Of a stretch of 64,000 nucleotides of DNA, positions 1-64,000 are shown one piece after another. The notes under the pieces are model-generated. The model saw nothing but the letters and a program-made list of their open reading frames with translations. It made no database searches and was not told the DNA's origin. The stretch is from the NCBI GenBank assembly GCA_021734445.1, contig JAIPIY010000002.1, positions 32,786 to 96,785 of the forward strand. Direction: 5' to 3'. The number at the start of each line of letters is the position of its first letter. The stretch's first letter is position 1. The stretch comes from Minisyncoccota bacterium (GTDB lineage Bacteria > Patescibacteriota > Minisyncoccia > Phycocordibacterales > UBA1006). Both the position numbers and the translations under genes were made by a program.

Positions 1-338
1 ACACAGATAATGTGCGAGGGCATGAAGTCATACCCCCTTCCCAATGAAATTAGCTTGTGCAAAATCAATTTATCAAGGGTCTCAAGACCCTCGACAGAAT
101 CAACTTCTTGCCAGCCAAGCTTCATGCCCCAAATGACATATCTTGTAGATCCCCAAGAAGATGGGAACCCAAGATGATGACAATCACTCTTCCATGATTG
201 AGCCGGGGCAATCTTTAAATCAAATTTCTCTTTCAGAAAGAGTACGTGACGATTCATAGAAGCTGAACCGTTAGAATTGAATCCAGGACGGATAATTCGT
301 GTAAGAATCTCCTCCCTCAGTTGACGCAATGAATGCAT
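1..338 (-). CDS. Hypothetical protein, 5'-partial at the window edge (ATG at 338-336; the ORF runs off position 1)
   Basis: Manual reverse-complement translation of 1-338 gives an open frame (MHSLRQLREEILTRIIRPGFNSNGSASMNRHVLFLKEKFDLKIAP...) with no stop before the window edge. It is absent from the ORF track only because it is truncated. I recognise no family. Confidence 0.3.
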   Translation of the reverse strand, partial: MHSLRQLREEILTRIIRPGFNSNGSASMNRHVLFLKEKFDLKIAPAQSWKSDCHHLGFPSSWGSTRYVIWGMKLGWQEVDSVEGLETLDKLILHKLISLGRGYDFMPSHIIC

Positions 339-700
339 GGTAAATAGGTTTAAAGGGTTAGTGAAATGAACAACTGCATGTTGCTCGTTTTTTCAACAAA
401 CTTTTGCGGAAAAAACGAGCAACACTGCTGTAAAAAGCCGATGTGAATGTGCGATATTTCTTGGATATATAGTAGCATATATGACTATAGAAGTCAAATC
501 TTTTCGATTCAAGTTCAAGAAATAATTGTAATATTTACAAATCCAAACCCCACCTTAATCCCTACCTTTGCCGGCGAGGCAGGCTCCCCTTGGTAAGGGG
601 AGGAAGAACTACCCTATATATTTATTTCTCCCCCTTTTCAAGGGGGGAGACTAAGAGGGGGTTATAGGTTATAGATGTTACAGATCAGAGTTTTCTTTCA

Positions 701-728
701 ATATAAAAGATTCCCGCCTACGCGGGAA
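701..728 (-). terminator. Intrinsic terminator downstream of uvrB
   Basis: Hairpin TTCCCGC-CTAC-GCGGGAA (711-728) preceded on the plus strand by an A-run, which is a T-run on the uvrB strand, immediately 3' of the uvrB stop. Confidence 0.6.
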
Positions 729-758
729 TGACAACCCCTACACCACATGTAGTTAAGA

Positions 759-2789
759 TTAAAGATTCCTTACTTCCCCATTTTTTTCCTGCAAGATACG
801 TATTTCATCTCGCAACAGTGCAGCGGTTTCAAAATCCAATAGCTTTACCGCTTCGTTCATTTCGTGCTCACGCACCTTGATATATTTTTTTAGTTTTTTT
901 GTATCTTTCAAAATAGATTCATCCAATGCAATTTGATCAGCCAATGTTTTTGAACGCAATGATTCAATAGTTTCGGTAATGTCTTTGATATTTTTTTCAA
1001 TAGTTTTTGGTGTGATGCCGTGTTTCTTGTTGTAGTCCACCTGAATAGAACGTCTCCGGTCTGTTTCATCGATCGCTTTTTTCATGGCATCGGTAATTAA
1101 ATCTGCGTACAAAATAACGCGACCATGAATATTACGTGCAGCACGTCCAATAGTTTGAATTAAAGATGTTTCTGAACGCAAAAAACCTGCCTTGTCAGCA
1201 TCCAAAATACCTATCAAAGAAACTTCTGGTAGATCCAAACCTTCACGCAACAGGTTTACTCCAACCAAAATATCATATACTCCTCGACGAAAATCGGTCA
1301 AAATTTGTATACGTTCCATAGTTTTTACATCACTGTGTACATAGGTGGATTTTATTTTTTTATCTTTGAGATAATCATTCAAATCTTCGGCCATTCTTTT
1401 TGTTAATGTTGTTGCCAACACACGACGCCCTGCGGTGATTTCTTTTTGTGCTTCGGCTATAAAATCATGCACCTGTCCCTGATATGCACCATTTTCACGT
1501 AGCGGGCGAATTTCAATCACTGGATCAATCAATCCGGTTGGACGAATAATCTGTTCTACGATTTGTTCACTGGTCGTTCGTTCCAGATTTCCCGGTGTTG
1601 CAGAAATATAGATAACCTGACCTATACGTTTTTCAAATTCTTCATAGCGAAGAGGTCGGTTATCTTTTGCACTGGGTAAACGGAAACCATGTTCAACCAA
1701 TGTTTTTTTACGTGAAGCATCTCCTGCATACATTCCTGATAATTGGGGCAACGTAACATGGGATTCATCAATAACGGTCAAAAAATCTGGTTTTCCATCT
1801 GGTGTGTGCGGAAAATATGATAACAATGTTTCTGGTGGATCACCTGCATTTTTACCAGACAAATGTCGAGAATAGTTTTCAATTCCAGAACAATACCCAA
1901 CTTCGCGTATCATCGCCAAATCATAGGTGGTTCGTCGTTGAATTCTTTCTGCTTCGAGATTCAATCCCTGATCTTTTAAATACTGAATTTGTTCTTCTAG
2001 TTCTTGTTGAATACTGATTAGTGCTTTTTCTTTTTTTGCACCATCCGTCAAAAAGTGTTTTGCAGGGAAAATAAAACATTCTGAAACAGTTTCCATAATA
2101 CGCGAAGAAACTACATCAACTACAGTAATACTTTCAATAACATCTCCTGTAAAAGAAATCACGCGCATTGTTGTTTCAGATACTGGCACAATTTCAACCT
2201 TGTTACCCAAAGAACGAAATGTTCCCGAAGATAAATCTGCGTTTGTTCTTTCGTAATGCACTTTTACTAATTTTTCCATCACTTCGCGTTTCGAGATTTT
2301 TTGTCCAACCTGTAATAACAAATGACTGTCTTTATATTCTTCGGGTGATCCCAAACCATAAATACATGATACTGACGCAACGATAATTACATCTTTTCGT
2401 GTTAATAATGCTTGGGTTGATGCGTGACGTAATCGATCTATTTCTTCGTTAATACTGGCATCTTTTTCAATATACGTATCCGTAATCGGCATGTATGCTT
2501 CGGGTTGATAGTAGTCATAGTAGGAAACAAAATAATGCACCGCATGTGTTGGGAAAAATTCGCGAAATTCCTGGGCCAATTGTGCCGCCAACGTTTTATT
2601 GTGTGCAATAACCAATGTTGGTTTTTCTATTTGGGTAATGACATTTGCCATGGTAAATGTTTTTCCTGTACCAGTAGCCCCTAAAAGAGTTTGTTTTTGT
2701 AAATCCTTTTTCAATCCATCAACCAATCCAGTAATGGCCTGCGGTTGATCCCCTGCTGGAATATAACTACTTTCAAGATTAAATATCAT
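759..2789 (-). CDS. uvrB: Excinuclease ABC subunit B (UvrB)
   Basis: Walker A GATGTGKT, the conserved YIPAGDQPQAI start region, FVSYYDYYQPEAY, a helicase C domain and a C-terminal UVR domain. The track ORF starts with GTG at 2831; the ATG at 2789 (MIFNLESSYIPAGDQP) matches the E. coli N-terminus spacing. Confidence 0.95.
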   Translation of the reverse strand: MIFNLESSYIPAGDQPQAITGLVDGLKKDLQKQTLLGATGTGKTFTMANVITQIEKPTLVIAHNKTLAAQLAQEFREFFPTHAVHYFVSYYDYYQPEAYMPITDTYIEKDASINEEIDRLRHASTQALLTRKDVIIVASVSCIYGLGSPEEYKDSHLLLQVGQKISKREVMEKLVKVHYERTNADLSSGTFRSLGNKVEIVPVSETTMRVISFTGDVIESITVVDVVSSRIMETVSECFIFPAKHFLTDGAKKEKALISIQQELEEQIQYLKDQGLNLEAERIQRRTTYDLAMIREVGYCSGIENYSRHLSGKNAGDPPETLLSYFPHTPDGKPDFLTVIDESHVTLPQLSGMYAGDASRKKTLVEHGFRLPSAKDNRPLRYEEFEKRIGQVIYISATPGNLERTTSEQIVEQIIRPTGLIDPVIEIRPLRENGAYQGQVHDFIAEAQKEITAGRRVLATTLTKRMAEDLNDYLKDKKIKSTYVHSDVKTMERIQILTDFRRGVYDILVGVNLLREGLDLPEVSLIGILDADKAGFLRSETSLIQTIGRAARNIHGRVILYADLITDAMKKAIDETDRRRSIQVDYNKKHGITPKTIEKNIKDITETIESLRSKTLADQIALDESILKDTKKLKKYIKVREHEMNEAVKLLDFETAALLRDEIRILQEKNGEVRNL

Positions 2790-2865
2790 GATGTGCATTA
2801 TACATGAAAATACAAAGCCTGCGAACCACACGGTTCACAGGCTGATATATAGATCGATCCAAATT

Positions 2866-3522
2866 TTACAAACACAAACCTCTTTTGCGAATCCCTTCTT
2901 TTAACGTTTCAACATCATTAAAAAAATAATTTCCACCTGAAAGTTTGAACAAGACATCATGACGTACTTCAGAAAATGGCTTTGGGGAAATTGGCCCAAT
3001 CTGCAAATTATCCCCCAAAGAAGGACTAATAGCACAAATCGTAATCCCAAATTTCTCACTTATGGTATTCGCCATAGCCAATGCTTGATATTCGTCATTT
3101 AAAACCCCATCAGTAATGATGATAATAATTCGATTTCGAGGATAGTAACTTATACTGTCTCTAAATAATGCCCCAGCAATACTTAAAGCGGGCGCAAGAT
3201 TTGTCTCGAAACTTTTTGCTTTTCGTTTAAAATACCAATCAACGATTTTTTGCAAAGAATCATACCTATGAGTTAATAACATTTCAAGATGTAAAACATC
3301 TACAAATGAGACCAAACCAAACCGTATTTTATTTTGCTCTGGTGGAATACCAGAAATTAATTGATCTACGGCAGATACAACAAATGACTCGTCACCATTC
3401 ATTGATCCTGAAAAATCACTAACAATCACAATATCTGCATAGAGACAAGGTGTTTCTTTTTGAGAATATCCTTGTATAAAACATAGGCAGAAAAATACAG
3501 GCAAAAGAACGTTGGTTTTCAT
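2866..3522 (-). CDS. Secreted von Willebrand factor A (VWA) domain protein
   Basis: N-terminal signal peptide (MKTNVLLPVFFCLCFIQGYS), then the MIDAS motif DIVIVSDFSGSM and the later ITDG element typical of VWA domains. Confidence 0.7.
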   Translation of the reverse strand: MKTNVLLPVFFCLCFIQGYSQKETPCLYADIVIVSDFSGSMNGDESFVVSAVDQLISGIPPEQNKIRFGLVSFVDVLHLEMLLTHRYDSLQKIVDWYFKRKAKSFETNLAPALSIAGALFRDSISYYPRNRIIIIITDGVLNDEYQALAMANTISEKFGITICAISPSLGDNLQIGPISPKPFSEVRHDVLFKLSGGNYFFNDVETLKEGIRKRGLCL

Positions 3523-3635
3523 GAGAAAGAGCTTTAGTTAATCTATTTTTAGATTACATGATATAGCTTTAAAACACAACAGGAAGAAAAATATGGCAAT
3601 ATTGTTATCTGTGTATACCGCCCAACAAGATACAA

Positions 3636-4853
3636 TTAGTTGTGATAATATTTTTCTATAAAGTTTTTCTTATATTCAAAAAAAGTATCATTATGAATTG
3701 CCTCTCTGGCACCATCCACCAACTGTACCGTAAAATGTACATTATGTATTGATGCCAATGTTCCCGCCAGCATTTCTTTTGCATGAAATAAATGCGCAAC
3801 GTACGCACGAGTAAAATGTGTACAAGTATAGCAGGTGCACCCTGGTTCCAATGGCTGCATATCAGTTCGATATTGTGCGTTGGTAATACTGTAGGTTCCG
3901 CTGTGGGTATAGATTGTTCCATTTCGGGCGATGCGTGTTGGTGCAACACAATCAAACAAATCACACCCATGTTCAATACCCAACAACACATCCCCGGGTT
4001 CACCAATACCCAACAGATGTCTTGGTTTTTCTTCTGGTAATTCTTCGTTTACCCATTTCACTGCAGTACCTAAATCTTCTTTAGTAAAAGATCCTCCAAT
4101 ACCAAAACCATCGAACATATCTCCTGATTCGGTTTGCAATGATGCCAGCGTACGTGCTGATTCACGACGCAAATCTTCGGATTGACCACCCTGTACAACA
4201 CCCAACAACATCTGCTTTTTTTCTTTATCTAATTCGTTGTGCCGAATCAAACTTTGCAACGCCCACGCATGAGTACGATCCATTGCAGTTTTTTGATATT
4301 CATAGGATGCCTGTGGGCTAGTGCACTCATCAAATGCAAAAATAATATCAGCGCCCAAATTCCATTGAATTTCCATAGAACGTTCTGGAGTAAATCTATG
4401 AGTAGACCCATCTCGATGCGAACGAAATGTAACACCCTCGTCATCAACACGCGCCAATCGTTCATTATTTTTTGTTCCCCCTTCTGGATTTTTTTTAGAT
4501 TGATTTTGTGTTTGTGTTGCGACTTTTGATACATGTTCACCAAAAGCAGCACCTAAAGAAAACACCTGGAATCCGCCTGAGTCAGTAATTGTTGGACCAT
4601 GCCAACCCATAAAAGGACCAAATCCACCTGCATTTTTTATAATCTCATCTCCTGGTTCTAAATACAAATGATAGGTGTTTGCCAACACCACCTGTGCACC
4701 CATTGTTTTTACCATATCGGGAGTCAGTGCTTTTACGGTTGCCTGTGTTCCCACAACAGCAAAAGCAGGAGTTTGAATATCTCCATGAGGTGTATGTATA
4801 ACACCCGCACGCCCTAACGATCCTGGTATTTTTTTATGTAATGAAAAACTCAT
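3636..4853 (-). CDS. tgt: Queuine tRNA-ribosyltransferase (Tgt) with a ~25-aa low-complexity insertion
   Basis: GGFQVFSL, FDEC, LLGIG, and zinc ligands CTCYTCTHFTRAYVAHL. An inserted segment QTQNQSKKNPEGGTKNNERLARVDD lies between the conserved blocks. Confidence 0.9.
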   Translation of the reverse strand: MSFSLHKKIPGSLGRAGVIHTPHGDIQTPAFAVVGTQATVKALTPDMVKTMGAQVVLANTYHLYLEPGDEIIKNAGGFGPFMGWHGPTITDSGGFQVFSLGAAFGEHVSKVATQTQNQSKKNPEGGTKNNERLARVDDEGVTFRSHRDGSTHRFTPERSMEIQWNLGADIIFAFDECTSPQASYEYQKTAMDRTHAWALQSLIRHNELDKEKKQMLLGVVQGGQSEDLRRESARTLASLQTESGDMFDGFGIGGSFTKEDLGTAVKWVNEELPEEKPRHLLGIGEPGDVLLGIEHGCDLFDCVAPTRIARNGTIYTHSGTYSITNAQYRTDMQPLEPGCTCYTCTHFTRAYVAHLFHAKEMLAGTLASIHNVHFTVQLVDGAREAIHNDTFFEYKKNFIEKYYHN

Positions 4854-4860
4854 AGGATAA

Positions 4861-5721
4861 TTATTCTTCCAAAATTATTGGTTCGTCGTTGGGCATAATT
4901 TCTTCGTACGTTAGATCCAGCAATCTTACAAAACGAATTTTTTCTGGATGTACGGGTAATCGCACATATGTTTTTTGAAATGGATCACGAGAATCAAAAG
5001 AAACTTTTTCAATCACACCCGCAACAAAAGGAGCGTTCGCGTACGAAACAACGTCGCCCTGTTCTACAGCAACATGTCGTGGAATTTCTAATTGCATTTG
5101 ATATCCACCCTTACCGCGCATCATCAATGCAATGGGTTCTTGTTCTTCATCAGAAGAGATAAACATTACTGGTGTATCCATGTCTGCATGAGATATTAAT
5201 GAGATAACTGAATAACGAGAATCAACCAAAGAAACTTTCCCAATTAATATTCCCGATTCAGAAACTGCTCCCTGCCCTACTATTACGTTATCTAATGAAC
5301 CTTTGTCTATAATCATAGTATCACGTGAGTACGATGATTTCGTATGCACCACACGCGCAATCAAAGAAGAAAGATTTGCATTATCCAAACCAACTAAATT
5401 TAATAATTCGTTATATTCTGATTCAATCACTGTTGCTTTGTCTAATAGTATTTGTTCTTCGGTAACACGTTTTTCCAATTGTATTAATCGATGCATCAAT
5501 TCTTTTTTTGGTAACAATGACAATGATTGAACACTGTTTTCATCATCTCCCTGAATCGAAGACCAGACCGGTGAAACCATACGTATCATCAATGATTGAA
5601 ACCAAATGGCAGTAGGCCGAAATCCTACCAAGAAAAGAACCAATCCCACCACAAAGACAGTCAACGGCCAAATGTTTTTTATTCGAGATGTTGTAGAATT
5701 ATGATCGCGCATGATCTTCAT
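4861..5721 (-). CDS. mreC: Rod shape-determining protein MreC
   Basis: N-terminal TM, a coiled-coil and a C-terminal beta domain. It lies immediately downstream of mreB and overlaps it by 23 nt. No mreD follows. Confidence 0.75.
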   Translation of the reverse strand: MKIMRDHNSTTSRIKNIWPLTVFVVGLVLFLVGFRPTAIWFQSLMIRMVSPVWSSIQGDDENSVQSLSLLPKKELMHRLIQLEKRVTEEQILLDKATVIESEYNELLNLVGLDNANLSSLIARVVHTKSSYSRDTMIIDKGSLDNVIVGQGAVSESGILIGKVSLVDSRYSVISLISHADMDTPVMFISSDEEQEPIALMMRGKGGYQMQLEIPRHVAVEQGDVVSYANAPFVAGVIEKVSFDSRDPFQKTYVRLPVHPEKIRFVRLLDLTYEEIMPNDEPIILEE

Positions 5722-6745
5722 GATACGCTAATACGTCACGATATTCATCCAGATTTTCTAAAACGATTCCAGCTCCACGTGCAACAGCCGACAAAGGATC
5801 ATCTGCAACGTGTACCGGTATTTTCAAAATACCTTGTAACAGAGTATCCAACCCACGGAACAATGCACCACCACCTGTCAGATACATACCTCGTTGCATA
5901 ATATCAGAAAGAATTTCAGGAGGAGTTGTTTCGATGACTTCTTTTGATCCTTCGATTAATTCATGTAATGAACTAGACATCGCTTCGCGAATATCGGTAT
6001 CAGTTAACAAAACTTCTCGGGGTAATCCAGTAATTAAATCGCGCCCTTTTACCGTTGCTTCCATAGGTTCCCCATCTTCTGAAACAGATCCAATAGCAAT
6101 TTTTACTTGTTCAGCAGTTTTTTCTCCAATGAGAATTTTAAATTCATCACGCAAATACGAAACAATATCTTGATTAAAACGATCACCTGCAATTTTCATA
6201 TTTTTTGATTGTACAATTCCACCCAATGCAATAACAGCAATATCACTGGTTCCACCACCAATATCAACCACCATAGACCCAACAGGTTCCTGAACGGGTA
6301 ACCGAATACCAATTGCTGCTGCCATAGGTTCTTCGATAATATACACTTCACGGGCACCTGCGTTTCGTGTCGCGTCATACACCGCACGACGTTCTACATT
6401 GGTAATACCAGATGGAACACCAACCACCACACGTGGACGGAAAAATTTCTTTGACATTTTTTCTGTCTTTCCAATCAAATACGACAACATTTCTTCGGTA
6501 ATTTCAAAATCAGAAATAACGCCATCCACCAAAGGTCGAATTGCCTTGATATGCCCAGGAGTACGTCCCAACATTTTTTTTGCTTCTACCCCTACCGCAA
6601 CAATTCTGTTTGTTTTTGTGTTCATTGCCACAATAGATGGTTCATTGATAATAATTCCGTGACCACGCAAATACACCAAAGTGTTTGCCGTACCCAAATC
6701 TATTCCTATATCATTTGAAAACTTTTTGTATAATTTTTCTAACAT
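5699..6745 (-). CDS. mreB: Actin-like rod-shape protein MreB
   Basis: DLGTANTLVY, the phosphate-2 and adenosine motifs DIGGGTSDIAVI, and LTGGGALFRGL. Full length, 348 aa. Confidence 0.95.
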   Translation of the reverse strand: MLEKLYKKFSNDIGIDLGTANTLVYLRGHGIIINEPSIVAMNTKTNRIVAVGVEAKKMLGRTPGHIKAIRPLVDGVISDFEITEEMLSYLIGKTEKMSKKFFRPRVVVGVPSGITNVERRAVYDATRNAGAREVYIIEEPMAAAIGIRLPVQEPVGSMVVDIGGGTSDIAVIALGGIVQSKNMKIAGDRFNQDIVSYLRDEFKILIGEKTAEQVKIAIGSVSEDGEPMEATVKGRDLITGLPREVLLTDTDIREAMSSSLHELIEGSKEVIETTPPEILSDIMQRGMYLTGGGALFRGLDTLLQGILKIPVHVADDPLSAVARGAGIVLENLDEYRDVLAYHEDHARS

Positions 6746-6763
6746 ATCTGTGTGCTTATCCTT

Positions 6764-8017
6764 CTAAACGGTAAATCGTGCTATAAATTCATCGTATGAT
6801 ACCAATTCACTATCTGCAGATGTTCTTTTTTTAATTTCGACTGATTCTTGTTGTACGGTTTTTGCGCTGACAACCACTCGGTACGGAATTCCCAACAAAT
6901 CAGCATCGGAAAATTTTTCTCCTGGAGAAACCCCTTTTCGATCATCAAACAAAACTTCAATATTTCTTTTTGTTAATTGTCCGTACAATTTTTCCGCCTG
7001 TGCGATAACTATTTCATCTTCTCCTAATACCAATACATGTATTTGAAACGGAGCAACTGATTCGGGCCAAACAAGACCCTTTTCATCAGAGAACTTTTCA
7101 GCGATGACACCAATCATACGGGTTATCCCAATACCATATGAACCAAGATGCACTGGTATTGTTTCTCCTTTTTCATTTTTGAAATACAGCCCCATTTTTT
7201 CACATTTTTCTGTGCCAAAATTAAAAATATTACCCACTTCTGCTGTTTTTACTTGTTCTAATTCTTCACGAGAGATATTCAAATCTTTCAAAGTTTTTTC
7301 GTTCAATACTTCTTCGTTTATTGCAATATTTTTTTCGCGATTGATATAAATAATATCTTCTCCTGCTTCACAAATTGTTTGAAATTCATGACTGAATTCA
7401 GTAAATGCACCACCCGCAGCAAAAGTAACAAACGTATCTTCACCAACACCTAATCTATCAAATACCTTTTTATATGCATCGATAGTTTTTTGATAAAACT
7501 TTTCATGCTGTTCTGCATCTGTCGAATAAGAATACATGTCTTTCATGACAAATTCTCTTCCACGCATCAAACCAGATTTTGCCCGTAATTCATTACGTAG
7601 TTTTGTCTGAAATTGATATACATATATCGGCAAGTCTCTGAAACTTGAAATATGATTTTTAATCATTTCCGTAATCGGTTCTTCATGTGACCATCCAAAC
7701 CCAACCTGTCCACCTGCATGCAATTCAGATTTAAACCAAATATCAACAATATCATCGCTCCAACGATCAGTAGAGGTCCAAACATCTTTTGATTGAATAC
7801 CTGTCATAATGAACTCTTGCCCTCCAAGGGCATTCATTTCTTCACGGATTATTTTTTTTATATTATCAACAACCCGGAAACCCAAAGGTAACAAGTCATA
7901 CGCTCCAGCCATTTCTTTGTGCACATACCCAGCACGGATTAATAATTGGGCATTTTTTGCCATCTCATCCGCTGGTGCTTCTTTTCGTGTTTTAGTAAAT
8001 AATTGGGTTTGTCTCAT
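6764..8017 (-). CDS. proS: Prolyl-tRNA synthetase, short bacterial form lacking the INS editing domain
   Basis: The N-terminus MRQTQLFTKTRKEAPADEMAKNAQLLIRAGY aligns with E. coli ProRS. Class II motifs and the anticodon-binding domain are present, but the ~180-aa editing insertion is absent (the product is only ~418 aa). The track ORF begins with TTG at 8071; the ATG at 8017 fits the homology. Confidence 0.9.
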   Translation of the reverse strand: MRQTQLFTKTRKEAPADEMAKNAQLLIRAGYVHKEMAGAYDLLPLGFRVVDNIKKIIREEMNALGGQEFIMTGIQSKDVWTSTDRWSDDIVDIWFKSELHAGGQVGFGWSHEEPITEMIKNHISSFRDLPIYVYQFQTKLRNELRAKSGLMRGREFVMKDMYSYSTDAEQHEKFYQKTIDAYKKVFDRLGVGEDTFVTFAAGGAFTEFSHEFQTICEAGEDIIYINREKNIAINEEVLNEKTLKDLNISREELEQVKTAEVGNIFNFGTEKCEKMGLYFKNEKGETIPVHLGSYGIGITRMIGVIAEKFSDEKGLVWPESVAPFQIHVLVLGEDEIVIAQAEKLYGQLTKRNIEVLFDDRKGVSPGEKFSDADLLGIPYRVVVSAKTVQQESVEIKKRTSADSELVSYDEFIARFTV

Positions 8018-8171
8018 AACCCCCATACTACTTGAAAAATCCCTTTTGGTCAAAAGTATCTTGCGCAACAATTATTTGACTTTATTATAAACACATGATT
8101 AAATAAAAAAGAATCAAGGTGTCTGTGTTTGCAGAATACCCAATGGTTCATTTACATAACCTTACATAAAA

Positions 8172-8687
8172 ATGAGAACGATTCACTCACTCTCACCATT
8201 GTCTCAGAGTATCCTCGTCAGCAATCTTACATCTGGACGCATGGGCTACAGTTTTCGATTTCAAGGGGTTCTATTAGAGACTATTCCAGCATCTGAAAAA
8301 AGTCTACCAGTGCTAGAAATAATCGTAGACCTGGCAAAGGTTACCACGGAGAAATCTATACCTGTCCTGCTTCAAAGATTACCGGGGTGCAACAACCTTT
8401 CTGGTAATGAATTAATTCAGGAATCAATCAAATTACTTCCATCAGAAGAAGAGCTTCTTGGCGGAGTTATCCAACAAATCCTCATGTTAGAGCGTGGAAC
8501 TCAAACCATGGAGACTATGCTTGAAAAAATGCACCAAAAATTCTTCCTCTGCGCCAAAGACGATCATATTCAATTGGTCGAGTATGTTTCCCTTTTTAAT
8601 GTTTGGATGATTACCTCTAAGCCAATTGATCTTGACTATCAATTGGGAGGAAGTATGGGATCTTCTTTGCTTCTGGTAACGCAGTAA
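8172..8687 (+). CDS. Hypothetical protein
   Basis: ATG-initiated 171-aa ORF in the proS-rpsB gap with its own downstream intrinsic terminator (8707-8748). I recognise no domain. Confidence 0.4.
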   Translation: MRTIHSLSPLSQSILVSNLTSGRMGYSFRFQGVLLETIPASEKSLPVLEIIVDLAKVTTEKSIPVLLQRLPGCNNLSGNELIQESIKLLPSEEELLGGVIQQILMLERGTQTMETMLEKMHQKFFLCAKDDHIQLVEYVSLFNVWMITSKPIDLDYQLGGSMGSSLLLVTQ

Positions 8688-8706
8688 CCCAACATGTTCG
8701 CATGAA

Positions 8707-8748
8707 AGCCCCTTCAACTCTTATCGAAGGGGCTGTTTTTTTATTTTA
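8707..8748 (+). terminator. Intrinsic terminator
   Basis: AGCCCCTTC...GAAGGGGCT stem followed by a T-run. Confidence 0.6.
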
Positions 8749-9060
8749 CAATCAATAAAAAGAAACTCTTTTCCATAATTCTTTTTTCAAACATACCATA
8801 CTTTGACGGTCGTCAAAACATGGTATTATTTACCAAAGCATTTTTGTCGAGTTACATATAATAAAAATGCATTACGGGACCTACCTGCCGGCAAAGGCAG
8901 GTAGTAATTAGAAACTACCTATTGCCTTTTTGTCAGTTTTTTGTTATTATGCAGTACAGCTTGTGCATTGATGCACAGGTATTTTATATACCGTGTATCT
9001 TATGTAGGCAAGAAGCCACAACAAGCCATTATTCAAAAATTGTATTTAGATTTGTATTTT

Positions 9061-9774
9061 ATGTCACAAGACTCTATTAAAGAAATGTTCTCTATTGGTG
9101 CTCATATTGGGTATGGAAAAACACGACGTCACCCAACAGCACAACCTTTTATTTTTACTACAAAACAACGGACAGATCTTATTGATTTGACCAAAACTGC
9201 TGTACAGCTAGAAAAAGCAGAAGCTTTTCTACGGGAATTAGGTACAGGAAAGAAAAATATTCTTTTGGTTAGCACCAAAGCCGAAGGTCGTTCTTTTATC
9301 AAAGACGCTGCGGAAAAATTGGATATGCCATACATCAACGAACGATGGATTGGAGGTACATTGACTAATTTCGGGGAAATCAACAAACGTATCAGCCTTT
9401 TGCGAGACCTTCTTGCGAAAAAAGAAAAAAACGAATTAGTTTTTAAAACAAAAAAAGAATTACTAATGATTGAACGAGAAATTGAACGTCTTACAAAACG
9501 TTTTGGTGGATTAGTTTCACTGATGGGTATGCCAGATGCAATTATCGTTATTGACCCTCGCCATGAAGATATCGCTGTATTAGAAGCAGCTTCAAAAGGG
9601 ATTCCTGTTATTGCATTGGCTAACACTGACTGTAATATGAAAGATGCAGAATATATCATTACTGCAAATGACACTGCACCAACCAGCATTAAATACTTTG
9701 TACAACGATTGGTGACTGCATACGAAAAAGGACGAGAAGCATCAGTATCTCACACTGCAACACCAACAGTATAA
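9061..9774 (+). CDS. rpsB: 30S ribosomal protein S2
   Basis: MSQDSIKEMFSIGAHIGYGKTRRHPTAQPFIF aligns with the S2 N-terminus. The track ORF's 5' extension begins with TTG at 8941 and is not homologous. Confidence 0.95.
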   Translation: MSQDSIKEMFSIGAHIGYGKTRRHPTAQPFIFTTKQRTDLIDLTKTAVQLEKAEAFLRELGTGKKNILLVSTKAEGRSFIKDAAEKLDMPYINERWIGGTLTNFGEINKRISLLRDLLAKKEKNELVFKTKKELLMIEREIERLTKRFGGLVSLMGMPDAIIVIDPRHEDIAVLEAASKGIPVIALANTDCNMKDAEYIITANDTAPTSIKYFVQRLVTAYEKGREASVSHTATPTV

Positions 9775-9798
9775 TTTTATTCTTAATTTAAATTTATT

Positions 9799-10392
9799 AT
9801 GGCAATTACCACAGAAGACATTAAATTATTACGAGAAAAAACAGGAGTATCTGTTATTCAATGTAAAAAAGCACTAGAAGAAGCTGATGGAGACATGGAA
9901 AAAGCTCTTCTTATCTTGAAAAAGAAAAGTGCAGAAATTGTTGAAAAGAAATCTGACCGAGAATTAGGTGGGGGTGTAGTACAATCATATATCCATGGAA
10001 ACAAGAAAATTGGATGCATGATTGAATTATTATGCGAAACTGACTTTGTTGCAAACAACGAAGAGTTTCAAACTTTGGCGTACGATATTGCAATGCATGT
10101 AACTGCAATGCGACCAGAATTCTTGACTGCAAATGATATTTCGGAAGAAAAAAAATCTCAGGTAGAAGCTTTGTGCAAAGAAGAAGTCGCAAATCTAGAT
10201 AAACCAGAAGAAATCAAAGGGAAAATATTGGAGGGAAAAATACAGGATTTCTTCAAGGCGCGAACATTAATGGAGCAACCATTTGTGAAAAATCCTGATA
10301 TGACTATCAAGGATCTTATCAACGAGGCAGTACAGAAATTCGGAGAAAAAATACAGATTGGACGCTTTGCGTGTTATTCATTACTTGAATAA
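9799..10392 (+). CDS. tsf: Elongation factor Ts
   Basis: N-terminal UBA-like LREKTGVSVIQCKKALEEADGDMEKALLILKKK plus the dimerisation-domain core. This is the conserved rpsB-tsf pair. Confidence 0.95.
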   Translation: MAITTEDIKLLREKTGVSVIQCKKALEEADGDMEKALLILKKKSAEIVEKKSDRELGGGVVQSYIHGNKKIGCMIELLCETDFVANNEEFQTLAYDIAMHVTAMRPEFLTANDISEEKKSQVEALCKEEVANLDKPEEIKGKILEGKIQDFFKARTLMEQPFVKNPDMTIKDLINEAVQKFGEKIQIGRFACYSLLE

Positions 10393-10402
10393 ATAAACCA
10401 TC

Positions 10403-10780
10403 ATGTATTCTTTTTTTATTATCACTCTTGTATCTTCAACTATCGGACTTGTCATCTTTTTCTGGGTACACATGAAAGATCGTGTAACGGCATTATATCC
10501 AGAACCAATCCCAGAAAAAGCATGGTATAGCATCGATCTAGTTTCCCTGTTAGAAAGCGGGATTGACCTGGTAAAAAATTCTCTCTTTAACCTCTTTATT
10601 TTTTTATTAAAACAAGCTATACTGGTGTACAGATTTTCATTAATAAATCTTCGAAGATATCTTCGGGCCAGAATATATAGAATACTTTCTACTGCAGACA
10701 CATCAAAAATGAAGGGCGAAGAATCTCAATTTTTGAAAACAGTAAAAGAATATAAGAAACAGGTGCAGAAAGAGAGATGA
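10403..10780 (+). CDS. Hypothetical small membrane protein
   Basis: ATG start, one N-terminal TM and a basic C-terminus. It lies between tsf and tRNA-Thr. Weak support. Confidence 0.3.
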   Translation: MYSFFIITLVSSTIGLVIFFWVHMKDRVTALYPEPIPEKAWYSIDLVSLLESGIDLVKNSLFNLFIFLLKQAILVYRFSLINLRRYLRARIYRILSTADTSKMKGEESQFLKTVKEYKKQVQKER

Positions 10781-10789
10781 TAAAAATGT

Positions 10790-10865
10790 GCCGGCATAGC
10801 TCAGTTGGTAGAGCAACGGTTTTGTAAACCGTGGGTCGTGGGTTCAAGTCCCTCTGCCGGCTCCA
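10790..10865 (+). tRNA. tRNA-Thr (anticodon TGT)
   Basis: Manual cloverleaf: acceptor GCCGGCA/TGCCGGC, D arm GCTC-AGTTGGTA-GAGC, anticodon stem ACGGT/ACCGT with loop TTTGTAA, T arm GTGGG-TTCAAGT-CCCTC (one mismatch), and an encoded CCA. Confidence 0.85.
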
Positions 10866-10901
10866 TATAAAAAACATCCTGCAATTGCGGGATGTTTTTT
10901 A
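10866..10901. terminator. Bidirectional intrinsic terminator
   Basis: A-run, hairpin CATCCTGCAA/TTGCGGGATG, then a T7 run. It sits between tRNA-Thr and the convergent membrane-protein gene. Confidence 0.7.
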
Positions 10902-11609
10902 TTATCTGTAAATCTTTTGATCTAATCGGGTGTGAACTTCTTGGAACAATCCCCACACTGCAATCAGAAGACCTGTTATTTCCATAAACTCTTCCAATGA
11001 AGATCCAATAATAAAACCGGGATGATACACACCGCCCATTTCATAAAATCGTGCACCTATCATTTCCATACCAATAGCACCCAAGACAAACACCAGTGCA
11101 CCCGCAATGATAGTGTATTTAGTAGTCGTAGATAATTTCAATAAAAATGGAACCAAATAAAAAGACATCAACAACAAAATTATTCCGTATGGTATTACCC
11201 ATGCAAAATAAAAAAGACCCGAAACACCACCAAGGATATATTGAGTATGGTATGTCAGTTGCTCATGAACCTGAGCCAGTTCATCAAAACTAAGGAATAA
11301 TAACAACGTAGAAATAAATATCCAAGGTGTCCACTCTTTTTTTAATTTTTGTAAAAACTTATCGTACATTCCGCAAATCAACGCACAAGCAGATAAAACA
11401 AAAAACAACATCACGGAAAAAAATGTAGGGACATTTACCTCGTGACCAATATCAAACATACGGAAAATCCAAGTATTTTCAAAAAAAGGATTTTGTATGC
11501 GAATTCCTTGGAAAACAAGGTAGATTAAAATCATTGCAGCACCCAAGAAAACCAACACGCCAAACACCTGGTTAAGATTTTTTTTCCAAAAGAGAGTTCC
11601 CTGTTCCAT
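10902..11609 (-). CDS. Polytopic membrane protein, hypothetical
   Basis: 235 aa with about 6 hydrophobic helices. No family recognised. Confidence 0.55.
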   Translation of the reverse strand: MEQGTLFWKKNLNQVFGVLVFLGAAMILIYLVFQGIRIQNPFFENTWIFRMFDIGHEVNVPTFFSVMLFFVLSACALICGMYDKFLQKLKKEWTPWIFISTLLLFLSFDELAQVHEQLTYHTQYILGGVSGLFYFAWVIPYGIILLLMSFYLVPFLLKLSTTTKYTIIAGALVFVLGAIGMEMIGARFYEMGGVYHPGFIIGSSLEEFMEITGLLIAVWGLFQEVHTRLDQKIYR

Positions 11610-11652
11610 ATCAAGTACACCTACTATACCACATTTTCAGAGTATTTACAGT

Positions 11653-13332
11653 CTATTTCTTTTTACAGAACAATAATAAAAATCTCAGATCATCATACGT
11701 ATATGCATCCCCTACTATAGATTTCACAGTTCCCAATTTTTGATCATCTGCTTTTTGTAGAGCTTTTTCAATAATCACGATATCTTTTTTAAATGATACT
11801 TTTTTAGGTTGTAAATAATCAATGTCTTTTATCGTAACAGCATCATCTTTGAGAAGTTTTTCTATGTGATTCATAATCGTCTGCACTGTCAGAGATCTTT
11901 CTTTTGCAATAGATTCTAATGTCTGTTTTTGCAGTATGAATTCTTTTGTAGCTTGATACGTTGAAACTTTTTGTTTAGACAATTTTTGCTTCTTTTCTTT
12001 TTTTACTATTTGTAAGCTACCACCAGATTTTTTAATAAAGTCATAATGAAGATTTTGTATTTTTTCTGCATCGGTAATCAATAATCTTTTTACTAATTTT
12101 TCTGATTCTAACTGAAATCGATTATCATGTTGATATACCACAGGATCAACCCGAAGGGCATGTTCGTTATAACCCAATAATTGTAGCCCCTGGATGGATC
12201 GTACCCGTGATAATGCCACGTATCCCTGCCCTGGGACAAAACATTGGGACAAATCCATACATACCGCATCTAATGTCATACCCTGGCTCTTGTGTACGGT
12301 AATAGCCCATGCTAGACGTAGGGGTAATTGGGTTACTTCGGCCAAAACCTTGCCGTCATCGGTAGTCACAGACCATGTTTCTGGGTGTACATAAATACGT
12401 TCCCCTGATCTGGTTTCGACAATAACATCATCATTATCAATCGTTACAATACTACCCAATGTACCATTTACATATTTACCCTCGTTGCTGTTTTTTACGA
12501 ACATTACCAGTGCTCCTTCTTTTAATGAAAGTATTTCGTGGGTCAATAATGTTTTTTTCAAAGTTTCAATATGTTTAGCAGAACCTTTTGATGTCATAGA
12601 AAAAGTTCGCACAGGAGTTTCAAGATTACCTAATTTCTCTTGATTAATTTTATCCACATCAACATTGTGCGTAAATAATAATGGTCTTTCTCCATCGTAC
12701 ACAATTTCTTCTACCGCACATGAAGATAAAATATCATGAGTATCTTCAGAAATTGAACATGATCGTATCTGAGACAAAACGGACAACAATGGTCCATCAT
12801 CCTGACGATATGATTTTTGTAAATAACAAAGATGAATATCTGCGTTTTTCCATGCATCAGACAAAAAAGCATACGTAGTTCCGGTACCCCCAATAGGTGG
12901 TAATTGGAAAAAGTCACCTACAAAAATAACCTGCATTCCCCCAAATGGTTTTTCAGAATTTTTCATTGCCCGTGCCAATAGATCCAAACTGTTTAACAAT
13001 GCGCCCGACAACATGGAAATTTCATCGATGACGAGAACTTTTGTCTCATGAAATCGATCCCAAATATATTTCTTTTCCAACATCATCTCAACATCCCATT
13101 CAGACAGATTTTCTCGAACCCCAATACCTGACCATGCGTGTATGGTCATACCACCAATATGTGTCGAAGCAATCCCAGTAGATGCGGTTACCGCAACAGG
13201 CATATCATGATCGCGTAGATACGCAATATATTGATTAATAACATAGGTCTTCCCTGTCCCAGGGGCGCCGGTCAGAAATACGTTATGTCCCATTTTTAGA
13301 ATATCCAATGTCTGTTCTTGTGTCATGTGCAT
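11653..13332 (-). CDS. Pif1/RecD-family SF1B DNA helicase with a C-terminal HTH-like extension
   Basis: Walker A LTGAPGTGKTYV, motif Ia VTASTGIAS, VIDEISM, and the characteristic Pif1 C-terminal SF1B blocks. A basic helix-rich tail of ~130 aa follows, as in the bacterial Pif1 HTH_40-type extension. Confidence 0.85.
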   Translation of the reverse strand: MHMTQEQTLDILKMGHNVFLTGAPGTGKTYVINQYIAYLRDHDMPVAVTASTGIASTHIGGMTIHAWSGIGVRENLSEWDVEMMLEKKYIWDRFHETKVLVIDEISMLSGALLNSLDLLARAMKNSEKPFGGMQVIFVGDFFQLPPIGGTGTTYAFLSDAWKNADIHLCYLQKSYRQDDGPLLSVLSQIRSCSISEDTHDILSSCAVEEIVYDGERPLLFTHNVDVDKINQEKLGNLETPVRTFSMTSKGSAKHIETLKKTLLTHEILSLKEGALVMFVKNSNEGKYVNGTLGSIVTIDNDDVIVETRSGERIYVHPETWSVTTDDGKVLAEVTQLPLRLAWAITVHKSQGMTLDAVCMDLSQCFVPGQGYVALSRVRSIQGLQLLGYNEHALRVDPVVYQHDNRFQLESEKLVKRLLITDAEKIQNLHYDFIKKSGGSLQIVKKEKKQKLSKQKVSTYQATKEFILQKQTLESIAKERSLTVQTIMNHIEKLLKDDAVTIKDIDYLQPKKVSFKKDIVIIEKALQKADDQKLGTVKSIVGDAYTYDDLRFLLLFCKKK

Positions 13333-13382
13333 CTAGTATACAGGATATTTTGTGAAAGAAAAATAAAAAATTACCCCAAAAC

Positions 13383-13408
13383 AAAAAGCCCGATCGGGCT
13401 TTTTGTTT
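13383..13408. terminator. Bidirectional intrinsic terminator
   Basis: AAAAAGCCCGATCGGGCTTTTTG palindrome between the convergent-side genes. Confidence 0.7.
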
Positions 13409-13416
13409 ATAATATA

Positions 13417-14121
13417 TTAAGGCAGGTTTGATATACTAAAGTTATTATCACTTTCATCTTGAGCATGAAGTGTTCTCGTACCCGCTGAACAAGGAGAGTT
13501 CGGATTTGGAAACCCATCACAAAAAGGTACCCCAGTATATAGCTCGGTTTTTATTTTAGTTTGAAAACTTGTATCCGGTGGAAATGTGTATCCTGCATCC
13601 GAACATCCAAAAACTGAAGAGCTTATCGTCCAATTATAATTGCCTTGTGATGCAAGAACTTGTTCTTCTCCAAAGCAGTCTCGAGAATAATGTATATCTC
13701 CAACCCCAGAAGGAATAGAGTAAGAAAGTCTTAACCAAGAATTTGCAGGTGTATTACATGTGTCCCAATTGACCGTATATGTTTGACCAATTCTCCAGTC
13801 TTCCCCACCATTTGGTGAAATAATTTTAATCCATGGTTGTGTATTTGGTGTACAATTATTTTCACCCCCTAGTGATACACCAACTTTTATACCATTACCT
13901 GATGAAACTGGCCCTGTTTCGACTGAACTATCTTGATCTTCTGTTATTACACTCATATCCGAAGATGTTTCACCTAATTCGTTATTATTTTCTGTAATAA
14001 CATCGACATTTTTGTTATTTGTTGTCGCAAAATATATACCTCCACCAACAACCAACAGACCAAAGATTATCAAGACAGCAGCTGGTAATGCAAAACCTAA
14101 ATTTTTTATCTTTGCTTTCAT
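13417..14121 (-). CDS. Secreted/anchored Cys-containing protein with a Kre9/KNH-like (GPI-anchored-family-like) domain
   Basis: N-terminal signal/TM. The domain NCTPNTQPWIKIISPNGGEDWRIGQTYTVNW is paralogous to one in the next gene. Confidence 0.6.
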   Translation of the reverse strand: MKAKIKNLGFALPAAVLIIFGLLVVGGGIYFATTNNKNVDVITENNNELGETSSDMSVITEDQDSSVETGPVSSGNGIKVGVSLGGENNCTPNTQPWIKIISPNGGEDWRIGQTYTVNWDTCNTPANSWLRLSYSIPSGVGDIHYSRDCFGEEQVLASQGNYNWTISSSVFGCSDAGYTFPPDTSFQTKIKTELYTGVPFCDGFPNPNSPCSAGTRTLHAQDESDNNFSISNLP

Positions 14122-14147
14122 AGATATATAATTATTATGCTAATTCC

Positions 14148-15440
14148 CTATATACAAGTTCCAATTGTCCAGCCTATGGTTCCATCAGAATTACCACGAT
14201 GACATGTTTGCGTAACTGTAGGTTGCCCAAGAGTCCATGTTCCATTTTGATATGTGGCAATAGAAACTCTTTTTGTCTGAGATACTGAATCATCTAGTTG
14301 TGCAAAAATTGCTGTAACTATATATTGACCATCATTATTTTGATCTACAGTAACAGATACACTTCCACATTCTTGTACACAACCTTCTTCAGGGAAAAGA
14401 TTACCCCATGTCTGTTTTGCTAAAATTTCTGCTTGTGCTTGTGTTAATGATTGACTTATTATGGTCGTTTCACTTTCTGATCCACTTGCATTTATAGTAA
14501 ATGAATTGTCTGAACTATCAATAAAATTAGGAGGTGCTCCTTCAGGACCTGAAGTTTGATTTAGCTCATGATCAATTATTACCCAATAATTTCCTGGAAC
14601 AAGCACGGGTGATAAGGTAAATGTCTCAGAGCCATCATTCACTGTACCATTTGGAATAAAGGACTGAACTACAGGCTGATTTGTGCTATTATTATGTGCG
14701 AGAATATAAACTACTGAGGAAAAATTACAACTCTCCCATTCTACAGCAATCTCTTCTCCCGCAACATATTCCTCTCCACCATTTGGTGACAATACCTTGA
14801 TCCAAGGTGCAGTATTTGCATTACATATTTCAGTATTTTCACCAGTAAGTGTTGTATCTGTTGTAGATACGTTAATTCGAGTATCCGCACCAGATCTTAC
14901 CGCAACGACCTTTTGTTCAAGCTCTTTGGTTGACTGCAGGCGCGCACCTACAGAGGTACGCATACTTTCTTGTTGTTCCACTGCACGATCAATGGCTTGT
15001 TTTACTTCTTCATCTTCAGCGTGCAACTGAACATCTTGTAATATTGAAACTCGATTTTCAGAAATATCTGAAAATCGAGATAATACTTGCTGTCGTATTG
15101 CCAAATCAGGAATACGCGAAACCGCAACAGTTGCCCGTGCTAAATGTTCTTCAGATTCACGCAAAAAAGATTCTGCTTCTGCGATATTTCCTTGCTCCAT
15201 TTCTTGTGTAGCCAACCCAAAACTACGACCTGAAAATTCTTGTAATAAGCTAGCTTTCTTTTCTGAATTAAAAGTAAAGAAAAGTTTGATTTTATCAAAA
15301 AAACCAATTGGTTTTATTTCTGCGCTTTGCACAATAGATACGTCTGCGGTACTGGTAGCCATTTGTGCCGAAACAGTATACGCTGAAACAAATACCAACC
15401 CTATACCTATAAATATACTTGCAATTATTTTGTTAGTCAT
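14148..15440 (-). CDS. Secreted protein: signal peptide, coiled-coil region, Kre9/KNH-like domain and a C-terminal Cys-containing domain
   Basis: MTNKIIASIFIGIGLVFVSAYTVSA signal. ICNANTAPWIKVLSPNGGEEYVAGEEIAVEW is paralogous to the 13417-14121 domain. Confidence 0.6.
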   Translation of the reverse strand: MTNKIIASIFIGIGLVFVSAYTVSAQMATSTADVSIVQSAEIKPIGFFDKIKLFFTFNSEKKASLLQEFSGRSFGLATQEMEQGNIAEAESFLRESEEHLARATVAVSRIPDLAIRQQVLSRFSDISENRVSILQDVQLHAEDEEVKQAIDRAVEQQESMRTSVGARLQSTKELEQKVVAVRSGADTRINVSTTDTTLTGENTEICNANTAPWIKVLSPNGGEEYVAGEEIAVEWESCNFSSVVYILAHNNSTNQPVVQSFIPNGTVNDGSETFTLSPVLVPGNYWVIIDHELNQTSGPEGAPPNFIDSSDNSFTINASGSESETTIISQSLTQAQAEILAKQTWGNLFPEEGCVQECGSVSVTVDQNNDGQYIVTAIFAQLDDSVSQTKRVSIATYQNGTWTLGQPTVTQTCHRGNSDGTIGWTIGTCI

Positions 15441-15481
15441 GATATAAAAATAAACTCTTAAATTTTGTTACAGTATACCAT

Positions 15482-15508
15482 AAAAACCATACTCTTGGTA
15501 TGGTTTTT
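15482..15508 (-). terminator. Putative intrinsic terminator after the CxxC membrane protein gene
   Basis: AAAAA-CCATAC-TCTTG-GTATGG-TTTTT palindrome. The stem is short and AT-rich. Confidence 0.4.
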
Positions 15509-15521
15509 ATGAAACTAACAT

Positions 15522-16280
15522 TTATATATCTGTTTTTTCTACAGTACCTTCTTCTTTATTTTCTTCTTCAGATATTTCTTCATCTTCTTTTATTTCTTGC
15601 GATGCATAATAGTTTTCAACTAATACCAATGGAAGCATTTCTTCTACATCCGCTAATGAAAATAATCCTGTATGAACAATATCATCAACCATAATCGAAG
15701 GAGAGCCAGGAATATTAAAAATGGATATTAATGTTTGCATAGCTGGTGTATGTAAATCACGATCTAGCCAATAAATACGAACTTCTGGATATCGTGCACC
15801 AATTTCATCCAATACCACCGTTTGACGTCGGCAATCACGACATGACTGTTCATGGAAATATAATACAGAAACGATTTCTTCTCCGCATCGTTCGTTGAGC
15901 TCTTGTCGCAAAAGATAATCTTTTATTTGTAAAAGATTATATTGTTGTTTAATAGCTAATAGATTTGGATTTTCAGAGCCCAAATCACTCTCCATAAACT
16001 TCACCCGCCGAGCTAGATTATTTAATTCTTCATTTAATTCACGTTCAAAGTTTTCATTTGAAACAACATGATCACAAGAAGAATTTCCTAGTAATGCATA
16101 TCGTGTTTCTATAGATAAAATATCAAGAGATATTTTATTTTGAATTTCTTGAATTTGTGAAATACGTGCATTACTAGCTTTATCAGATAAAAAGAATGCC
16201 AGAATGAACAATCCTAAGGTTACAAAAAATACAATTGCATAATGATAAAAAGAATAGTTTTTCATATATATTAGCGCCAC
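15522..16280 (-). CDS. Membrane-anchored thioredoxin-like (CxxC) protein with an acidic C-terminal tail
   Basis: N-terminal TM, a CRDC (CxxC) motif in a region of thioredoxin-fold-like spacing, and a Glu-rich tail. Overlaps the GT2 gene by 10 nt. Confidence 0.45.
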   Translation of the reverse strand: MALIYMKNYSFYHYAIVFFVTLGLFILAFFLSDKASNARISQIQEIQNKISLDILSIETRYALLGNSSCDHVVSNENFERELNEELNNLARRVKFMESDLGSENPNLLAIKQQYNLLQIKDYLLRQELNERCGEEIVSVLYFHEQSCRDCRRQTVVLDEIGARYPEVRIYWLDRDLHTPAMQTLISIFNIPGSPSIMVDDIVHTGLFSLADVEEMLPLVLVENYYASQEIKEDEEISEEENKEEGTVEKTDI

Positions 16281-17557
16281 GATGGTGTGCTGGCGCGAAG
16301 AGTATCATATACAGAACGCAGTACCCAAAATGGAACTACAAGTCCGTACAAAATAAAAAATGGAATAAAATTAACAAAAGAACCTTTTCGAATACCTGAA
16401 ACATATCTTCCCAAAAATACGGTCCCTAAAACAGATGCAAATATAACCAGAGACAAGAATGATAATGCCTGAGTATTCACGAAAAACCAATCCAACGAAA
16501 CAAATGCTTGCCATGATGAATTAAACCCAACCAATTGCAAGGTACTGAAATAATGTATCAAACCATCAAAAATTTTATACCAACTAATGAAGAACACACT
16601 AAGAATAACAAAATAGGCAAATACACTGGTTGGCACTGTGAACATACCAAATGCTCCCATTTTCGGATTGAAAATAATTTTTTTATAATCACGCGTATTT
16701 TGCAAAAACCCATATCCCCAACGTAACCGCTGTCGAAATAATGATGATACCGAAGCAGGACCTGTGGTGTATACCAAAGCATTATGACAATGATCTACTT
16801 CGTATCCCGCAATTTGTAATCGATAGGTCAATTCTAAATCTTCTAGATTATGTGCTCTTTTATAGCCACCCACAGCACGTAATGCATCTATTTTGAATAC
16901 AGAAAATGCACCAGGGACAACCAAAACACCACCCAAGAGACCTAAAACTTTTTTTGTAAATGCAAACATTTGATATTCAATACTTTGTGCTTTTTGAGCA
17001 AATGTTGCTGGGTTATGAATCAATACTGAACCTCCTACTGCTGAAACTTTTTTATTTTTTACGAACACAGATGCAATCGCTTGAATTGACTGAGAATCAA
17101 GTCTCGTATCTGCATCCAATGAACATATTAAATCAGTAGTGACGTAATCCAAAGCAAGGTTCAAAGCACTGTGTTTCCCCCCATTTTCTTTTTGCAAAAG
17201 AATAGTATTTTTTCTTTGTGCATATTTTTGTAACTCTTTCCACGTGGCATCGGTACTACCATCATCAACAGCAATAACAAATAATTTATCTTGTGGATAT
17301 GCTACGTTATCCAACGACACAAATGTTGCATCTATGGTTTTTTCCTCGTTCCAACATGGAACTACCAAAGTAACAGTAGGCAATTCTTTGGGGTCAACAG
17401 AAACGAGAGAATCTTGTTTATATTGTTTACGAGAAATAAAAAATGAATACAGAAAAAAAATCTGTGTGTACAAAGACACAAAGACAACCCCATACAAAAA
17501 AACTTGAACCCAATCTATATGCATATAATTATTAGTATTACTATACCAAAAAAACAC
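16271..17557 (-). CDS. Processive family-2 glycosyltransferase (NodC/PgaC/cellulose-synthase-like), integral membrane
   Basis: VVPCWNEEKTI...VDDGSTD (DxD region), D-box, QRLRWGYG (the Q(Q/R)xRW motif of processive beta-glycosyl polymerases), flanking TM helices. Confidence 0.85.
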   Translation of the reverse strand: MFFWYSNTNNYMHIDWVQVFLYGVVFVSLYTQIFFLYSFFISRKQYKQDSLVSVDPKELPTVTLVVPCWNEEKTIDATFVSLDNVAYPQDKLFVIAVDDGSTDATWKELQKYAQRKNTILLQKENGGKHSALNLALDYVTTDLICSLDADTRLDSQSIQAIASVFVKNKKVSAVGGSVLIHNPATFAQKAQSIEYQMFAFTKKVLGLLGGVLVVPGAFSVFKIDALRAVGGYKRAHNLEDLELTYRLQIAGYEVDHCHNALVYTTGPASVSSLFRQRLRWGYGFLQNTRDYKKIIFNPKMGAFGMFTVPTSVFAYFVILSVFFISWYKIFDGLIHYFSTLQLVGFNSSWQAFVSLDWFFVNTQALSFLSLVIFASVLGTVFLGRYVSGIRKGSFVNFIPFFILYGLVVPFWVLRSVYDTLRASTPSWR

Positions 17558-17578
17558 TCATTTTACAATACGTAAAGG

Positions 17579-18898
17579 TTAATAATCTCGAAGCTTTTTA
17601 ATCTTTTCATTATTACGGATTTTATCGTGCACTTTTGCTTCAATTTGACGAATACGTTCTCGAGTTACTCCAAATTCACGTCCGACTTCTTCTAATGTGT
17701 GATTTACCCCATCTAATAGACCATAACGCATTTCAATAATTTTGCGTTCCTTTATAGAAAGATCATTTAATATTTCATGAATTTGATCTGTTAAAATTCG
17801 CTTTGATGCATCCTGGTCTGGTCGTGGAATTTTATCATCTGCGATAAATTCACCCATAGTTGATTTTTCATCATCATCACGACCAACAGGTTCTTCCAAA
17901 GATAATGTATCTTGATTGATTTTTTCAATCATATGTATTTTATCTACTTCGATTCCCATCTCTGTTGCGATTTCTTCTGGCAATGGATCACGTCCTAGAT
18001 CCTGTGAAAGTCTGCGGGAAACTTGTTTATATTTTGAAATAGTTTCCACCATGTGTACAGGAATACGAATGGTTCGTGATTGATCAGCCAATGCACGAGT
18101 AATAGACTGTCGAATCCACCAGGTTGCATACGTTGAGAATTTAAATCCTTTGTTCCAGTCAAATTTTTCAACCGCTTTGAACAATCCAAGATTTCCTTCT
18201 TGAATCAAATCCAACAATGACAAATCAGAGCTACGTCCAACATATTTTTTTGCAATAGAAACAACTAGACGAAGATTCGCTTTTGCCAAAAGATTTTTAG
18301 CCTCATCATCTCCTGCTTCGATACGTTTCGCTAATTCTTTTTCCTGAGACGCTTTAATCAATGGATACTGTCCTATTTCACGCAGATAAATTTGAATAGA
18401 ATCTTGTCCTGTTCCCTCTTCTTTATTATATTTATTGTAATCAGAAGATTCTTCATCAAGACTGAGCAGATTTCCACCCTCTAACACATCAATACCTGCA
18501 ACAGAAAAACGTTCATAGAGATCATCCAAGAAAAGAACATCAGTCTCAACATCAGGAAATGCTTTCAATATTTCATCATAGGTAACAAAGCCTCGTTTTT
18601 TTGCTTTCTCAACCAACACATGAATACGAGCATTTCGCTCTTCAAGCATTTTTTCAAAAGCAAGACTGGTTTTTCGTATCGCAGGGGCTTTCTTTGCTGT
18701 TTTTTTCAAATCTTTTTTAACGACTTTCTTAACAGCCTTTTTGACCACCTTTTTAGGGCTCGCAGGTTTTTTTACTGCAACTTTTTTTGCTACTTTTTTT
18801 ACAGGTTTTTTAACGACTTTCTTAACAACTTTTTTTACTGCTTTCTTTGTTGTTTTTTTCATAACTTTTTTTATTGTTTTTTTCTTTGTTGTTGCCAT
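17579..18898 (-). CDS. rpoD: RNA polymerase sigma-70 (RpoD) with a lysine/alanine/valine-rich histone-H1-like N-terminal tail
   Basis: Regions 2-4 are intact ([32 protein letters not shown], the region 4 [22 protein letters not shown]). The first ~75 aa are [10 protein letters not shown]-type repeats replacing region 1.1. Confidence 0.95.
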
Positions 18899-18902
18899 AT
18901 GA

Positions 18903-20645
18903 TTATGATTCTTTTACGGTTGTTGCTTTTAATGTATTGATACGTTCGGCTAATAAGTGACACTGCGTGACCAGCGATTCGGGTATGGGTCCATGCTTTT
19001 CCGCATCACGCATTTGGGTAAGCGTTTTCGTAAATTCAACTTCGATGATATCCAGCTCTAATGCCAATAAAAATGCTTGTATGTCATCCAAAGCTAACGA
19101 AATTTTTTCTTCTGTATAGGTCATTTCTGCAAACATAAAAGAATCCGAAAGCACACTGGCTAGTTCTTGTTGTAGTGCATCAAACGCTCCTTTTTCTTCA
19201 ACTAATGCGTCATAGGCATCTTTATATTCTTTTGCCGTATCAGGCTGAAAACGTTCTAACCATAAGACTACACCCAAAAAACGTTTTTGCAAAGATATTC
19301 TTCGAGTTGGTGGTTGTTCTGGTGATTGCTGTGAGTCAGTTTTTATTGATTGGGGCACATAGGTTTTTTCCCATGATTGAATATCTTCACGGACCGCAGT
19401 GTCGGAAACCTCCAACACCCGTGCCAAATGTCGAAACGCTCTATCTTTTTCCAGCGCGCCGGCAAGAAATCGAATCAATGGATATACCAAATTACGAGCC
19501 TCTGTAAAACGTTTCTTTTCATCTGCAATAGATTCAAGGCTATTAATGACCACATCAATAAACCGAGGTGCAGTGTCTACAATAGTACGCCATTCTTGTG
19601 GATCTTTTTTTACAATATCCGCAGGGTCATTACCGGGTTCCAATACTACAACTTTTACATCACAGCCCTCTTCTAATGCTAACAAGATACTGCGATTCGA
19701 AGCTTTTTGACCGGCAGAATCCGAATCCAATGCAACGACAATAGTATCAGTGAATCGACGAATCAAAGCTATTTGATCTCGAGTCAAAGCAGTACCAGAT
19801 AACGCAACTGCAGAACGAACACCAGACTGATGTGACATCACCAAATCCATTTGCCCTTCTACTACAACACAGTGTTCATCAATACGCATAGCGTGTTTTG
19901 CTTCGTGGTATCCATATAATATTTTTGATTTATGATACAAAATATTTTCTGGAGAATTCACATATTTTGCATCTGCTTGTTTTGTATCGCTGCCGGGAAC
20001 TTCGATGAATCTTCCTGAAAAACCAACCACCCTACCTTGGGTATCCATAATAGGAAACATCACGCGAGAACGAAATCGATCATACCATCCACGATTACCC
20101 TGAATAACAAGTCCTACCTGATTCATTTCTTCATAAGTATATCCAGCCTTTTCAAGAACATGCGAAACGCTTTGCCATGGTGGCGGAGCGAAACCAATTC
20201 TGAATTTTTGTATGCTATCTTTTATCAATCCTCTTTCTCTGATGTAATGATATGCATCGGGATATTCTTTGAACTGTTGTTGAAAGAATATCGTTGCATG
20301 TTCCAATAATGCACGCAGGCGGTCATTTTCGATTACTGTTTTTTTATCAACTCCAGGAGAATATTTTTCTAATGTAATTCCAGCACGTTCAGCTAATTGT
20401 ACCAGAGCTTCTTTGAATGTTACTCCTTCGATATCCTGAATAAATTGGAATACATCTCCACCGCGATTACATCCAAAACAATGGTACGTATTACGCGCAG
20501 GTGAAACAAAAAATGATGCAGATTTTTCAGAATGAAATGGGCATCGCCCCTTCATATTTCCACCAACGGGATCTAATTTTACATACGAACCAACAACCTC
20601 GACAAGAGAAATTCGTTCTTTAATTGTATCAACAGGTGAAGACAT
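18903..20645 (-). CDS. dnaG: DNA primase DnaG
   Basis: Zinc ribbon [13 protein letters not shown]...HCFGC, TOPRIM ([19 protein letters not shown]), and a C-terminal helicase-interaction domain. A 4-nt gap separates it from rpoD. Confidence 0.95.
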
Positions 20646-20700
20646 AAAAGAAATGTTTTAAATAAGAAGAACACGAACAAAAGCACTGGTTTATATTCAG

Positions 20701-23700
20701 CTATTTTCTTTCTTCTGTAGATGTAGCCTCATCAGGAAATTCAGAAACAGTAAATCCTGGAATAAAATCGTGCACCAAACCTGTACCTGCTGGAATAAGA
20801 TTACCCAAGATAACATTTTCTTTTAATCCTCGGAGAATATCTGTACCACCTTTTACTGCATTGGTAACTAATGTACGAGTAGTGTGTTGGAATGAAGATG
20901 ATGCTAACCAGCTTTTTGTAGAAAGAGATACTTCGGTAATACCCAAAATAACAGTATCTGCAGTCGCAAGAAGACCTCCTGCTTTTTTTACTGGCATATT
21001 TTCTTCTTCGAATTGAATACGTTCAATAATTTCTCCTGATGTAAGACTGGTATCTCCAGGATTTGATACTCGAACTCGAGAAAACATTTGACGAACAATA
21101 ATTTCAACGTGCTTACGTGAAATCGATGCACTGTGCAATTCATATACGCGCAAGATTTCTCGAATAACATATTCCTGAGCTTTTGATTCTCCTCCGTATT
21201 TGAATATATCAAGAACATTAGCAGAACCATCAGTTAATAAATCACCAGCAGAAACAGTGTCTCCTACATCCACCAATGGAACGCGTCGATAATCAACTGT
21301 ATATTCATGTGTTTTCTTTCCTTCTTTTGCTCCACCAGCTTCTTCGAGAACAGTAATAACAACTTCTTTGTCTTTTTTGATGACATCAGAAACAATACCA
21401 TCTACGGTTGCAACAACTGCAGGTGTTTTTGGAATACGTCGTTCTAATACTTCTTCAACACGAGGAAGACCGGTTGTGATATCCAATCCAGATACCCCAC
21501 CGGCGTGGAAGGTACGCAACGTAAGCTGAGTACCCGGTTCTCCAATCGCTTGTGCAGCGACAACCCCAACAGCTTCTCCAACTTTTACTGGTGCTTGTCG
21601 TCCCATATCCAATCCGTAACAGGTAGCACAAATACCATATAATGTTTTACATTTCAAAGGAGAACGAACTACTGCGCTTTCTATATCATTTGATTCGATA
21701 ACTGCAACATCGGCATTAGACAACAGGTGTCCTTTTGCAAATAATACAGTACCTTTTGCATCTGCAATCGGTTCAGCCAAAATACGACCCCATAGATTTT
21801 TTCCAAAAGGAATTTCTACTCCAGAAATAATCAATCGAGAAACAGTTACGCTTTCTTTGGTGCCACAGTCTTGTTCTGTAATAACAATTTCTTGTGCAAC
21901 ATCAACCAAACGTCGAGTAAGATACCCAGCCTTTGCAGTGTTCAACGCAGTGTCAGTCAACCCTTTTCGAGAACCGTGTGTAGTAGTAAAGTATTCAATA
22001 GGAGAAAGACCTTCTTTAAATGATGGCACCACAGGGAACTCGATAATACGTCCAGACGTGTTAATAATCAAACCTTTCATACCTGACATCTGTGCCATGG
22101 AATTGATAGAACCTCGGGCACCTGATGTTACCATGTCATAAGCAGATTCACGATCGATAAGGTGAGCCCCTACCAAAGTTTCAATTTCTTTTTTCGCAGA
22201 TTCCCAGATTTCAATAATTTTCCGATATCGTTCATCATCAGATAATAATCCGTCATCGTATTGAGAACGAATAGTAGATTCAGCAGATCGAGCTTTTTCA
22301 ATAATTGCAGGTTTTCCTTCGGGAACTTTGGCATCATCAAGACCCCAAGTTACCCCAGCTCGTGTTACATATTTGAATCCAAATTGTTTAATTTTATCAA
22401 GAAGCACAGGTGTTCCATCAATACCATATCGTTGAATCAAAAGATCAATCAATTTACTCAGATCTTTCTTTTTAATTTCCTGGTTCATGTAGTGATAATC
22501 ATCAGGAAATACACTGTTGAACAATAGTCGTCCCACAGTTGTTTCAAAAATATTACCTTCGAATGCTGCATATTTTTCTTTTGCTGTACCACGTACCATG
22601 ATTTTTGCTCGCAAATCTACCACAGTATAATCGTATGCCAAAATAGCAGCATTTGGAGATTCAAATATTTTTCCTTCACCCAATGCACCGGGTACTATTT
22701 TTGTCATCCAGTAACACCCCAACACGATATCTTGTGATGGAGTAGTAATAGGAACACCGTCTTGAGGTTTTACTAAGTTTTTATTAGATGCAATCAAAGC
22801 CTTTGCTTCTTGTTGTGCTTCGGTAGACAGCGGCACGTGTACCGCCATCTGGTCACCGTCAAAGTCCGCGTTAAACGCAGTACATACCAATGGATGTACC
22901 TGAATCGCATTTCCTTCTATCAATACAGGATTAAAAGCCTGAATAGACAAACGGTGCAATGTAGGAGCACGGTTCAACAAAACATATTTGTCTTTAATAA
23001 CTTCTTCCAAAATTGACCACACTTCTGGTGCACCTTCTTCGATCAAACGTCCAGCACCACGAATGTTAAAAGCCAATTCTTGATCAAGAATTTTACCAAT
23101 AATAAATGGTCGGAACAATTCCAAAGCCATGTGTTTTGGTAAACCACATTGGTTTAGTTTCAACTGAGGTCCAACAACGATTACAGAACGTCCAGAATAA
23201 TCCACACGTTTTCCAAGAAGGTTTTGTCGGAACAAACCTTGTTTTCCTTTTAAATTATCAGAAAGCGATTTCAATGTTCGACGTTGTGATTGACTCATTG
23301 CCTGAGATCCACCAGCACGACGAATTGAATTGTCGATCAATGCATCGACTGCTTCTTGGAGAATACGTTTTTCGTTTCGCAAAATTACGTCAGGTGCACC
23401 AATTTCTTTTAGTTTAGCCAAACGATTGTTTCGATTTATTACACGTCGGTACAAATCGTTAAGGTCAGATGTTGCATGTCGTCCACCATCCAATGCAACC
23501 ATAGGACGCAATGCGGGAGGGATAATAGGAATAGCTGTCAAAAACATCCATTCTGGACGAGCGTTTGATTTTATCAAAGATCGCACTAATGAAAGTCGTT
23601 TTTCAATTTTCAACTTTTCAGCAGTTTTTGTTTTTTCCAAATCAACAGTCAATTGTTTTTCCAAAGCAACAAGATCAAGTTTTTTGAACATTTCGTATAC

Positions 23701-24357
23701 TGCTTCAGCACCGATACCTGCATCAAACAATGATCCATATTTGATAGACATTTTATGATATTCAGCTTCGGTAAGAACAACACCTTCTGAAATAGCAGCG
23801 ATTTCTTTTTTCGTAGTAGACATTAATTCACGCATTTTTTCTTTGTCGTCTTCATTCAACAATGCTTTCATTTTTGATTTGAATTCATTGTCCAATTCTT
23901 TCAAAATACGATCACGTTCTACTTCGTACATGTTGGTAACAATATATCCAGCAAAATATACAACTTTTTCTAATTGCATTACCGGAACACCCAACAACAA
24001 ACTCATACGAGATGGAATACCTCGCAAAAACCAAATATGCGCAACAGGGCTGGCAAGATCAATGTGTCCCATTCGTTCTCGTCGCACTACTGATTTGGTA
24101 ACTTCAACTCCACATTTTTCACAAATAATACCTGCGTAACGAATACGCTTGTATTTTCCACAGTAACATTCATAATCTTTTTCTGGCCCAAAAATACGTT
24201 CGTCAAAAAGACCACCACGTTCTGACCGTCCTGTTCGATAGTTGATTGTTTCTGGTTTTGTAACTTCACCACGAGACCATTCTCGAATACGTTCTGGAGA
24301 AGCAAGTTTCAAAGAAATTGCATTAAATTCTTGTGTAGTATGTATAGACATAAGCAA
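20701..24357 (-). CDS. rpoC: DNA-directed RNA polymerase beta' subunit
   Basis: NADFDGDQMAVHVP catalytic motif, zinc-binding Cys clusters, bridge and trigger loop blocks. 1218 aa. Confidence 0.98.
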   Translation of the reverse strand: MLMSIHTTQEFNAISLKLASPERIREWSRGEVTKPETINYRTGRSERGGLFDERIFGPEKDYECYCGKYKRIRYAGIICEKCGVEVTKSVVRRERMGHIDLASPVAHIWFLRGIPSRMSLLLGVPVMQLEKVVYFAGYIVTNMYEVERDRILKELDNEFKSKMKALLNEDDKEKMRELMSTTKKEIAAISEGVVLTEAEYHKMSIKYGSLFDAGIGAEAVYEMFKKLDLVALEKQLTVDLEKTKTAEKLKIEKRLSLVRSLIKSNARPEWMFLTAIPIIPPALRPMVALDGGRHATSDLNDLYRRVINRNNRLAKLKEIGAPDVILRNEKRILQEAVDALIDNSIRRAGGSQAMSQSQRRTLKSLSDNLKGKQGLFRQNLLGKRVDYSGRSVIVVGPQLKLNQCGLPKHMALELFRPFIIGKILDQELAFNIRGAGRLIEEGAPEVWSILEEVIKDKYVLLNRAPTLHRLSIQAFNPVLIEGNAIQVHPLVCTAFNADFDGDQMAVHVPLSTEAQQEAKALIASNKNLVKPQDGVPITTPSQDIVLGCYWMTKIVPGALGEGKIFESPNAAILAYDYTVVDLRAKIMVRGTAKEKYAAFEGNIFETTVGRLLFNSVFPDDYHYMNQEIKKKDLSKLIDLLIQRYGIDGTPVLLDKIKQFGFKYVTRAGVTWGLDDAKVPEGKPAIIEKARSAESTIRSQYDDGLLSDDERYRKIIEIWESAKKEIETLVGAHLIDRESAYDMVTSGARGSINSMAQMSGMKGLIINTSGRIIEFPVVPSFKEGLSPIEYFTTTHGSRKGLTDTALNTAKAGYLTRRLVDVAQEIVITEQDCGTKESVTVSRLIISGVEIPFGKNLWGRILAEPIADAKGTVLFAKGHLLSNADVAVIESNDIESAVVRSPLKCKTLYGICATCYGLDMGRQAPVKVGEAVGVVAAQAIGEPGTQLTLRTFHAGGVSGLDITTGLPRVEEVLERRIPKTPAVVATVDGIVSDVIKKDKEVVITVLEEAGGAKEGKKTHEYTVDYRRVPLVDVGDTVSAGDLLTDGSANVLDIFKYGGESKAQEYVIREILRVYELHSASISRKHVEIIVRQMFSRVRVSNPGDTSLTSGEIIERIQFEEENMPVKKAGGLLATADTVILGITEVSLSTKSWLASSSFQHTTRTLVTNAVKGGTDILRGLKENVILGNLIPAGTGLVHDFIPGFTVSEFPDEATSTEERK

Positions 24358-24371
24358 GTGTAAAATTAAAA

Positions 24372-27300
24372 TTAATCGTTATTCAAGACTTCGACATTTG
24401 TTAATGAAACATCCAAAGACAAACCTCGTAGGTATGCCAACAAAACATTAAAGGATGCTGGTACGTGCGGATGTTGTACTGGTTGTCCCTTGATAAGACT
24501 ATCAAAAGCCTGTGATCGTCCTTGAATATCATCCGATTTAATCGTTAACATTTCACGCAATGTATATGCTGCGCCGTAACCTTCCAAAGCCCAGACTTCC
24601 ATCTCTCCGAAACGTTGTCCTCCACCTTGAGATTTTCCTCCCAATGGTTGCTGTGTAATAAGAGAGTAAGGCCCAACTGAACGCATGTGAATTTTGTCTT
24701 CCACCATGTGGTGAAGTTTCAATACATACATGTATCCAACCGCGATATCTTGTTCGAAAGATTCTCCGGTTCGACCATCATATAATTTCATTTTTCCTGA
24801 TTCATTGAATCCAGCTTTTTTCAATTCCTCTTGAATTTCTACAGAACTTGCTCCACCAAACGGAGGCACAATTGCCTGGTAATTCAATGTGTTTGCAGCT
24901 AATCCAAGGTGTAATTCCAGAATCTGCCCAAGGTTCATACGAGAAGGAACCCCCAATGGTGTCAAAATAACATCCACAGGTTCACCATCTTCTGTATATG
25001 GCATATCTTCTTCTGGGAGAATGGTTGAAATAACCCCCTTGTTTCCGTGTCGTCCAGCCAATTTATCTCCAACAGAAATATTTCTCACTTGAGCAACTTC
25101 GATATAGATTTTTTTCAAAATTCCAGATTCTAATTGATCCCCTCGTTCCCGAGAAAATACTTTTACTCCGATAACACGTCCTCGTTTTCCATGTTCCAAT
25201 CGCAATGAAGTATCTTTTACATCGCGAGCTTTTTCTCCAAAGATTGATCGTAGTAATCGTTCTTCTGGCGTAAGTTCTGTTTCTCCTTTTGGTGTAATTT
25301 TTCCAACAAGAATATCGTTTTCTCGAACTTCTGCACCTACGCGAACGATACCATCTTCGTCAAGATTTTTTAGTTTTGATTCCCCTACGTTTGGAATATC
25401 GTGTGTAGTTACTTCTTCTCCCAATTTTGTATCACGTACTACACATTCGTATTCTGCAACACGTACAGAAGAAAAGATGCTGTTTTTCACTAATCGTTGT
25501 GAAAGAATAATCGCATCTTCATAGTTTTGCCCATTCCAACACATAAACGCAACACGAACGTTTTGACCCAAAGCCAATTGCCCCTTGTCTGTTGATGATG
25601 AATCTGCGATAGCATCACCTTTTTTAACTTTGTCACCCAATGACACGATAGGTCGTTGGTGAAACAATGAACTATTGTTTGTACGTGCAAAATTAATTAA
25701 TGCGTAGGTTGTATCTTTTCCTGATTTTGTACCCTTGATAACAATTCGTGCACCGTCAACGGTAATAACTTCACCATCTTCTTTTGCAATAACAACACGT
25801 CCAGTATCTCGGGCAGCTTGTTCTTCCATACCCGTTGCAACAATCGGAGCCTGAGGAATCAGACACGGTGTTGCTTGTTTTTGCATGTTTGAACCCATCA
25901 AGGCACGGTTCGCATCGTTGTGTTCCAAGAATGGAATACAACTGGTTGCGACAGACAAAGCCTGATTTGTTGCAATGTCGATAAAATCAACTTCTCCTGG
26001 AGTAACCATGTGTGGAGCTCCTTTGATACGTACCGCAACTTTTTCTGCTACGATTTTACCAGAAGCGTCATACGCAACTCCGGCATGAGCGACTGTATAT
26101 TTTTCTTCTTCTAATGCATTCAAATACACGATTTCATCAGTAACTTTTCCTTTTACTACTTTTGCGTACGGAGTTTCTAACATTCCATATTCGTTTGTAC
26201 GTGCATATACAGACATGTGCATGATCAAACCGATGTTTGGACCTTCAGGTGTGTGAATAGGACACAATCTACCATAGTGTGAAGGGTGAACGTCACGAAC
26301 TTCGAAACCTGCACGTTCACGGGTAAGACCGCCGGGACCAAGCGCAGATAAAATACGCAAGTGTTCGATTTCATCCAACGGATTTTCCTGGTGCATGAAC
26401 TGTGACAATTGGTTTGTCGCAAAGAATTCTTTGATACGAGCCTGCAACGGTCGTGGGTTTACAATGTTTACAGGTAATACAGTTTCTCCATCGATCGTAG
26501 ACATACGATCTTGGATATTTCGTTTCATCTGTGCCATACCAACACGTACTTTTTGTTGGAACAATTCTCCTACATATCGTACACGTCGTGAACCAAGATG
26601 ATCAATATCATCTTCTTTTGCACCAGGAGTATTATTCAAAGAAACCATTCGGTCGATAATCATCACCAAATCGTCCAATGACAAGATTTTATTTTCTAAT
26701 TCTTTTTCATCAAGACTTAGGTCAAAATATTTTTGAAAACGAAAACGCCCAACACGAGAAAGGTCGTATCGTTCTGGACTAAATACTGATTCGATAAATT
26801 CACGAGCGTTTTCAACAGTCGCTAATTCACCATCTCGTAATTTTTTATGCATTTCAAGGTATGCATCATCTGCTGTTTTTACAGAATCTTTTTCTAAACA
26901 AGCCTTGATTACCGCCTGAGTTTCAGGATTAGTAAACCGTGCAAGCATTTTTTCATTAGTAGTCAAACCGAAAACTCGCAATAATGAGGTAATATGGAAT
27001 TTTCGTTTTTTATCAATACGCACATGTATCAAATGATCCATGTCAGATTCAATTTCGATCCATGCACCTCGTGCAGGAATGATTTTTGCTCCGAAACGGA
27101 TTCCTTTTTTTGTTTCATCTGAAGTAAAGAATACTCCATAACTTCGTGCCAACTGAGCAACAACAACACGTTCAATACCATTGGTAATAAATGTACCATG
27201 AGGGGTCATCAATGGAACATCAGTTAGAAACATTTCTTGTTCTTTTGAACTACCAAGAGCTTTGTTGGTAAGACGAACACGCGCCTTTAAAGGAGCTTCA

Positions 27301-27575
27301 TAAGACAATTTATTTGCCTTTGCATAATATTCATCATGTTTTGCTTCGCCGACAGTAAGTTCAGTAAATTCTAGTTTGAATTTTTTTCCAGAATAATCTT
27401 CGATGGGAGAAAATTCCTTGAACACATCTGCGATACCATCACGCAAAAACCATTCATGTGATGCGACTTGATTCTCTACTAGGTTTGGTACCGGAACCAT
27501 TGGCTTTCGATATTTTGAAAAGAATTTCTTTTCAACAACTGCACTTTTTTTCTTTGACATACAATACAAAACCAA
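24372..27575 (-). CDS. rpoB: DNA-directed RNA polymerase beta subunit
   Basis: Conserved beta blocks (the rifampicin region, GDKLAGRHGNKG, and the C-terminal clamp). 1067 aa. A 14-nt gap separates it from rpoC. Confidence 0.98.
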   Translation of the reverse strand: MVLYCMSKKKSAVVEKKFFSKYRKPMVPVPNLVENQVASHEWFLRDGIADVFKEFSPIEDYSGKKFKLEFTELTVGEAKHDEYYAKANKLSYEAPLKARVRLTNKALGSSKEQEMFLTDVPLMTPHGTFITNGIERVVVAQLARSYGVFFTSDETKKGIRFGAKIIPARGAWIEIESDMDHLIHVRIDKKRKFHITSLLRVFGLTTNEKMLARFTNPETQAVIKACLEKDSVKTADDAYLEMHKKLRDGELATVENAREFIESVFSPERYDLSRVGRFRFQKYFDLSLDEKELENKILSLDDLVMIIDRMVSLNNTPGAKEDDIDHLGSRRVRYVGELFQQKVRVGMAQMKRNIQDRMSTIDGETVLPVNIVNPRPLQARIKEFFATNQLSQFMHQENPLDEIEHLRILSALGPGGLTRERAGFEVRDVHPSHYGRLCPIHTPEGPNIGLIMHMSVYARTNEYGMLETPYAKVVKGKVTDEIVYLNALEEEKYTVAHAGVAYDASGKIVAEKVAVRIKGAPHMVTPGEVDFIDIATNQALSVATSCIPFLEHNDANRALMGSNMQKQATPCLIPQAPIVATGMEEQAARDTGRVVIAKEDGEVITVDGARIVIKGTKSGKDTTYALINFARTNNSSLFHQRPIVSLGDKVKKGDAIADSSSTDKGQLALGQNVRVAFMCWNGQNYEDAIILSQRLVKNSIFSSVRVAEYECVVRDTKLGEEVTTHDIPNVGESKLKNLDEDGIVRVGAEVRENDILVGKITPKGETELTPEERLLRSIFGEKARDVKDTSLRLEHGKRGRVIGVKVFSRERGDQLESGILKKIYIEVAQVRNISVGDKLAGRHGNKGVISTILPEEDMPYTEDGEPVDVILTPLGVPSRMNLGQILELHLGLAANTLNYQAIVPPFGGASSVEIQEELKKAGFNESGKMKLYDGRTGESFEQDIAVGYMYVLKLHHMVEDKIHMRSVGPYSLITQQPLGGKSQGGGQRFGEMEVWALEGYGAAYTLREMLTIKSDDIQGRSQAFDSLIKGQPVQHPHVPASFNVLLAYLRGLSLDVSLTNVEVLNND

Positions 27576-27780
27576 CCCGATATGGGTGGCTATAATTACG
27601 TGACTACACGCTTGCTATGAATAAGAAACAAACCATGACCCGTGGTTTGTTTATGCACCGAAACAAAAAGAAGAATCGTTCTTACCGCAACACAATCATT
27701 TCTGTCTTTATGAAATACAGTATACAGAAAAACAACAAAAAGTCAATGTTACCAGGGATTTTTGATTTTTATATAAAAAA

Positions 27781-27816
27781 CCCGCCAGTACTGGTACTGA
27801 CGGGGAGCTTGCCAAG
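27781..27816 (-). terminator. Intrinsic terminator downstream of the repeat-helicase gene
   Basis: CCCGCCAGTAC-TG-GTACTGACGGGG hairpin (one mismatch) flanked by A/T runs, just 3' of the helicase stop on its strand. Confidence 0.55.
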
Positions 27817-27835
27817 CTCAATTTATGGCATGTCT

Positions 27836-29971
27836 TTATTTTTTCCTTTTACACAAATCTTTCAAGATAGCCACAAGATCAGGTGCGTAGTGTTCAGCTG
27901 TCCGTGGACCAATTAAGTATACTCTGAACCATTGCGGATGATCTTTGCGATATCCCTCGGCAAGATTCTTTATGAGTACAAACTTACCTTGTACATCACT
28001 AAACTTTGAAATCTGGTTAGCTGTATACCAACCTTCTGGAGCCCGGGATTTTAGAATGCATAGATCTTTGAGAATCGCTACAAGATCGGGTGCGTAGTGT
28101 TCCGTGAAATTTGATCCTGTTTTACCCATCTTAAACCAATCAGAGTGTTCCGCTCGATACTCTTCGGCAAGCTTTTTGATTCGCACACTATGACTCAGTA
28201 CATCACCCATTTTTGAAATCTGGTTAGCTGTATACCAACCTTCAGGGGAATCCTGCCGAACACGGGCCTCCTTCAATATGTCAACAAGATCAGGGGCGTA
28301 GTGCTCAGTAAAGTTATTACCTGAAAAATACATCCCGAACCAATCAGGATGATTAGATCGGTGGATTTCAGCAAGGTTTTTAATCAGCACATCGCCACTC
28401 CAAACATCATCCATTTGACCAATTTGACTAGCCGTCATCCACCCCTCAGGAGCTTGTTTTTTTCGAGCACATTGCTTTTTCAGAATAGCCACAAGATCAG
28501 GTGCGTAGTGTTCAGTCCAATTAGGGCCTGATAAGTACATCATAAACCATAAGGAACATCTGCTACGGTATATCTCAGCAAGAGCCTTAACCTGATCCAA
28601 TTGACCTTGAACATCATCCATTCGTGTGATCTGACTAGCTGTAAACCATCCTTCCGGAGCTCTTTCTCGAACATATTCATCGGTATATTCTTTCACAACT
28701 CTCATCACCTCTTCTTCTGTGACATGGACTGATTCAAGAATCTCATCACACAGTTCCTGTTCAATATCAGAAGTAGAGATAAGGCGCTTGCGCATTCCTT
28801 TCATTTCTCTTTCTCCTAATACTTTAGGCATCACCATAGAATTGCCTTCCAGAACCTGTGAATAGAAAACCTGATCTCTGCCTTCGAACATCAACTGCAC
28901 AACATATGCAATTTTGTCTGGCATCAATTTCCACAAGCGTGTTGCCCTACCTGCCCCCTGAGTCAAACCGACAAGCGATCCAACAGGATAAGCAAATATG
29001 ACTCCACAAACACCTTCATCATCGAAACCAGTTTTAGGAACATCAACGCCCACAAGAACTTCAAATTTGTTGTCCTTGAAGTCATCGAAAAGATCTCTTC
29101 GATCATCCCTTGACATGGCACCTTCGATCAGTCGTGCAGTGACACCTTGATAAACCAATTCTTCTACAAGATCGCGTCCTTGTTCCACCGTTAATGTAAA
29201 CATGACGAATCGGAGACCTTTTGGTTGAAACAATTTCTTGTACAAACGCGTAGCAGCAATGTTTCCACCTTGGCGGATAATATCGCTACTTATTCGTTCT
29301 GTGTATTCAGACGTTGCCTCACCTTGCAATCTTCCAGCGATCTTGATCTTGACCTTGCCGGTCATAAACTGAATACCTGAAAGCATCCCTACTTCAACGG
29401 CTTCGGAAACTGAAATTCTGTGAACTTCAAGCCCTAGCCATTCTTTGAGGTTTTTCTCGTCAGAATATTCAGGTGTGGCGGTAAAGCCAATGATGATGGC
29501 GTGCTGTTGTTCATCCACCTTTGCCCGTCTTACCGGGCCCAGCGCAAGATGAGCTTCATCAAGAAATATGACCGAATACTGTTTCAACTCGTCATTACTT
29601 AATTTAATGAAAGTTTGGTACATCATCACGGTCACATGTTGACCGTTGCTTTTCCAACCTCCACCACGAAGCCCAACAACAAGCCGTACCGCAAATTTTG
29701 TAAATTCATTCTTCATCTGCGAAAGCAGATCAATCTTTGGTACAAGAATCAAAATCTTGATATCTTGTGCTCCATTGATAATAGCATCAGCAATCGTGGC
29801 CTGAAGGAATGATTTACCTATTCCTGTTGGCCCTGAGATGTACATAGTACGGAATCCGTCTATGATAGCCTGGCGTATTTCGGTGTAGAACGTTTCTTGT
29901 CCTTTACGAAATACGTTGATAGGAACATACGAAAGTAAGTTCGCTACAATTAACATGAATCGATTTTCCAT
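27836..29971 (-). CDS. SF2 DEAH/ResIII-type helicase (aa 1-430) fused to four tandem ~69-aa C-terminal repeats of unknown family
   Basis: Motif I ISGPTGIGKS, motif II FLDEAH, motif III GFTATP, and a helicase-C block (GVDVPKTGFDDEGVCGVIFAYP, motif VI QGAGRATR). Then four repeats beginning APEGW(F/M/Y)TA(S/N)QI and ending TEHYAPDLV(A/D)ILK. Confidence 0.8.
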   Translation of the reverse strand: MENRFMLIVANLLSYVPINVFRKGQETFYTEIRQAIIDGFRTMYISGPTGIGKSFLQATIADAIINGAQDIKILILVPKIDLLSQMKNEFTKFAVRLVVGLRGGGWKSNGQHVTVMMYQTFIKLSNDELKQYSVIFLDEAHLALGPVRRAKVDEQQHAIIIGFTATPEYSDEKNLKEWLGLEVHRISVSEAVEVGMLSGIQFMTGKVKIKIAGRLQGEATSEYTERISSDIIRQGGNIAATRLYKKLFQPKGLRFVMFTLTVEQGRDLVEELVYQGVTARLIEGAMSRDDRRDLFDDFKDNKFEVLVGVDVPKTGFDDEGVCGVIFAYPVGSLVGLTQGAGRATRLWKLMPDKIAYVVQLMFEGRDQVFYSQVLEGNSMVMPKVLGEREMKGMRKRLISTSDIEQELCDEILESVHVTEEEVMRVVKEYTDEYVRERAPEGWFTASQITRMDDVQGQLDQVKALAEIYRSRCSLWFMMYLSGPNWTEHYAPDLVAILKKQCARKKQAPEGWMTASQIGQMDDVWSGDVLIKNLAEIHRSNHPDWFGMYFSGNNFTEHYAPDLVDILKEARVRQDSPEGWYTANQISKMGDVLSHSVRIKKLAEEYRAEHSDWFKMGKTGSNFTEHYAPDLVAILKDLCILKSRAPEGWYTANQISKFSDVQGKFVLIKNLAEGYRKDHPQWFRVYLIGPRTAEHYAPDLVAILKDLCKRKK
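27839..28663 (-). repeat. Four tandem ~207-bp coding repeats (28663-28454, 28453-28247, 28246-28043, 28042-27839)
   Basis: A recurring nucleotide core ACAAGATCAGGTGCGTAGTGTTCAG appears at ~27870, 28085, 28285 and 28490. Spurious antisense ORFs 27617-27916 and 28349-28531 both read ...FQNSHKIRCVVFS. Confidence 0.85.
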
Positions 29972-30124
29972 TGTATTAAACTTTCAACGAGCAGATCATT
30001 TGTTCACCGCTTGATATACAATATGTCATATTATATATCATCTGTCAATACATACACACACATGTAATTAAAATCCCTTGCTTTTTAAAAAAGATATGTT
30101 AATATAGATAAAAACGTTCAGCAC

Positions 30125-30418
30125 ATGATAGAAATGTTCATCCTGCTGTCAGTCGCATCCGCAGCTGACCTGCCCAGGATGATTCATCGCGATCATCCTG
30201 AAATTGTAGTTACGGTTCTTTCCATCAATGAGGCTCGACTGAAATATCCCCAAGGCAACGATTGTTGCATTTTGGTGGGATTAGTTGAATCTCCTATTAT
30301 TTTTCAAGAATATGGGAATATTGTTATTTTCTCCGACCAGCAACCCGAAGCTATTTGTGCCACGGGCTGGAAGGGAAATGTTCTCGAGCTGTTACGGTTG
30401 TCGCTGAGACCACCCTGA
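30125..30418 (+). CDS. Hypothetical small protein
   Basis: ATG start, an AT-rich promoter-like region upstream, and a convincing terminator downstream (30425-30462). Confidence 0.35.
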   Translation: MIEMFILLSVASAADLPRMIHRDHPEIVVTVLSINEARLKYPQGNDCCILVGLVESPIIFQEYGNIVIFSDQQPEAICATGWKGNVLELLRLSLRPP

Positions 30419-30424
30419 CGACTG

Positions 30425-30462
30425 GGCCATGAGGTTTTCGAACTTCATGGCCCCTCTTTTTT
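30425..30462 (+). terminator. Intrinsic terminator
   Basis: GGGCCATGAG...TTCATGGCCC stem followed by CTCTTTTTT. Confidence 0.6.
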
Positions 30463-30527
30463 ATATACAAAAAAATTCCCGCCATACGCTATTGCGCATG
30501 ACGGGTTATTCAATCAAACTGATTCAC

Positions 30528-31019
30528 TTAGTCTTTAAGACAATATACAGAATCGGGAACATCTTCCCAATATTGTTTTCTGGCTTCATTTTCTGGATCA
30601 GAACAAAGTTCTTCCAGTAATCGAAGTGACTCCTGTTTACCATCGGGCCTGAGGTGTTCCTCCTGAAAAAGAATCACTGTTTTCTTTTCCCTGATCTCAG
30701 GAACAAGAGATTCTAAATAGAAAAGCCTGCAAATCTTCTTTTTATTATGCTCTTTTATCTCCCAATAAAAAGAGCTTGAATCCATTGCAATAATTTCAGA
30801 CAAAAGAAGAATATCGACATACCCAATACTGGGATCTGGATCTTTTTTATCATGATCAAGGAAGGAGCCTGTGGGGTCTCCATAAAATTTATTCACAGTC
30901 CACATTGTATTCACTATTCCATTACGAGTCCTTGCAAAATTTCCAGATGGCACAGAACAAGCTTCCCATCCGATAGTCTGTTGATTAATTAGCTCAATCT
31001 TTTCTAGTAGATCTTTCAT
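30528..31019 (-). CDS. Hypothetical protein (163 aa)
   Basis: True ATG start at 31019-31017, divergent from the 31133 gene. No recognisable domain. Confidence 0.5.
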   Translation of the reverse strand: MKDLLEKIELINQQTIGWEACSVPSGNFARTRNGIVNTMWTVNKFYGDPTGSFLDHDKKDPDPSIGYVDILLLSEIIAMDSSSFYWEIKEHNKKKICRLFYLESLVPEIREKKTVILFQEEHLRPDGKQESLRLLEELCSDPENEARKQYWEDVPDSVYCLKD

Positions 31020-31132
31020 TGTGTAGGTGCGTTAGTTTAAATACACATTACAATAATGAAATTATATATGCAACCCTTGACAAAAAAAAAAGAAATTGTG
31101 TTAAATATAAAAGAACCAAAAAACAACTGCAC

Positions 31133-31462
31133 ATGAACACAATTGAACGCCCTTGCTTTACCGTCTGTGAAAATGGGTCTGACCATGGACACTTTATTAT
31201 TCCATCAATCCAAGGAATGAGCTTTCCAATCTATTGCAAAGAGCATGCTCTTTTGTGCTTGAATGGATTAATCCGAAATGAGATTGTCGATTCAGCATTC
31301 AAAACAGCGATCATGCAAGATATCAATACCTGCAATCTGCCAAACACGGAAACCCCAGAAGTACGCAGAAAAGCAAAGAAGATATCAGATATGATTTCTG
31401 TGATTCTGCGAGCAGCTCACGAGAAAAGCTCATTTGATGACAGGGGTATCTGCAAAAATTGA
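31133..31462 (+). CDS. Hypothetical Cys-rich small protein
   Basis: In-frame ATG (MNTIERPCFTVCENGSDHGHF...); the track ORF begins with TTG at 31019. Contains about 7 Cys. A terminator follows. Confidence 0.4.
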   Translation: MNTIERPCFTVCENGSDHGHFIIPSIQGMSFPIYCKEHALLCLNGLIRNEIVDSAFKTAIMQDINTCNLPNTETPEVRRKAKKISDMISVILRAAHEKSSFDDRGICKN

Positions 31463-31485
31463 CACACTGTCAGTTACCAAAGAAG

Positions 31486-31517
31486 CCCGAACCGTTATAC
31501 GGTTCGGGTGTTTTTTT
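31486..31517. terminator. Bidirectional intrinsic terminator
   Basis: CCCGAACCG-TTATA-CGGTTCGGG followed by a T7 run, with an A-rich tract on the other side. It is shared by the 31133 gene and the convergent trmD. Confidence 0.75.
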
Positions 31518-31519
31518 AT

Positions 31520-32197
31520 CTATTTCTCCCCTTTTCGCCAATTTTCTATTTTTTTATGATCACCAGATAATAATACTTTTGGGACCTTATAGTTTTTACC
31601 CTGCCAAGGTAAAATTTCTGGTCGTGTATACATTTCATGACTGGAAATACGATTTTCTTCGATTGATTCTTGTTTACCTAATACACCAGGAATTTGTCGC
31701 GCCATAACATCTATCATCACCATCGCAGCCAATTCCCCACCTGTCAGTATAAAATCCCCAATAGAAATTTCTGTAGCGCGTAATGCTTTTTTTACACGAC
31801 TGTCGATTCCCTCGTACCGCCCACAAATAATGATGATATCTTCCAAACCTTTTTTCGTAACCATCTTTTGTGCATAGGTATTGGTAAACATTTCACCACC
31901 CGCAGCGGTGATAAAAACCTTTGCGTTTTTCTTTTTTGACTGAATTTTTTTTACCGCTTCTAAAATAGGTTCGGCACGTAATATCATACCTGGACCACCT
32001 CCGTATGGTTTTTCATCCACCTGCGCAGAAATATTTCCATCTGGCCAAACTTTGCGATATTTACCACGAACAAAAGAACGCAATGGATAACACTTGATTG
32101 CAATTTTTTTATTTTTTATCGCGCGCCCTAAAATCGATTCATTAATATATGAATCGAACATCTCGGGAAATATGGTGATAATATGAAATGTAATCAT
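31520..32197 (-). CDS. trmD: tRNA (guanine37-N1)-methyltransferase TrmD
   Basis: MITFHIITIFPEMF N-terminus, SPOUT knot motifs (YGGGPGM, the AdoMet loop). 225 aa. Confidence 0.95.
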   Translation of the reverse strand: MITFHIITIFPEMFDSYINESILGRAIKNKKIAIKCYPLRSFVRGKYRKVWPDGNISAQVDEKPYGGGPGMILRAEPILEAVKKIQSKKKNAKVFITAAGGEMFTNTYAQKMVTKKGLEDIIIICGRYEGIDSRVKKALRATEISIGDFILTGGELAAMVMIDVMARQIPGVLGKQESIEENRISSHEMYTRPEILPWQGKNYKVPKVLLSGDHKKIENWRKGEK

Positions 32198-32248
32198 GTG
32201 TTGTGTATTATTTTCGTGATTGACTATTACCTGATATACTATACCTAT

Positions 32249-33328
32249 ATGGAAATTATAACAATTATTTTATTAGGTCTTGTAGTCGTTGCCGTTATCT
32301 ATCTTATTATAACACGCAATGCAAAACCACCAGAAGATACTACCGCATCGCAACTGATGATGCAACAACTCAATGAATTGATCCGCCGTCAGGACGATCT
32401 CAAAGAATCAGTAAATACAAAATTACATGAATCCAGCAAGGGTCTGTATGAATCATTAAAACATCAATCCAGTGAATCAATAAAAATTATTCGTGATGTA
32501 ACTGAACGATTAACCCAATTAGATGAAACCAATAAACAAGTTGTTTCATTTACCGACCAATTACAAAGTCTTCAAGACATTCTCAAAAATCCAAAACAAC
32601 GAGGAATACTAGGTGAATACTATTTGGAAACATTGTTGAAAAACACTTTACCTCCAGGTAGTTTTGAAATGCAGTACGCAATGGGAAAAGATGAAAATGG
32701 AAATGATTTAATTCCGGATGCCATTGTTCGTGTAAAAGACAAACTGATTCCTATTGATTCAAAATTCTCTTTGGAAAATTATAACCGTATCAGTGAAACC
32801 AGCGATCTGAAAGAAAAAGAACGTCTGGAAAAAATATTTGTAAATGATTTAAAAAATAGAATTACAGAAACTGCAAAATATATCCAACCAGCAAAAGGTA
32901 CTATGGAATTTGCATTTATGTTTATACCCCACGAAGCAATCTATTATGATCTACTAACCAATACTGTTGGCGCATTACGTGACGAAGAAGAAAGTCTTAT
33001 CCAACGGGCGGCATCAAAATACAAAGTCATTATTGTTTCCCCTACTTCGTTTTTGGCCTACTTACAAACAGTATTACAGGGATTAAAAGCATTACAAATC
33101 GAAGAACAGGCAGTCCACATTATCAAACGGGTTGGTGAGCTGGGTAAACATATGCAAACGTATGAAACGTATCATGCAAAAATGGGCAATGCATTGGGTA
33201 CCGTGGTAAACCACTGGAATGCATCTGCAAAAGAATTAAAAAAAGTGGACAAGGATGTTCTTCGTATCACAGGTGAAGCAATCAATATCGAACCGTTGTT
33301 ATTAGATAAACCAGACAGCGAAGAATAA
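32249..33328 (+). CDS. rmuC: DNA recombination protein RmuC
   Basis: N-terminal TM, coiled-coil, and the C-terminal RmuC domain with EFAFMFIPHEAIYYDLL and IIVSPTSFLAYLQTV blocks matching E. coli RmuC. ATG at 32249; the track ORF starts upstream at 32183. Confidence 0.85.
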   Translation: MEIITIILLGLVVVAVIYLIITRNAKPPEDTTASQLMMQQLNELIRRQDDLKESVNTKLHESSKGLYESLKHQSSESIKIIRDVTERLTQLDETNKQVVSFTDQLQSLQDILKNPKQRGILGEYYLETLLKNTLPPGSFEMQYAMGKDENGNDLIPDAIVRVKDKLIPIDSKFSLENYNRISETSDLKEKERLEKIFVNDLKNRITETAKYIQPAKGTMEFAFMFIPHEAIYYDLLTNTVGALRDEEESLIQRAASKYKVIIVSPTSFLAYLQTVLQGLKALQIEEQAVHIIKRVGELGKHMQTYETYHAKMGNALGTVVNHWNASAKELKKVDKDVLRITGEAINIEPLLLDKPDSEE

Positions 33329-33331
33329 ACA

Positions 33332-33358
33332 AAACCGGGACACGTCCCGGTTTTGTTT
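33332..33358. terminator. Bidirectional intrinsic terminator
   Basis: AAAACCGGGAC-ACG-TCCCGGTTTT perfect palindrome. Confidence 0.75.
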
Positions 33359-33376
33359 ATCTCTTTTATTATAGCA

Positions 33377-34192
33377 TTATCTGAGAAATACAACCAACAG
33401 AATCATTGCAATAGGTGCCAACAATCCAAACGTAGCCAACCCAACAAACCAAGGACGAGAAATAGATCGACTTTCTTCTGATGCGTGATAACTATTTTTC
33501 AAAGAAATATATAATCTGTATGCATACAGAACAAAAAATGGAATTAACGCAAATGAAATTGCAGTTGAAACCAAATCACCTACCATAGGAGAAATCAATC
33601 CAAACAACCACGCAGTCCCATCAGATGCAACAATTGCCATGGCAATCAAGAACAAAAGACGTCCAAATACTGACCACCAACGACCAGATACATATCGCGC
33701 GCTTTGCATCAGTGCATCAAAGAAAGATTTCTTTTCTTTTAATACAATGAAACTTGAGAATGATACTAATACCCCAAAGAAGATTCCAGGTAAGATAGCC
33801 AAAAACATTCCTCCAACGATTGTTAACGCAGACAACAGAGATGTTCCCAAAAATACACCTAAAACACTCCATGCATTTTTGTAGATTGTTTTAATGTCTT
33901 GCTTTTCTTCGACATGAATAATACCGAACATAATAGCAACCTGCCCCCACACTTGAATCAATATCATCAAAAGAACCGACAACATTGAAAAAAGAATGCC
34001 CACGATTAACGATGGACCAGTAATCCAACCTAACACAAGAAATATTCCTAAAACCAACATACCCACAAAAAATGGAATTGCCATTAATGTTACAAAACGC
34101 AAAATATGTTCTGTATACGTAGCCCAAGATTCTTTTACTAATGCGACTGGAGATGGTAATGCTGTGTTTTTTGTATTCTTTTCTTCTGACAT
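33377..34192 (-). CDS. Polytopic membrane protein, hypothetical
   Basis: 271 aa with about 6-7 TM helices. Confidence 0.55.
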   Translation of the reverse strand: MSEEKNTKNTALPSPVALVKESWATYTEHILRFVTLMAIPFFVGMLVLGIFLVLGWITGPSLIVGILFSMLSVLLMILIQVWGQVAIMFGIIHVEEKQDIKTIYKNAWSVLGVFLGTSLLSALTIVGGMFLAILPGIFFGVLVSFSSFIVLKEKKSFFDALMQSARYVSGRWWSVFGRLLFLIAMAIVASDGTAWLFGLISPMVGDLVSTAISFALIPFFVLYAYRLYISLKNSYHASEESRSISRPWFVGLATFGLLAPIAMILLVVFLR

Positions 34193-34241
34193 AATGAATA
34201 TGTATTATTTGTAAATATATAAAAAGTATACCATAAAAACA

Positions 34242-34895
34242 TTAATAAATAAAAATGACCGACCCAGTTGCCAGGATCGGTCTTTGTGCAACTCTGCGAT
34301 TTTTTGCAATACGCACCGTTGCCAATTCAGGTGCAGGACTAAATACCCCAGAAATCGCTGAGTCGATAGATTCGACAAATGATTTCCACCATTTTTTAAC
34401 CTTACTGGTTTTGTGTGGTTTTGGGGTGCAGGAGGCAAAGTAGAAACCCAGAACTATAAACATATGTTCTAATTTCAACAAAATTGCCTTAATTACCATA
34501 AAAGATTTTTCTGGATGGGAAGTCTCTACGCCAATGGGCGCAAACACTACCCACAGAAAAAACATTGAGAACACAATCCTGAATAAAGACCACTTTATTG
34601 CTAAAAAATTTCCAAAATGGGGGTTATCCAAGCATACTTCCTCTATATATTTCATGATTTGCATCCAGCTAAAAACTATAGCTATCCAGGCTAGATCAAA
34701 TAAAGTACCAATGATTACGAAAAAATCTATCTCTTTTACCATACTCAAAGAAATTATTCTGGCCCAACCAAGCAAACATACCGACAACACGAAACAAATT
34801 CGCGCAATCGTGAAATTGTTAATCCCAAACCATTCTTGAAACCAATCAGAAACGTCTTGAAATTTATTCAGCAGAATCATGTCAATTGAATGCAT
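34242..34895 (-). CDS. Membrane protein, hypothetical
   Basis: 217 aa with several hydrophobic helices. No family recognised. Confidence 0.45.
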   Translation of the reverse strand: MHSIDMILLNKFQDVSDWFQEWFGINNFTIARICFVLSVCLLGWARIISLSMVKEIDFFVIIGTLFDLAWIAIVFSWMQIMKYIEEVCLDNPHFGNFLAIKWSLFRIVFSMFFLWVVFAPIGVETSHPEKSFMVIKAILLKLEHMFIVLGFYFASCTPKPHKTSKVKKWWKSFVESIDSAISGVFSPAPELATVRIAKNRRVAQRPILATGSVIFIY

Positions 34896-34969
34896 CTTTA
34901 TTTGTGTGTTAAGTGAAAGACCAAATGAGAATTGATTCTATAATTACATATTATACACACTATGTCAAT

Positions 34970-35224
34970 CTACCGTATTTTTTCCTCTTCTAACAGTTTC
35001 TTTTTCATTTCTGATCCTCCGCGATTATAATCCCCCACTGTTCCGTCGCTTTTTATCACCCGATGACATGACACAGTCAGGTCATAATTCTTTTTCATTA
35101 TGGAACCAACTGCACGTGCTGATCCGGGACTACCCGCCATATCTGCAACCTGTTTATAAGTCATGGTTTTTCCCTTTTTTATTTTTCTCACAATAGCTAA
35201 AACTTTTTTAGTGAATTCAGTCAT
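34970..35224 (-). CDS. MGMT-family DNA-binding domain protein (O6-alkylguanine transferase C-terminal domain only)
   Basis: KQVADMAGSPGSARAVGSIM...LTVSCHRVIKSDGTVGDYNRGG matches the methylated-DNA-protein-cysteine methyltransferase HTH and PCHRV active-site region. The ATG at 35224 avoids overlap with the upstream gene; the track start at 35260 is TTG. Confidence 0.7.
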   Translation of the reverse strand: MTEFTKKVLAIVRKIKKGKTMTYKQVADMAGSPGSARAVGSIMKKNYDLTVSCHRVIKSDGTVGDYNRGGSEMKKKLLEEEKIR

Positions 35225-35229
35225 ATGAA

Positions 35230-35721
35230 TTATAGGAAATCTTTTTCTTCTATTACACAAATAATAGATTTGCTTTTTGATCGATTTAAAACAACCACGG
35301 GTTTTGTAAATTTAACCCCCAATGGAAATAGTTTTTCTTTTGTATCTTTAATACTACTGCCGGTGGTAAATACATCATCGATAATACACACGATGTCTTT
35401 TTTATTTGGAATATATCCATCGATTACCTTTTTCGTACCGTGATCTTTTACCTTGTCACGCACTAATACCAACGGTAATTTCTTTTTGTATGCAACCAAT
35501 GATGTCAATGTAATCCCACCATATCCCGAACCAGCAATACAGGTTGCTTGTGATGGTACCAATGGTAACAATGCGCGAACAATATGTTGCAACAATTTTG
35601 GATCACCCAAAGACTTTTTAATATCACAATAATAATTCGAAGATTCACCATTTCGTAAGACAAAATCACCTTGTACAAATATTCCTTTTTCTTTTAACTT
35701 TTTCACCAAAGAGTTATTCAT
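35230..35721 (-). CDS. pyrE: Orotate phosphoribosyltransferase-like type I PRTase (short form)
   Basis: FVLRNGESSNYYCD, DKVKDHGTKK, and the PRPP-binding motif VCIIDDVFTTGSSI align with PyrE blocks. Confidence 0.6.
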   Translation of the reverse strand: MNNSLVKKLKEKGIFVQGDFVLRNGESSNYYCDIKKSLGDPKLLQHIVRALLPLVPSQATCIAGSGYGGITLTSLVAYKKKLPLVLVRDKVKDHGTKKVIDGYIPNKKDIVCIIDDVFTTGSSIKDTKEKLFPLGVKFTKPVVVLNRSKSKSIICVIEEKDFL

Positions 35722-37231
35722 GTTTTTTATTTCCTATACTATAAAAATATCCATCTCGTGAACCCATGTATAACACATCATCCCATAACGCTGGGGTAGA
35801 TTCGATACAATTCCCACCGGGTGTTTGATATTCATACAGTAAATCAGGTATACGTGGATTTTTCAAAGAATATTTTCGTAATGTCCCCGTGCAGGTTGCA
35901 ACCAATAGTTCATCTTGGGAAATTATTGGCGATGACCACGCGTGCCAACCAATAGCATCTCTCCAGACAACCTTTCCCGTATCAGTATCTACTACCAATA
36001 ATTCTCCTGGATTTGTTGGTACGTACAAAAAACCTTTGTACAATGCAGGTGTTGCCCATACACCACCCATGATTCCGGTTTCTGTTGATGGAATATGCAC
36101 GCTCCATACCAATGGATTCTTTTTTCGTGGATCCAATTTTACCAATTGTCCGATTTCTTTTGATCGTTCGTTTAATCTTTGTTCTTGGATTGCTACGTAT
36201 AAAAACCCCTGTTCGTCTATGACAATCGTTGCATCGGTATCATCTCCGACCCAATAATCAAAAACGGGTTCTGCATTTCCTGTTTGTATATCAGGAATAG
36301 AAAATCCCATGACACGCCCGCCAGAATTTGAAAAATATATTATGCCATCGTGTACTGCAACTGAACTTTCGATACTGACATTTCTGCCCACCTTCGCAAT
36401 TAGTTCATCATCATATGATGGTGTGGTAAATATAATTTGTGGATCAACCGTTATATTACCCATAGCATCTTTTTTCCGGTTTAATTGTATTGCAAAAAAC
36501 CAACCATTCTCCCCGCCTGTATACATTATGTCATTAATAATCACTGGATTAGAATCCCAATCGTTATTCCAGATTCCAGGCAAATCAGCCGAATCCAAAG
36601 ACCATAATTCTTTTGGAGTATTTTCCGTCAAAGATACAATACGCAATTTATTATCGCGAGAACCAAAATATATCAAAGGAAACCCATCAGGATCCAACGT
36701 TACAGAACCTTTGATAATGTCGCCCGTCGCAAATGCAGGTCGAGTTGCCATGCCTGTTTTTGCATCGACAAAATGCACCTGCTTATCGTATGCACCAAAA
36801 ATAATTTCCGTTACATCATCATGCACATACACCACAGGTTGTCCTGTCCATCCGTTTCCACACCATTTTTTTGTAATTCCCTTGTCGGTACTGTCTGCAC
36901 ACATACGTTTTTCAGGATATCGCCACAATACCTGTGGATCTGTTGGCAATCTACTGTCGCCATACCATGTTCGTGATGGGTTACCACGGAACATCGTTAT
37001 ACCCTCTCCCCATGCACCTAATAAAAATGTATTTGATACTAAAACTTCTTCTGGTAATTGATAAATATACGATTGAATATCTTGAACCACGACAGCATCC
37101 CCAACAGATGCAACTACGTGATTATGTGAAATAGGAAGATATTGCAAAGCATAGGTAGATACGGGTACCCCAGCAATAAAAAAATACATTATCATTCCCC
37201 CAATACCCCATAACAAACATCCAACAACCAT
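35714..37231 (-). CDS. Membrane-anchored PQQ-like beta-propeller repeat protein
   Basis: N-terminal TM (MVVGCLLWGIGGMIMYFFIAG), then multiple PQQ/WD-like blades (e.g. GGVWATPALYKGFLYVPTNPGELLVVDTDTGKVVWR). An alternative upstream start lies at 37321. Confidence 0.65.
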   Translation of the reverse strand: MVVGCLLWGIGGMIMYFFIAGVPVSTYALQYLPISHNHVVASVGDAVVVQDIQSYIYQLPEEVLVSNTFLLGAWGEGITMFRGNPSRTWYGDSRLPTDPQVLWRYPEKRMCADSTDKGITKKWCGNGWTGQPVVYVHDDVTEIIFGAYDKQVHFVDAKTGMATRPAFATGDIIKGSVTLDPDGFPLIYFGSRDNKLRIVSLTENTPKELWSLDSADLPGIWNNDWDSNPVIINDIMYTGGENGWFFAIQLNRKKDAMGNITVDPQIIFTTPSYDDELIAKVGRNVSIESSVAVHDGIIYFSNSGGRVMGFSIPDIQTGNAEPVFDYWVGDDTDATIVIDEQGFLYVAIQEQRLNERSKEIGQLVKLDPRKKNPLVWSVHIPSTETGIMGGVWATPALYKGFLYVPTNPGELLVVDTDTGKVVWRDAIGWHAWSSPIISQDELLVATCTGTLRKYSLKNPRIPDLLYEYQTPGGNCIESTPALWDDVLYMGSRDGYFYSIGNKKHE

Positions 37232-37289
37232 ATGTTGTATGCGTTGTTTTTGTGCTGGGATATAAGGTTCGTTATTCACAAAAAAATAA

Positions 37290-37631
37290 TTATTGTAATC
37301 TATCTCCAATACGCACAGCATCCGGATGCGAAGCGGTAATCACAACCCAACCATCGCCGGCATGATTTTCTAATCCTAATGTTAAAACTTCGGATGTAAA
37401 ATGTGCAATCTTTCGGGGTGGAAAGTTCACCACGCACAAAACCAACATGCCCAATAATTCTTCTTTGGTGTGGGCACCAACCAACTGAGCGCTGGAGTTT
37501 TTAACACCCAATACATCTCCGAAATCTATACGTAATTGGAATGCAGGCTTTTTCGCTTCAGGAAAATCATTTACTTCAATAATTTTTCCCAATCGTATAT
37601 CCAGTTTTTCAAAATCTTCTATCGTTGCCAT
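37290..37631 (-). CDS. csaA: tRNA-binding domain protein (CsaA/Trbp111-like, EMAP fold)
   Basis: FEKLDIRLGKIIEVNDFPEAKKPAFQLRIDFGD...VVNFPPRKI matches the Myf/CsaA OB-fold tRNA-binding domain. Confidence 0.8.
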   Translation of the reverse strand: MATIEDFEKLDIRLGKIIEVNDFPEAKKPAFQLRIDFGDVLGVKNSSAQLVGAHTKEELLGMLVLCVVNFPPRKIAHFTSEVLTLGLENHAGDGWVVITASHPDAVRIGDRLQ

Positions 37632-37721
37632 ATGCGTATATACTATAGTATTTTTTACAAAATAACCACATAATAAGAACTATTTTTGTAATATTTAACC
37701 AAGATAAATAAAAACCCCTAC

Positions 37722-38315
37722 CTAATCGGTAAAGGCTTTGGAGAGTTTTTCTCCATATTTTTTTATAGACTCATTCACGACAGAGTAGCCACTTTCTGGT
37801 ATATCAATCTCTGGACCAATGGTTGGAATAGAAATATGATCATTAACCTTTTTTTGTGGAATTTTTCTTGACCCACCATAATCAACAAGGATAATACCTT
37901 TGTTCGTTTTTATCCAATCCTTGGAAAGAACAGTATGATCTCCTCCTGCAAATCTCATTTCATCTTCAGAAAGGACCCGCTTGAGTCTCCTCATAACTTC
38001 ATCAAAAGAGACAATCTCTCCCTCGATTTTCTCACTGATTACTAACCAGTTGGTTATCTTGATGTAAGATGGAGCCAAGAAATCCAAAGGAGTTTGCTTG
38101 TACAAATTAAATTCAGTTTTATTTGAATGCAAGCCAGCCTGAATGCGATTTAGTAAAAGCTTACCATGGTTTTTAGTAATACTTTTTTCTGTTTCGTCAA
38201 ACTCAAAAAGATAAGTCCATCTCACTCTTATATACGCAAAAATATCTCTTGGAAATTTTAAAGCGTACGGTCCAATAAAAATTACTTGTCTGGTTGTTCC
38301 GTCTTTTATGTTCAT
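37722..38315 (-). CDS. Hypothetical protein (197 aa)
   Basis: Unrecognised. A superficial kinase-like impression was rejected (see noticed_but_rejected). Confidence 0.45.
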   Translation of the reverse strand: MNIKDGTTRQVIFIGPYALKFPRDIFAYIRVRWTYLFEFDETEKSITKNHGKLLLNRIQAGLHSNKTEFNLYKQTPLDFLAPSYIKITNWLVISEKIEGEIVSFDEVMRRLKRVLSEDEMRFAGGDHTVLSKDWIKTNKGIILVDYGGSRKIPQKKVNDHISIPTIGPEIDIPESGYSVVNESIKKYGEKLSKAFTD

Positions 38316-38445
38316 TTTTTCTAAGATCTAATCTTGGTTTATTATACTACATCTATAATAAAAGTCAACATTAGAAATTCAAACAACTAAAAAGATTGAC
38401 TCGTATATCGTACATCAACTTTTTTTATAAAAATGAAAAGAATCT

Positions 38446-39459
38446 TTACATCTGCGAAGTAACGTATGCTTTTGATTTTGGTCCATAAATACCATCTGCA
38501 ACCAATCCAACTGATGCTTGATAATCAATCAATGCCTGTCGAGTAATAGGACCAAACGCCCCGTCAGCAATTACCCGAGATGCAGAACCAACACCCTTTT
38601 TAACAAGAAAATTTTGCAATATCACCACCTCGGGACCCCGAGACCCAACACGCAATGTGCCAGTTGATGACCCATACGATACCACTACAACAGGAGCAAC
38701 GATTGTTTCCATTGCATCTTGTGTTGCGTCAGGAAGATCAATATCTTGCGCCATTGCTGTGATAAAAACTGATCGAAATTTTGTTACCAAAAATTCTGCC
38801 AATTCATCTTCGTCATCTGCATCGTCAAGAATTTTTTCAAGATATTCTATCGTGTCATCCAAATCAAACACCTGAGTCAAACGTGGATAAGGATCTATTG
38901 CATCTCCATCTTCATCCCGGATTTCAAAATGCAAATGCGGTGCAGCGGCAACCGCGTTACCGGTGTGTCCAACATACCCAATCAAATCCCCTGCTTCTAA
39001 TACATCTCCTTCGTCAATATCAGCAAGTTCACTGAGGTGCATATACACAAATGATTCATCTCCGGGTACAGCCGTAGCAACGAACAAGCCTGATCCAGAT
39101 CCATCACCCATTCGGGTTACAACAGCATCAGTTGGAGAAACAATAGGTGTTCCTTCGGCAGCCATAATATCCAACCCTTCGTGTAAATGTCCTACACGTT
39201 GATCACCAAAATTTCTTGTAAGATTTTTCAGTCCCACCCCAAACAAAACAGGTATGGAAATGTCTTCTACTGGATCATTATCCAGATCTTCGATATTTTC
39301 TCGCATCTCACTGTTACCATAACGCCAATCTGATGTACCGCGTCCAAAACCATCACCGTCATCATAATCACGATGATTAGCAAACAAAGAAACCGGTGCA
39401 ACAACTAATAAACCAATCAAAGACAGATTTGCAACAAATTGTACGGTTTTTTTATTCAT
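38446..39459 (-). CDS. Secreted M23-family metallopeptidase with a C-terminal peptidoglycan-binding domain
   Basis: Signal/TM; HEGLDIMAAEGTPIVS plus GHTGNAVAAAPHLHFEIR (HxxxD...HxH); C-terminal PG_binding_1-like GSRGPEVVILQNFL...DGAFGPITRQALIDYQ...ADGIYGPKS. Confidence 0.85.
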   Translation of the reverse strand: MNKKTVQFVANLSLIGLLVVAPVSLFANHRDYDDGDGFGRGTSDWRYGNSEMRENIEDLDNDPVEDISIPVLFGVGLKNLTRNFGDQRVGHLHEGLDIMAAEGTPIVSPTDAVVTRMGDGSGSGLFVATAVPGDESFVYMHLSELADIDEGDVLEAGDLIGYVGHTGNAVAAAPHLHFEIRDEDGDAIDPYPRLTQVFDLDDTIEYLEKILDDADDEDELAEFLVTKFRSVFITAMAQDIDLPDATQDAMETIVAPVVVVSYGSSTGTLRVGSRGPEVVILQNFLVKKGVGSASRVIADGAFGPITRQALIDYQASVGLVADGIYGPKSKAYVTSQM

Positions 39460-39596
39460 GTATTCATTGTAGCACGTATATATCTTGTTATTTCATTATT
39501 GGTCAATATAAACTTATCTTTTTTCTTTTACGATTTTTAACAAAATAAACCCCAACAGGTGGTCCAGGCTATCGTTTCTTGCATTATCAGGAAATA

Positions 39597-39625
39597 TTGA
39601 CATTATACTATAAAAGTGCTATAAT
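39597..39625 (+). promoter_or_regulatory. Consensus sigma70 promoter with extended -10
   Basis: TTGACA (39597-39602), a 17-nt spacer, then TGcTATAAT (39617-39625). This is a perfect -35/-10 with the TGn extension, ~55 nt upstream of the 39681 ATG. Confidence 0.7.
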
Positions 39626-39680
39626 ATAATAAGACAGTGAACGCATATATCTGTCAATAATTGGACATTCACAATTGAAA

Positions 39681-40115
39681 ATGAATCTCATGAAAACTTT
39701 GAAAACCATTTGGGTAATTACAGCAATCGTTTCATCTGTTGGTAGCTTGGTATTGATTGGATTCTCCATATCAAAGCCAGAACTTCATCTTGTACAGTTT
39801 CTTATAAATGTCATGTTCAAATTGATGGCAATCACCAGCATCCTGCCGGCAATTACCTTCTTTTCACAACTCGCTTACCAAGGTGATTTTTCACACATGT
39901 CATCATCTCTTGTATGCGAGGTTTCTATTAAAATCATATCATTAGTTATGGCAATCTCGTTTCTTGGAGTGTTTTCAATCGTGATACCAATTCCATTTTT
40001 GGCAAATATGCATGCATTTCCGGTCGGACAATTACCAATTCATAACATTGTAATTTCTGCCGTTGTTGGAATCATCGGAGTTTTGGCCATAAGAAAATCG
40101 GGGGCTGTCCTGTAG
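39681..40115 (+). CDS. Small polytopic membrane protein, hypothetical
   Basis: ATG at 39681 (MNLMKTLKTIW...); the track start at 39675 is TTG. Four hydrophobic helices. A strong promoter lies upstream and a terminator downstream. Confidence 0.5.
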   Translation: MNLMKTLKTIWVITAIVSSVGSLVLIGFSISKPELHLVQFLINVMFKLMAITSILPAITFFSQLAYQGDFSHMSSSLVCEVSIKIISLVMAISFLGVFSIVIPIPFLANMHAFPVGQLPIHNIVISAVVGIIGVLAIRKSGAVL

Positions 40116-40130
40116 GACAATCCCAGCAAC

Positions 40131-40169
40131 CAAAAAGGTTGACACACACATCGTGCGTCAACCTTTTTT
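40131..40169. terminator. Bidirectional intrinsic terminator
   Basis: AAAAAGGTTGAC...GTCAACCTTTTTT. Confidence 0.7.
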
Positions 40170-40183
40170 ATTTATTATACCTA

Positions 40184-40402
40184 TTATAAATTTTTACTAT
40201 TTTCAGTTGGTTCTTTTTTATTCAAAGCAAAAGCAGAATATGCCAACAATAATGCACAAATAAATGCGACTACAGAAACACCTACAACAATTTCTGTTTC
40301 AGCAACGAATACTTGCCACCCCAAAATCGCACGTATCAGATGTAATGTTGCTACAATACAGAAAATAGCACCAGTGATATAATTAAAAGCTTTTTGATTC
40401 AT
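40184..40402 (-). CDS. Small membrane protein (72 aa), hypothetical
   Basis: Two hydrophobic helices with terminator-adjacent placement. Weak support. Confidence 0.35.
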   Translation of the reverse strand: MNQKAFNYITGAIFCIVATLHLIRAILGWQVFVAETEIVVGVSVVAFICALLLAYSAFALNKKEPTENSKNL

Positions 40403-40484
40403 ATGTATATAATAGCATATATTTATTAATTACAATGTAATTATTTCTCTTTTTTACACAAGATACTAGGGATTACAACCAATA

Positions 40485-42308
40485 TTAATTCACAAAATGT
40501 TTTAATTTTTCTCTACCCAGAATATGAAGCTCAATGATTGCGCGCGTCAAAGCCACATACAAAATATCTTTTTGTATTCTTTTTCTTTCTTCGATATATT
40601 CTGCCAAGGCGCCATAGTGATACACAACTTCGAAACTTTCTTTGTGTATTCCTACAATAAATACAATATCAAATTCCACCCCCTGTGATTCAACCATAGT
40701 CAGTACATGAATATTTTTTGTATCTGCGAATTCTTTTCTAAAATCGATCAGATACGCATCATTCTTTGCCAGAATACCAATACTTCCCTTTTCATATGTT
40801 GGTATACATTCCTTGATATATGCTATTTCTTTAGGAATGGTATCTATAATTTTTTCTGTAACCACCGGACCCTGTTTTAACCCATCAGGGATTTCAATGC
40901 TATACCCCAATGTTTGAATGTAATCCAATATATTTTTTGTATTTCTATAGACTTTGCTTAGTCGGATATTTCGTTCCAGAGAAACATCTTCGTCAATGTC
41001 TTTCCAATTTTTTATGGTCCCCAATTTCACCTGCTGAGCTATATCCCCCACATATACAGAAGATTGTGTTTTTTCTTGTAAACAATTTTTGAAAATACGT
41101 AACTGTTCAGGAAGATAGTTTTGGAATTCATCTACAATCACCAAAGAATATGATATTAATGTATTTTCAGTTCTGTTGGTCAGTTTATCTTTTACCCATA
41201 CTTGATATTCTCGTTTTATTTCAAATTTTTTATACTTTTCAAAATATAATTTCAAAAGAATAGTCAAATCAAATCTATCCAATTTTTTCTCTTTTTTCTG
41301 TCGTGCAAATAGTTTACTATTCTGTGCTGAAAAATAATCTTCGTAATGAGAAAATAACGCGGTAAAATAATTCCTACTCCAAACAGAAGAAGTATTTTCT
41401 CGAAGTGCCTTTAATTTTTGATATTCATAGAGATCCTTTTCTTCGTCGTTATCTCCATATCTTTCGACATACGTATATCCCACCATATTCAGTACCAAAA
41501 ACGCCCATTCTGAAAATGTGGTTATGGTTACGTCTCGTATTCCCAATCCTGGTAACAGGGTCGAGAAATAATCTTTGGTTCCAGTATCTTGTACAAAGAT
41601 AACAATAGAACGTGGAGGATACAATTCTGCAGTATCTGGTGCCTGGGTCAGATACGCCACGCGGTGCAAAGCCAACGTTGTTTTTCCGGAACCTGCGGGT
41701 CCTGAAATAATCATCGGACCCTGGTGACTGGCACGAATAACCTGATCTTGTGCTTTTTCCATCTGAGCTACAATTTCAGGAAGAGCAAATTCTGATTTTT
41801 GTTTTGTAAAATATTCTTGATAGATCAATTCGCGGGGTTTGTTTTCAGATTCCAAAGAAAAGAAAAGTAATGTACCATCGACAATCATATATTGTTCTTT
41901 TTGTTTAATGGTTATTGTTTTTGTTTTCCCGCTGGGAAGTTTGTATGACACCTGACCCGGAGATTCAAAACGTATCGCCGCCACCGGCGCAACCCAAGAA
42001 TAAATGGACTGTTCAGAAAATTCATGTTTAGCAAAAAAGTATTCTTCCTCTTGCCCCTGTTCTGTTATGATTTTGCATTTTATAAAATACGGTGATCCAT
42101 CCAGATGATCCAGTTCAACTACCCGTTTTTGTGCATTTGCGCGCAAATCCATATATACCACCTGATCTGCTGGTGCCATTTTACTGATCTGGGATAAACT
42201 GGTATTTGCCAATGCAGTAACATTATGCAATCTTTGTTGAATTTTTTCTTTGATAAAACCAATATGTGATTTTACCTGTTCTATAAGCTCTTGTTTATAT
42301 TTTTCCAT
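40485..42308 (-). CDS. helD: HelD-like (DNA helicase IV-like) UvrD-family SF1 ATPase
   Basis: N-terminal domain with the SPYF...EEEYFFAKHEF signature (cf. the HelD PYFGRIDF...YYIGK block), Walker A IISGPAGSGKTTLALHRVAYL, Walker B/DExx LVIVDEFQNYLPEQL, and a UvrD_C-like C-terminus (ESQGVEFDIVFIVG). Confidence 0.75.
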   Translation of the reverse strand: MEKYKQELIEQVKSHIGFIKEKIQQRLHNVTALANTSLSQISKMAPADQVVYMDLRANAQKRVVELDHLDGSPYFIKCKIITEQGQEEEYFFAKHEFSEQSIYSWVAPVAAIRFESPGQVSYKLPSGKTKTITIKQKEQYMIVDGTLLFFSLESENKPRELIYQEYFTKQKSEFALPEIVAQMEKAQDQVIRASHQGPMIISGPAGSGKTTLALHRVAYLTQAPDTAELYPPRSIVIFVQDTGTKDYFSTLLPGLGIRDVTITTFSEWAFLVLNMVGYTYVERYGDNDEEKDLYEYQKLKALRENTSSVWSRNYFTALFSHYEDYFSAQNSKLFARQKKEKKLDRFDLTILLKLYFEKYKKFEIKREYQVWVKDKLTNRTENTLISYSLVIVDEFQNYLPEQLRIFKNCLQEKTQSSVYVGDIAQQVKLGTIKNWKDIDEDVSLERNIRLSKVYRNTKNILDYIQTLGYSIEIPDGLKQGPVVTEKIIDTIPKEIAYIKECIPTYEKGSIGILAKNDAYLIDFRKEFADTKNIHVLTMVESQGVEFDIVFIVGIHKESFEVVYHYGALAEYIEERKRIQKDILYVALTRAIIELHILGREKLKHFVN

Positions 42309-42322
42309 AATTTTGTATTAAA

Positions 42323-42345
42323 AAAACCGCTTTTCGCGGTTTACG
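42323..42345. terminator. Palindromic terminator-like hairpin
   Basis: AAAAAACCGCTTTTCGCGGTTT. Confidence 0.4.
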
Positions 42346-42529
42346 AGATCCTATTTGGGCCGATTTTATTTGAGTAATAATGTAATCCAAGTAACATAAA
42401 AAACATCTTATCAAAAGATGCTTTTTAATGCAAGGGGCAACAATCCGTCAGTAACAATTATATTTTAAAAAGTACCCTAATTAACCCTTAACCTTCTAGT
42501 CTAATATTGACACTATAATCCTAGAAAAA

Positions 42530-43288
42530 TTAATTATTTAAACCACCTAACACAAGATTGATCATCATATCATCTTGGTCTTCCCTTTCATCGTTTTGTT
42601 CTTCCCGCTTCATTCTTTGATAAATTTTTTCCGTTTCTTCTTTAAATTTTTCACCTTGTTCACCTTTTAGCGTTTTGGCGTGTTCTATTCGTCTACCTAA
42701 AATTTTCATATTGCGTCGTCGCCAAAATTTTCTATCCTCTCTGTCTAATTCTCTTTTTGTCATCCTATCATAGTCACCAACCAAAATTCCCATTTCACGA
42801 ACTTCACCATTCCCATAAGTTGCCTTATAAAGAAATCTGTTATTTTCGGCAATCTCACCAAAGGGTACAACAAGACAAAATTCTGCAACTTCGAGACCCG
42901 TTGCTTTTTTATTTACAAGAGGTATTTCACTTATTATATATAGAAAATATTTACGGAATTGAAACCACTCATCTTTTGTGATTTCTTCAGGTAAATTATT
43001 TTCAATTAAAAAACTTTGTAATTCTTCTCTGAAAGTTTCTAGGGCAATTTTAGCTATACCTTCTGTGTTATCAAAATTAATTGTTTTTAGAAAATCAATA
43101 GCATCTTTTCTATCAAGTTTAGTATGTAAAACCCAACAACAATACATATATAAAGTAGAATATCTCTTAGAAGGAATTTGATCTAATTCTAACTTTTTCC
43201 TGATTTCACTAAGAATATAAATTACCTGTTTCTCTGAACGTATTAGAGATTTTAATTCTTTTGTGAGATTATTTAGTTTTTGATTCAT
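42530..43288 (-). CDS. Hypothetical protein with a charged C-terminus, on a low-GC segment
   Basis: Strongly AT-rich codon usage compared with its neighbours. C-terminal KR/E-rich region. No family recognised. Confidence 0.5.
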   Translation of the reverse strand: MNQKLNNLTKELKSLIRSEKQVIYILSEIRKKLELDQIPSKRYSTLYMYCCWVLHTKLDRKDAIDFLKTINFDNTEGIAKIALETFREELQSFLIENNLPEEITKDEWFQFRKYFLYIISEIPLVNKKATGLEVAEFCLVVPFGEIAENNRFLYKATYGNGEVREMGILVGDYDRMTKRELDREDRKFWRRRNMKILGRRIEHAKTLKGEQGEKFKEETEKIYQRMKREEQNDEREDQDDMMINLVLGGLNN

Positions 43289-43360
43289 GCAATGATTTTA
43301 ATATAAATTATTAAGTTTTATACTTATTATATTAACTACTGATGATAATTCTACTTAGAG

Positions 43361-44257
43361 TTAAGCCGAAACACAGCCATTACATGATGCAGGCATATTT
43401 AGAGTCTCGAACTTTCCTGTTGTATCAGCTGATTCATTATCACTTGTAGAATATATTTCAAAAGTGTATTTTGTATTTGGTTCAAGCTTAAACTCCAAAC
43501 TATGCTCTCTAGTATTTTCCGAAGGAGATTTTAGGGATTTTATTATTTGACTAGAGTCAGTTTTGTATATTTTTATCCTACTATCTGACTTGTAATTTGT
43601 TTCCCAGCTAAGTGTACACGTATCAGCCAGACAACCCTGTCTTGTTACTGTTATTTTCAGAGGGTTTGATTTTGTTGTAAAATTAAAATTTTGATCCTTC
43701 CATGCATTATTAGCAATAGCAGTGATTGTACCAATATAATATAAATCACTTTCCAAACCATCAATATCTACATAGTGTATTGTTCCAACACCACGCTTGG
43801 AAAAATAACTCTTACCTTCAAATAATATCTTTGACTCACTCGGAATATTTGTTTTCCAGTTTACTCTTACTGAATTTGATTCTTCATCAATTGAAACATC
43901 AGATATAGACAAATCAACGGTAGGAGAAATTACAACTATTGGAGTAGCGGGTGGGGTATAAAGAGATACAGCAGTTATTGTGGGTGTCGATTTTATAGGG
44001 ATAGAGGTTTTCTTTTCTTCAAAATTAACCTTAGGAGTAATTTCCATTTTATCTTCTTGTAAACTTCTTTCTTTTGATGATTCTTCTTCAACTGGTATAA
44101 CCAGAGTGGTTTGTTGTACTTGTTCTTTTGTTGAAACCTTTTTAGCCCATGGCCAATGCCATGTAAATGGATTCCACCATGCAGCAAAAGTAATTTGAGG
44201 TATTACTAAAACAATAAACAGGAACATAAAAATAGTTTTTTTCAAATGTTTAGTCAT
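43361..44257 (-). CDS. Secreted protein with fibronectin-III-like beta domains, on a low-GC segment
   Basis: Signal peptide (MTKHLKKTIFMFLFIVLVIPQITFA), a W-rich segment, a Pro/Thr linker, then two beta-rich modules (VRVNWKTN..., CTLSWETNYKS...TKYTFEIYSTS) reminiscent of FN3. Confidence 0.5.
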   Translation of the reverse strand: MTKHLKKTIFMFLFIVLVIPQITFAAWWNPFTWHWPWAKKVSTKEQVQQTTLVIPVEEESSKERSLQEDKMEITPKVNFEEKKTSIPIKSTPTITAVSLYTPPATPIVVISPTVDLSISDVSIDEESNSVRVNWKTNIPSESKILFEGKSYFSKRGVGTIHYVDIDGLESDLYYIGTITAIANNAWKDQNFNFTTKSNPLKITVTRQGCLADTCTLSWETNYKSDSRIKIYKTDSSQIIKSLKSPSENTREHSLEFKLEPNTKYTFEIYSTSDNESADTTGKFETLNMPASCNGCVSA

Positions 44258-44388
44258 ATATTTTTTCTCGAGATAATCTCAATATAATAATATTAACATA
44301 TTAAGAATTATACAACAATTATTATCTCTATCTGCCAGCTCTCTCTTTGTGGTCAGGAATAATTCAAAGTAGTTTTAATTTGCTCGTG

Positions 44389-44460
44389 TGACCCCACGGA
44401 GGATCGAACTCCGATTCTGAGAATGAGAATCTCATGTCCTAGCCATTAGACGACAGGGCC
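44389..44460 (-). tRNA. tRNA-Glu (anticodon CTC)
   Basis: Manual cloverleaf on the minus strand: acceptor GGCCCTG/TGGGGTC (with G-U pairs), D arm GTCT-AATGGCTA-GGAC, anticodon stem TGAGA/TCTCA with loop TTCTCAT, T arm CGGAG-TTCGATC-CTCCG. No encoded CCA. Confidence 0.75.
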
Positions 44461-44583
44461 TGAATAACATACCCAGTGTACGTATTTTTATGGTCTTTCG
44501 CAAGTATACTATATTATTATTTTCTTCTTTTTATTCTTTATTCCCTCTTTACTTTTTACTTCTTTCTCTTTACTATAAACCCT

Positions 44584-45045
44584 ATGAAATTACACATCCT
44601 GGCGATTGGCAAGAAAAAATCAGACTACGACGCTATGATTGCCGAATACCAAAAACGCATCGTGTCCCCTTTTTCCCTATCGTTGGAAATTATAGAACCA
44701 TTGGGAATTGATAACCCCACACAATGCAGAACAAAAGAATCTGAAAAACTGGCAACCAAACTACAACCCGGAGATTATATAATTGCATTAGATGAAACTG
44801 GTAAAGATTTTACCACTGTTGCATTTTCACATCATATCGAAAAACAAATGCATACGGGTATCAAAAGAATGGTATGCATTATCGGCGGTGCATATGGCAT
44901 TGATGCACAATTGCAATCACAGGCACATTTGGTACTACGATTGGGTTCTTTTACGTTACCCCACGAACTGGCACGTTTGGTTTTAGCAGAACAATTGTAT
45001 CGTGTTACCAATTTACTGGGTGGTGGAAAATATCATCATGTATAA
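44584..45045 (+). CDS. rlmH: 23S rRNA (pseudouridine1915-N3)-methyltransferase RlmH (SPOUT)
   Basis: MKLHILAIGKK...DETGK...CIIGGAYGID...RLGSFTLPHELARLVLAEQLYR matches the YbeA/RlmH family. The ATG at 44584 replaces the track's low-complexity upstream extension from 44476. Confidence 0.9.
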   Translation: MKLHILAIGKKKSDYDAMIAEYQKRIVSPFSLSLEIIEPLGIDNPTQCRTKESEKLATKLQPGDYIIALDETGKDFTTVAFSHHIEKQMHTGIKRMVCIIGGAYGIDAQLQSQAHLVLRLGSFTLPHELARLVLAEQLYRVTNLLGGGKYHHV

Positions 45046-45048
45046 AAA

Positions 45049-45082
45049 AGCCCCCACCACTGATTAGTGACGGGGGCTTTTC
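45049..45082 (+). terminator. Intrinsic terminator
   Basis: AGCCCCC...GGGGGCT stem followed by TTTT. Confidence 0.6.
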
Positions 45083-45242
45083 TGGCCCAGAATATCCTTA
45101 TGACGGAATTCTTAATCGAAAAAGGAAATTCTTTCCCAAAGATTTTTTCTGACCAGAAAATTTGGCATGCATCCGTGCCAGGATGCGAAAATGTTGTCTT
45201 GTTGATACATTAGACGGTAATTTCTTCATGTGCGTAGTTTGA

Positions 45243-46466
45243 ATGTTTAAAGCCATCATACAATATTTCTTATACAACAGTCAACCATCCAAGCAACCCT
45301 ATGAAACCATCCCGAATCATAGTATGATGGACAACATGTTACGATTCATTACCCCTATACTATTTTTATTCACACTGATCAGTATTATCGCTCTTGGTTT
45401 TTTTATTTCATTAGTTATTCTTCGTTTTTTTGGGATTATCTCAAATCCATATTTATTTCGCGGATTAGCATTGTTGGGTATATTAATGCCGATTATTATG
45501 GCAGGGACCATGACGCTGGGTGGTGTTATATATCATCCCATAAACAATTTTTTTAATACCCTATCTGGTGGGTGGCTCACTTTTGTGAATTTCCTCTTTA
45601 TTGCATCGATTGGATTATCGTTGGTGTGGTTAATGGTGAATAAATTAGGTTACACAATTCCAGAGCAAATTATTGGGTATGGTATTTTATTTATTGGGAT
45701 TGGTGTCAGCATATTTTCTTTTTATAATGCTTCACGGTATGTTGTTCGCCATATTCCATTTTCTGAACATAATCTACCAGAATCTTTGTACGGTAAAAAA
45801 ATTGCCTTGGTGTCAGATATTCATCTGGGTATGATTCGTAAAAAATCTTTTTTGGAACGTATTACCAAAAGCATCATGGCAGAACAACCAGATATGATAT
45901 TGATCCCCGGAGATTTAATCGACGGACCTAAAATACCCTATGCTGATTTTCTATCTCCATTAGGTACATTATCTGCAGCAGATGGTATTTATTTCACCCC
46001 TGGAAACCACGAACAATATAACAAAGAAAATGCATTATTCTACGCATCTATACCATCCAATGTCACTACATTGATTGATGCAACCCATATTATTCCTGAA
46101 TTAGGTATTCAAATTGTAGGAATTGATTATGCGCGCGAATCTGTAGAAGAAACCAAAAACAGAATCACTCGTTCTGGATATACATCAGAAATGCCCAGCA
46201 TCACCCTGTTACACGACCCGAAAAATATGCAGGCAATGTCCGATGCAGGAATGTCATTTGTAGTTTCAGGCCATACACATGGTGGACAATTCTTTCCTGC
46301 CAGCATTTTGGTAAAACTTATTTATAAACAATACACACGTGGTTTTGCAGTAACAGGAACCATGCCTAGTTTTACAACAATAGGTGTAGGAACAGCCTTG
46401 TCGCCAGCCCGATTAGAATCGCGTCCAGAAATTATTATCTTCACGATAGAAAAACCAATGCAGTAA
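45243..46466 (+). CDS. Membrane-bound calcineurin-like metallophosphoesterase
   Basis: N-terminal TM helices, then VSDIHLG, PGDLIDG, GNHE and SGHTHGGQ motifs. The start codon is uncertain (internal Met candidates exist). Confidence 0.8.
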   Translation: MFKAIIQYFLYNSQPSKQPYETIPNHSMMDNMLRFITPILFLFTLISIIALGFFISLVILRFFGIISNPYLFRGLALLGILMPIIMAGTMTLGGVIYHPINNFFNTLSGGWLTFVNFLFIASIGLSLVWLMVNKLGYTIPEQIIGYGILFIGIGVSIFSFYNASRYVVRHIPFSEHNLPESLYGKKIALVSDIHLGMIRKKSFLERITKSIMAEQPDMILIPGDLIDGPKIPYADFLSPLGTLSAADGIYFTPGNHEQYNKENALFYASIPSNVTTLIDATHIIPELGIQIVGIDYARESVEETKNRITRSGYTSEMPSITLLHDPKNMQAMSDAGMSFVVSGHTHGGQFFPASILVKLIYKQYTRGFAVTGTMPSFTTIGVGTALSPARLESRPEIIIFTIEKPMQ

Positions 46467-46469
46467 CCT

Positions 46470-47093
46470 ATGTTCGATGATTCTTTTCTTCATATTCTCG
46501 ATCAAGCCGAAGACCAAGCAAAAAATTTGGTATGGTATTCCCCTTCGCAAATAGAACGTGGAGATCATCTGAATGACGATCGGACAAAGGGTATGCGCCC
46601 ATGGAGTATCTCCCGAAAAACCGGTGAACTATTACACAATCTGGTGATTACAGAAAAACCAAAAATTATTGTCGAATTGGGAACCAGTATTGGATATTCT
46701 ACATTATGGTTGGCACATGCCGTACAACAACATAACGGACATATTCATACACTGGAAAGAATTCCAGAAAAAACGGCTATCGCAAAAGAACATATCCAGA
46801 ATACGAGTCTGCAAGATTCGGTTAGTTTTTATAATGGAGAGATTATCGATATATTACGTGAACAAAAATTTCAACCTATTGATATGTTATTTATGGATGC
46901 AGATAAAAGCAACTATGTTATGTATTTAGAATTCTTGCGACCGTATTTGTCACCCTATGCGATTATTATTATCGATAACGTACTGTCACATCCAGAAAAA
47001 ACAGAACATGCTGTGAATTGGTGCAAAGAACATATCGCACAAGAATCAAACATATTCCCCACCGAAAGCGGTATCTTTTTTTGTAAAACATAA
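46470..47093 (+). CDS. Class I SAM-dependent O-methyltransferase (family 3, caffeoyl-CoA OMT-like)
   Basis: IIVELGTSIGYSTLWLA (motif I), LFMDADKSNY, IIIDNVL. Start overlaps the previous stop. Confidence 0.8.
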   Translation: MFDDSFLHILDQAEDQAKNLVWYSPSQIERGDHLNDDRTKGMRPWSISRKTGELLHNLVITEKPKIIVELGTSIGYSTLWLAHAVQQHNGHIHTLERIPEKTAIAKEHIQNTSLQDSVSFYNGEIIDILREQKFQPIDMLFMDADKSNYVMYLEFLRPYLSPYAIIIIDNVLSHPEKTEHAVNWCKEHIAQESNIFPTESGIFFCKT

Positions 47094-47122
47094 AACCCGC
47101 CAAATGGCGGGTTTTATGTTTT
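47093..47122. terminator. Bidirectional intrinsic terminator
   Basis: AAAACCCGCC-AAAT-GGCGGGTTTT between the OMT gene and the convergent atpC. Confidence 0.75.
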
Positions 47123-47134
47123 ATTTCATCTACA

Positions 47135-47557
47135 TTATTTTTTCCACTTTTTCGCAACATTCATACGAGATAATTCGCGATCCATAATAGCTTGGAATTT
47201 TGCAAAATCAACGTCAGCGACATTGTCTTTGCGTTCCATAGCCTCTTTGGCACGTTGGTATGCTTGTTCTGCTGCTTCACTATCAATATTTTCTGCATTC
47301 TCTGCAACATCCGCCAAAAGAACAATAGTATTATCAGGACGAATTTCCACAGTACCACCTGCAACATAGTGTGGTAATACTATTGAATCTTTTACGATTC
47401 GCAATTCTCCTGGTTTTACCACACTGATCATAGGAATATGAAATGGTAATACTGTAATTTCTCCTGATTGTGTAGGAATAGTAACCCGTTCAATAATATC
47501 ATCATATACGACTCGATCAGGGGTTGCTATTTTTAAGTGAATAGTATGATTGTTCAT
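47135..47557 (-). CDS. atpC: ATP synthase F1 epsilon subunit
   Basis: An N-terminal beta-sandwich and C-terminal helices align with E. coli epsilon. Confidence 0.9.
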   Translation of the reverse strand: MNNHTIHLKIATPDRVVYDDIIERVTIPTQSGEITVLPFHIPMISVVKPGELRIVKDSIVLPHYVAGGTVEIRPDNTIVLLADVAENAENIDSEAAEQAYQRAKEAMERKDNVADVDFAKFQAIMDRELSRMNVAKKWKK

Positions 47558-47596
47558 AAAGTAAGAAACATTTTTGGTAAAACCAAAAAATTGTAA

Positions 47597-49006
<1,410 letters not shown>

Positions 49007-49022
49007 CTATTAATAATATGCT

Positions 49023-49928
49023 CTATCCCAATGCGTTTGCTCCTGCGGAAATTTCTGCAATTTCTTGGGTGATCCCCGCCTGACGCGCCTTGTTAAATGA
49101 TAATTTCAAAGATTCTTGTAATTCCCCTGCATTCTCTGTTGCGTTTTGCATGGCAACCATTCGCGAACTGTGTTCGGATGCATAAGCATCCAAGAACACC
49201 TGATACATGACCCCCGTTAATAATTCTGGAATAACTGATTCCATTACTTGTTCTTCCGAAGGTTCAAATGTATATAATTTTTTAGATTCTCGTAAAGCTT
49301 CTTTTTTCTCGTGAGTAAGAGATTCACCCATAAGCATAAGATACAAAGATTCAGGCTGAATTGGTAATAGTGGTTTTATCTTTGCTTCGTAGGTTAATGG
49401 CTTAAGAAACTGTGTATAGGCAACAAAAACTTTTTGATATGATTCATCTTTCATGAACAGATCTTTCATTACATATACCAATTGAGAAGCATCTTCAATT
49501 CGGGCAAAATCTTTTATTTCTGTAAAAGAAGCTACTATAACAAGATTATTTCTTTTTGCAATTTTCTCAGCTTGTTTTCCTACGGTAACACATTCGATAA
49601 TTTCTGTTGGGTTGCTTTTTACATATTCTGAAACCCGACGAGAAACATTCACATTGTATCCCCCGCACAACCCCTTGTTCGAAGCGATAATAATACACAA
49701 TGTTTTTCCCGATACCCGTCGTGTCAGCATAGGATGTTCAACATTTCTCTTTTCAGACAAATTTACCAAAATCTCCAAAGCTCCCAATGCATAATCACGT
49801 GAAGATAAAGATGCTTCGACAGCGCGTCGCATTTTACTTGCGGCAACCATCTGCATAGTCTTGGTAATTTTTTTAATATTACCAACAGCTTTTATTTTTG
49901 ATTTAATTGCTTTTCCTTGTAATGCCAT
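49023..49928 (-). CDS. atpG: ATP synthase F1 gamma subunit
   Basis: Conserved N- and C-terminal helices (ITKTMQMVAASKMRRA ... ITQEIAEI). Confidence 0.95.
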   Translation of the reverse strand: MALQGKAIKSKIKAVGNIKKITKTMQMVAASKMRRAVEASLSSRDYALGALEILVNLSEKRNVEHPMLTRRVSGKTLCIIIASNKGLCGGYNVNVSRRVSEYVKSNPTEIIECVTVGKQAEKIAKRNNLVIVASFTEIKDFARIEDASQLVYVMKDLFMKDESYQKVFVAYTQFLKPLTYEAKIKPLLPIQPESLYLMLMGESLTHEKKEALRESKKLYTFEPSEEQVMESVIPELLTGVMYQVFLDAYASEHSSRMVAMQNATENAGELQESLKLSFNKARQAGITQEIAEISAGANALG

Positions 49929-49937
49929 ATATACAGA

Positions 49938-51428
49938 TTAACGATTTTGTTTAAATTCTTCAATTGCTGATTTCAGATCACTTTCTTCTTGTTCGCTCCA
50001 GCCTTTTGTTAATCGATTCAATAAATCACCTTTTGCAGAATCAAGAAATGTATAGAAATCATGCTCCCAATCTGCAAGAATCGCGTTATCTACATCCATT
50101 ACGTATCCGTTATTTACTGCATACAAGATGGCTACTTGTTTTGCAACAGATACCGGCTGTAATTGTTTTTGTTTCAACACTTCAACCAATTTTCGTCCAT
50201 GGTCAATAGTTTTTCTGGTATCAGCATCCAAATCAGAACTGAATTGCGCAAAGCTTTCCAATTCACGGAACTGTGCCAATTGCAATTTCAATGGACCAGC
50301 ATTTTTCTTCATAGATTTAATCTGAGCAGATCCCCCAACACGAGATACCGAGTTTCCTACGTTAATCGCTGGTCGAATACCTTTGTTGAAAAGACTTGAT
50401 TCCAAAAAGATTTGACCATCTGTAATTGAAATTACGTTTGTTGGAATATATGCTGAAATATCTCCTGCTTGTGTTTCAATAATAGGTAATGCTGTAATAG
50501 ATCCCCCACCGTTTTCTTTGTTCAAACGACATGCTCGTTCCAACAGTCGAGAGTGTAGGTAAAAAACGTCTCCAGGATACGCTTCTCGTCCTGGTGGACG
50601 TCGAAGAAGTAATGATACTTCACGGTATGCAGTAGCATGTTTTGAAAGATCATCATAGATAATCAATACATCATCACCTGATTCCATAAAATATTCTGCC
50701 AAAGTAACACCAGCATACGGTGCAAGATAAATCATAGATGCAGGATCAGATGCGCCTGCAAGAACAATCGTAGTGTATTCCAAAGCACCATATTCTTTTA
50801 GTTGTTGTGCAATACGCATTACCTTTGATTTTTTTTGTCCAATGGCAACGTATACACATTTTACGTTTTGTCCTTTTTGGTTAATGATAGTGTCAATCGC
50901 AACAGCAGTTTTTCCTGTTTGACGATCGCCAATAATTAATTCTCGTTGACCACGCCCAACTGGCACCAATGCATCGATAGCTTTGATTCCTGTTTGCATA
51001 GGTTCGCTCACTGGTTCACGGGCCATTACACCTGGGGCAATTTTTTCAATAGGTCGTCGTTCTTTTGTTATCACTTCTCCTTGGCCATCTACAATACGCA
51101 TCAAAGGATCAACCACACGACCCAAAAAATCGTTTGCTACCGGAACCGAAAGAATTTCTTTTGTTCGTGTAACTCGGTCACCCTCTTTTACTTTTGTATA
51201 ATCACCCAAGATCATCGCACCTACATAATCGGCTTCTAGGTTTACTGCCAATCCGTAGTTTTCCGCACCAAAATCAAGCATCTCTGACATCTGACATGAT
51301 GCAAGACCGCTGATTTTTGCAATACCATCAGCAACCGATACTACGATTCCAAACTCTGTAGCATGGATATCTGCTGAATGCTTCTGTATTTTCTCTTTTA
51401 AATTTGAAATTATTGTATCGACACTCAT
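49938..51428 (-). CDS. atpA: ATP synthase F1 alpha subunit
   Basis: [10 protein letters not shown]-loop, 496 aa. Confidence 0.98.
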
Positions 51429-51433
51429 AATAG

Positions 51434-51808
51434 TTAAGAAGTTAACACGTTAGTAAGTCTAATAAGCTGTGTTGAAACGCTGGCATCATATCGCACACCA
51501 TTGTGTTCCATAATAAATCCCCCGATCAAATCTTTGTTTTGCTGGCGTGAACCAACCGTCTTTGCACCCAATATTTTTTTTATTTCTGATACAAAAGATT
51601 CCTGCAATGGATATGCCGAGATAATGTCTAAACTCTCTTGTGCAGAATCCCGTGCATGCATATGTTCTACATGATATAAAACAGAATCCAGTAACGGCAT
51701 CAGATGATGCGATTGCAAATATGACACCAGATTCTCTACAATATTTTTATTTGCAGTATCTTGTGCTAATTCATATACTACACGAGCAATTGCGTAAGAA
51801 TTTACCAT
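51434..51808 (-). CDS. atpH: ATP synthase delta (OSCP) subunit, shortened (124 aa)
   Basis: C-terminal OSCP signature [18 protein letters not shown] is present, but the N-terminal domain is ~50 aa shorter than canonical delta. Confidence 0.8.
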
Positions 51809-51809
51809 A

Positions 51810-52319
51810 TTATTGTCGCATCATATCTAACGCACGTTCTCGTAATTTTTTATCTTGTTTTTCATCAAGATCTTCATTTAATATCTTTTCAACGCTGGCA
51901 ACAATCAAAGAAGCAGCTTGACCACGAACTTCACGCTCCATGCGTTCAAACTCTTTTTGTGATTTCTTTTTTCCATCAGTAATAATCTTGTTGTATTCCA
52001 ATTGTGCTTCTTCGGTTTTTTTCACAACAAGACTATCACCCGTTTCTTTTGCTTTTGCAATAATATCATTTGCTTCTTGACGAGCTATCATAAGAATTTC
52101 TTCTTTCTTTTGTTCAGCTGTGAGCAAATTTGTTTTTGCCAAAGCGGTGTCATCTAAACCTGCTTGAATTTCTGATTTTCTCTTTTCTATTACTTTTTGC
52201 AAAGGCTTGAATGCAAGATGTTTTAAAATAAAAAAGATAATCAAAAAATTAACAAGGTTTGCAAATGCAACCTGCCAATCAAATCCTACTTTACTTAAAA
52301 TTGCTAAAAGTCCTTCCAT
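51810..52319 (-). CDS. atpF: ATP synthase Fo b subunit
   Basis: One N-terminal TM followed by a long charged helix. Position in the operon fits. Confidence 0.85.
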   Translation of the reverse strand: MEGLLAILSKVGFDWQVAFANLVNFLIIFFILKHLAFKPLQKVIEKRKSEIQAGLDDTALAKTNLLTAEQKKEEILMIARQEANDIIAKAKETGDSLVVKKTEEAQLEYNKIITDGKKKSQKEFERMEREVRGQAASLIVASVEKILNEDLDEKQDKKLRERALDMMRQ

Positions 52320-52326
52320 ATAGTTA

Positions 52327-52542
52327 TTACATCAAGAAGAATGCTACGAAAGCGTAAATCGCTGTTGATTCACACATAGCAACTCCGACGATCATTTTTG
52401 TAAACAATGAATCTCCTACATCAGGATTACGTCCAATTGCTTCCATGGCTTTACCAATAATATATCCTTCTCCCGCTGCTGTACCCACCATCGCCAAGAT
52501 AGCCATACCTTTTGCTATTAATCGTGCTGATTCTATTTCCAT
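52327..52542 (-). CDS. atpE: ATP synthase Fo c subunit
   Basis: Two-helix hairpin with the essential carboxylate in the C-terminal helix (MCESTAIYAFV). Confidence 0.9.
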   Translation of the reverse strand: MEIESARLIAKGMAILAMVGTAAGEGYIIGKAMEAIGRNPDVGDSLFTKMIVGVAMCESTAIYAFVAFFLM

Positions 52543-52572
52543 ATATTTTTCAAACTTACTTTATATTAATAA

Positions 52573-53373
52573 TTACGCACGCTTTTCAGATGACGAATCT
52601 GATTTGATCGCGAGCATATAAAATACCGTCACCAAAGAACCAAATACAATTGCTTGAACAAGTGCTGAAAGCATGCTCATAGCAAACCACAGTGACGGAA
52701 CTGCATACGCTAACGAACCTATTAAAATAACCATCAAAACTTCACCGGCGTACATGTTACCAAAAAGACGCAGAGAAAGCGAGACGATTTTTGCCAATTC
52801 TCCTACAATATCTAATAGACCCAAAAAGAAATCTATTAATGACATAAAACCAGCACCAATCCCCTGTTTAAAACCTTGGAAAACTTCTTTGAATTTAAAG
52901 AATTTCCCCAGGTGCCCAAAAAATCCCCAATCACCAATACTGACAATATGAAGAACAATAACCGAACCAAACGCCAAAGCAAATGTAGTATTAAAATCTG
53001 CTGTTGGAGTTCGAAAGATTGAAATACCATCGTAGGTAATACTGGTTAAACCTGGTATTAATCCAGAGAAGTTTGCAAATCCAATAAACAAAAATAATGC
53101 TCCTAAAATATGAAAAACTTTTTTTGCATGATACTCACTGGCAGTAATTTGCATAATTAATCCAAGAACACCTTCGTACATCATTTCAAGCATTAATTGT
53201 CCTTTACCAGGCAGGGTAGATAATTTTGGTCGCATAATAAGAAGCCCAACAAAAAGAAATAATGCGATAGCAAAAAGATATAATGTAGTGTTAGATATTT
53301 GAAAAGATCCGATTGAAAAAATAAAATCGGGTTGAATGCTGGGTATTGCTCTTTTAAATTGAAACCATTCCAT
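52573..53373 (-). CDS. atpB: ATP synthase Fo a subunit
   Basis: Conserved Arg in LSLRLFGNMYAGE; 5-6 TM helices. Confidence 0.9.
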   Translation of the reverse strand: MEWFQFKRAIPSIQPDFIFSIGSFQISNTTLYLFAIALFLFVGLLIMRPKLSTLPGKGQLMLEMMYEGVLGLIMQITASEYHAKKVFHILGALFLFIGFANFSGLIPGLTSITYDGISIFRTPTADFNTTFALAFGSVIVLHIVSIGDWGFFGHLGKFFKFKEVFQGFKQGIGAGFMSLIDFFLGLLDIVGELAKIVSLSLRLFGNMYAGEVLMVILIGSLAYAVPSLWFAMSMLSALVQAIVFGSLVTVFYMLAIKSDSSSEKRA

Positions 53374-53382
53374 ATATTTTTA

Positions 53383-53652
53383 CTATTCAGTAGTGGTGTT
53401 ATTTTCCTTGTTATCTGGTCGTTCTTTTTGTAGTGCACGATATCGAGCCGCAAAAACAATCCACGATAGAATATATGCTGCAACAAGAAGCGGAATAATA
53501 ATATCTAATTCGTAATTATTTTTTAAATATTTACCGATCAAAACACTAACGATTGCAGGAGCTGCAAAATATCCCAATATTTCAAAACTAAAATAAAATA
53601 GTCGATTGGTGTATTTTTGACGCTCTTGTGTTTTTTGATTATTTTCTTCCAT
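53383..53652 (-). CDS. Putative AtpI/AtpZ-like small membrane protein at the head of the atp operon
   Basis: 89 aa with two TM helices, immediately upstream of atpB in the position of atpI/atpZ. Confidence 0.4.
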   Translation of the reverse strand: MEENNQKTQERQKYTNRLFYFSFEILGYFAAPAIVSVLIGKYLKNNYELDIIIPLLVAAYILSWIVFAARYRALQKERPDNKENNTTTE

Positions 53653-53952
53653 AGAAATGAAACCCTACGCGTATCCTAGATGAGTAACTTTTTTATATCC
53701 AGGAAACAGGCCTCTATTCTTCTTGAGTGTTTTAATGAGAGATATCTCGAAATAGACTTCCCTGGAAAAAACACCCAAGACACAAGCAAAAGAGGCGCCT
53801 ATCCTGAACGCACATAATTATACACCTTGTCTTCTAAAATGCAAGCACGCCACAAAGAATTTACACACGCAAACCAAAGTTGCGATATTATACCTTTTTT
53901 GCTATAGTAGTGTGCATGCAGCTGTAGCTCAGGTGATCTTTGAAAATTTCGT

Positions 53953-54026
53953 GCGACTGTAGCTCAGGTGGTTAGAGCGCGTCACTGATAATGACGAGGT
54001 CCCAGGTTCGAGTCCTGGCAGTCGCA
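53953..54026 (+). tRNA. tRNA-Ile (anticodon GAT)
   Basis: Manual cloverleaf: acceptor GCGACTG/CAGTCGC, D arm GCTC-AGGTGGTTA-GAGC, anticodon stem CGTCA/TGACG with loop CTGATAA, T arm CCAGG-TTCGAGT-CCTGG. Close to the E. coli Ile-GAU D arm. Confidence 0.85.
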
Positions 54027-54060
54027 CAAAGTTTTCAAAAGAATAAGGGGGTTCAAAAAT

Positions 54061-54086
54061 AAAAAACCGCATGATGCGGTTTTTTA
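54061..54086. terminator. Bidirectional intrinsic terminator
   Basis: AAAAAACCGCATGATGCGGTTTTTT. Confidence 0.75.
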
Positions 54087-54104
54087 TTTTCCTTCTTTTA
54101 TCAA

Positions 54105-54461
54105 TTATTCTATCTCTTGAATATTCTGTAAAACAACTGTATTATCTTGTATCTCATAAGTAAAACTTGCATGGCCCTGAATATGCCCGTCTTCGTATAT
54201 GAATTCCCCATTATGCAATGATTCATTTACGGTAATTTCTACTACATAAAATGTTCCACCCAATACCGGTTCTTCGGGTACAATAGTAGTAATATTTTCA
54301 CGAATATAATTTTCTACCAAAAAGATTTCATCCACGACAGTTTCTTTTTCATCTAACACTACTGGAGCTTCGGCTATTTCTTTTGATACAAATAGATCAC
54401 TGGTAATAACAAAAATCCCAACGATAACAAGAACAACAATAAATAAAACTTTTTTCTTCAT
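54105..54461 (-). CDS. Small secreted/anchored protein, hypothetical
   Basis: N-terminal signal anchor (MKKKVLFIVVLVIVGIFVI), acidic body. Confidence 0.45.
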   Translation of the reverse strand: MKKKVLFIVVLVIVGIFVITSDLFVSKEIAEAPVVLDEKETVVDEIFLVENYIRENITTIVPEEPVLGGTFYVVEITVNESLHNGEFIYEDGHIQGHASFTYEIQDNTVVLQNIQEIE

Positions 54462-54488
54462 ATATACAGTATATCACTTCTCTATTAT

Positions 54489-54514
54489 AAAAACCCCGCC
54501 GTAGCGGGGTTTTT
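54489..54514 (-). terminator. Intrinsic terminator after khpA
   Basis: AAAACCCCGC-CGTA-GCGGGGTTTT. Confidence 0.75.
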
Positions 54515-54525
54515 ATAATTTTTAT

Positions 54526-54861
54526 TTATTCAAGTTCGTTTTTCAAGTCCTCGATTGCAGCATCTACTTCGCTAGAATCTGCAGCCGCAGGTCGTGCAAC
54601 TGATTTCATTCCCCCTTCTGGTTCTGTGATTTTCAGGTTAACGCGTGCATTATGTTTCATTCCTACAACACGAAGAAGAGTTCGTACTGCCTTTGCAGTA
54701 TTTCCTTTTCGACCGATAACTTTACCCATATCTTCTGGGTTAAGATCCAATGTCAAAAGTACTCCCATGTCGTCAACTGTCCGTGTGATTTTTACATCAT
54801 TTGGATGGTCAACTAATCCCTTGATAACGTACGAAAGAAATTCTTGTGCTTGATCATTCAT
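54526..54861 (-). CDS. khpA: KH-domain RNA-binding protein KhpA (UPF0109)
   Basis: LVDHPNDVKITRTVDDMGVLLTLDLNPEDMGKVIGRKGNTAKAVRTLL is the KhpA/YlqC KH fold. Located downstream of rpsP as in many bacteria. Confidence 0.85.
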   Translation of the reverse strand: MNDQAQEFLSYVIKGLVDHPNDVKITRTVDDMGVLLTLDLNPEDMGKVIGRKGNTAKAVRTLLRVVGMKHNARVNLKITEPEGGMKSVARPAAADSSEVDAAIEDLKNELE

Positions 54862-55001
54862 GATAATTCTGTCTTTTCTTTTTATTTGTTAATAGTATAT
54901 ATACATGTTCGAACATGAATATATACATCCATTGTATCCATACCAAGAACCCCTGTCAACAGGTATAATAAAAAAATATCCCGCACAGGCGGGATATTTT
55001 T

Positions 55002-55295
55002 TTATTTCTTTTCTTTTCGTTTTGGAGATGGAGATTTCTTTGGAAGAACATTTTTTTTCTTTCCTTCGATGATACCCTCTTTTACCAAATGATTGAAAAT
55101 AGTATCAGACATCTGAGCACCCTGAGCTATCCATTCTTGTACTTTTTCTTTCTTTACTGCAAAATTTCCAAGTTTAGGATTATAAGAACCAAGAACCTCT
55201 AAAAACTTTCCGCTTTTTGGGCCGTTTTGTTTTTCTGTTACAACCACACGAAATTGTGGGTCATTTTTTCGCCCTGTTCTTTGTAATCGAATCAT
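55002..55295 (-). CDS. rpsP: 30S ribosomal protein S16 with a lysine-rich C-terminal tail
   Basis: MIRLQRTGRKNDPQFRVVVTEKQNGPKSGKFLEVLGSYNPK aligns with the S16 N-terminus. The start is the ATG at 55295 (or 55301); the track ORF is over-extended to 55430. Confidence 0.9.
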   Translation of the reverse strand: MIRLQRTGRKNDPQFRVVVTEKQNGPKSGKFLEVLGSYNPKLGNFAVKKEKVQEWIAQGAQMSDTIFNHLVKEGIIEGKKKNVLPKKSPSPKRKEKK

Positions 55296-55415
55296 TAACA
55301 TACGGAGAGATAGTATCACGAGCCAACAAAAAAAGCAAGCTTGCGTCAACGCTGATATACAAAGGTCATAATCTACCCTATCACCAAAAATCGTATTGTA
55401 TGGTATACTAGGGCC

Positions 55416-57485
55416 ATGAAATCTAAACAATCAGGAAATTCTGAACACAAAAAAAATGCTGGCAAATCAGCCCCATATCAAAAAAATAAAAAACCAAACC
55501 GCACAAAAGTAGGATCAAAAAACCTTTTTCAGTCTCAATCTGCACCAAAGAAAAAAATAGACAACAATAAACCTAAAGAATCAAAAATCGCTGAATCAAA
55601 ATTCCGCATTGGAAGAAACAGTATTCCATTCATAGTGATCAAAGGACAAAAATCATCAGACGATATTGTTATTGATATTCCTTCAGATCTTTCTCATCAG
55701 GCATTACATGGAGATATCGTATCGGTATCCTATGAACAACAAGGGTCATCATACGAAGTTACCAAACTAGATATTGTGCGTCGTGCAAAAACAGGAATAG
55801 TAGGAACACTGGCTAAACATGGGCAAGAATATACTATTATTCCCGATGATGAACGTATGCACATGCGCGTATCTATTGCTGAATCAGATATCAATGATGC
55901 AAAATTAGGTGAGAAGGTCTACATAGAAATCAAAGAATGGTACCAATCGCATATTATTGGTTCGGTACGCCAAGTATTAGGAAAACCAGGAGAAAATAAT
56001 GCTGAAATGATTGCATTCGCTATGGAGCATGGTTTTGATATTCATTACCCCCAAGATGCCCTGGACGAAGCAGAAAAATTAGATGAACAAACTATTGCAG
56101 ACGAAGCACCAAATCGAAAAGATATGCGTGGTGTAGGAACATTCACTATCGACCCCGAAGATGCAAAAGATTTTGATGATGCTCTGTCATTGAAAATATT
56201 AGAAAATGACACCTATGAATTAGGCATACACATTGCTGATGTTTCTTTTTATGTACAAGAAGGTAGCGCCCTGGACCGCGAAGCCCAGGAACGTGCAACA
56301 TCAGTATATCTGGTAGACCGCACTATTCCCATGCTACCGGAAAAACTTTCGAATGAACTTTGTAGTTTAAAGCAAGATGTTGACCGTCTGGCAATGTCAG
56401 CAATTTTTACTATCAAAAAAGATGGTACAGTATTAGACTCATGGTTTGGCAGAACGATTATTCGGTCTCAAAAAAGATTTACCTATGCAGAAGCTCAAGA
56501 TGTATTGGACACCAAAGAAGGTCCTTTTGCAAATGAGCTACAACATATTTTAGCAATCTCGAAACATCTAGAAAAAGGTCGCCAAGAAAATGGTGCCCTG
56601 ATTATGGATTCAGACGAAGTAAAATTCGTATTAGATGAAACGGGAAAACCTATTCGCGCTGCAGTAAAAGAACGATTGGCAACCATGAAACTCATCGAAG
56701 AATGTATGCTTTTGGCAAACCGAAGGATTGCAGAACACATGAGCAAAGAAAGTGGAGAAAATATTTTCGTATATCGTATTCATGAACGACCCAACGAAGA
56801 AAAGATGCACAATCTTATTATTTATCTTGGACAATTGGGATATACCATTTCTTCAAAAAATGATGTCGTAGATCCACGGGATTTAAATGCTCTTATACGA
56901 AGTGTTTCTGACAAAGATGCACAATCGATGATTCAAACTGCTATTGTGCGATCTATGGCAAAAGCAATCTATACTACGGACAATGTAGGTCATTATGGAT
57001 TAGGTTTTGAACACTATACCCATTTTACATCTCCTATTCGACGTTATCCAGATATTTTGGTACACCGATTATTAATGTATCATACCCAAGGTAAACCCTT
57101 ACCAAAAAATGCATTACAATTTTACCAAGAACAATCCATGCATTCTTCACGCCGAGAACGAGACGCTCAAGAAGCTGAATGGGATTCTATTAAATACAAA
57201 CAAGTAGAATATATGAGCACCCGTATTGGAGAAACTTTTGACGGAGTTGTTTCTGGGGTATCACAAATGGGTATCTTCGTGCAAGAAAGAACCACTCGCT
57301 CCGAAGGATTAATCCGCATGCGACATTTGCCAGGTAATGTTGAATACAATGACGCGACGCGAACTATTCAAAATGGAAAAGGAGAAACGGCATTCTTTAT
57401 TGGACAATCTATTACCATCCGAGTCTCAGCCACGAATCAAATACGAAAAACTATTGATTATGATCTTGTAGCTGTCGAAGCATAA
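55416..57485 (+). CDS. rnr: Ribonuclease R (RNB-family 3'-5' exoribonuclease) with a lysine-rich N-terminal extension
   Basis: Cold-shock/OB domains, RNB catalytic motif DPEDAKDFDDALS, and a C-terminal S1 domain. The first ~65 aa are K/N/S-rich. Confidence 0.9.
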   Translation: MKSKQSGNSEHKKNAGKSAPYQKNKKPNRTKVGSKNLFQSQSAPKKKIDNNKPKESKIAESKFRIGRNSIPFIVIKGQKSSDDIVIDIPSDLSHQALHGDIVSVSYEQQGSSYEVTKLDIVRRAKTGIVGTLAKHGQEYTIIPDDERMHMRVSIAESDINDAKLGEKVYIEIKEWYQSHIIGSVRQVLGKPGENNAEMIAFAMEHGFDIHYPQDALDEAEKLDEQTIADEAPNRKDMRGVGTFTIDPEDAKDFDDALSLKILENDTYELGIHIADVSFYVQEGSALDREAQERATSVYLVDRTIPMLPEKLSNELCSLKQDVDRLAMSAIFTIKKDGTVLDSWFGRTIIRSQKRFTYAEAQDVLDTKEGPFANELQHILAISKHLEKGRQENGALIMDSDEVKFVLDETGKPIRAAVKERLATMKLIEECMLLANRRIAEHMSKESGENIFVYRIHERPNEEKMHNLIIYLGQLGYTISSKNDVVDPRDLNALIRSVSDKDAQSMIQTAIVRSMAKAIYTTDNVGHYGLGFEHYTHFTSPIRRYPDILVHRLLMYHTQGKPLPKNALQFYQEQSMHSSRRERDAQEAEWDSIKYKQVEYMSTRIGETFDGVVSGVSQMGIFVQERTTRSEGLIRMRHLPGNVEYNDATRTIQNGKGETAFFIGQSITIRVSATNQIRKTIDYDLVAVEA

Positions 57486-57488
57486 ATT

Positions 57489-57516
57489 AAAAAACCGCAC
57501 ATGGTGCGGTTTTTTA
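57489..57516. terminator. Bidirectional intrinsic terminator
   Basis: AAAAAACCGCACATGGTGCGGTTTTTT. Confidence 0.75.
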
Positions 57517-57526
57517 ATTATGGCAA

Positions 57527-57832
57527 TTATGCTAAATACGATTGTTTGAAAACCAATAATTCTGCCGCAATCAATTGAGATAGATCAGGAATTGCAGAAA
57601 GAAAGAATTCTTGCATTTGCTCATCTGCGGTATCAGCATCTAAAAGTGTATTAAATTCTTCTAATTTTTCAGTAGATAAATTACCAATAATAACAGCATT
57701 GATACGATCTTCTAATTGATTCAACAGATCTGATTTAATTTGATCAATGACTTCTTTTTCCAAATCTGTTGGAAATTTCTTTTCTTCGTATAATCGCTCA
57801 ACGAATGATTCTAAATTAAGATTTTGATTCAT
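57527..57832 (-). CDS. Small acidic protein, hypothetical (101 aa)
   Basis: Helical, Glu/Asp-rich, directly downstream of the 1145-aa gene with a 7-nt gap. Confidence 0.45.
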   Translation of the reverse strand: MNQNLNLESFVERLYEEKKFPTDLEKEVIDQIKSDLLNQLEDRINAVIIGNLSTEKLEEFNTLLDADTADEQMQEFFLSAIPDLSQLIAAELLVFKQSYLA

Positions 57833-57839
57833 GATATAT

Positions 57840-60800
57840 TTATATTATTTTTGTAATAGTAATAGAACCTTTTTTAAATGCATTTTCTGCATCACTGACA
57901 CCAAAGCTATCTTTTGAAACTTCGCCTGTTTCTTTGCTTTTAACCTCAACCTTGATATCTTTGAAAATCCAACCCTTAACCCCAGTTACAGTGTATGTAT
58001 TTTTGGTATCTTCGAATTCTGTTCCTGTTTTTAACAGGTCAGCACTGGTGAAGACTTGTTCTAACGAGGAGGCTTTTGGTTTTTCTTGTACGATAATAGG
58101 AGCTACAATAGGTCCACCTATTTTTGCAGTTTCTCCAGATTTTTCTTTGATTACCTCTACGGTTTCTTCTTTTTCTTGGTTACCAATAAGAAGCGCCTCT
58201 AGTCCTGTTGCAATAATATCTAATTCGGTCTTGTTGAAAACCACAGGTGTACCATCTGGAATGTTTTTCATTTCTTGATATTTATTACGTCCATATTCAG
58301 AAGAAAAATCCCCTTCTGAAATCATAATAATACCCTCTGATGATTGAATCTTTTTATTCAACATTTCAATGTCTTTTTTCATTGCATCTGGTGATCGTTC
58401 GGGAGAACTCATAGCCTCCTTTTCTGGAACAATCACAATAGTTTCTTCTGGGGTGATTACCGTAGCGCGAGAAAGTATTCCCTCTATTTCATCTCCAATA
58501 ACCTGCATTTCGCTTTTATTAAAAGTTACAGGAATACCTTCTTGAATAAAAGATAATTCTTGATAACGTTTTTTTCCATAAGCAGATTTAAAATCATCTT
58601 CTGTAACAGTAATAATCCCTTCTGATGATTGGATCTTTTTATTAATCATTCTCAGATCATCTTGCATGCCCTGATATTCTTCCTGAGTTATTTTTATTGA
58701 CTCGTCAGTTTTTTCCTTTTCTCCTTCAACAGTCAAAATAGAAGCAATGATAGGGCCACCAGTTTTTTTGTCTGCCCCTTTTTCTTTTTTGTCTTTTGCA
58801 ACCAAAGTTTCTAACGGTGTTCGTGGAACGACAGGAATAAAATATGGAGGCTCTGTATCTAACGGCAATTCTAGATTATGTACAGGATAATCATCATATG
58901 TTGGGATTATTGATTCAATATTGTTATTGTTTTCACCAACCAATGTTGCCAATGGTTTTACGTGTTCGACGCCATCTTGTTCACCAAATGATTGTACGAC
59001 TTCGGCAAAACGTCCTTTGAAAACCGCCTGACCATCTTCGGTAGCAAAAAATAATTTCCCTATTTCACTATCCGGATCAATTACTGCATTCCCGTTTGTA
59101 TCTATAGGAACCTCAAACACATGGTGTTGTGTATCCTGAGATAAAGAGAAGATCATTTTTAATGTTCCCTCTTTCATTTTTTCTTGTGCATCTACTGAAA
59201 AACCATCATGAAAAGATCCATCTTCTGTCATGCGCGCCATATTAAGAACATAGTTACCATCGGCATCGATACCTGTACCACCACCCCAATCAAGACGTAA
59301 TTCGTTTTTATCAAAAATTAATGTATCATTATCATACCAGGCGTCACGGGTAATATGTTGAGTCCCTTCATGAGTTTCCACATATTCTGCTGCTGTCTGA
59401 GTTACCTGTTTGGTGCCCTCTATCAACGTATGTGTAGTATTTGCAACAACGCCAGTTTCTCCTAATCGAGCCAAAGATCCAGCGTCTAAATTACCATCCG
59501 CATCAAAAGATAGTTTGATATTATCTGAAATAACAACATCACCCTTGAGAACATCAAAAGTTCCATCTAGATTTTTAATAATACTGGTGCCCTCTGGAGT
59601 ATTAAAAGTAACTCCATCTACAGTTGTTGTTACAGGATTATCCAGACCCATAGTAGAGGGGTCATTCATTATCCATCCACGCAAATGCTCTAGTGGTGTT
59701 TGAATTCTATTTTCATCTCCACCATTTTTCAAGAAACCTTCGATAATCCCCTGGGTATCATCTTTAAAGAATGCCACTGCTTCTTGTACGACGCCGCCAA
59801 TCACAAGACCACTAAGAGCGGTTGCCCCCACTTTCATTGCGACACGCTTTGCTTTGTATCTACTAAATGCTTTATCTTTTGCAGAAATACCCTGTTCACC
59901 ACCCATTAAAGAATCTTCTACAGTTTTTGCTTGTTTTGCAAGATAACTATCAAAAGTTTCACCTTCTGGAATACCCCCTTTTAATCCGGCTTCTATTTTC
60001 TTTCGTAATTCTACTTTTGCTTTTGCTGTTAAAATGGTTAAATCAGTTCTTTCTTTTTCTACACTACCAATATCAGTATATGAGATGAGATCGATTCTCT
60101 TTTTTGCATTCAAAGAATTTCGTGCTTCGATAGAAGCCAATTGTGCAAATATGGCACTCATTTCTTCTTCTTTGATATTTTTTATTGTTTCATTTCCTTC
60201 GGCATCTTTTTCAAAAACAAGTCCGCGCAATTTTGTTGCCAAGACAGATGATTTTTCCATCTGGTATTGATGTTCGTTTATTTGTTCTCGTCGTTTTGAA
60301 TCTTTTTCAAATGTTCCACCTTCGGCCATTTCTAATCCATGTTGAGCGCGTTCTAATGCAACGCGTTGGCTTTCATTCATACCAGCAAACGCACTGGACA
60401 CCGCAACAGCAGCACCAAAAGTACCCCATGCAGCAGCCTGAGATCCTAGTACCTTTTTCCCCATACCAACACTAAGAGAATATGCAATTCCAACCCCGGT
60501 AGATAATACAGCAGGACTGACAAACCGTCCGACTTTTGATTTTTTCATCCAATCAACACCACGGTCAACCATATTAAAATGTGCCTCTGTTTTTAGACTA
60601 CTTTTTGCTTTTCCTAAAATAATATTTGTTTCCAAATCTAATTCTTTTATTGATGCACCATGTTCCACTGCCAATCGGGCATTTTCTGCAATTTCCAAAA
60701 GATTATCTGCATACATGTTGGGACCTTTTGTCGTATCATCATTTTCTAATGTATTTAAAACACGATTTTTTTCGTTTATAAAAATTTCTTTTGATATCAG

Positions 60801-61277
60801 ACCTTGTGCATATTTTTGTACAATATCTTGAATATTTGTTTTTGCAGTGATAGTTTTTGCATCTTTTGCATCGAGAACCTTTTTCTCTTCTCCTTCGCTT
60901 AACGTGCCTTCATATTCAGAAACAAATCGTTCTGTAATAGCACCCATAGCAGCAACATGATCTGGATTTGATTTTTCCGATCTACGTGTATAAATGTTTC
61001 CTGTATTTTTTATTTCTTCACGAACTTTGTTTATTTCTCGTTGACGATAGTATTCATCAAAAAAAGTATGCTTCCAAAGCTTTTTAATAAACCCAGCTCC
61101 AGATTTTGATTCTGTCATGTATGCATCCGCAGCTTTCTTTGCTTCTGCTTCTGCAATTTCTTCTATGTTTACAACTGAAATACCTTTTTTAATTTTTTCC
61201 AATGCTTTATTTTTAGCATCTTCAGAAATTTCTTCTTCAGATTTAGGAACAGTAGGTGCGTTTTCACTCATATGCAT
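57840..61277 (-). CDS. Large (1145 aa) membrane-associated protein of unknown function with an internal duplicated ~95-aa module
   Basis: N-terminal charged coiled-coil region, two hydrophobic segments (~aa 260-300 and ~aa 480-500), a long Gly/Asp/Thr-rich beta-like region, and a tandem duplicate (...MINKKIQSSEGIITVTEDDFKSAYGKKRYQEL... / ...MLNKKIQSSEGIIMISEGDFSSEYGRNKYQEM...). Confidence 0.7.
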   Translation of the reverse strand: MHMSENAPTVPKSEEEISEDAKNKALEKIKKGISVVNIEEIAEAEAKKAADAYMTESKSGAGFIKKLWKHTFFDEYYRQREINKVREEIKNTGNIYTRRSEKSNPDHVAAMGAITERFVSEYEGTLSEGEEKKVLDAKDAKTITAKTNIQDIVQKYAQGLISKEIFINEKNRVLNTLENDDTTKGPNMYADNLLEIAENARLAVEHGASIKELDLETNIILGKAKSSLKTEAHFNMVDRGVDWMKKSKVGRFVSPAVLSTGVGIAYSLSVGMGKKVLGSQAAAWGTFGAAVAVSSAFAGMNESQRVALERAQHGLEMAEGGTFEKDSKRREQINEHQYQMEKSSVLATKLRGLVFEKDAEGNETIKNIKEEEMSAIFAQLASIEARNSLNAKKRIDLISYTDIGSVEKERTDLTILTAKAKVELRKKIEAGLKGGIPEGETFDSYLAKQAKTVEDSLMGGEQGISAKDKAFSRYKAKRVAMKVGATALSGLVIGGVVQEAVAFFKDDTQGIIEGFLKNGGDENRIQTPLEHLRGWIMNDPSTMGLDNPVTTTVDGVTFNTPEGTSIIKNLDGTFDVLKGDVVISDNIKLSFDADGNLDAGSLARLGETGVVANTTHTLIEGTKQVTQTAAEYVETHEGTQHITRDAWYDNDTLIFDKNELRLDWGGGTGIDADGNYVLNMARMTEDGSFHDGFSVDAQEKMKEGTLKMIFSLSQDTQHHVFEVPIDTNGNAVIDPDSEIGKLFFATEDGQAVFKGRFAEVVQSFGEQDGVEHVKPLATLVGENNNNIESIIPTYDDYPVHNLELPLDTEPPYFIPVVPRTPLETLVAKDKKEKGADKKTGGPIIASILTVEGEKEKTDESIKITQEEYQGMQDDLRMINKKIQSSEGIITVTEDDFKSAYGKKRYQELSFIQEGIPVTFNKSEMQVIGDEIEGILSRATVITPEETIVIVPEKEAMSSPERSPDAMKKDIEMLNKKIQSSEGIIMISEGDFSSEYGRNKYQEMKNIPDGTPVVFNKTELDIIATGLEALLIGNQEKEETVEVIKEKSGETAKIGGPIVAPIIVQEKPKASSLEQVFTSADLLKTGTEFEDTKNTYTVTGVKGWIFKDIKVEVKSKETGEVSKDSFGVSDAENAFKKGSITITKII

Positions 61278-61378
61278 TTAATTATACTAAAAAGATTCTA
61301 CAATTGATAATATGTTTTTATTATACACTATATATTATACTATGTCAATATACACATTTACCTCCTTGAACCCCTTAA

Positions 61379-63664
61379 TTATTTCGCCACAGCTACCGCT
61401 TCATCAAATTTTACTGACAATAATTGTGATACCCCATCATTACTCATGGTTACTCCATATAAAATATTGGCACGAGACATAGTTTCTCGGTTATGCGTTA
61501 CCACAACCAATTGAGACACTGTGGACAATTTTTCCAACATATCACCATACCGACGACTATTTGCTTCGTCCAACGCTGCGTCTGTTTCATCTAATACCAA
61601 AAATGGTGGTGGGTTTACCTGAGATAATGCAAACAATGCAGCAATAGAAACCAATGATCGTTCCCCACCCGATAACATATCCAATGATTTGATATTTTTT
61701 CTTGGCAGGGTAACCTTTAAAATAACACCAATTTCTTTTTCCGCCTCTTCTTCGTCGACAACATCAATCTCATCTCCGTCTTCTGTTTTCGTTGTTTTTC
61801 TCTTAGTAATATCTGCCAAAACCAAAGACCCCGTACCCCCACCAAACATAACAGAAACCAATTCTCCAAAATGATCATTGATTTTCTTTACCCCTGCAGT
61901 AAAATCATGTTCTATTCTTTGTACCAAATTTTTAATAAGATCTTCTAATGAAACAATGGTTCCCCAAATATCTCCTAATTCTTTTTCCAAAAATTGATCT
62001 CGTTCAATCGTTTCATTATATTCTTTTATAATATCATCACCAGAACCACCACCCGCATCTTCGATACGGATTTTAATTCTTTCTAATTCATGACGCATTT
62101 TTGCCAGACTATCTTCATTATCGTCTACACCAACCAAAGATTCATCTGAAACAACATCGGCTGGATGATACCCAACCAATACCCGAGATTCTTCTTCGTC
62201 ATCAACTAGTCGTTGATAAAATCGATCATATGCATCTACATGGAATCGCAATGTTTCTTCTTTGCTTTTTAGTGTGTGCGCCTGAGTCGCTAGCTCATAA
62301 AATACATGTTCTTTTTTGCGACCCTCTTCATGAAATTGAGTAATTTGATTTCGTGTTGATTGTTGATTGGTATCCAGATTTTGTATTTGTATTTCAAGAT
62401 TTTTTATTTTTTCTTCAATATCTTGTTTTTCTTGTTGCAACGCAGTTACATCATGCATGACACGGGGTGGAATTTCTTGGTTTACTGTATTACCCCCTTG
62501 TTGAATTTTTTCTTTGAACAATAGAATATCTTTTCGCAATGATTCGATTCTCGACAGCATTTCACCTGTAGTAATATCCGGAGAAAACGAACATAATGAC
62601 AATATATGGTCGCACCATGTCAGCGTTTCTTCTTGTTGTAACATTACATCCTGTGATGTTTTTTTTGCAGTAGGTGCAGGTATCGATCGTGCAACGTCCA
62701 GCAATGCTTCAACACGCCCCAATGCACGCCCCAGTGTATCTCGTTCTGCAGTATAGGTACGGCGCAAATCATCATAGGTACGTAATTCTTGTTCTAATGC
62801 ACGCAAAGGAGATTCATCAACCGATGTCTTTGCTCGTGCCATGGATTCTTCTATAGTTTTTCGCTCTACTACAATACGCTCATATTCTTGTCGTGTTTGT
62901 TCTGCGGATTGTGTATACCATGCACGTGCACGCAATGCATAGATACCAAATTGTTTTTTATATTCTTGTCGTAATAATGCGGTTTGTTCTACTTTTTCTA
63001 CTTGTTTTTTTAAAAAACGAATATGCGGAGCCAATTCGCGACGGAGACCTTCTATTTCCTGCATATGGGCTTTTGTTTTTTCTAATTTACGTTCTGCATC
63101 TTTGATTTTCATCCGGTGAATACGTAAACCCAAAGCTTCTTCGATCATCATACGTCTGTCACGTGGAGATGCATGTAAAATACGGTCTGCTTCGCCCTGT
63201 GAAATAATATGATGACCTGATGCACCTACATGCACCCGAGAAACTAAATCTTGAATATCTTTTAATCTCACCTGAGAATCATTGATACTGTATACATTCG
63301 TACCATCTGAAAAAACTTCTCGTTTTAAAATAATTTCATCAAAATCCAAAGAAATATCTTGTTCTCCTACATCACCTGACAATTGGAAAATACGATCGTG
63401 ATTATCAAAAGTAATAGCAACCGACGCACGATTCATTTTTGAAACAGTCCGAGATCCACCAAAAATCATATCTGACCCTGATGATCCACGCATAGATTTT
63501 AATGATTGCTCCCCTAATACAAACCGCATCCCTTCTACAACATTTGATTTACCAGAACCGTTAGGTCCAACAATAGCAGTTACCGGAACAGAAAAATCCA
63601 ATGCCGTAGTTTTTGCAAAAGATTTAAAGCCAGAAAGTGAAAGTGTTTTAAGACGATGTATCAT
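61379..63664 (-). CDS. smc: SMC-family chromosome-partition ATPase, compact (761 aa) with no obvious hinge domain
   Basis: N-terminal Walker A GPNGSGKSN; long coiled-coils; C-terminal signature LSGGERSLVSIAALFAL and Walker B FLVLDETDAALD. Immediately downstream of rnc, the conserved rnc-smc linkage. Confidence 0.8.
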   Translation of the reverse strand: MIHRLKTLSLSGFKSFAKTTALDFSVPVTAIVGPNGSGKSNVVEGMRFVLGEQSLKSMRGSSGSDMIFGGSRTVSKMNRASVAITFDNHDRIFQLSGDVGEQDISLDFDEIILKREVFSDGTNVYSINDSQVRLKDIQDLVSRVHVGASGHHIISQGEADRILHASPRDRRMMIEEALGLRIHRMKIKDAERKLEKTKAHMQEIEGLRRELAPHIRFLKKQVEKVEQTALLRQEYKKQFGIYALRARAWYTQSAEQTRQEYERIVVERKTIEESMARAKTSVDESPLRALEQELRTYDDLRRTYTAERDTLGRALGRVEALLDVARSIPAPTAKKTSQDVMLQQEETLTWCDHILSLCSFSPDITTGEMLSRIESLRKDILLFKEKIQQGGNTVNQEIPPRVMHDVTALQQEKQDIEEKIKNLEIQIQNLDTNQQSTRNQITQFHEEGRKKEHVFYELATQAHTLKSKEETLRFHVDAYDRFYQRLVDDEEESRVLVGYHPADVVSDESLVGVDDNEDSLAKMRHELERIKIRIEDAGGGSGDDIIKEYNETIERDQFLEKELGDIWGTIVSLEDLIKNLVQRIEHDFTAGVKKINDHFGELVSVMFGGGTGSLVLADITKRKTTKTEDGDEIDVVDEEEAEKEIGVILKVTLPRKNIKSLDMLSGGERSLVSIAALFALSQVNPPPFLVLDETDAALDEANSRRYGDMLEKLSTVSQLVVVTHNRETMSRANILYGVTMSNDGVSQLLSVKFDEAVAVAK

Positions 63665-63686
63665 ATAAGATTAAGCACGAGTAGTA

Positions 63687-64000
63687 TTATATCCCCCATT
63701 TTCTCAAAGACAAAGCTTTTCGTGCTGCTTCTTGCTCAGCTTCTTGTTTTGATTTTCCTGAACCTTCGGCAATACAGGTTTCTCCAAAATAAATTCCAAT
63801 AGTAAAGTTTTTATCATGATCAGGTCCACCCTCTTTCAAAACACGATATGACGGAGTGACCCCTTCTATTTCCTGAGATTTTTCTTGAACGTAGCTTTTT
63901 GCATCACGCCACAGATTACGTTCCACAATTTCATCAATTTTTGGTAACAATGTTTGTGTAATAAATTTTTCTGCAGATGAGTACCCCTGGTCACAATATA
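63687..64000 (-). CDS. rnc: Ribonuclease III, 3' part (the gene continues beyond the window end)
   Basis: C-terminal dsRBD: GPDHDKNFTIGIYFGETCIAEGSGKSKQEAEQEAARKAL. The frame remains open to position 64000. Confidence 0.8.
   Translation of the reverse strand, partial: YCDQGYSSAEKFITQTLLPKIDEIVERNLWRDAKSYVQEKSQEIEGVTPSYRVLKEGGPDHDKNFTIGIYFGETCIAEGSGKSKQEAEQEAARKALSLRKWGI

Follow-up and report, generated by a model that had tools for sequence, protein, structure and literature searches.

The rpoD locus of this bacterium raises the question of whether the lysine-rich repeat encoded at its 5' end is part of the sigma factor and, if it is, what such a repeat may do there. The locus lies in a stretch of 64,000 nucleotides, referred to here as the window; the GC content of the genome is 37%. 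The gene product is the primary sigma factor of a Paceibacteria (Patescibacteria/CPR) bacterium. Regions 1.1, 1.2, 2, 3 and 4 are all detected by Pfam, the last four in order and above the gathering thresholds (PF00140, PF04542, PF04539 and PF04545), and solved SigA chains match the protein with E-values down to 5e-105. The top NCBIfam model is PRK09210, and residues 200-439 match TIGR02393 (RpoD_Cterm). The RpoD equivalog cut-offs of NCBIfam are not reached (418 vs 572 bits for PRK09210 and 337.8 vs 354 for TIGR02393), a shortfall that is expected because the phylum is divergent; the best matches are all RpoD models. A Logan assembly contains the exact 439-residue product. The first ATG of the long reading frame is located 4 nt downstream of the dnaG stop codon, and the dnaG-rpoD junction found in the window is kept in relatives. 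This synteny is that of the macromolecular-synthesis operon.

Table 1. Features of the rpoD locus and of two further genes with basic termini (positions are those of the window)
Feature	Position	Strand	Basis or remark
dnaG (primase)	18903..20645	-	Pfam Zn_ribbon_DnaG, DNAG_N, Toprim
rpoD/sigA, long form of 439 aa with stop codon	17579..18898	-	ORF list, Pfam, NCBIfam
Polycationic KKxx-repeat tail, residues 1-76; junction on to about residue 85 (nt 18644)	18671..18898	-	Composition, repeat, AlphaFold2
Met84 ATG, start in the GenBank annotation, giving a tail-less product of 356 aa	18647..18649	-	MCF7831576.1
Sigma region 1.1, residues 87-146, net -4	18461..18640	-	Pfam PF03979, AlphaFold2, SigA alignment
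Acidic disordered linker between regions 1.1 and 1.2, residues 147-164	18407..18460	-	Charge, AlphaFold2
Sigma regions 1.2, 2, 3 and 4, residues 165-439	17582..18406	-	Pfam, TIGR02393, solved SigA chains
RNase R basic N-terminal extension, residues 1-65	55416..55610	+	17 K in 63 aa
S16 basic C-terminal extension	55002..55060	-	GKKKNVLPKKSPSPKRKEKK; gene 55002-55301, 99 aa

The protein is built of a disordered polycationic tail, a folded region 1.1, an acidic linker and regions 1.2-4, in this order. The lysine-rich KK-repeat tail described in the original prediction is borne out by the composition: there are 34 lysines and a single aspartate in residues 1-76 (~45% Lys), and residues 1-85 contain 35 K, 1 R and 2 D/E, which gives a net charge of +34, the remainder of the protein having a net charge of -11. 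With the 7.1% Lys of the window's proteins as the background, the probability of finding at least 34 lysines in 76 residues is 2e-19. The repeat has a period of four residues and consists of degenerate KKxx tetrapeptides (autocorrelation 0.58 at lag 4) encoded by a degenerate 12-nt tandem repeat. Alanine accounts for 12% of the tail, valine for 18% and hydrophobic residues together for ~28%. The disorder profile, which had been proposed along with the charge profile as a check, is in agreement: residues 4-77 are modelled by AlphaFold2 as coil with pLDDT <50. The helical hydrophobic moment of the tail is 0.54 at 100 degrees, compared with 0.31 +/- 0.05 for shuffled controls. A poly-A slippage or frameshift site was also considered for the tail DNA and rejected, as its longest A run, 7, is too short to suggest programmed slippage.

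The public annotation of the same MAG gives a different N-terminus. MCF7831576.1, called by PGAP, is exactly the 356-residue product that starts at Met84 and has no tail, and a homologue in Candidatus Lloydbacteria is likewise annotated from a start downstream of its tail. Both annotations would fit a start-site artefact, in which the protein begins at Met84 and the lysine-rich stretch is an untranslated leader, and so would the unmarked state of the upstream ATG: a Shine-Dalgarno motif was found in 2 of 50 genes of the window, and this near-absence means that the choice of start is not judgeable from ribosome-binding sites. Widespread leaderless mRNAs were rejected, a -10-like hexamer being present 4-14 nt before the start in 5 of 50 genes. 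The codons, however, speak against an untranslated leader. When the window was paired with the near-identical genomes L001, L081 and L082, and these with each other, the synonymous to non-synonymous changes in the tail lysine codons were 11:1, 6:0, 10:1, 13:1, 3:0 and 14:1 (P ~2e-6 for the first pair), and those in the spacer codons of the same pairs ~6:25. Judged from these in-frame changes, the tail is translated and its lysine codons are under strong purifying selection.

The frame upstream of Met84 is open, with a start codon and a basic tail of 41-148 aa, in all 77 related genomes at the species level, and the start codon is ATG in 71 of them. Met84 itself is missing in L001 and L081 (98-99% core identity). 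A methionine anywhere at the junction between the tail and region 1.1 is present in 13 of 117 relatives, or 11%, which is below the chance expectation of 27%, and its position is not fixed; a conserved internal start that would give a tail-less sigma factor was rejected on this count. The short distance from the dnaG stop codon to the upstream ATG also disagrees with a start at Met84. As for the annotated form, we infer that the homology-guided calling of PGAP tends to trim lineage-specific N-termini to fit the 370-aa RpoD model. The start-site artefact is highly improbable, and the concern that the true start might lie downstream of the tail gives way to the selection on the lysine codons and the sparseness of junction methionines, both of which favour the upstream ATG. 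In this one strain, the long and the short forms may both be produced by dual initiation.

Most alternative sigma factors lack region 1.1, and its presence marks out group 1. The region is an acidic, DNA-mimicking module, which holds free sigma-70 off DNA and gates the cleft of RNA polymerase. The tail had been thought to replace this region, and this is not the case. Pfam Sigma70_r1_1 (PF03979) matches residues 87-146 with 47.5 bits against a cut-off of 22.5 (E 1.8e-12), and in the AlphaFold2 model residues 79-139 form a folded domain with helices at 79-102, 107-113 and 121-133 (pLDDT 69-79). The region is alignable to region 1.1 of C. difficile SigA. Residues 87-165, which comprise region 1.1 and the acidic linker, have a net charge of -8, and the model has pLDDT <50 at residues 142-162. 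Alignments with PRK09210, with the B. subtilis SigA chain and with another SigA chain, 368 residues long, begin at residue 86-94, and from there to residue 439 the protein aligns end to end with the SigA of B. subtilis (7CKQ) and C. difficile (7L7B), which are 368-390 residues long, with no large non-conserved insertion, region 1.1 included. In the alignments, the Firmicute chains have ~10-25 residues before the point matching residue 86-94, whereas RpoD here has ~85 extra residues with a net charge of +34. The sigma factor behind the tail is a complete one of the Firmicute SigA type, and the tail comes in addition to region 1.1, not in its place.

The tail is a constant feature of the relatives. 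It is present in 117 of 117 close protein relatives, with a length of 56-124 aa, 30-51% K and a net charge of +22 to +56, as well as in all of the 77 genomes mentioned above, and more distant clusters, such as one holding the Candidatus Lloydbacteria RpoD, are also tailed. Absence from close relatives, which would have pointed to an artefact of annotation or assembly, was looked for by comparing RpoD N-termini across relatives, and a basic tail was found in every one examined. In the relatives P0001, P0003 and P0004, 33-34 of the 34 lysine positions are kept vs 15-21 of the 42 spacer positions. The spacers vary with the GC content of the relatives, A+P+G increasing with it (rho = +0.72) and V+I+N+T decreasing (rho = -0.80). 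On the alignments, selection on the tail is evidently for charge and composition and not for sequence, the lysines being fixed and the spacers drifting with genomic GC. The net charge among close relatives is +34 +/- 4 for the tail, -7 +/- 1.5 for region 1.1 with the linker and ~+24 for the whole protein.

The tail would probably have originated by expansion of a 12-nt unit. Its DNA, a degenerate tandem repeat of period 12, its wide range of lengths between relatives (from 41 to 148 aa) and its near-neutral spacers that track GC content would all be compatible with a tolerated low-complexity slippage product of an A-rich tract, translated and without a specific function. Such a product is hard to reconcile with a tail that is kept in every relative examined, whose lysine codons are under strong purifying selection and whose charge in close relatives stays within a narrow band. 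Neighbouring genes in the same genomes, moreover, have no comparable tail: a scan of 434 ORFs within +/-3 kb of rpoD in 80 related genomes found 60 strongly basic termini, 59 of which are RpoD's own. A functionless slippage product is quite improbable.

Basic tails on nucleic-acid enzymes had also been suggested to be a trait of the lineage, with RNase R and S16 as further examples. The N-terminus of the former and the C-terminus of the latter are lysine-rich as described (Table 1). The RNase R extension is situated upstream of the CSD2/RNB/S1 domains and is common to a relative of 79% identity (P0272). An N-terminus with a net charge of at least +8 is found in ~9% of 120 RNase R relatives, the median being 17 aa with a net charge of 0. 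The 99-aa S16 product agrees in every residue with an NCBI S16 record; its C-terminal motif GKKKNVLPKKSPxxKRKE.K (~19 aa, net +7) is conserved in sequence, and the C-terminus has a net charge of at least +5 in 94% of 111 relatives. No basic tail was found on DnaG, RpoB or RpoC. With a sporadic extension in RNase R, a short conserved motif in S16 and neighbours that lack such termini, the lineage trait is not supported, and the wider pattern of basic tails is weak.

The resemblance of the tail to histone H1, AlgP and Hc1 is compositional. Like the H1 C-terminal domain, AlgP, Chlamydia Hc1/Hc2 and the N-domain of Streptomyces DdbA, the tail has ~40-45% Lys, is near acid-free and is of low complexity, and by this likeness its physical behaviour is probably that of H1-type proteins. 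Common descent, on the other hand, has no support: the tail alone matched no Pfam family, including the linker-histone, Hc1 and HC2 models (E <= 1), a search of PDB sequences gave no meaningful solved-chain relative, and the spacers are Val/Ile, not Ala/Pro. Homology to H1, Hc1, HC2 or AlgP was rejected on the empty Pfam scan and PDB search. The motif SPKK occurs once in the tail and [ST]PKK in 16 of 117 relatives. A precomputed entry for PF07382 (Pfam HC2) exists for the relative P0107 and is consistent with a compositional match. H1-like proteins are stand-alone nucleoid proteins, whereas the tail of RpoD is an appendage of an enzyme subunit. Lysine-rich disordered tails are also known to bind RNA and polyphosphate. 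The H1-like domain of DdbA binds and condenses DNA (PMC3643593).

The tail extends the lysine tails and repeats already known on actinobacterial sigma factors and is a different repeat variant. It comes closest to the lysine repeats found in HrdB of Streptomyces, in RpoD of Bordetella and in mycobacterial sigma-A. The HrdB repeats sit after the N-terminal domain of HrdB, unlike the present tail, which is N-terminal to region 1.1. Both are low-complexity, lysine-rich segments of a primary sigma factor for which disorder or an induced helix is predicted, and repeats of the HrdB kind bind DNA in TopA and HupB. In Streptomyces TopA they provide DNA binding and higher processivity, and they occur also in HrdB and B. 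pertussis RpoD (PMC5714199); those of HrdB were catalogued alongside actinobacterial TopA, HupS, Ku and FtsK (PMC5714199, PMC7398561). Lysine repeats have been defined as K1-2 spaced by 3-5 neutral residues, with at least 5 repeats, at least 10% Lys and at least 27% Ala (PMC5714199), and the RpoD tail falls outside this definition by its period of 4 (KK + 2) and its Ala content of 12%. Its unit is KK followed by two spacers rich in Val/Ile/Thr, against K1-2 followed by 3-5 Ala/Thr in actinobacteria. The difference in spacers looks GC-driven, since high-GC relatives shift to Ala/Pro/Gly; one and the same device appears to use Val/Ile as spacers where GC is low and Ala/Pro where it is high.

Deletion of the N-terminal extension of M. 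tuberculosis sigma-A lowers steady-state transcription in vitro ~100-fold (PMC11888270). The extension comprises residues 1-205 in M. tuberculosis, and the first 60 residues of the M. smegmatis protein are basic (PMC11888270, PMC11656743). Sigma-A and the present RpoD are both housekeeping sigma factors with a disordered N-terminus that is basic first and is followed by an acidic stretch. The mycobacterial extension, however, is described as wholly disordered and non-homologous to region 1.1, whereas here a folded region 1.1, detected by both Pfam and AlphaFold2, is found between the basic and the acidic parts, which sets this RpoD apart from the mycobacterial type (wholly disordered, no region 1.1). 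The charge density of the RpoD tail (~45% Lys) is also much higher. In the literature searched, no report on sigma-factor tails of Patescibacteria, CPR or Parcubacteria was found.

By analogy with these systems, the tail would probably tether the protein to a polyanion through non-specific electrostatic attraction; the likeliest polyanion is duplex DNA. Such a tether would hold free sigma and the holoenzyme on the nucleoid. In the holoenzyme, region 1.1 is lodged in the DNA channel, from which it is driven out when DNA is loaded. As the tail projects from the N-terminal end of this region, further contacts with flanking DNA could form and might affect how promoters are searched for, how stable the open complex is or how sigma is recycled.

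An anionic membrane would be a fitting partner as well, given the strong helical amphipathicity of the tail. A reading that we regard as improbable is that the tail binds RNA, nascent or ribosomal, polyphosphate granules or condensates, or an anionic membrane via induced amphipathic helices, and so localises sigma or RNA polymerase instead of acting at promoters. A hydrophobic moment far above that of the shuffled controls and a proportion of hydrophobic residues not usual in H1-type tails that bind DNA alone are consistent with it, but the tail is coil and not helix in AlphaFold2. Polyphosphate is brought in by two sources, one of which gives H1-like AlgP as a component of polyphosphate granules (PMC9239181) and the other lysine-rich proteins of E. 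coli as polyphosphate binders (PMC12345225); the best-studied lysine repeats on DNA enzymes, on the other hand, work on DNA (PMC5714199).

A DNA tether has also to be weighed against an intramolecular role. The acidic region 1.1 and linker directly adjoin the tail, and mycobacterial sigma-A has the same basic-then-acidic order (PMC11656743). The cationic tail might fold onto this acidic module, or onto acidic surfaces of RNA polymerase, and would then act on the autoinhibition by region 1.1, on the binding of core or on the release of sigma, and not through nucleic-acid binding. In the 117 relatives, the module tends to be more negative where the tail is more positive, as this reading would have it, although the correlation is weak (rho = -0.37, phylogeny uncorrected). 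The charge of the tail is ~5 times that of the acidic module, and the whole protein remains strongly positive. Nor is region 1.1 with its linker more acidic where a tail is present: among diverse RpoD representatives, the median is -10.5 with a basic tail vs -12 without one. That the charge of the tail is compensated by region 1.1 and its linker was rejected, given the weak correlation, the unmatched magnitudes and the equal acidity of tail-less sigma factors, and folding back of the tail is unlikely to be its role.

The textbook view is that free primary sigma is kept from binding DNA by the autoinhibition of region 1.1. If the tail is a DNA tether, a bolder and rather doubtful extension is that the Paceibacteria housekeeping sigma doubles as a nucleoid-bound, histone-like protein, in which the tail overrides this autoinhibition. 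Sigma and the holoenzyme would then slide along DNA to promoters or stay pre-loaded on the chromosome, possibly as an adaptation in cells that are ultra-small and have very few transcription factors, and a histone-like sigma would have been missed so far because homology-guided annotation trims the tail.

Start calling by homology strips the tail from GenBank proteins, as in this MAG and in Lloydbacteria, so that surveys of annotated proteins under-count such tails. Lysine repeats were proposed to be a trait of GC-rich genomes (PMC5714199). A lysine-repeat sigma factor in a 37%-GC genome contradicts this suggestion, and the range of such sigma factors is extended from GC-rich Actinobacteria to a CPR genome. 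Here region 1.1 is joined directly to a polycation whose charge is opposite in sign and about five times as large. The arrangement is kept in all of the 117 close protein relatives and 77 related genomes examined from a large uncultured lineage. It offers a natural experiment in how the gating by region 1.1 tolerates, or exploits, an adjoining, putative DNA-binding tether.

The RpoD encoded in the window carries sigma regions 1.1, 1.2, 2, 3 and 4, all present and in order according to Pfam, and these are preceded by a lysine-rich N-terminal tail. The top NCBIfam models for the protein are all RpoD, and the best of them, PRK09210 (370 residues, Firmicute-type), covers residues 86-439. The closest solved chains are those of SigA (C. 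difficile 7L7B, the 368-residue 8X6F and B. subtilis 7CKQ); 8X6F and 7CKQ align only from residue 94 on. The tail is comprised of residues 1-76 and contains, as predicted, KK repeats, with 34 lysines and a single aspartate. Against the 7.1% lysine of the window proteins, this enrichment corresponds to a binomial P of about 2e-19. The net charge of residues 1-85 is +34, versus -11 for the other 354 residues. The lysines form KK pairs with a period of four (autocorrelation 0.58, 0.45 and 0.34 at lags 4, 8 and 12), separated by valine (18%), alanine (12%), threonine and proline; the DNA that encodes the tail is a degenerate tandem repeat with a 12-nt unit and 67-81% matches. The likeness to histone H1 is one of composition and not of homology, because the tail gave no Pfam match and no meaningful match to a solved chain. 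SPKK occurs in it once, and [ST]PKK is found in only 16 of 117 relatives.

Features of the window discussed in the text
Feature	Coordinates	Strand	Remark
rpoD	17579..18898	minus	439-residue sigma-70 family protein, ORF call
RpoD tail	18671-18898	minus	residues 1-76
dnaG	18903..20645	minus	stop codon 4 nt upstream of the rpoD ATG
putative rpoC	20701-24357	minus	very large ORF upstream of dnaG
putative rpoB	24372-27575	minus	very large ORF upstream of dnaG
S16 (rpsP)	55002-55301	minus	true start 55301, MLMIRLQ..., 99 residues, identical to NCBI S16 record
RNase R gene	55416..57485		basic N-terminus, 17 K in 63 residues
PIF1-like helicase	11653-13332	minus	C-terminal HTH_40

The two large ORFs are provisionally read as rpoB and rpoC. 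With dnaG and rpoD they are contiguous on the minus strand (17579-27575), in the same orientation and with short gaps, and the RNA polymerase beta/beta' genes thus appear to be joined to the dnaG-rpoD pair. A Phe/Leu-rich ORF of 106 residues antisense to the tail (18620..18940, plus strand) was rejected as a gene; it arises only because the AAA/AAG lysine codons are read there in reverse complement.

The original prediction held that the tail replaces region 1.1, which turned out not to be the case. Sigma70_r1_1 matches residues 87-146 with 47.5 bits (cut-off 22.5). In an AlphaFold2 model built on a 48-sequence alignment, residues 4-77 are coil (pLDDT 30-43), residues 79-139 form a folded helical module (pLDDT 69-79) and residues 142-162 form a disordered acidic linker, followed by the usual helices of sigma regions 1.2-4. 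Residues 87-165 have a net charge of -8. Among diverse RpoD cluster representatives, the median charge of region 1.1 plus linker is -10.5 with a basic tail versus -12 without. Since region 1.1 and the linker are intact and acidic, the tail extends a SigA that is otherwise complete and conventional. The charge of the tail correlates weakly with that of region 1.1 plus linker (rho = -0.37), a hint that the tail might tune region 1.1 intramolecularly, but the two charges are badly mismatched, which argues against such tuning.

The start site requires attention, because the GenBank protein of the same MAG, MCF7831576.1 (Candidatus Pacebacteria, 113,443-bp contig), is a 356-residue product that begins only at Met84, whose codon is at 18647-18649, and so lacks the 83 conserved basic residues of the N-terminus; an exact-sequence look-up found the 439-residue product recorded solely from a Logan assembly. 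A Lloydbacteria homologue, OGZ11819.1, is also annotated without a tail (360 residues, versus 454 in gene calls). Both records would be expected if the tail were the artefact of a mis-called start. Ribosome-binding sites cannot decide the matter, as Shine-Dalgarno-like motifs precede the starts of only 2 of 50 window genes. A TATAAT-like hexamer lies 4-14 nt before the ATG in 5 of the 50, too small a number to argue for leaderless mRNAs as a widespread feature.

The artefact is contradicted by the relatives. The best 120 protein relatives were compared, and all 117 that could be anchored have a basic tail of 56-124 residues with 30-51% lysine and a net charge of +22 to +56. When the frame was extended upstream on the DNA of 77 species-representative genomes, it was open with a start codon in every one (ATG in 71), giving basic tails of 41-148 residues and +14 to +54. 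In the window and three collinear relatives (L001, L081 and L082; cores 98-99% identical), the ratios of synonymous to non-synonymous changes in tail lysine codons are 11:1, 6:0, 10:1, 13:1, 3:0 and 14:1, versus about 6:25 in the non-lysine tail codons and about 90:6 in the core; 11 synonymous lysine-codon changes in 12 have a probability of about 2e-6 under neutrality. Lysine positions are conserved at 33-34 of 34 and spacers at 15-21 of 42 (protein relatives P0001, P0003 and P0004). Met84 is missing in L001 and L081, and any methionine near the tail junction is found in 13 of the 117 relatives, below the 27% expected by chance. Judged from these comparisons, the upstream start is the one used, and the tail is translated and selected for lysine, which also contradicts a functionless product of repeat slippage. 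Dual initiation may occur in the window's strain. The two trimmed records indicate that annotated proteomes may systematically under-report basic RpoD tails.

The tail had also been taken, together with those of RNase R and S16, as part of a lineage trait. Both of the other basic ends exist, and of the 53 window ORFs of at least 100 residues only these three proteins have a terminal 30-residue charge of at least +8. The three tails evolve differently, however. The N-terminal overhang of RNase R has a median of 17 residues and a net charge of 0 in 120 relatives, reaches at least +8 in only about 9% of them, and the tail is common mainly to the 79%-identical P0272. The S16 tail is a 19-residue C-terminal motif, GKKKNVLPKKSPSPKRKEKK, conserved in sequence and with a net charge of at least +5 in 94% of 111 relatives; it is probably an ordinary ribosomal-protein extension. 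A scan of the 434 ORFs around rpoD in 80 relatives gave 60 termini with a charge of at least +11; 59 of them are termini of RpoD itself, and the remaining one belongs to a doubtful ORF. DnaG, RpoB and RpoC have no such basic tail. On this comparison the tail is specific to RpoD and is not evidence of a general trait.

Most of the 120 RNase R homologues (P0271-P0390) start 10-20 residues or less from the first cold-shock domain, and basic extensions are sporadic (P0272, P0280, P0281 and P0297, for example), which suggests that short basic tails were gained and lost repeatedly. A longer S16 ORF (55002-55430, 142 aa, TTG start) was rejected as over-extended upstream, overlapping the RNase R start; with the start at 55301, the divergent rpsP-rnr intergenic region is about 115 bp. 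The only other strongly lysine-rich segment of the window is an internal linker of the PIF1-like helicase (residues ~431-455, 9 K in 25).

Taking alignments and model together, the tail is a translated, predicted disordered polycation of about +34, conserved in charge but not in sequence, attached N-terminally to a region 1.1 that is intact and acidic. That selection acts on charge alone suggests that the tail binds a polyanion electrostatically and non-specifically. In the E. coli holoenzyme, region 1.1 of sigma-70 occupies the downstream DNA channel until DNA is loaded, when it is expelled; a tail attached to it would therefore be well placed to contact flanking DNA, with possible effects on promoter search, open-complex stability or sigma recycling. 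The polyanion is most likely DNA, by analogy with the lysine repeats of Streptomyces TopA, which bind DNA and make the complex of enzyme and DNA more stable (PMC5714199), the H1-like domain of DdbA, which binds and condenses DNA (PMC3643593), and the lysine repeats noted previously in HrdB and B. pertussis RpoD (PMC5714199). RNA, polyphosphate or membrane are rival partners, consistent with a helical hydrophobic moment of 0.54 at 100 degrees (0.31 +/- 0.05 when shuffled), which stems from the period-4 pattern. An amphipathic helix induced on a polyanion is plausible; AlphaFold2 predicts coil, not helix. The nearest functional precedent for the tail, by analogy, is M. tuberculosis sigma-A, whose steady-state output falls about 100-fold without its disordered N-terminal extension (PMC11888270). 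Mycobacterial sigma-A begins with about 60 basic residues and then has an acidic stretch (PMC11656743), the same order as in the window RpoD.

The relatives bear the names Paceibacterota, Nomurabacteria, Taylorbacteria, Zambryskibacteria and Lloydbacteria, and a Candidatus Pacebacteria MAG encodes proteins identical to the window's RNase R and S16. Many loci (L001, L004-L007 and others) come from TPA MAGs titled 'uncultured Candidatus Saccharibacteria bacterium' with RpoD 70-98% identical to the window's; these organism labels look generic or wrong. When the core alone was searched against 1.8 billion cluster representatives, many RpoD clusters 45-68% identical to it proved to have basic tails; tail-less (355-370 residues) and acidic-extension forms were found as well. 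Sigma is therefore commonly elaborated at its N-terminus, with the polycationic form appearing repeatedly among these sequences.

Lysine-repeat or basic disordered extensions of primary sigma factors are already known in Actinobacteria and Bordetella; no report of sigma-factor tails in Patescibacteria, CPR or Parcubacteria was found in the literature searched. Unlike the known repeats, the window tail precedes an intact region 1.1, is built of a tetrapeptide unit with hydrophobic spacers, has an extreme charge density and occurs in a low-GC lineage, and it is invisible in the GenBank annotation of its own genome. Its low-GC occurrence runs against the published suggestion that lysine repeats mark GC-rich genomes. 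Across the 77 genomes (29-62% GC), tail Ala+Pro+Gly rises with GC (rho = +0.72), Val+Ile+Asn+Thr drops (rho = -0.80) and lysine is partly exchanged for arginine. It therefore seems that the Val/Ile-rich KKxx repeat is the low-GC counterpart of the Ala-rich lysine repeats seen in high-GC bacteria, one charge device that is re-spelled as base composition shifts.

Follow-up and report, generated by a model that had tools for sequence, protein, structure and literature searches.

A candidate DNA translocase of CPR bacteria with a tandem tail of predicted winged helix-turn-helix repeats

The 711-aa protein encoded between rpoB and trmD in a 64,000-nucleotide stretch of a Minisyncoccota genome (contig JAIPIY010000002.1; hereafter the window) is probably a stand-alone, accessory, CPR-restricted SF2 double-stranded DNA translocase whose tail consists of four MerR/excisionase-like winged helix-turn-helix (wHTH) domains of an uncatalogued family. 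A preliminary description of the locus had recognized an intact SF2 helicase with four tandem repeats of ~69 aa, three small orphan genes each with its own terminator, a TTGACA element between the last two, divergent ones, and a position between rpoB and trmD; all of these features were recovered by our analysis (Table 1). Its proposal that the helicase and its small neighbours form an undescribed defence system was not borne out. The protein is identical (100%, P0001) to the NCBI entry 'MAG: DEAD/DEAH box helicase family protein [Candidatus Pacebacteria bacterium]'.

Table 1. Position of the features discussed in the text (window coordinates)
Feature	Coordinates	Strand	Remark
rpoB	24372-27575		flank on the helicase side
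Intrinsic-terminator-like hairpin 3' of the helicase gene	27781-27804	-	parts the gene from rpoB
SF2 ATPase gene with repeat tail	27836-29971	-	complete 711-aa ORF
Repeat 4, aa 644-711	27839-28042	-	
Repeat 3, aa 575-643	28043-28249	-	
Repeat 2, aa 507-574	28250-28453	-	
Repeat 1, aa 438-506	28454-28660	-	predicted winged HTH unit
Motor region, aa 1-437	28661-29971	-	two RecA-like lobes (aa ~21-350) and conserved C-terminal linker element
Best sigma-70-like promoter match 5' of the helicase gene	30020-30048	-	TTGACA-17-CATATT with TG; consensus match only
97-aa orphan ORF	30125-30418	+	divergent from the helicase gene
Strong terminator-like hairpins after the three small ORFs	30424-30453; 30505-30478; 31485-31509		
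163-aa orphan ORF (NCBI K9M36_01690)	30528-31019	-	
TTGACA element	31078		between the divergent 163-aa and 109-aa ORFs
109-aa Cys-containing orphan ORF (NCBI K9M36_01695)	31133-31462	+	
trmD	31520-32197		flank beyond the small ORFs

The motor and its relatives

The motor region contains the Q-like motif and motifs I, Ia, II (DEAH), III and VI (FRKGQ at aa 21-25, GPTGIGKS at 47-54, DEAH at 138-141, TATP at 164-167 and QGAGRATR at 338-345), and its two RecA-like lobes together with motifs I, II, III and VI place it in superfamily SF2. The protein matched the Pfam families ResIII (77.2 bits, cut-off 22.5), DEAD (45.7 bits) and Helicase_C (38.9 bits), and the conserved C-terminal linker element of the motor contains ILESVHVTEEEV. 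All catalytic motifs are kept and, judged from a dN/dS of 0.13-0.18 in its core, the motor is under purifying selection; the gene evolves faster than its neighbours, for which dN/dS is 0.03-0.045. An AF2 model of the full-length protein reached a pLDDT of 84.8 and a pTM of 0.60, with an uncertain arrangement of motor and repeat array relative to each other. The motor fold is nearest to those of the double-stranded DNA translocases HsdR, SauUSI, RadD, Snf2 and XPB, with CSB and Mfd also among the structural matches, and, among proteins of known structure, those closest in sequence are Hef, T4 UvsW, XPBII and RadD. Similarity between SF2 motors does not, however, discriminate between duplex translocation and strand separation.

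The view that the protein has no orthologue among the known housekeeping helicases was upheld. RadD was its top NCBIfam match, but the equivalog model (NF053632), whose cut-off is 720 bits, gave only 39.8 and aligned only with aa 222-347, while the XPB model gave 18.8 bits against a cut-off of 610. The zinc finger and SSB-binding C-terminus of RadD, the nuclease of Hef and the damage-recognition domain of XPB are absent from the window protein, and none of RadD, T4 UvsW, Hef and XPB carries a tandem wHTH array. Likewise, HsdR (PDB 3h1t, 2w00) and SauUSI (7clg) possess a nuclease domain, whereas the window protein lacks PD-(D/E)xK and PLD domains, and scans against Pfam, NCBIfam and PADLOC detected no nuclease or other effector domain in it. 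In type I restriction systems the motor is accompanied by HsdM/HsdS partners, whereas the neighbours in the window are the orphans, rpoB and trmD and the putative anchor is built into the protein itself as a wHTH array. The hsdR model TIGR00348 scored 25.2 bits against a cut-off of 284.55, and the PADLOC match to mREase_IV was 1.6e-8.

A repeat family with a predicted winged helix-turn-helix fold

The four head-to-tail repeats, each of 68-69 aa, share 29 invariant columns, are 55-60% identical to repeat 1 and score 94-102 bits against the repeat profile; they are matched in the DNA by a 204-207-nt periodicity. Repetition of this order lies far beyond chance. The preliminary description had found the repeat unassignable, which holds for its sequence and not for its fold. 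The window units matched no family in Pfam, NCBIfam, PADLOC or PHROG, and among Pfam wHTH families there was no match at E <= 10. By contrast, the AF2 model of the repeat (pLDDT 92.8) shows a strand-helix-turn-helix-hairpin(wing)-helix order that can be superposed on known DNA-binding wHTH domains and is confidently assigned, at the level of a predicted structure, to the MerR/excisionase-like class. This class comprises pSK1 Par, RacA, the N-terminal domain of P1 ParA, TnrA/GlnR and phage Xis/Cox/PrtN (Pfam HTH_17, MerR and HTH_29), to none of which the window units show a significant sequence match. The 7-unit array of a relative (P0015) reached 29.7 bits against HTH_29 (cut-off 28.1), a summed score only, and single units matched the wHTH families HTH_29, HTH_17 or MerR in 2 of 62 cases, the best at 7e-4. 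The unit also departs from the MerR class in having a conserved APEGW cap at its N-terminus, a helix 2 that is extended by 'AE.YR..HPEWF' and a final helix with the motif 'EHYxP(D/E)LV' at its C-terminus.

The consensus of 982 units displays the classic HTH signature 'La....lg.s..ti'. Its basic residues cluster on helix 2 and on the wing, and the variability of these units is concentrated on the putative DNA-facing elements. The net charge per unit, however, averages only about +0.9, and repeat 2 of the window protein carries -6. From the fold, the fusion partners (helicase, SNF2+methyltransferase) and the placement of the basic residues we infer that the array binds DNA. The earlier suggestion of a multivalent nucleic-acid recognition module remains the best reading of the modelled repeats. 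Domains of the wHTH type can also bind RNA or proteins.

A search for the repeat, of the kind that the preliminary description had proposed, recovered ~550 representative clusters at E <= 1e-3. In all of them the repeat occurs exclusively as arrays, of 3-15 units, whereas MerR/excisionase-like domains are single or dimeric, and all named members belong to the candidate phyla radiation (CPR/Patescibacteria). The arrays are carried by helicases of the window type, by SNF2+methyltransferase giants, by a ~245-aa domain of no known kind, or stand alone. Judged from sequence, this is a family not yet catalogued. Since our database searches were word-based or pattern-based and therefore limited in sensitivity, its rarity and its restriction to CPR bacteria are lower-bound statements. 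In what is seemingly a CPR/Patescibacteria-only family, long arrays are attached to three or more kinds of DNA enzyme. Tandem arrays of 3-15 wHTH units are unusual, and could represent a multivalent or modular DNA-addressing device.

Alternative tails and genomic context

Relatives of the motor carry 3-10 units of the window repeat (PEGW) or arrays of either INT_rpt or a repeat of 73 aa, and the three kinds of repeat tail are borne by motors that are 55-58% identical; in other relatives a sigma-70 is fused to the N-terminus. Two of these proteins (P0016 and P0017), whose motors are 55-57% identical to that of the window, end in five or more tandem INT_rpt units (PF14882 matches of 1e-36 to 1e-39). 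The INT_rpt/PHINT_rpt unit occupies the same C-terminal place on these related motors and is presumably a functionally equivalent module, but it differs from the PEGW repeat in length (53-55 aa) and motif (..LP..P...Y...W..W.DFLG), and its profile does not match the window protein. No homology was detectable among the three tail repeats (hhalign probabilities of 1.5-28%; 9.7% for PEGW against INT_rpt). The fourth appendage was found in the MAG Co_bin.90, where a full sigma-70 (regions 1.2, 2, 3 and 4) is fused to the helicase core in an 897-aa protein; the same open frame occurs at 95% identity in an independent ENA assembly, and motif II of these fusion proteins is DDVH/DDAH instead of DEAH. 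One predicted translocase motor appears to be combined with four alternative, putatively DNA-binding appendages. CPR bacteria are genome-reduced and cannot be grown alone, and a motor with swappable tails offers a testable lead on their DNA handling or transcription.

Only 5 helicase loci were found among the genomes of 185,579 species, and a metagenome scan gave 8, counts that the pattern-limited search bounds only loosely. The gene is probably of accessory, horizontally moved origin. Its GC content is atypical (42.6% versus 37.0% for the window), and in two relatives (L001 and L002; 82-90% core identity) it lies in other contexts, homology to these relocated copies stopping at the gene borders, on the 3' side at about the terminator-like hairpin. 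Within the window the helicase gene and the three small ORFs form four separate transcription units on alternating strands, with 13 terminator-like sites in the region compared to 3.2 +/- 1.8 in shuffles and a promoter-like site inside the divergent intergenic region between the helicase gene and the 97-aa ORF.

All three small ORFs were, as claimed earlier, orphans. The 97-aa ORF is conserved only in the relatives L003 and L004 (66% identity; dN/dS 0.39-0.44). The 163-aa ORF, of which one other cluster is known (dN/dS 0.27 versus L004), and the 109-aa ORF, 89% identical in L004 (dN/dS 0.125), are lineage-restricted, each with two clusters among 5.8 billion; in the syntenic L003 an unrelated 225-aa ORF takes the place of both. 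The best explanation is that the three are unrelated lineage-specific orphans in a variable spot between housekeeping genes, the 163-aa and 109-aa ORFs being neighbours and not partners of the helicase and the 97-aa ORF probably so.

Proposed mode of action and alternatives

If the protein is the anchored translocase proposed here, the wHTH array would serve as an exchangeable, multivalent DNA-anchoring or targeting module, in which the variable positions, located in helix 1, in the turn, where the recognition helix starts and in the wing, would set the binding target of each unit. The anchored motor would then pump duplex DNA relative to the anchor. Like other anchored translocases, such as type I HsdR, which is held by the methylase/specificity core, and XPB in TFIIH, it would in this way displace or rearrange proteins bound to DNA, or generate loops and torsion. 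Among the cellular processes that such a motor might serve, the context points most strongly to transcription, through the sigma-70 fusion and a linkage to rpoB-rpoC-dnaG-rpoD in two lineages.

The idea that the helicase and the three small ORFs constitute a single anti-phage system inserted between rpoB and trmD appears highly improbable. It would account for a segment that varies between flanks of 97-98% conservation, its small ORFs being only 57-89% identical to L004 and two of them replaced in L003, and it is consistent with the restriction motors HsdR and SauUSI among the best structural matches and with weak PADLOC motor matches (PbeA 3.8e-9 and mREase_IV 1.6e-8). However, the best PADLOC matches, which include HamB at 1.7e-5 and DrmD at 8e-3, are generic and cover motor segments only, the HamA, DrmABC/methylase and ZorABC partners of Hachiman (HamAB), DISARM, Nhi and Zorya (ZorD) are missing at the locus, and PADLOC returned nothing for the small neighbours beyond BrxF at 0.046, in agreement with the earlier remark that no known partner is recognizable. 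The division into four units with their own terminators, the confinement of the 163-aa and 109-aa ORFs to the window lineage and the lack of an effector domain all argue against it. Moreover, the helicase occurs without these two ORFs in L003 and without any of the three in L001 and L002, and the conserved helicase-plus-neighbours unit that the preliminary description had asked about was not found, as the neighbourhoods of all homologues differ and no neighbour is common to the nine other contexts examined. The multi-gene reading is largely refuted by this non-co-occurrence; with no defence island of several genes at this locus, the three orphans are not worth a defence-discovery effort. An unlikely alternative is that the helicase acts on its own in genetic conflict, either as a defence protein or as an anti-defence or replication factor of a mobile element, with the array recognizing foreign DNA and the motor blocking or displacing the replication or transcription machinery. 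The elevated dN/dS of the core, repeats only 50-75% identical between close relatives, and copy numbers of 3 to 10 with recent duplications (units 1 and 3 of P0006 are nearly identical) point in this direction, as do the atypical GC content, the relocated gene, an IS200-type transposase beside some relatives and the mobile-element-like region around others. In addition, the SNF2+methyltransferase giants bearing the repeat weakly match the ZorD and DrmD motors, and one of them adjoins a recombinase fragment. On the other hand, the protein has no effector domain and belongs to no PADLOC system, and the gene is at many loci surrounded by ordinary chromosomal genes. The window revealed neither an integrase nor flanking repeats nor a tRNA target, and searches of IMG/VR and GenBank phages found neither the helicase family nor the repeat, only UvsW-like helicases of 22-27% identity.

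An ordinary repair or recombination helicase, that is, a divergent RadD/UvsW/Hef equivalent acting on forks and branched DNA with a wHTH tail that raises affinity, is very unlikely. Hef and UvsW are active on branched DNA and are among the relatives with solved structures, RadD is the top NCBIfam match, RmuC and an MGMT-like protein are among the window neighbours, and one repeat-bearing relative adjoins LexA; yet the scores against RadD and XPB are far below their cut-offs, the gene is rare among CPR genomes, compositionally atypical and prone to relocate, and swapping of tails between unrelated repeat families is untypical of housekeeping repair helicases. It is rather unlikely that the protein is a transcription-linked remodeller similar to RapA, Mfd or XPB, which would work with RNA polymerase or sigma and be anchored near promoters by the wHTH array or the fused sigma-70. 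In the window and in L003 the helicase gene immediately precedes rpoB-rpoC-dnaG-rpoD on the same strand, and in L005, L008 and L022 (core 57% identical) it follows closely after rpoD within this cluster; to this linkage in two lineages and to the sigma-70 fusion, the structural matches to XPB, CSB and Mfd could be added. However, the linkage is missing at most loci and may have been inherited as synteny, resemblance to XPB, CSB and Mfd is shared by SF2 motors in general, and the rarity and rapid evolution of the family are not those of a core transcription factor. The fusion, with its altered motif II, is surrounded by a mobile-element-like region that contains a serine recombinase, ImmA/IrrE, HNH and methyltransferases, and its sigma-70 may be just another DNA-binding module. 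A bolder and quite unlikely extension would make the protein a CPR-specific, ATP-driven partner of RNA polymerase or sigma, a bacterial counterpart of the XPB of TFIIH, in which the arrays of 3-15 units would act as a programmable address because their hypervariable recognition-helix and wing residues would read DNA unit by unit, the same array being reused on the SNF2-methyltransferase enzymes.

The helicase motor and its PEGW tail

All elements of the helicase that had been listed in the preliminary description were present in the 711-aa product, which is identical to an NCBI protein of a 'Candidatus Pacebacteria bacterium' MAG and thereby places the window in a CPR/Patescibacteria genome. 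The SF2 core is complete, with FRKGQ (aa 21-25), GPTGIGKS (47-54), DEAH (138-141), TATP (164-167) and QGAGRATR (338-345), and is followed by four head-to-tail units (aa 438-506, 507-574, 575-643 and 644-711) with 55-60% identity to unit 1. The Pfam models ResIII, DEAD and Helicase_C all exceeded their gathering scores in this protein, and no nuclease domain was found in it. The dN/dS of the core was 0.13-0.18, compared with 0.03-0.045 in the housekeeping neighbours. At another locus, a 103-aa fragment (L027:1764-2075) matches solely the N-terminal ResIII part of the helicase family; with an intact copy 5 kb downstream of it, the fragment probably represents a duplicate helicase reduced to a pseudogene.

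The repeat, termed PEGW, has 29 invariant columns within the helicase tail, the DNA of which shows a 204-207-nt periodicity. As previously proposed, it falls outside known families, since no Pfam, NCBIfam, PADLOC or PHROG match was obtained; in scans of the helicase and the three neighbouring small ORFs against these four collections, neither repeats nor small ORFs gave a match above noise. A Pfam scan of 62 single units returned merely two weak HTH_29 matches, and the 7-unit array of a relative (P0015) scored 29.7 bits against HTH_29 (cut-off 28.1). An AlphaFold2 model of a single unit, with 62 units from homologues as input, was confident (pLDDT 92.8) and comprised, in order, a short strand, a helix (8-12), a second helix (21-32), a beta-hairpin (39-44/47-52) and a third helix (54-63). 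BFVD matches were not significant, yet were of the MerR/excisionase-like kinds, namely Cox, MerR-type and PrtN. The consensus of 982 units, APEGW.T...La....lg.s..tikkiAe.YR..HPEWFk.Y...g...EHYsPELV.iI, includes a classic HTH signature; hydrophobic or structural residues make up most of its conserved positions, variability is highest in the wing, the turn, helix 1 and the opening turns of helix 2, and Lys and Arg are enriched in helix 2 and the wing. We conclude that the PEGW unit represents a new sequence family with a predicted wHTH fold of the MerR/excisionase-like type, and fold and context together suggest that the array may bind DNA. No description of the repeat or its architecture was found in the literature.

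Spread of the family and exchange of tails

A profile of the repeat, searched against 1.84 billion representatives, retrieved 550 proteins at E <= 1e-3, 424 of them at E <= 1e-10, with 3-15 PEGW units per protein across all matches. The members with organism names all belong to the CPR (Pacebacteria, Nomurabacteria, Magasanikbacteria, Peregrinibacteria and 'Patescibacteria group'), and the 64-kb window holds no further copy. Four architectures were distinguished: the array may follow an N-terminal SF2 helicase of 430-530 aa, as in the window, or, most commonly, an N-terminal domain of ~245 aa; it may precede an SNF2 ATPase joined to a class I SAM methyltransferase (about 1000 aa); or it may stand by itself. 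The ~245-aa domain, without a Pfam, PADLOC or PDB match, carries the motifs ILPPDEGEI.TGSG.G, IPRT and NDEEGNATFV in P0032, P0045 and about 50 other proteins; one member bears the JGI name 'VapI', and the gene at L019:9001-12216 lies between an HNH-like gene and lexA. P0036, P0054, P0086 and others are giants of 1500-1830 aa with 6-12 N-terminal PEGW units, the SNF2 ATPase and the class I SAM methyltransferase. These giants gave weak PADLOC matches to the ZorD, DrmD and DpdE motors, and the gene of one of them (L018:1518-7013) adjoins a recombinase zinc-ribbon gene.

Motors 55-58% identical to that of the window carry 3-10 PEGW units, five or more units of INT_rpt (PF14882), merely listed in the literature as a repeat without known structure, or 7-8 units of a 73-aa repeat. 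The latter, a third uncatalogued repeat without a Pfam match (consensus TEEEQLEEWKQALAKHGITSREELLKVGVKKFKKLDFGEYGKGRAFASKVLGKKVKKVTLETLEELADKLGW), makes up the tails of P0013, P0018 and P0019 (e.g. L016:7001-10078). A common origin of the three repeats was rejected, with hhalign probabilities of 1.5-28%. Since three unrelated repeat tails are found on motors of such identity, the motor is conserved and the tail is an exchangeable module. Moreover, PEGW copy number differs between near relatives (four in the window, five at L003, six at L002), and P0006 contains a duplicated, nearly identical unit.

The locus and its small ORFs

A strong hairpin with a T-run stands behind the helicase and behind each small ORF, and the four genes therefore form four separate transcription units; terminator-like sites numbered 13 in the region, compared with 3.2 +/- 1.8 in shuffled sequences. 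No Rfam match was obtained in 27000-32500, and no iteron-like tandem DNA repeats that might serve as targets of the array were found.

Coordinates of features in the window
Feature	Position	Strand	Remark
PIF1-like helicase	11653-13332	-	C-terminal HTH_40 domain
rpoD	17579-18898	-	after dnaG
12/24-nt tandem repeat	18778-18884	-	within 5' part of rpoD
dnaG	18903-20645	-	after rpoC
rpoC	20701-24357	-	after rpoB
rpoB	24372-27575	-	after helicase in minus-strand gene order
SF2 helicase	27836-29971	-	711 aa
Small ORF	30125-30418	+	97 aa
Small ORF	30528-31019	-	163 aa
Small ORF	31133-31462	+	109 aa
GC-rich hairpin	31485-31509		T-runs on both sides
trmD	31520-32197		beyond the small ORFs, opposite side from rpoB
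rmuC			same side as trmD, after it in gene order
Membrane protein gene	34242-34895	-	217 aa, predicted
MGMT-domain gene	34970-35260	-	96 aa

The helicase and the small ORFs had been proposed to form an undescribed anti-phage defence system, a view that did not survive comparison with other loci. All three small ORFs are present at L004 (86% nucleotide identity). L003, in which rpoB, trmD and rmuC are 97-98% identical, retains the helicase and the 97-aa ORF, and an unrelated 225-aa ORF occupies the place of the 163-aa and 109-aa ORFs. At nine further sites of helicase homologues (L001, L002, L005/L008, L007/L020, L014, L015, L016, L027 and L028) the neighbours are entirely different; among the loci examined, helicase and neighbours do not co-occur outside the closest relatives. 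PADLOC detected no defence system at the locus, and a four-gene system is considered highly unlikely. A shared upstream partner was likewise rejected, as phmmer matches among divergent upstream ORFs of eight loci were confined to close relatives. The 163-aa and 109-aa proteins have one other cluster apiece among 5.8 billion, and dN/dS values were 0.125 (109 aa), 0.27 (163 aa) and 0.39-0.44 (97 aa). The small ORFs probably represent genuine genes that evolve fast; they are not partners of the helicase.

Possible roles of the helicase

The feature combines a sequence family that is new, though its fold is known, with an unusual tandem-array architecture and a motor of a known class. An intact SF2 motor under selection, of the dsDNA-translocase structural class, bears a tandem tail of predicted wHTH units, its tails are exchangeable, and it has no partner gene. 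At the level of architecture, an anchored translocase appears reasonably probable: the array would bind duplex DNA multivalently, fixing or targeting the enzyme, the anchored motor would pull DNA relative to the array, and this pulling could displace or remodel bound proteins, or make loops and torsion. The plausibility of particular roles was judged separately, partly overlaps this model and should not be summed with it.

GC, homology borders, rarity and mobile-gene neighbours are signs that the helicase gene is accessory and mobile. Helicase GC content is 42.6% versus 37.0% in the window, the highest 2-kb stretch, and 28001-30418, covering most of the helicase and the 97-aa ORF, reaches 42-46%, the top stretch of the 64 kb, which suggests foreign origin. 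In L001 and L002, whose cores are 82-90% identical, homology starts about 15 nt before the helicase start codon and stops about 60 nt past its stop, at the terminator. The family is rare (five loci in a one-genome-per-species GTDB set and eight in a metagenome scan, both searches being pattern-limited), and some relatives adjoin an IS200-type transposase, others lying in a region with a serine recombinase, ImmA/IrrE, HNH and methyltransferases. An integrative element at the locus was rejected, as no integrase, nearby tRNA or flanking direct repeats were present. A phage origin was also rejected: GenBank phages hold solely UvsW-like helicases of 22-27% identity, none spanning the tail, and IMG/VR yielded no family member by repeat unit, three degenerate EHYxP(D/E)LV patterns or helicase alignment. 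A single-gene conflict or mobile-element function is rather unlikely, as is a role linked to transcription. In the MAG Co_bin.90, an 897-aa protein (L007:5035-7728 = L020:7153-9846, contig JAUIMI010000002.1) joins a complete sigma-70 (regions 1.2, 2, 3 and 4; aa 18-273) to the helicase core and one 73-aa repeat. This fusion is real, because in an independent ENA assembly a 95%-identical protein (P0190) is encoded in the same frame through the junction; motif II reads DDVH in Co_bin.90 and DDAH in P0190. In the window and at L003 the helicase gene lies immediately upstream of rpoB-rpoC-dnaG-rpoD, and in a second lineage, at L005, L008 and L022 (57% core identity, INT_rpt tail), just downstream of rpoD of the same cluster, which could reflect inherited synteny or a functional link. 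The linkage is absent at most other loci, and the transcription link is therefore a lead, not a result. A repair helicase is improbable. The nearest solved proteins to the motor by sequence are Hef, T4 UvsW, XPBII and RadD (E 1e-10 to 1e-4), and all curated family models were missed widely (RadD, 39.8 versus 720 bits; hsdR, 25.2 versus 284.55).

Several further observations were made. The Co_bin.90 fusion gene is followed by a paralogous helicase (P0029) and a large serine recombinase, in a region also containing ImmA/IrrE+HTH_3, HNH, two N6_N4 methyltransferases and an S24 peptidase. In the window, the GC-rich hairpin apparently terminates transcription in both directions, serving the 109-aa ORF and trmD, which are convergent. 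The membrane protein gene is a second fast-evolving gene of the same block, its product being 50-60% identical to the L003 and L004 counterparts (neighbours, 83-98%). The 96-aa protein, which is confined to the MGMT DNA-binding/active-site domain (PF01035, 3.4e-28) and bears a ..SCHRVI.. motif, is a predicted minimal alkyltransferase or alkyltransferase-like protein. The imperfect tandem repeat in rpoD (ACTTTTTTTACT...) presumably codes for a Lys-rich stretch of low complexity at the N-terminus. Finally, a 49%-identical homologue of the PIF1-like helicase is encoded directly upstream of the repeat-tailed helicase at L014.

Follow-up and report, generated by a model that had tools for sequence, protein, structure and literature searches.

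The question that this locus raises is whether two AT-rich genes between a tRNA-Glu gene and a helicase gene of Candidatus Paceibacteria (CPR) were acquired horizontally, and if so, by which route. We studied them within a window of 64 kb, which is the whole stretch of DNA analysed (64,000 nucleotides). Our results indicate that positions 42436-44387 are probably a horizontally acquired, integrase-less islet in a strain-variable slot between tRNA-Glu(CTC) and helD. Since the closest relative (L011) has two different genes in this slot, the segment is best described as a small, ordinary genomic islet without an integrase. Small variable cassettes of this integrase-less kind are familiar beside bacterial tRNA genes, and hence the finding is unsurprising in itself. 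The locus is built up as follows:

44581..45045, plus strand: rlmH, encoding a SPOUT methyltransferase (Pfam PF02590, E 2.7e-40), backbone on the 5' side of the tRNA
44388..44460, minus strand: tRNA-Glu(CTC), found with ARAGORN and Rfam RF00005 (50.5 bits), the proximal boundary of the variable slot
42436-44387, minus strand: the islet segment, about 2 kb with two genes, strain-specific
44258..44387, minus strand: spacer from the 3' end of the tRNA to the start of gene A, AT-rich and strain-specific, unlike L011 past the tRNA end
43361..44257, minus strand: gene A, an open reading frame of 298 amino acids
43289..43360, minus strand: spacer between genes A and B, 72 nt, AT-rich in sequence
42530..43288, minus strand: gene B, an open reading frame of 252 amino acids from an unannotated family
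42436..42529, minus strand: distal 94 nt of the strain-specific segment, beyond the stop codon of gene B
42309..42435, minus strand: helD leader, backbone, ~97% identical to L011
40485..42308, minus strand: HelD-like SF1 helicase gene, the distal flank of the slot, outside the islet

A first-pass annotation had delimited both minus-strand genes exactly. It had placed them a few bases short of the tRNA; in fact, 130 nt separate the 3' end of the tRNA (44388), where the strain-specific DNA begins, from the start codon of gene A (44257) downstream of it, and both genes have the same orientation as the tRNA. The helicase has HelD_BACSU as its best NCBIfam match (E 3.6e-36), though the 124 bits fall short of the equivalog cut-off (419). 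This match spans residues 58-268, including the N-terminal domain, and the helicase also matches B. subtilis HelD in the PDB (6wvk_H, E 9e-27).

L011 is the sole close relative found in the collections searched, and the diversity of the slot is thus known from n=2 genomes. It alone exceeded 70% helicase identity in the genome scan, no locus exceeded 75% in the metagenome scan, and an exact look-up of rlmH found no further close relatives. Its helicase and RlmH are 97% and 98.7% identical to ours at the amino-acid level, and its flanks are 92-97% identical at the nucleotide level. The two genomes share the backbone rlmH, tRNA-Glu, slot and helD. L011 also keeps the series atpD-atpC-OMT-metallophosphoesterase-rlmH-tRNA-Glu on one side and helD-small72-memb146-M23 peptidase on the other. 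On the left, the identity of 92-97% continues up to 42435, 127 nt upstream of helD, where homology breaks off sharply in both blastn and MAFFT alignments, to return only at the tRNA. An AT-rich hairpin followed by a T-run lies in the helD leader at this breakpoint, and a terminator scan reported a terminator-like hairpin at 42342-42324. Genes A and B are lacking in L011, which instead carries an unrelated DUF5677 gene and a DUF4379/CapR zinc-ribbon gene; its slot has a GC content of 29.8%, versus 37.3% (sd 1.8). Hence, both available close genomes combine conserved flanks with different AT-rich cargo of two genes, in agreement with the island that the first-pass annotation had proposed at the 3' end of tRNA-Glu.

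The relatives of the two genes point in the same direction. When the window itself is left out, 5 of the 10 homologue contexts of both genes are located 3' of a tRNA or tmRNA gene at a distance of at most 1.6 kb from its end, where 8.7% would be expected (P = 8.6e-4). Homologues of gene A occur 44 nt after tRNA-Leu (L007), abutting the 3' end of tmRNA (L010), beside restriction-modification, prim-pol and serine recombinase genes (L008), and beside HTH and M78 peptidase genes (L045). In L001, a gene B homologue that is 73% identical to ours follows an SduA-type gene after 5 nt, and the order is tRNA-Gln(CTG), SduA, gene B homologue and serine recombinase. In L003, tRNA-Arg is followed by a 53-nt pseudo-copy of the 3' part of the tRNA (alignment score 54, against a shuffle maximum of 27), a 443-aa gene and the gene B homologue. 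Other members of the family are found 33 nt after tRNA-Gln(TTG) (L041) and, in truncated form, near tRNA-Thr, an integrase, HsdM and a second SduA gene (L006). A distant relative is located in a putative tRNA-Gly island (L042). At the distal end of that island, the 3' end of the tRNA and its flank are repeated with 17/18 matches; the score of this repeat (31) is barely above the shuffle maximum of 30. Both families thus recur 3' of tRNA or tmRNA genes or near recombinase, partial tRNA repeat, restriction-modification or prophage-type sequences, which lends further support to the island proposed earlier. The two families co-occur in the window and nowhere else in the contexts examined. Genes A and B are therefore unrelated passengers, whose homologues lie preferentially just 3' of other tRNA and tmRNA genes.

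How the islet arrived is less evident, because the tRNA-Glu gene itself differs between the two genomes. It differs from its counterpart in L011, also tRNA-Glu(CTC), at 20 of 73 positions (73% identical). These differences comprise the whole anticodon stem, compensatory changes in the acceptor stem, and positions 3, 6 and 7 at the 5' end. The CCA is encoded in the L011 gene and not in that of the window, and the promoter region is ~86% identical (38/44). Integration at an att site in the 3' end would not have caused the changes at positions 3, 6 and 7. According to the first-pass annotation, the islet would be a degraded remnant if it is an island. Since the whole body of the tRNA differs, such a degraded integrative element is one of two live mechanisms, the other being replacement of the cassette by recombination. 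A rather doubtful possibility, suggested by the 27% divergence of this tRNA, is that cassettes carry their own tRNA allele along.

Searches for integration machinery gave the same negative result as the first-pass annotation. A Pfam scan of the nine open reading frames in 38446-47093 found no integrase or recombinase, and neither gene A nor gene B encodes a recombinase. Alignments of the tRNA to the islet spacers, to 42309-42529, to the neighbourhood and to both strands of the whole window stayed within the shuffled range, revealing no partial tRNA copy, and a generic repeat finder reported no att direct repeat in the window. The slot of L011 is likewise without integrase and att direct repeat, and the 3' half of the tRNA had no exact match in viral contigs.

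Our preferred explanation is that the cargo would have arrived via integrative elements that target tRNA 3' ends. This is suggested by the relatives of gene B, which reside in such islands alongside partial copies of the tRNA and recombinases of the serine or tyrosine type. The islet may since have lost its att repeat and recombinase module, or the recombinase may have been supplied in trans; what is left would be two expressed genes, both with homologues whose protein sequences are conserved. Because the codon usage of both genes resembles that of the host, the donors were probably other AT-rich Paceibacteria. Integration sites in tRNA genes have been classified (Williams, 2002, as cited in PMC10121019). 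In line with tRNA- and tmRNA-linked islands, the islet begins at a tRNA 3' end, has a low GC content at the level of the segment and is absent from the sister genome, and relatives of its cargo occupy tRNA-linked islands with recombinases and partial tRNA repeats (L001, L003, L006, L042). It differs from them in being only 2 kb with two genes, in the lack of an integrase and att direct repeat, and in a tRNA that differs over its full length, not merely 3' of a crossover point.

Alternatively, the cassette may have been replaced by homologous recombination through the conserved flanks, without site-specific integration. We regard this as possible, but somewhat unlikely. The donor would have been a divergent lineage of Paceibacteria with the order rlmH, tRNA-Glu, other cargo and helD, so that tRNA allele and cargo were swapped in a single event. 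This would be consistent with the gradient of identity from the tRNA body (73%) via its promoter (~86%) to the outer genes (92-97%), with the lack of integrase and att repeat in the window, and with a gene-sized indel directly on the other side of the tRNA (L011 6516-7234). However, the left junction is abrupt, and the zone of raised divergence that recombination should have left is absent from helD and its leader. Moreover, cassette replacement leaves unexplained that many different tRNA 3' ends have homologues of the two genes beside them. Gene flux in this region is not confined to the tRNA, as other gene-sized indels between the two genomes are not tRNA-linked (window 37648-38419, L011 5310-6001).

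In its behaviour, the slot resembles the hotspots flanked by core genes that are known from other bacteria. Integration and defence hotspots of this kind have been described in E. coli (Hochhauser et al., 2023; PMC10121019), and core defence hotspots in Pseudomonas (Johnson et al., 2023; PMC10250203). They often lack an identifiable mode of mobilisation, and at hotspot #37 no mobile genetic element was detectable in 68% of cases (PMC10121019). Similarly, rlmH/tRNA-Glu and helD bracket interchangeable cargo (n=2) whose means of mobilisation is not visible. The L011 cargo has domains typical of conflict systems (DUF4379/CapR, DUF5677), and relatives of gene B lie beside Shedu, restriction-modification genes and defence-type ABC ATPases. 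In contrast to these hotspots, the islet cargo is not a recognised defence system according to PADLOC, and one of its genes encodes a surface FN3 protein rather than an immunity function.

A further explanation is that genes A and B are native, vertically inherited genes that were lost or replaced in the sister genome. They would then be AT-rich owing to a tail rich in Lys, Glu, Asn and Ile, a low-complexity linker and AT-rich spacers. Base composition leaves some room for this. The segment 42436-44387 has a GC content of 30.6%, about 3.7 standard deviations (z about -3.7) below the mean of all other windows of the same size (1952 nt) in the 64-kb window. These have a mean of 37.2%, a standard deviation of 1.8% and a minimum of 32.2%, and none falls to 30.6%; in its dinucleotide signature, the segment ranks in the top 1.6%. 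The signal per gene is weaker than at the level of the segment, with GC contents of 0.302 for gene B (z -2.2) and 0.328 for gene A (z -1.3). At 0.194 and 0.207, the GC3 values of the two genes are below the mean of the open reading frames (0.277, sd 0.056) and still within their spread, as four other open reading frames in the window also have a GC3 of 0.200 or less. In synonymous codon usage, both genes are like the rest of the window (z +0.46 and -0.18). Thus, the conspicuous AT-richness noted in the first-pass annotation holds for the segment, which has the lowest GC content of the window, and less so for the individual genes, whose synonymous codon usage is normal. It is in part due to amino-acid composition and spacers. 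Because codon usage is unremarkable, composition by itself is insufficient to make the case for an islet. The restriction of the homologues of both proteins to related CPR lineages would also fit vertical inheritance.

Nevertheless, we consider native genes improbable. The slot of L011 is filled by two other genes that are equally AT-rich, and homologues with 60-80% identity are found at other tRNAs in unrelated contexts. In addition, none of the helicase-bearing loci elsewhere (13 from genomes and 16 from metagenomes) has gene A, gene B or tRNA-Glu alongside. An origin from phages or plasmids was considered as well and rejected. Searches of the phage collection by tblastn with gene B and a distant member of its family gave no match, nor did a search of plasmids with the distant member. 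Scans of IMG/VR with profiles of both families yielded nothing, and PHROGs gave no match.

The product of gene A is predicted to be a cell-surface or secreted protein, which agrees with the secreted, tryptophan-rich, FN3-like protein that the first-pass annotation had recognised. An N-terminal signal or anchor helix (residues 3-28) is followed by a WWNPFxW motif (27-37). Then come a disordered linker (37-98) and two FN3 domains (116-194 and 202-284), and the C-terminal tail contains Cys. Pfam fn3 (PF00041) matches with E 2.5e-6 (28 bits, against a gathering cut-off of 25). The AF2 model shows two FN3 beta-sandwich domains with a pLDDT >90 over residues 116-284, and every top Foldseek match in the PDB is a tandem FN3 structure (best E 1.4e-7). 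The WWNPFxW motif is conserved in an alignment of 12 family members, out of 14 homologues, and did not occur outside this family in a sample of 518 kb. Gene A plausibly encodes an adhesin, or a protein for contact with host cells, that an episymbiont displays on its surface.

The product of gene B is predicted to be cytoplasmic. It consists of a helical N-terminal domain (residues 1-120), a small three-stranded sheet (134-169) and a long helical hairpin (175-246) that corresponds to the charged tail described before. Its family is large, with 1190 clusters at 50% identity, and none of Pfam, NCBIfam, PHROGs, PADLOC and the PDB sequences gave a match. Its neighbours in islands include Shedu SduA, restriction-modification genes and an ABC ATPase of the AriA/Ppl type, which suggests that the family travels in islands with defence-type genes. 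Shedu is described as a single-gene system. Gene B homologues share islands with SduA (DUF4263/PF14082) in L001 and L006, but the scanned proteins of the window include no SduA with its DUF4263 nuclease domain. A fixed partnership of gene B with Shedu was rejected, since no SduA-type gene lies beside it in L003, L040, L041 or the window, and since the SduA-type protein of L001 and the 443-aa protein of L003 are unrelated (E 0.17). A search for a conserved terminal motif downstream of the gene B homologues, which might mark the end of an element, found none. Possibly, gene B represents a new component of mini-islands at tRNA flanks, acting either as an immunity or counter-immunity factor beside diverse defence nucleases or as a factor for maintenance or targeting of the cassette, although we find this rather doubtful. 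Its position as the last gene in a short unit of tRNA, variable gene and gene B behind Glu, Gln-CTG, Arg and Gln-TTG would fit such a role.

It is very improbable that genes A and B form a functional two-gene module, for example of a defence or toxin type: although they share their orientation, the terminator scan found no terminator-like site in the 72 nt between them, and gene B homologues lie 3-5 nt behind a gene of roughly 450 aa in L001 (SduA) and L003, the idea is largely refuted by the lack of co-occurrence of the two families in any other context examined, while the upstream partners of gene B are mutually unrelated, gene B stands alone in L041 and has no SduA-type neighbour in L040, PADLOC matches neither protein (nor either L011 cargo gene), and one product is predicted to be exported and the other cytoplasmic.

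A targeted search of the literature brought up no work on tRNA-linked hotspots in CPR. Documentation of a hotspot with exact breakpoints in a genome of the CPR/Paceibacteria is of modest value. The islet adds a strain-specific tandem-FN3 surface protein, and such proteins could mediate the attachment of episymbionts to their hosts. Gene B, in turn, belongs to a large unannotated family that is a candidate for a role in phage defence.

The two genes form an islet (window 42436-44387) between tRNA-Glu(CTC) and the leader of helD. The source name of the identical database protein P0001 assigns the window to a Candidatus Pacebacteria/Paceibacteria (CPR) metagenome-assembled genome.

Layout of the islet and its flanking genes (coordinates, strand, feature)
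44581-45045, plus strand: rlmH, on the other side of tRNA-Glu (PF02590, E 2.7e-40)
44460..44388, minus strand: tRNA-Glu(CTC) (ARAGORN; Rfam 50.5 bits)
between tRNA-Glu 3' end and gene A, minus strand: AT-rich spacer, 130 nt (sequence)
44257..43361, minus strand: gene A, 298 aa, tandem-FN3 protein (ORF)
between gene A and gene B, minus strand: spacer, 72 nt (sequence)
43288..42530, minus strand: gene B, 252 aa, unannotated family (ORF)
between gene B and helicase, minus strand: spacer, 221 nt (sequence)
42308..40485, minus strand: HelD-like helicase, 607 aa (ORF)

The coordinates that the first-pass annotation gave for both genes are exact. It had them ending a few bases before the tRNA, which needs correction: gene A starts 130 nt past the 3' end of the tRNA. 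The helicase had HelD_BACSU as its top NCBIfam match (E 3.6e-36, under the equivalog cut-off) and B. subtilis HelD as its closest solved structure (6wvk_H, E 9e-27). Among more distant Paceibacteria, a tRNA gene is often found 0.15-1.2 kb upstream of the HelD-like helicase. It is tRNA-Ser(GGA) in six loci (L014, L016, L020, L022, L025 and L034; inverted in L022) and tRNA-Trp in L017, which indicates that helD tends toward tRNA 3' flanks group-wide.

A scan with the helicase as query, covering one genome per species (GTDB), returned 13 loci. Only one of these, L011 (CAZAZY010000003.1), came from a close relative, with a helicase 97% identical in amino acids and flanking DNA 90-95% identical; the comparison is between this sole available close relative and the window, both contigs of metagenome-assembled genomes. 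They have two backbone blocks in common, atpD-atpC-O-methyltransferase-metallophosphoesterase-rlmH-tRNA-Glu(CTC) and helD-small72-memb146-M23 peptidase. Window 40483-42435 matched L011 11826-9874 at 94.6% (blastn, MAFFT), with a uniform identity of 92-97% up to the junction at 42435, past which there was no similarity until the tRNA (window 44388 = L011 7354). Gene A and gene B were not found in L011 by tblastn. Instead, its slot of ~2.5 kb (1952 nt in the window; 29.8% GC, against an L011 locus mean of 37.3%, sd 1.8) contains two unrelated genes, one encoding a DUF5677 protein of 263 aa, the other, in opposite orientation, a 516-aa protein that has CapR homology and five DUF4379 zinc fingers of the treble-clef type. 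Different cargo between the same flanks implies that the DNA in the slot from tRNA-Glu to the helD leader is replaceable. The first-pass annotation had counted conserved synteny of the two genes beside tRNA-Glu in all relatives among the grounds against an island; L011, which lacks both, gives the outcome in favour of one. The remaining helicase loci (12 from genomes and 16 from metagenomes; helicase identity 61-75%) were in no case syntenic with the window and had no tRNA-Glu upstream; they are unusable as an outgroup.

The tRNA slot is one of four points in ~20 kb at which the window and L011 show gene-sized differences. A second indel, not adjoining a tRNA, spans 37648-38419 of the window (772 nt; 58 nt instead in L011) and carries a 197-aa ORF (37722-38315, minus strand) that had no Pfam or PADLOC match. 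L011 has an extra gene for a 250-aa VTT/DedA-like membrane protein in the tRNA-Glu/rlmH gap (6516-7234) and an extra 194-aa DUF3050-like ORF in the rlmH/metallophosphoesterase gap (5310-6001), both missing in the window. Beside helD, a 146-aa membrane protein (39675-40115, plus strand) shares 45% amino acid identity with its L011 counterpart. Its region (39583-40404) is 76% identical in nucleotides, while the neighbours on both sides reach 93-97%, and its codon usage is atypical (z -2.2); it looks like a hyper-divergent or replaced allele. A 53-nt element occurs in two copies (38376-38428 and 40119-40171; 77% identical), each in an intergenic gap. The copies consist of a hairpin (AAAAAGrTTGAC...GTCAACyTTTTTT) between A- and T-runs, and look like related bidirectional terminators.

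The first-pass description of the islet as AT-rich holds for the segment and less so for its genes. At 30.6% GC, the segment is lower than any other stretch of 1952 nt (mean 37.2, sd 1.8, minimum 32.2; whole window 37.0%), and by dinucleotide signature it ranks in the top 1.6%. Among 55 ORFs (mean GC 0.368, sd 0.030), gene B has a GC content of 0.302 (z -2.2) and gene A of 0.328 (z -1.3). Their GC3 values (0.194 and 0.207; mean 0.277, sd 0.056) are within reach of other ORFs, with values <=0.200 in four further ORFs of the window, and their choice of synonymous codons does not depart from that of the other genes pooled (z +0.46 and -0.18). The composition signal is moderate per gene and clear at the level of the segment. 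Low segment GC combined with normal codon usage indicates that the region is AT-rich yet written in the host's codon dialect. A 171-aa ORF at 8172-8687 (plus strand) departs furthest from the window's synonymous codon usage (z -3.6) and has a high GC3 (0.39); it could be foreign DNA or an ORF called in error.

Close homologues elsewhere numbered 14 for gene A and only 8 for gene B. Neither family has IMG/VR relatives, and gene-B-family proteins had no tblastn match in phage or plasmid collections.

Genomic contexts of gene A and gene B homologues
L001, gene B homologue: tRNA-Gln(CTG), then a Shedu-type SduA gene, the homologue, and a large serine recombinase, DNA methylases and other island genes
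L003, gene B homologue: tRNA-Arg(GCG), then a tRNA 3' pseudo-copy, an unrelated 443-aa gene and the homologue
L041, gene B homologue: 33 nt after tRNA-Gln(TTG)
L006, truncated gene B homologue: beside tRNA-Thr, a tyrosine integrase, HsdM and SduA
L040, gene B homologue: 2.6-kb contig, no tRNA
L042 240-8831, distant gene B relative: inside a putative 8.5-kb tRNA-Gly(TCC) island
L007, gene A homologue: 44 nt after tRNA-Leu(GAG)
L010, gene A homologue: abuts the 3' end of the tmRNA gene
L008/L009, gene A homologues: beside a DpnII restriction-modification system, a prim-pol and a serine recombinase
L045, gene A homologue: beside HTH and M78 peptidase genes

Leaving out the window, 5 of 10 contexts among those listed lie <=1.6 kb 3' of a tRNA/tmRNA end, compared to 8.7% of bases in the helicase-anchored control loci (binomial P = 8.6e-4). 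In L003 (6415-6568), a 53-nt degraded copy of the tRNA's 3' part, from anticodon stem to CCA, starts 28 nt past tRNA-Arg(GCG); the 443-aa gene and then the gene B homologue come immediately after it. The copy scored 54 against a shuffle maximum of 27 and is a scar left by tRNA-targeted recombination. At the distal end of the L042 island, an intergenic gap (8814-8831) holds a 17/18 direct repeat of the tRNA-Gly(TCC) 3' end plus 5-nt flank, with a score barely over the shuffle maximum (31 vs 30). No integrase was called in this island, where the gene B relative adjoins a Ppl/AriA-type ABC ATPase and a T5orf172/MUG113 nuclease, among many hypothetical genes and an APH kinase.

As origin of the cargo we favour tRNA-3'-end-targeting integrative elements, of which the islet would be a remnant, its recombinase module since lost or its recombinase supplied in trans. 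Both families are biased toward tRNA flanks, L001 and L006 carry recombinases, and L003 and L042 hold partial tRNA repeats, all of which favours this origin. As the first-pass annotation had noted, the window has no integrase or att repeat; nor did we find a tRNA repeat in the L011 slot or a conserved end motif downstream of gene B homologues.

The present allele might plausibly be explained by a cassette swapped via homologous recombination through the conserved flanks, or by co-transfer of the tRNA allele. An unexpected finding speaks for the swap: the tRNA-Glu(CTC) genes (window 44388-44460, L011 7282-7356) differ at 20 of 73 positions, and positions 3, 6 and 7 cannot change by integration at a 3'-end att site. 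The two anticodon stems are wholly unlike (TGAGA/TCTCA vs AATCC/GGATT), the acceptor stems differ by compensatory changes, and only the L011 gene encodes CCA. Both genes score well as tRNAs (50.5 and 60 bits). Identity is ~86% in the promoter 45 nt upstream and 92-97% in genes further out. The tRNA-Glu allele appears to have been exchanged, jointly with the downstream cargo or independently. The left junction is abrupt, with no zone of raised divergence, which argues somewhat against a long recombination tract. The integrative origin and the cassette swap overlap, as the cargo is acquired under both. Gene A and gene B as one module can largely be dismissed: they never occurred together in the contexts examined outside the window and the genes upstream of gene B homologues were mutually unrelated, which points to a pair of independent passengers.

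The Pfam fn3 score of gene A was slightly over the gathering threshold. Its AF2 model has an N-terminal helix (residues 3-28; a signal peptide or anchor with an A-x-A-type site at its end), a disordered linker (37-98) and two confident beta-sandwich domains, for which the top structural matches were tandem FN3 pairs throughout. This suggests a surface-exposed binding protein. Straight after the helix follows a family-specific WWNPFxW motif. Its longer form, WWNPF(T/S)W(x)WPW at residues 27-37 (window 44179-44147), directly C-terminal to the predicted signal peptide, is kept in all full-length family members (homologues in L007, L008, L010 and L045) and occurs in no ORF outside the family in 518 kb of sampled CPR sequence. 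It could be a sorting or anchoring signal.

In the AF2 model of gene B (pLDDT 79), the N-terminal domain is helical and is followed by a three-stranded sheet and then by a long, charged hairpin of helices; coiled coils were its sole fold matches. A profile search of 1.84 billion cluster representatives gave 1190 clusters at E<=1e-3, of which 369 reached E<=1e-10. In most, the match covers the N-terminal domain alone, and non-CPR bacteria are among the hits. Residues Y24, K31, W52, H55 and W108 are invariant in a 35-sequence alignment, and none of the 35 members sampled had a match in Pfam, NCBIfam, PHROG or PADLOC or among PDB sequences. The company that gene B keeps suggests a role tied to mobile or defence islands.

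The islet's nearest known counterparts are genomic islands linked to tRNA/tmRNA genes and integration or defence hotspots flanked by core genes. Of 41 defence-carrying hotspots in E. coli, 18 are in tRNA loci, and the richest hotspot lacks a detectable mobile element in 68% of cases (PMC10121019); Pseudomonas has similar hotspots (PMC10250203). The islet resembles tRNA-linked islands in its tRNA 3'-end position and variable occupancy, and its composition gives a mixed picture, with low segment GC and normal codon usage. It differs from them in lacking an integrase and att repeat, and from defence hotspots in that its cargo is no recognised defence system. The first-pass observation is confirmed and its interpretation as an island supported by the comparative evidence. 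The islet is ordinary in kind. Its residual interest lies in the wholesale tRNA-Glu allele difference, in a widespread unannotated gene B family associated with tRNA flanks and defence-type islands, and in an FN3 surface protein that is strain-specific and belongs to an episymbiotic lineage.

Follow-up and report, generated by a model that had tools for sequence, protein, structure and literature searches.

The window (the whole 64,000-nucleotide stretch of DNA analysed here) carries on its reverse strand a large open reading frame encoding a protein of 1145 aa (57840..61277) and, separated from it by 7 nt, a small open reading frame encoding a protein of 101 aa (57527..57832). The small protein is acidic, as the preliminary description had stated, with a net charge of -13. 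The genes rnc and smc lie upstream of the large gene. Between smc and the large gene we located two sigma-70-like promoter matches on the reverse strand, TTGACA-17-TATAAT (61348..61320, 12/12 positions) and TTATCA-18-TATAAT (61310..61281), both of which are consensus matches only. Between the small gene and a convergent RNase R gene, a hairpin absent from the scanner's list was read directly from the sequence (AAAAA-ACCGCAC-CAT-GTGCGGT-TTTTT, 57489..57515, no strand assigned) and is likely a bidirectional intrinsic terminator.

An open frame of 1,145 codons in DNA of 37% GC would be far beyond chance. An identical copy of the protein is present in NCBI (P0001, whose start is the second ATG). 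Orthologues that are likewise intact were found at 90% and 83% identity in independent assemblies. Compared with the 83% orthologue, the large gene has a dN/dS of 0.153, with values of ~0.10 for its core and 0.35 for its C-terminal tail; the small gene has 0.11 and smc 0.09. Both open reading frames are real genes under constraint.

The large protein, all of whose domains are encoded on the reverse strand, starts with a mostly helical, highly charged domain without a signal peptide (aa 1-250, 60528..61277), in which W68, F118, N192, A197, G222 and A224 are invariant. This domain is followed by a hairpin of two Gly/Ala/Ser-rich hydrophobic helices, H1 and H2, with a short Lys-Lys loop (aa 252-300, 60378..60524), a candidate membrane anchor, and by a helical middle region (aa 301-476, 59850..60377) with the conserved motifs NESQR..ER.QH..EMAEGG and KIDLISYS. 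A third hydrophobic helix, H3 (aa 477-504, 59766..59849), has conserved residues G490, G494, Q498 and E499 and is part of a single long helix covering aa 464-504. It leads into a conserved beta-rich domain (aa 505-830, 58788..59765) marked by the motifs WYDNDT, NEL.L.WGG, GSFH, SVDAQE and FAEVV. The Gly/Asp/Thr-rich, beta-like centre of the preliminary description corresponds to this domain and was borne out: AlphaFold2 placed strands at aa 549-803, the domain modelled alone reached a pLDDT of 85.7, and Gly, Thr, Asp and Glu are enriched modestly. The search for structural relatives of the domain returned generic beta-sandwich sub-matches only (Ig/FnIII-like). The remainder consists of two copies of an alpha/beta module of ~75 aa (copy 1, aa 865-940, 58458..58685; copy 2, aa 962-1036, 58170..58394) and a small C-terminal beta-barrel (aa 1078-1143, 57849..58046) with a conserved ...IKITK end. 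As modelled, the barrel is probably SH3/KOW-like; its local Foldseek matches to EF-P domain I have a probability of ~0.9 but an E-value of 0.25.

The tandem duplication of ~95 aa reported near the C-terminus is clear in both protein and DNA. The string KKIQSSEGII occurs at aa 880 and aa 975, giving a period of 95 aa, the two copies share 33/69 residues (E 1e-22), and the DNA of the repeats (58272-58382 and 58557-58667) is 72% identical. The conserved unit is ~75 aa plus a linker, and AlphaFold2 modelled each ~75-aa copy with an alpha/beta fold. Five relatives carry the module at their N-terminus. Outside the family, a word-index search, which is insensitive for queries this short and makes absence elsewhere weak evidence, retrieved one extra protein bearing the module, which probably represents a fragmentary family member.

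To delineate the family, relatives of the large protein were grouped into 105 clusters at 90% identity, and a profile search extended these to at least 1,376 clusters at 50% identity, including 967 at E<=1e-30. Members are 1,000-1,800 aa long and share a core of ~830 aa (aa ~12-830 of the window protein); the window protein aligned over positions 5-838 of the 839 positions of the core HMM. Twenty residues are invariant across 58 sequences, down to 24% identity. The invariant residues that mark a complete core, all present in the window protein, are W68, F118, N192, A197, R330, R386, D396-L397, E409, F471, G494, E499, N658-E659, S688, G729, E759 and G781. The preliminary description had recognised no family in the large protein, and we likewise obtained no match in Pfam, NCBIfam, PADLOC, PHROGs or PDB. 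Scanning the N-terminal domain, the module and the C-terminal barrel separately against Pfam gave no match either, neither the single sequence nor the family profile retrieved anything significant among PDB sequences, and no description of the family was found in the literature searched. By these comparisons the large protein is a member of an undescribed family without resemblance to any characterised family or solved fold. Both this family and its two-gene cassette are chromosomal and specific to the ultra-small bacteria of the Parcubacteria/Paceibacteria (Patescibacteria).

The small protein matched Pfam DUF5663 (PF18908), a family without known function or structure, with 29.6 bits (gathering cut-off 23.7), its residues 17-96 aligning to positions 3-81 of the 84 profile positions. 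Its homologues form 62 clusters, all assigned to PF18908, acidic and 90-112 aa long, and their named sources are Parcubacteria/Patescibacteria MAGs. The DUF5663 profile did not match any PDB sequence, and we found no mention of DUF5663 in the literature searched. In loci sampled from both genes, down to 27% identity, the DUF5663 gene adjoins the large gene in 13/13 distinct cases, which supports a functional pairing of the two genes; as far as we found, this fixed pairing with the giant-protein family is undescribed. Gene order is less constant. The position of the small gene downstream of the large one is the exception, holding only for the window and its 83% relative; in all 11 relatives outside this clade the small gene is upstream. 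Similarly, the pair had been said to occupy the slot where ftsY follows smc: rnc-smc is indeed upstream, but the argument from the slot fails, as smc adjoins the pair only in the window and the 83% relative, and the other 11 of the 13 loci have unrelated neighbours. The wider neighbourhood consists of housekeeping genes that differ between genomes, the pair alone being conserved.

We then considered what follows the core in the relatives. In 130 of the 215 complete ones (60%), the core is directly followed by a domain of ~300 aa in which a D-A-D motif of the DxD type is invariant and an ED motif lies further on, and whose weak Pfam matches all belong to the GT-A clan (Glycos_transf_2, 2.4e-5; Glyco_tranf_2_3, 3.7e-5; also Glyco_trans_2_3, GT7C and GT21). 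From these motifs and from Pfam matches that mostly lie below gathering thresholds, we class the domain as GT-A-like, a putative divergent and previously unrecognised glycosyltransferase domain; its profile had no match among PDB sequences. Other domains fused after the core are Pkinase, GT9, DnaJ and Peptidase_C2 (calpain-like). The window protein is a minority variant without an enzyme domain (18% of complete members), in which the two ~75-aa modules and the small barrel stand in place of the enzyme. It matched neither the HMM of the relatives' GT-A-like domain nor any Pfam glycosyltransferase family, and it has no trace of a Rossmann-like GT-A (GT2-like) domain with a DxD motif.

The hydrophobic segments pointed out in the preliminary description are present at aa ~252-272, 276-300 and 477-504. 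They are weak (19-residue Kyte-Doolittle maxima of 1.46, 1.27 and 1.76), yet uncharged for 16-25 residues and located at the same positions across the family, and membrane association through them, as had been suggested, is plausible. Four of the five flanks of these helices are net positive, the H1-H2 loop included, and the flank after H3 has a charge of -1.6. By hydropathy the protein has no signal peptide, its first 250 residues being highly charged and its first hydrophobic stretch starting at aa 252. An uncharged hydrophobic stretch beyond the core occurs in only 3 of 215 relatives. P0092 has a classical signal-anchor that lies between its GT-A-like domain and a YkuD domain of extracytoplasmic type. 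Since the fused GT-A-like, Pkinase, GT9, DnaJ and calpain-like domains need cytoplasmic co-substrates, the beta domain and C-terminus would be cytoplasmic. This placement of the beta domain and C-terminus also draws on the missing signal peptide, on the fusion of cytoplasmic-type domains without a crossing, on the signal-anchor of P0092 and on the N-terminal modules. The most likely location of the large protein is the membrane's inner face and not the cell surface, a reading whose signal-peptide and export components are based on hydropathy and on the logic of the domain order. One further hydrophobic segment, seen in GT9-fused relatives, was tried as a fourth transmembrane segment, with the beta domain outside, and was rejected: it is the beta1/GD motif of GT9 (VVLVLDDPMGDG), which reverses the argument for an outside beta domain.

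The preliminary description had instead proposed a giant surface protein for host attachment, which would be a three-pass N-in/C-out membrane protein displaying the beta domain, the modules and the barrel. Three conserved uncharged hydrophobic helices are consistent with this, the positive-inside rule taken alone fits such a topology (the flank preceding H3 is strongly positive and the following one negative), and evolution is faster in the C-terminal tail than in the core. The beta domain's sole structural echoes are, in addition, weak similarities to sandwiches of the Ig/FnIII-like kind, a common feature of extracellular proteins. We nevertheless consider host attachment unlikely. In 60% of relatives the beta domain runs into the GT-A-like domain without a membrane crossing, and in others into a kinase, GT9, DnaJ or calpain-like domain; the signal-anchor of P0092 lies between its GT-A-like and YkuD domains; the module also occurs N-terminally without a signal peptide there; the core shows conservation at the level of housekeeping genes; and the H1-H2 loop is positively charged. 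The window protein contains no known adhesin or cell-wall anchoring domain (LPXTG, S-layer homology, Ig-like adhesin repeats). Alternatively, the protein could be a giant that is entirely soluble in the cytoplasm, its Gly/Ala/Ser-rich helices being buried packing helices that never enter the membrane; this would account for all of the fusion evidence equally well. The hydropathy maxima are marginal (1.27-1.76), the soluble DUF5663 protein itself reaches 1.55 in an amphipathic helix, so that such values are no proof of insertion, and AlphaFold2 renders the helices with good confidence within long helices. We rate this slightly below the surface reading, given charge-free stretches of 16-25 residues kept in position family-wide in a protein with ~30% charged residues, and flanks that are mostly Lys/Arg-rich, as is typical of membrane-inserted segments.

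Many members of the lineage are thought to be episymbionts, and variable, enzyme-rich C-termini behind a conserved N-terminal core, hydrophobic helices inside a helical region and a small acidic protein encoded alongside in every locus would also suit an exported effector-delivery protein like the large glucosylating or multi-effector toxins. More widely, the family could be a device for host interaction throughout the Patescibacteria: the helices and beta domain as a self-translocating or pore-forming delivery module, the C-terminal enzymes (GT-A, kinase, protease) and J-domains as effectors in the host cell to which the episymbiont attaches, DUF5663 as a dedicated acidic chaperone or immunity protein, and the window protein as an enzyme-less member of adaptor type. 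We regard both the delivery protein and this wider device as improbable: the core is widely conserved under strong purifying selection, one GT-A-like domain dominates in place of a polymorphic toxin repertoire, and neither a signal peptide nor, among the called neighbours, a secretion-system gene was found. No toxin or immunity match was obtained, PADLOC-DB gave 0 families for either protein, and the window protein has no effector or other enzyme domain. Sequence and fold comparisons matched no toxin delivery domain, and candidate effector domains (GT-A-like, kinase, protease) occur in relatives. An origin as a remnant of a prophage or mobile element, with a tape-measure-like protein and a small acidic assembly chaperone, is suggested by a superficial likeness, namely Gly-rich hydrophobic helices inside a long protein whose neighbour is an acidic protein of ~100 aa. 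A beta domain of 326 aa and enzyme fusions are not tape-measure features, the neighbours are housekeeping genes that vary between genomes, PHROGs returned nothing below E 0.04, and tblastn of 50,697 phage records, 72,556 plasmids and IMG/VR contigs gave no match; this origin is effectively refuted. Last, a highly divergent FtsY or another secretion or division component, of which the preliminary description had named FtsY and a secretion component as well-known proteins that might be hidden here, is favoured by position only (rnc-smc-X, as in the Bacillus subtilis operon rnc-smc-ftsY). Profile searches found no SRP54-type or other GTPase in Pfam/NCBIfam at E<=1 and no match of another kind there, the conserved columns hold no P-loop/Walker A motif, there is no PDB sequence or fold relative, and smc adjacency is limited to the window's close relatives, so that at the sensitivity of the profile and fold searches this identity is refuted and has a negligible chance of being correct.

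Our preferred reading, to which we assign a probability of roughly 45%, is a conserved two-gene cassette encoding a platform anchored at the membrane's inner face that works with DUF5663, bears an enzyme in most members and is related to glycosylation or the envelope. Nearly all of the large protein's mass would lie in the cytoplasm, with the hydrophobic helices fastening it to the membrane as a monotopic or hairpin anchor and not in a three-pass N-in/C-out arrangement. The core and the DUF5663 protein, as a stoichiometric subunit or a dedicated chaperone, may together form this membrane-proximal platform, which in most members would carry its own enzyme (GT-A-like in 60%, otherwise GT9, Ser/Thr kinase, J-domain or protease). 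We infer the process served solely from the fused domains, which point to glycosylation or an envelope-related process, possibly under control by Ser/Thr phosphorylation. In the window variant, the two old module copies and the SH3-like barrel may be adaptor domains that recruit partners in trans.

Known systems offer comparisons of layout, drawn from general background and not meant as family assignments. Bacterial dynamin-like proteins and mitofusins similarly combine a large soluble N-terminal region, an internal hydrophobic helical hairpin, helical or coiled segments and two termini that, for the large protein, are both predicted to be cytoplasmic; the large protein differs in having no GTPase or P-loop and no sequence or fold similarity to them, and its beta domain has no counterpart there. 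The DUF5663 protein recalls type III secretion chaperones, phage tail assembly chaperones and LXG-associated helical proteins in being an acidic protein of ~100 aa encoded beside a very large protein and in keeping this pairing while the wider neighbourhood varies, but it has no sequence relation to them and no secretion-system or phage genes nearby.

The Parcubacteria/Paceibacteria rank with the most abundant bacteria and also with the least understood, and the majority of the genes specific to their lineage lack an assigned role. A family of this extent, with a core of no known family or fold constrained about as strongly as smc, provides a two-protein target with predictions to follow (a complex, a location at the cytoplasmic face and a connection with glycosylation and phosphorylation). 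Annotators gain a basis on which to build a new family model, a functional setting in which to place DUF5663, and a GT-A-like domain that had gone unrecognised. It also corrects the tempting default by which a giant CPR membrane protein is taken to be an adhesin. Proteins of 1085 aa in L008 and 1239 aa in L001 have a layout like that of the large-protein family, and their comparison with the family profile by hhalign was not significant (probability <1%). In L008, a second DUF5663 paralogue is located in front of a different giant protein.

The large gene (57840..61277, minus strand) runs through 1145 codons without interruption and is followed, after a gap of 7 nt, by the small gene (57527..57832, minus strand; 101 codons), an arrangement that the preliminary description had read correctly from the sequence, as it had the acidity of the small protein (computed net charge -13; -48 for the large protein). 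The gene of a short SMC protein (61379-63664, minus strand; 761 aa) and the RNase III end lie upstream on the same strand, and an RNase R gene lies downstream in convergent orientation. An identical NCBI protein (P0001) comes from a Candidatus Pacebacteria MAG, and intact orthologues of the large protein with 90% and 83% identity were found in independent assemblies. Using the locus of the 83% orthologue (L010) for comparison, we computed a dN/dS of 0.153 for the large gene overall, ~0.10 for its three core regions and 0.35 for its C-terminal tail, with values of 0.110 for the small gene and 0.091 for smc as a comparison gene. Both genes are real and constrained.

To delimit the family, we performed a word-index search with the large protein, yielding 105 clusters at 90% identity whose named sources were all Parcubacteria/Paceibacteria, Kaiserbacteria, Moranbacteria or "Patescibacteria group" MAGs. 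We also searched 1.84 billion representatives exhaustively with a profile, which resulted in 1,376 clusters at 50% identity (E <= 1e-3), including 967 with E <= 1e-30. In nearly all relatives the similarity spans aa ~12-830 of the window's protein and then ends; this core holds 20 invariant residues across 58 sequences down to 24% identity, and its motifs include WKHTFFDEYYRQ, YADNL.EIA, GKAKSSLKTEAHFN, NESQR..ER.QH..EMAEGG, KIDLISYS, WYDNDT, NEL.L.WGG, GSFH, SVDAQE and FAEVV. Databases call these proteins "hypothetical protein", save for a few names that fused relatives received automatically from their domains. Nothing credible was found for the large protein in Pfam, NCBIfam, PADLOC or PHROGs, nor among PDB sequences by single sequence or family profile, in line with the earlier remark that it has no recognisable family; a divergent FtsY was ruled out, no SRP-type GTPase being detected in Pfam/NCBIfam. 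With no family model, no description in the literature searched and no sequence or fold relative, the family is new as an uncharacterised family, not as a demonstrated new mechanism.

The large protein was modelled with AlphaFold2 from a 58-sequence alignment (mean pLDDT 80.4). The model predicts a helical region over aa 14-505, in which the helices at 255-272, 280-318 and 464-504 are long, and a beta-rich domain at aa 549-803. A disordered linker joins this domain to two beta-alpha-beta-alpha-beta-alpha(-beta) modules (aa 861-941 and 963-1034), and another linker leads to a small beta-barrel (aa 1078-1143). The hydrophobic segments, beta-like central region and C-terminal tandem module of the preliminary description can all be recognised here: three hydrophobic stretches (aa ~252-272, 276-300 and 477-504, hereafter H1, H2 and H3) reach 19-residue Kyte-Doolittle maxima of 1.46, 1.27 and 1.76, and KKIQSSEGII occurs at aa 880 and 975 in module copies that share 33 of 69 residues (E 1e-22) and 72% identity over 111 nt of DNA. 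When the full model was compared with PDB by Foldseek, nothing matched at E <= 1e-3; the only recurring local match pairs ~57 residues with EF-P domain I-like SH3/KOW barrels and probably corresponds to the modelled C-terminal barrel. Some members (P0059, P0063-P0065, P0086, P0090, P0091 and the large proteins of loci L012 and L013) lack ~70-80 beta-domain residues (window aa ~540-615, core HMM ~550-620), which suggests that the first small sheet of this domain may be a dispensable insertion.

What follows the core varies. Of the 215 members whose core is complete, 130 have directly after it a ~300-aa domain with an invariant D-A-D motif (for example P0170 aa ~895-1225 and P0013 aa ~885-1215) and the motifs CIPVAGHQEG.NI, SNDADNKG, SSGANFA, ED..G and SRRA. 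Its weak Pfam matches all fall in the GT-A clan (Glycos_transf_2, 2.4e-5; Glyco_tranf_2_3, 3.7e-5; also Glyco_trans_2_3, GT7C and GT21), and because Pfam detects only these sub-threshold matches, it looks like a glycosyltransferase family without a Pfam model. An HMM of the relatives' domain did not find it in the window's large protein, nor is a stand-alone copy encoded within the 64-kb window. The window's protein is instead one of 38 members (18%) with a tail of one or two module copies, in its case two copies and then the small barrel. In the 16 members with two copies, mean module identity is 45% within a protein, 46% at the same position across proteins and 41% at different positions; the duplication is therefore old rather than the product of recent slippage. 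A search of low sensitivity returned no copy of the module from outside the family.

Other domains fused among relatives are Pkinase (6 of 28 long members), GT9, DnaJ, Peptidase_C2 and DUF362. One subclade has a third gene behind the pair (L003 12398-13858, L012 10496-12303, L013 10604-12324); the products of this gene share 40-52% identity, carry GDxxDRG and GNHD metallophosphatase-like motifs and match WipA_Phos weakly (E 1.5e-3). Locus L003 also has a neighbouring stand-alone Pkinase gene. The kinase fusions, this recurrent metallophosphatase-motif gene and the L003 kinase together suggest that the pair may be linked to Ser/Thr phosphorylation.

The small protein scores above the gathering threshold of Pfam DUF5663, and its homologues form 62 clusters, all of 90-112 aa with a net charge of -6 to -14. 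The DUF5663 profile gave no structure-linked relative, and no mention of the domain was found in the literature searched. A DUF5663 gene adjoins a family member in all 13 loci readable, of which 10 were located by starting from the large protein (the window, L001/2, L003/4, L005, L006, L007, L008, L009, L010 and L011) and three by starting from the most divergent DUF5663 proteins (L012, L013 and L014, where the core HMM recognises the ORFs downstream, of 1388, 1421 and 1635 aa, at E <= 1e-233). It lies upstream of the large gene in 11/11 relatives outside the window's clade (L001, L003, L005-L009, L011-L014), and the order is inverted only in the window and L010. Beyond the pair the neighbourhood is not conserved across the 13 loci, with SecDF, FtsH/RecG, MFS transporter, H+-PPase, radical-SAM and other genes elsewhere. 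The pair had been placed in the slot where ftsY follows smc; since rnc-smc precede it only in the window and L010, this position is a lineage-specific accident of gene order. In L012, AbiEii and HepT/nucleotidyltransferase toxin-antitoxin-type genes (3928-5828) lie directly upstream of the DUF5663 gene, probably by coincidence, as they were not seen in other loci.

Taken naively, the three hydrophobic helices and the lack of a signal peptide would place the N-terminus inside and the C-terminus, with the beta domain, outside, and the flank charges partly agree (means of +2.7 before H1, +2.5 in the H1-H2 loop, +1.2 after H2, +3.1 before H3 and -1.6 after H3). This orientation would suit the giant protein displayed at the surface for host attachment that was initially proposed. 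The architecture of relatives contradicts an outside location of the C-terminal half. The cytoplasm is where nucleotide-sugar transferases, ATP-dependent kinases and J-domains act, and domains of these types follow the core, with an uncharged hydrophobic 19-mer after it in only 3/215 members, two of them Ala-rich linkers. In P0092 (core, GT-A-like domain, RKIIRKLRR-GVLAGVGVLALWASTPGV, YkuD), RKIIRKLRR-GVLAGVGVLALWASTPGV reads as a textbook signal-anchor between a cytoplasmic and an extracytoplasmic enzyme. A hydrophobic segment before GT9 domains was rejected as a transmembrane helix, since its sequence, VVLVLDDPMGDGILTLPII, is that of the GD motif and the first strand in the Rossmann fold of GT9. 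In 26 relatives the module comes after the core, and in five it occupies the very N-terminus (P0007, P0008, P0025, P0026 and P0046, all also with a C-terminal GT-A-like domain), so the two termini would most simply share one compartment. From the cytoplasmic type of the fused enzymes we infer a cytoplasmic location for the two termini and for the beta domain, and consider surface display unlikely.

The best-supported reading is that the two proteins of Paceibacteria form a conserved platform in the cytoplasm, close to the membrane, whose core would usually bear its own glycosyltransferase-like enzyme and sometimes signalling domains. The hydrophobic helices may anchor it by inserting into the inner leaflet in a monotopic or hairpin fashion, in keeping with positively charged flanks at four of the five helix borders, or stay buried in the fold; a fully soluble large protein is quite improbable. 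We regard an exported effector-delivery device as very improbable. Against a mobile-element or phage origin, no relative turned up in tblastn searches of 50,697 phage records and 72,556 plasmids or when the IMG/VR viral contigs were scanned, and housekeeping genes fill the rest of the window (UvrB, Pif1, DnaG, RpoB/C, sigma-70, MreB/C, TGT, ATP synthase, RNase R); against a defence system, the PADLOC anti-phage models gave no match. Family size, constraint, the constant DUF partner and the enzyme fusions make the family a well-defined, testable target in a poorly understood phylum.

Two further proteins resemble the family in layout (charged helical N-terminus, Gly/Ala/Ser-rich hydrophobic hairpin, coiled region, second hydrophobic helix): an unrelated-looking 1085-aa protein in L008, encoded after a second, divergent DUF5663 gene of 114 aa (both within 1750-5379), and a 1239-aa protein after the family member in L001 (12807-16526), with an ER..R.GEGG motif resembling the family's ER.QH..EMAEGG. 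Comparing the family with both using hhalign gave no significant match; a wider superfamily embracing them is possible.

The 101-nt gap between smc and the large gene contains promoter-like sites, including a perfect TTGACA-17-TATAAT. Two such sites lie within 61271-61348 (minus strand), and the second -10 box (TATAAT) ends 4 nt ahead of the first ATG (61277); a second in-frame ATG at 61271 is the start in the NCBI model. Transcription from the proximal promoter could give an RNA with no leader or almost none. Between the convergent small and RNase R genes, a hairpin (ACCGCAC-CAT-GTGCGGT, 57489-57515) bordered by one A-run and one T-run has the look of a bidirectional terminator that the two genes share; it is absent from the terminator scan's output. 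The window's SMC has 761 aa against ~1,180 positions in SMC profiles, the same length as in the 83% relative, and its TIGR02168 score of 470 bits falls short of the 567-bit cut-off; SMC_N is matched across both ends, which implies a much shortened coiled-coil arm. Amid the housekeeping genes lies an uncharacterised 430-aa ORF (14148-15440, minus strand) with no Pfam match at E <= 1e-5, close to a clear GT2 glycosyltransferase (16271-17557).
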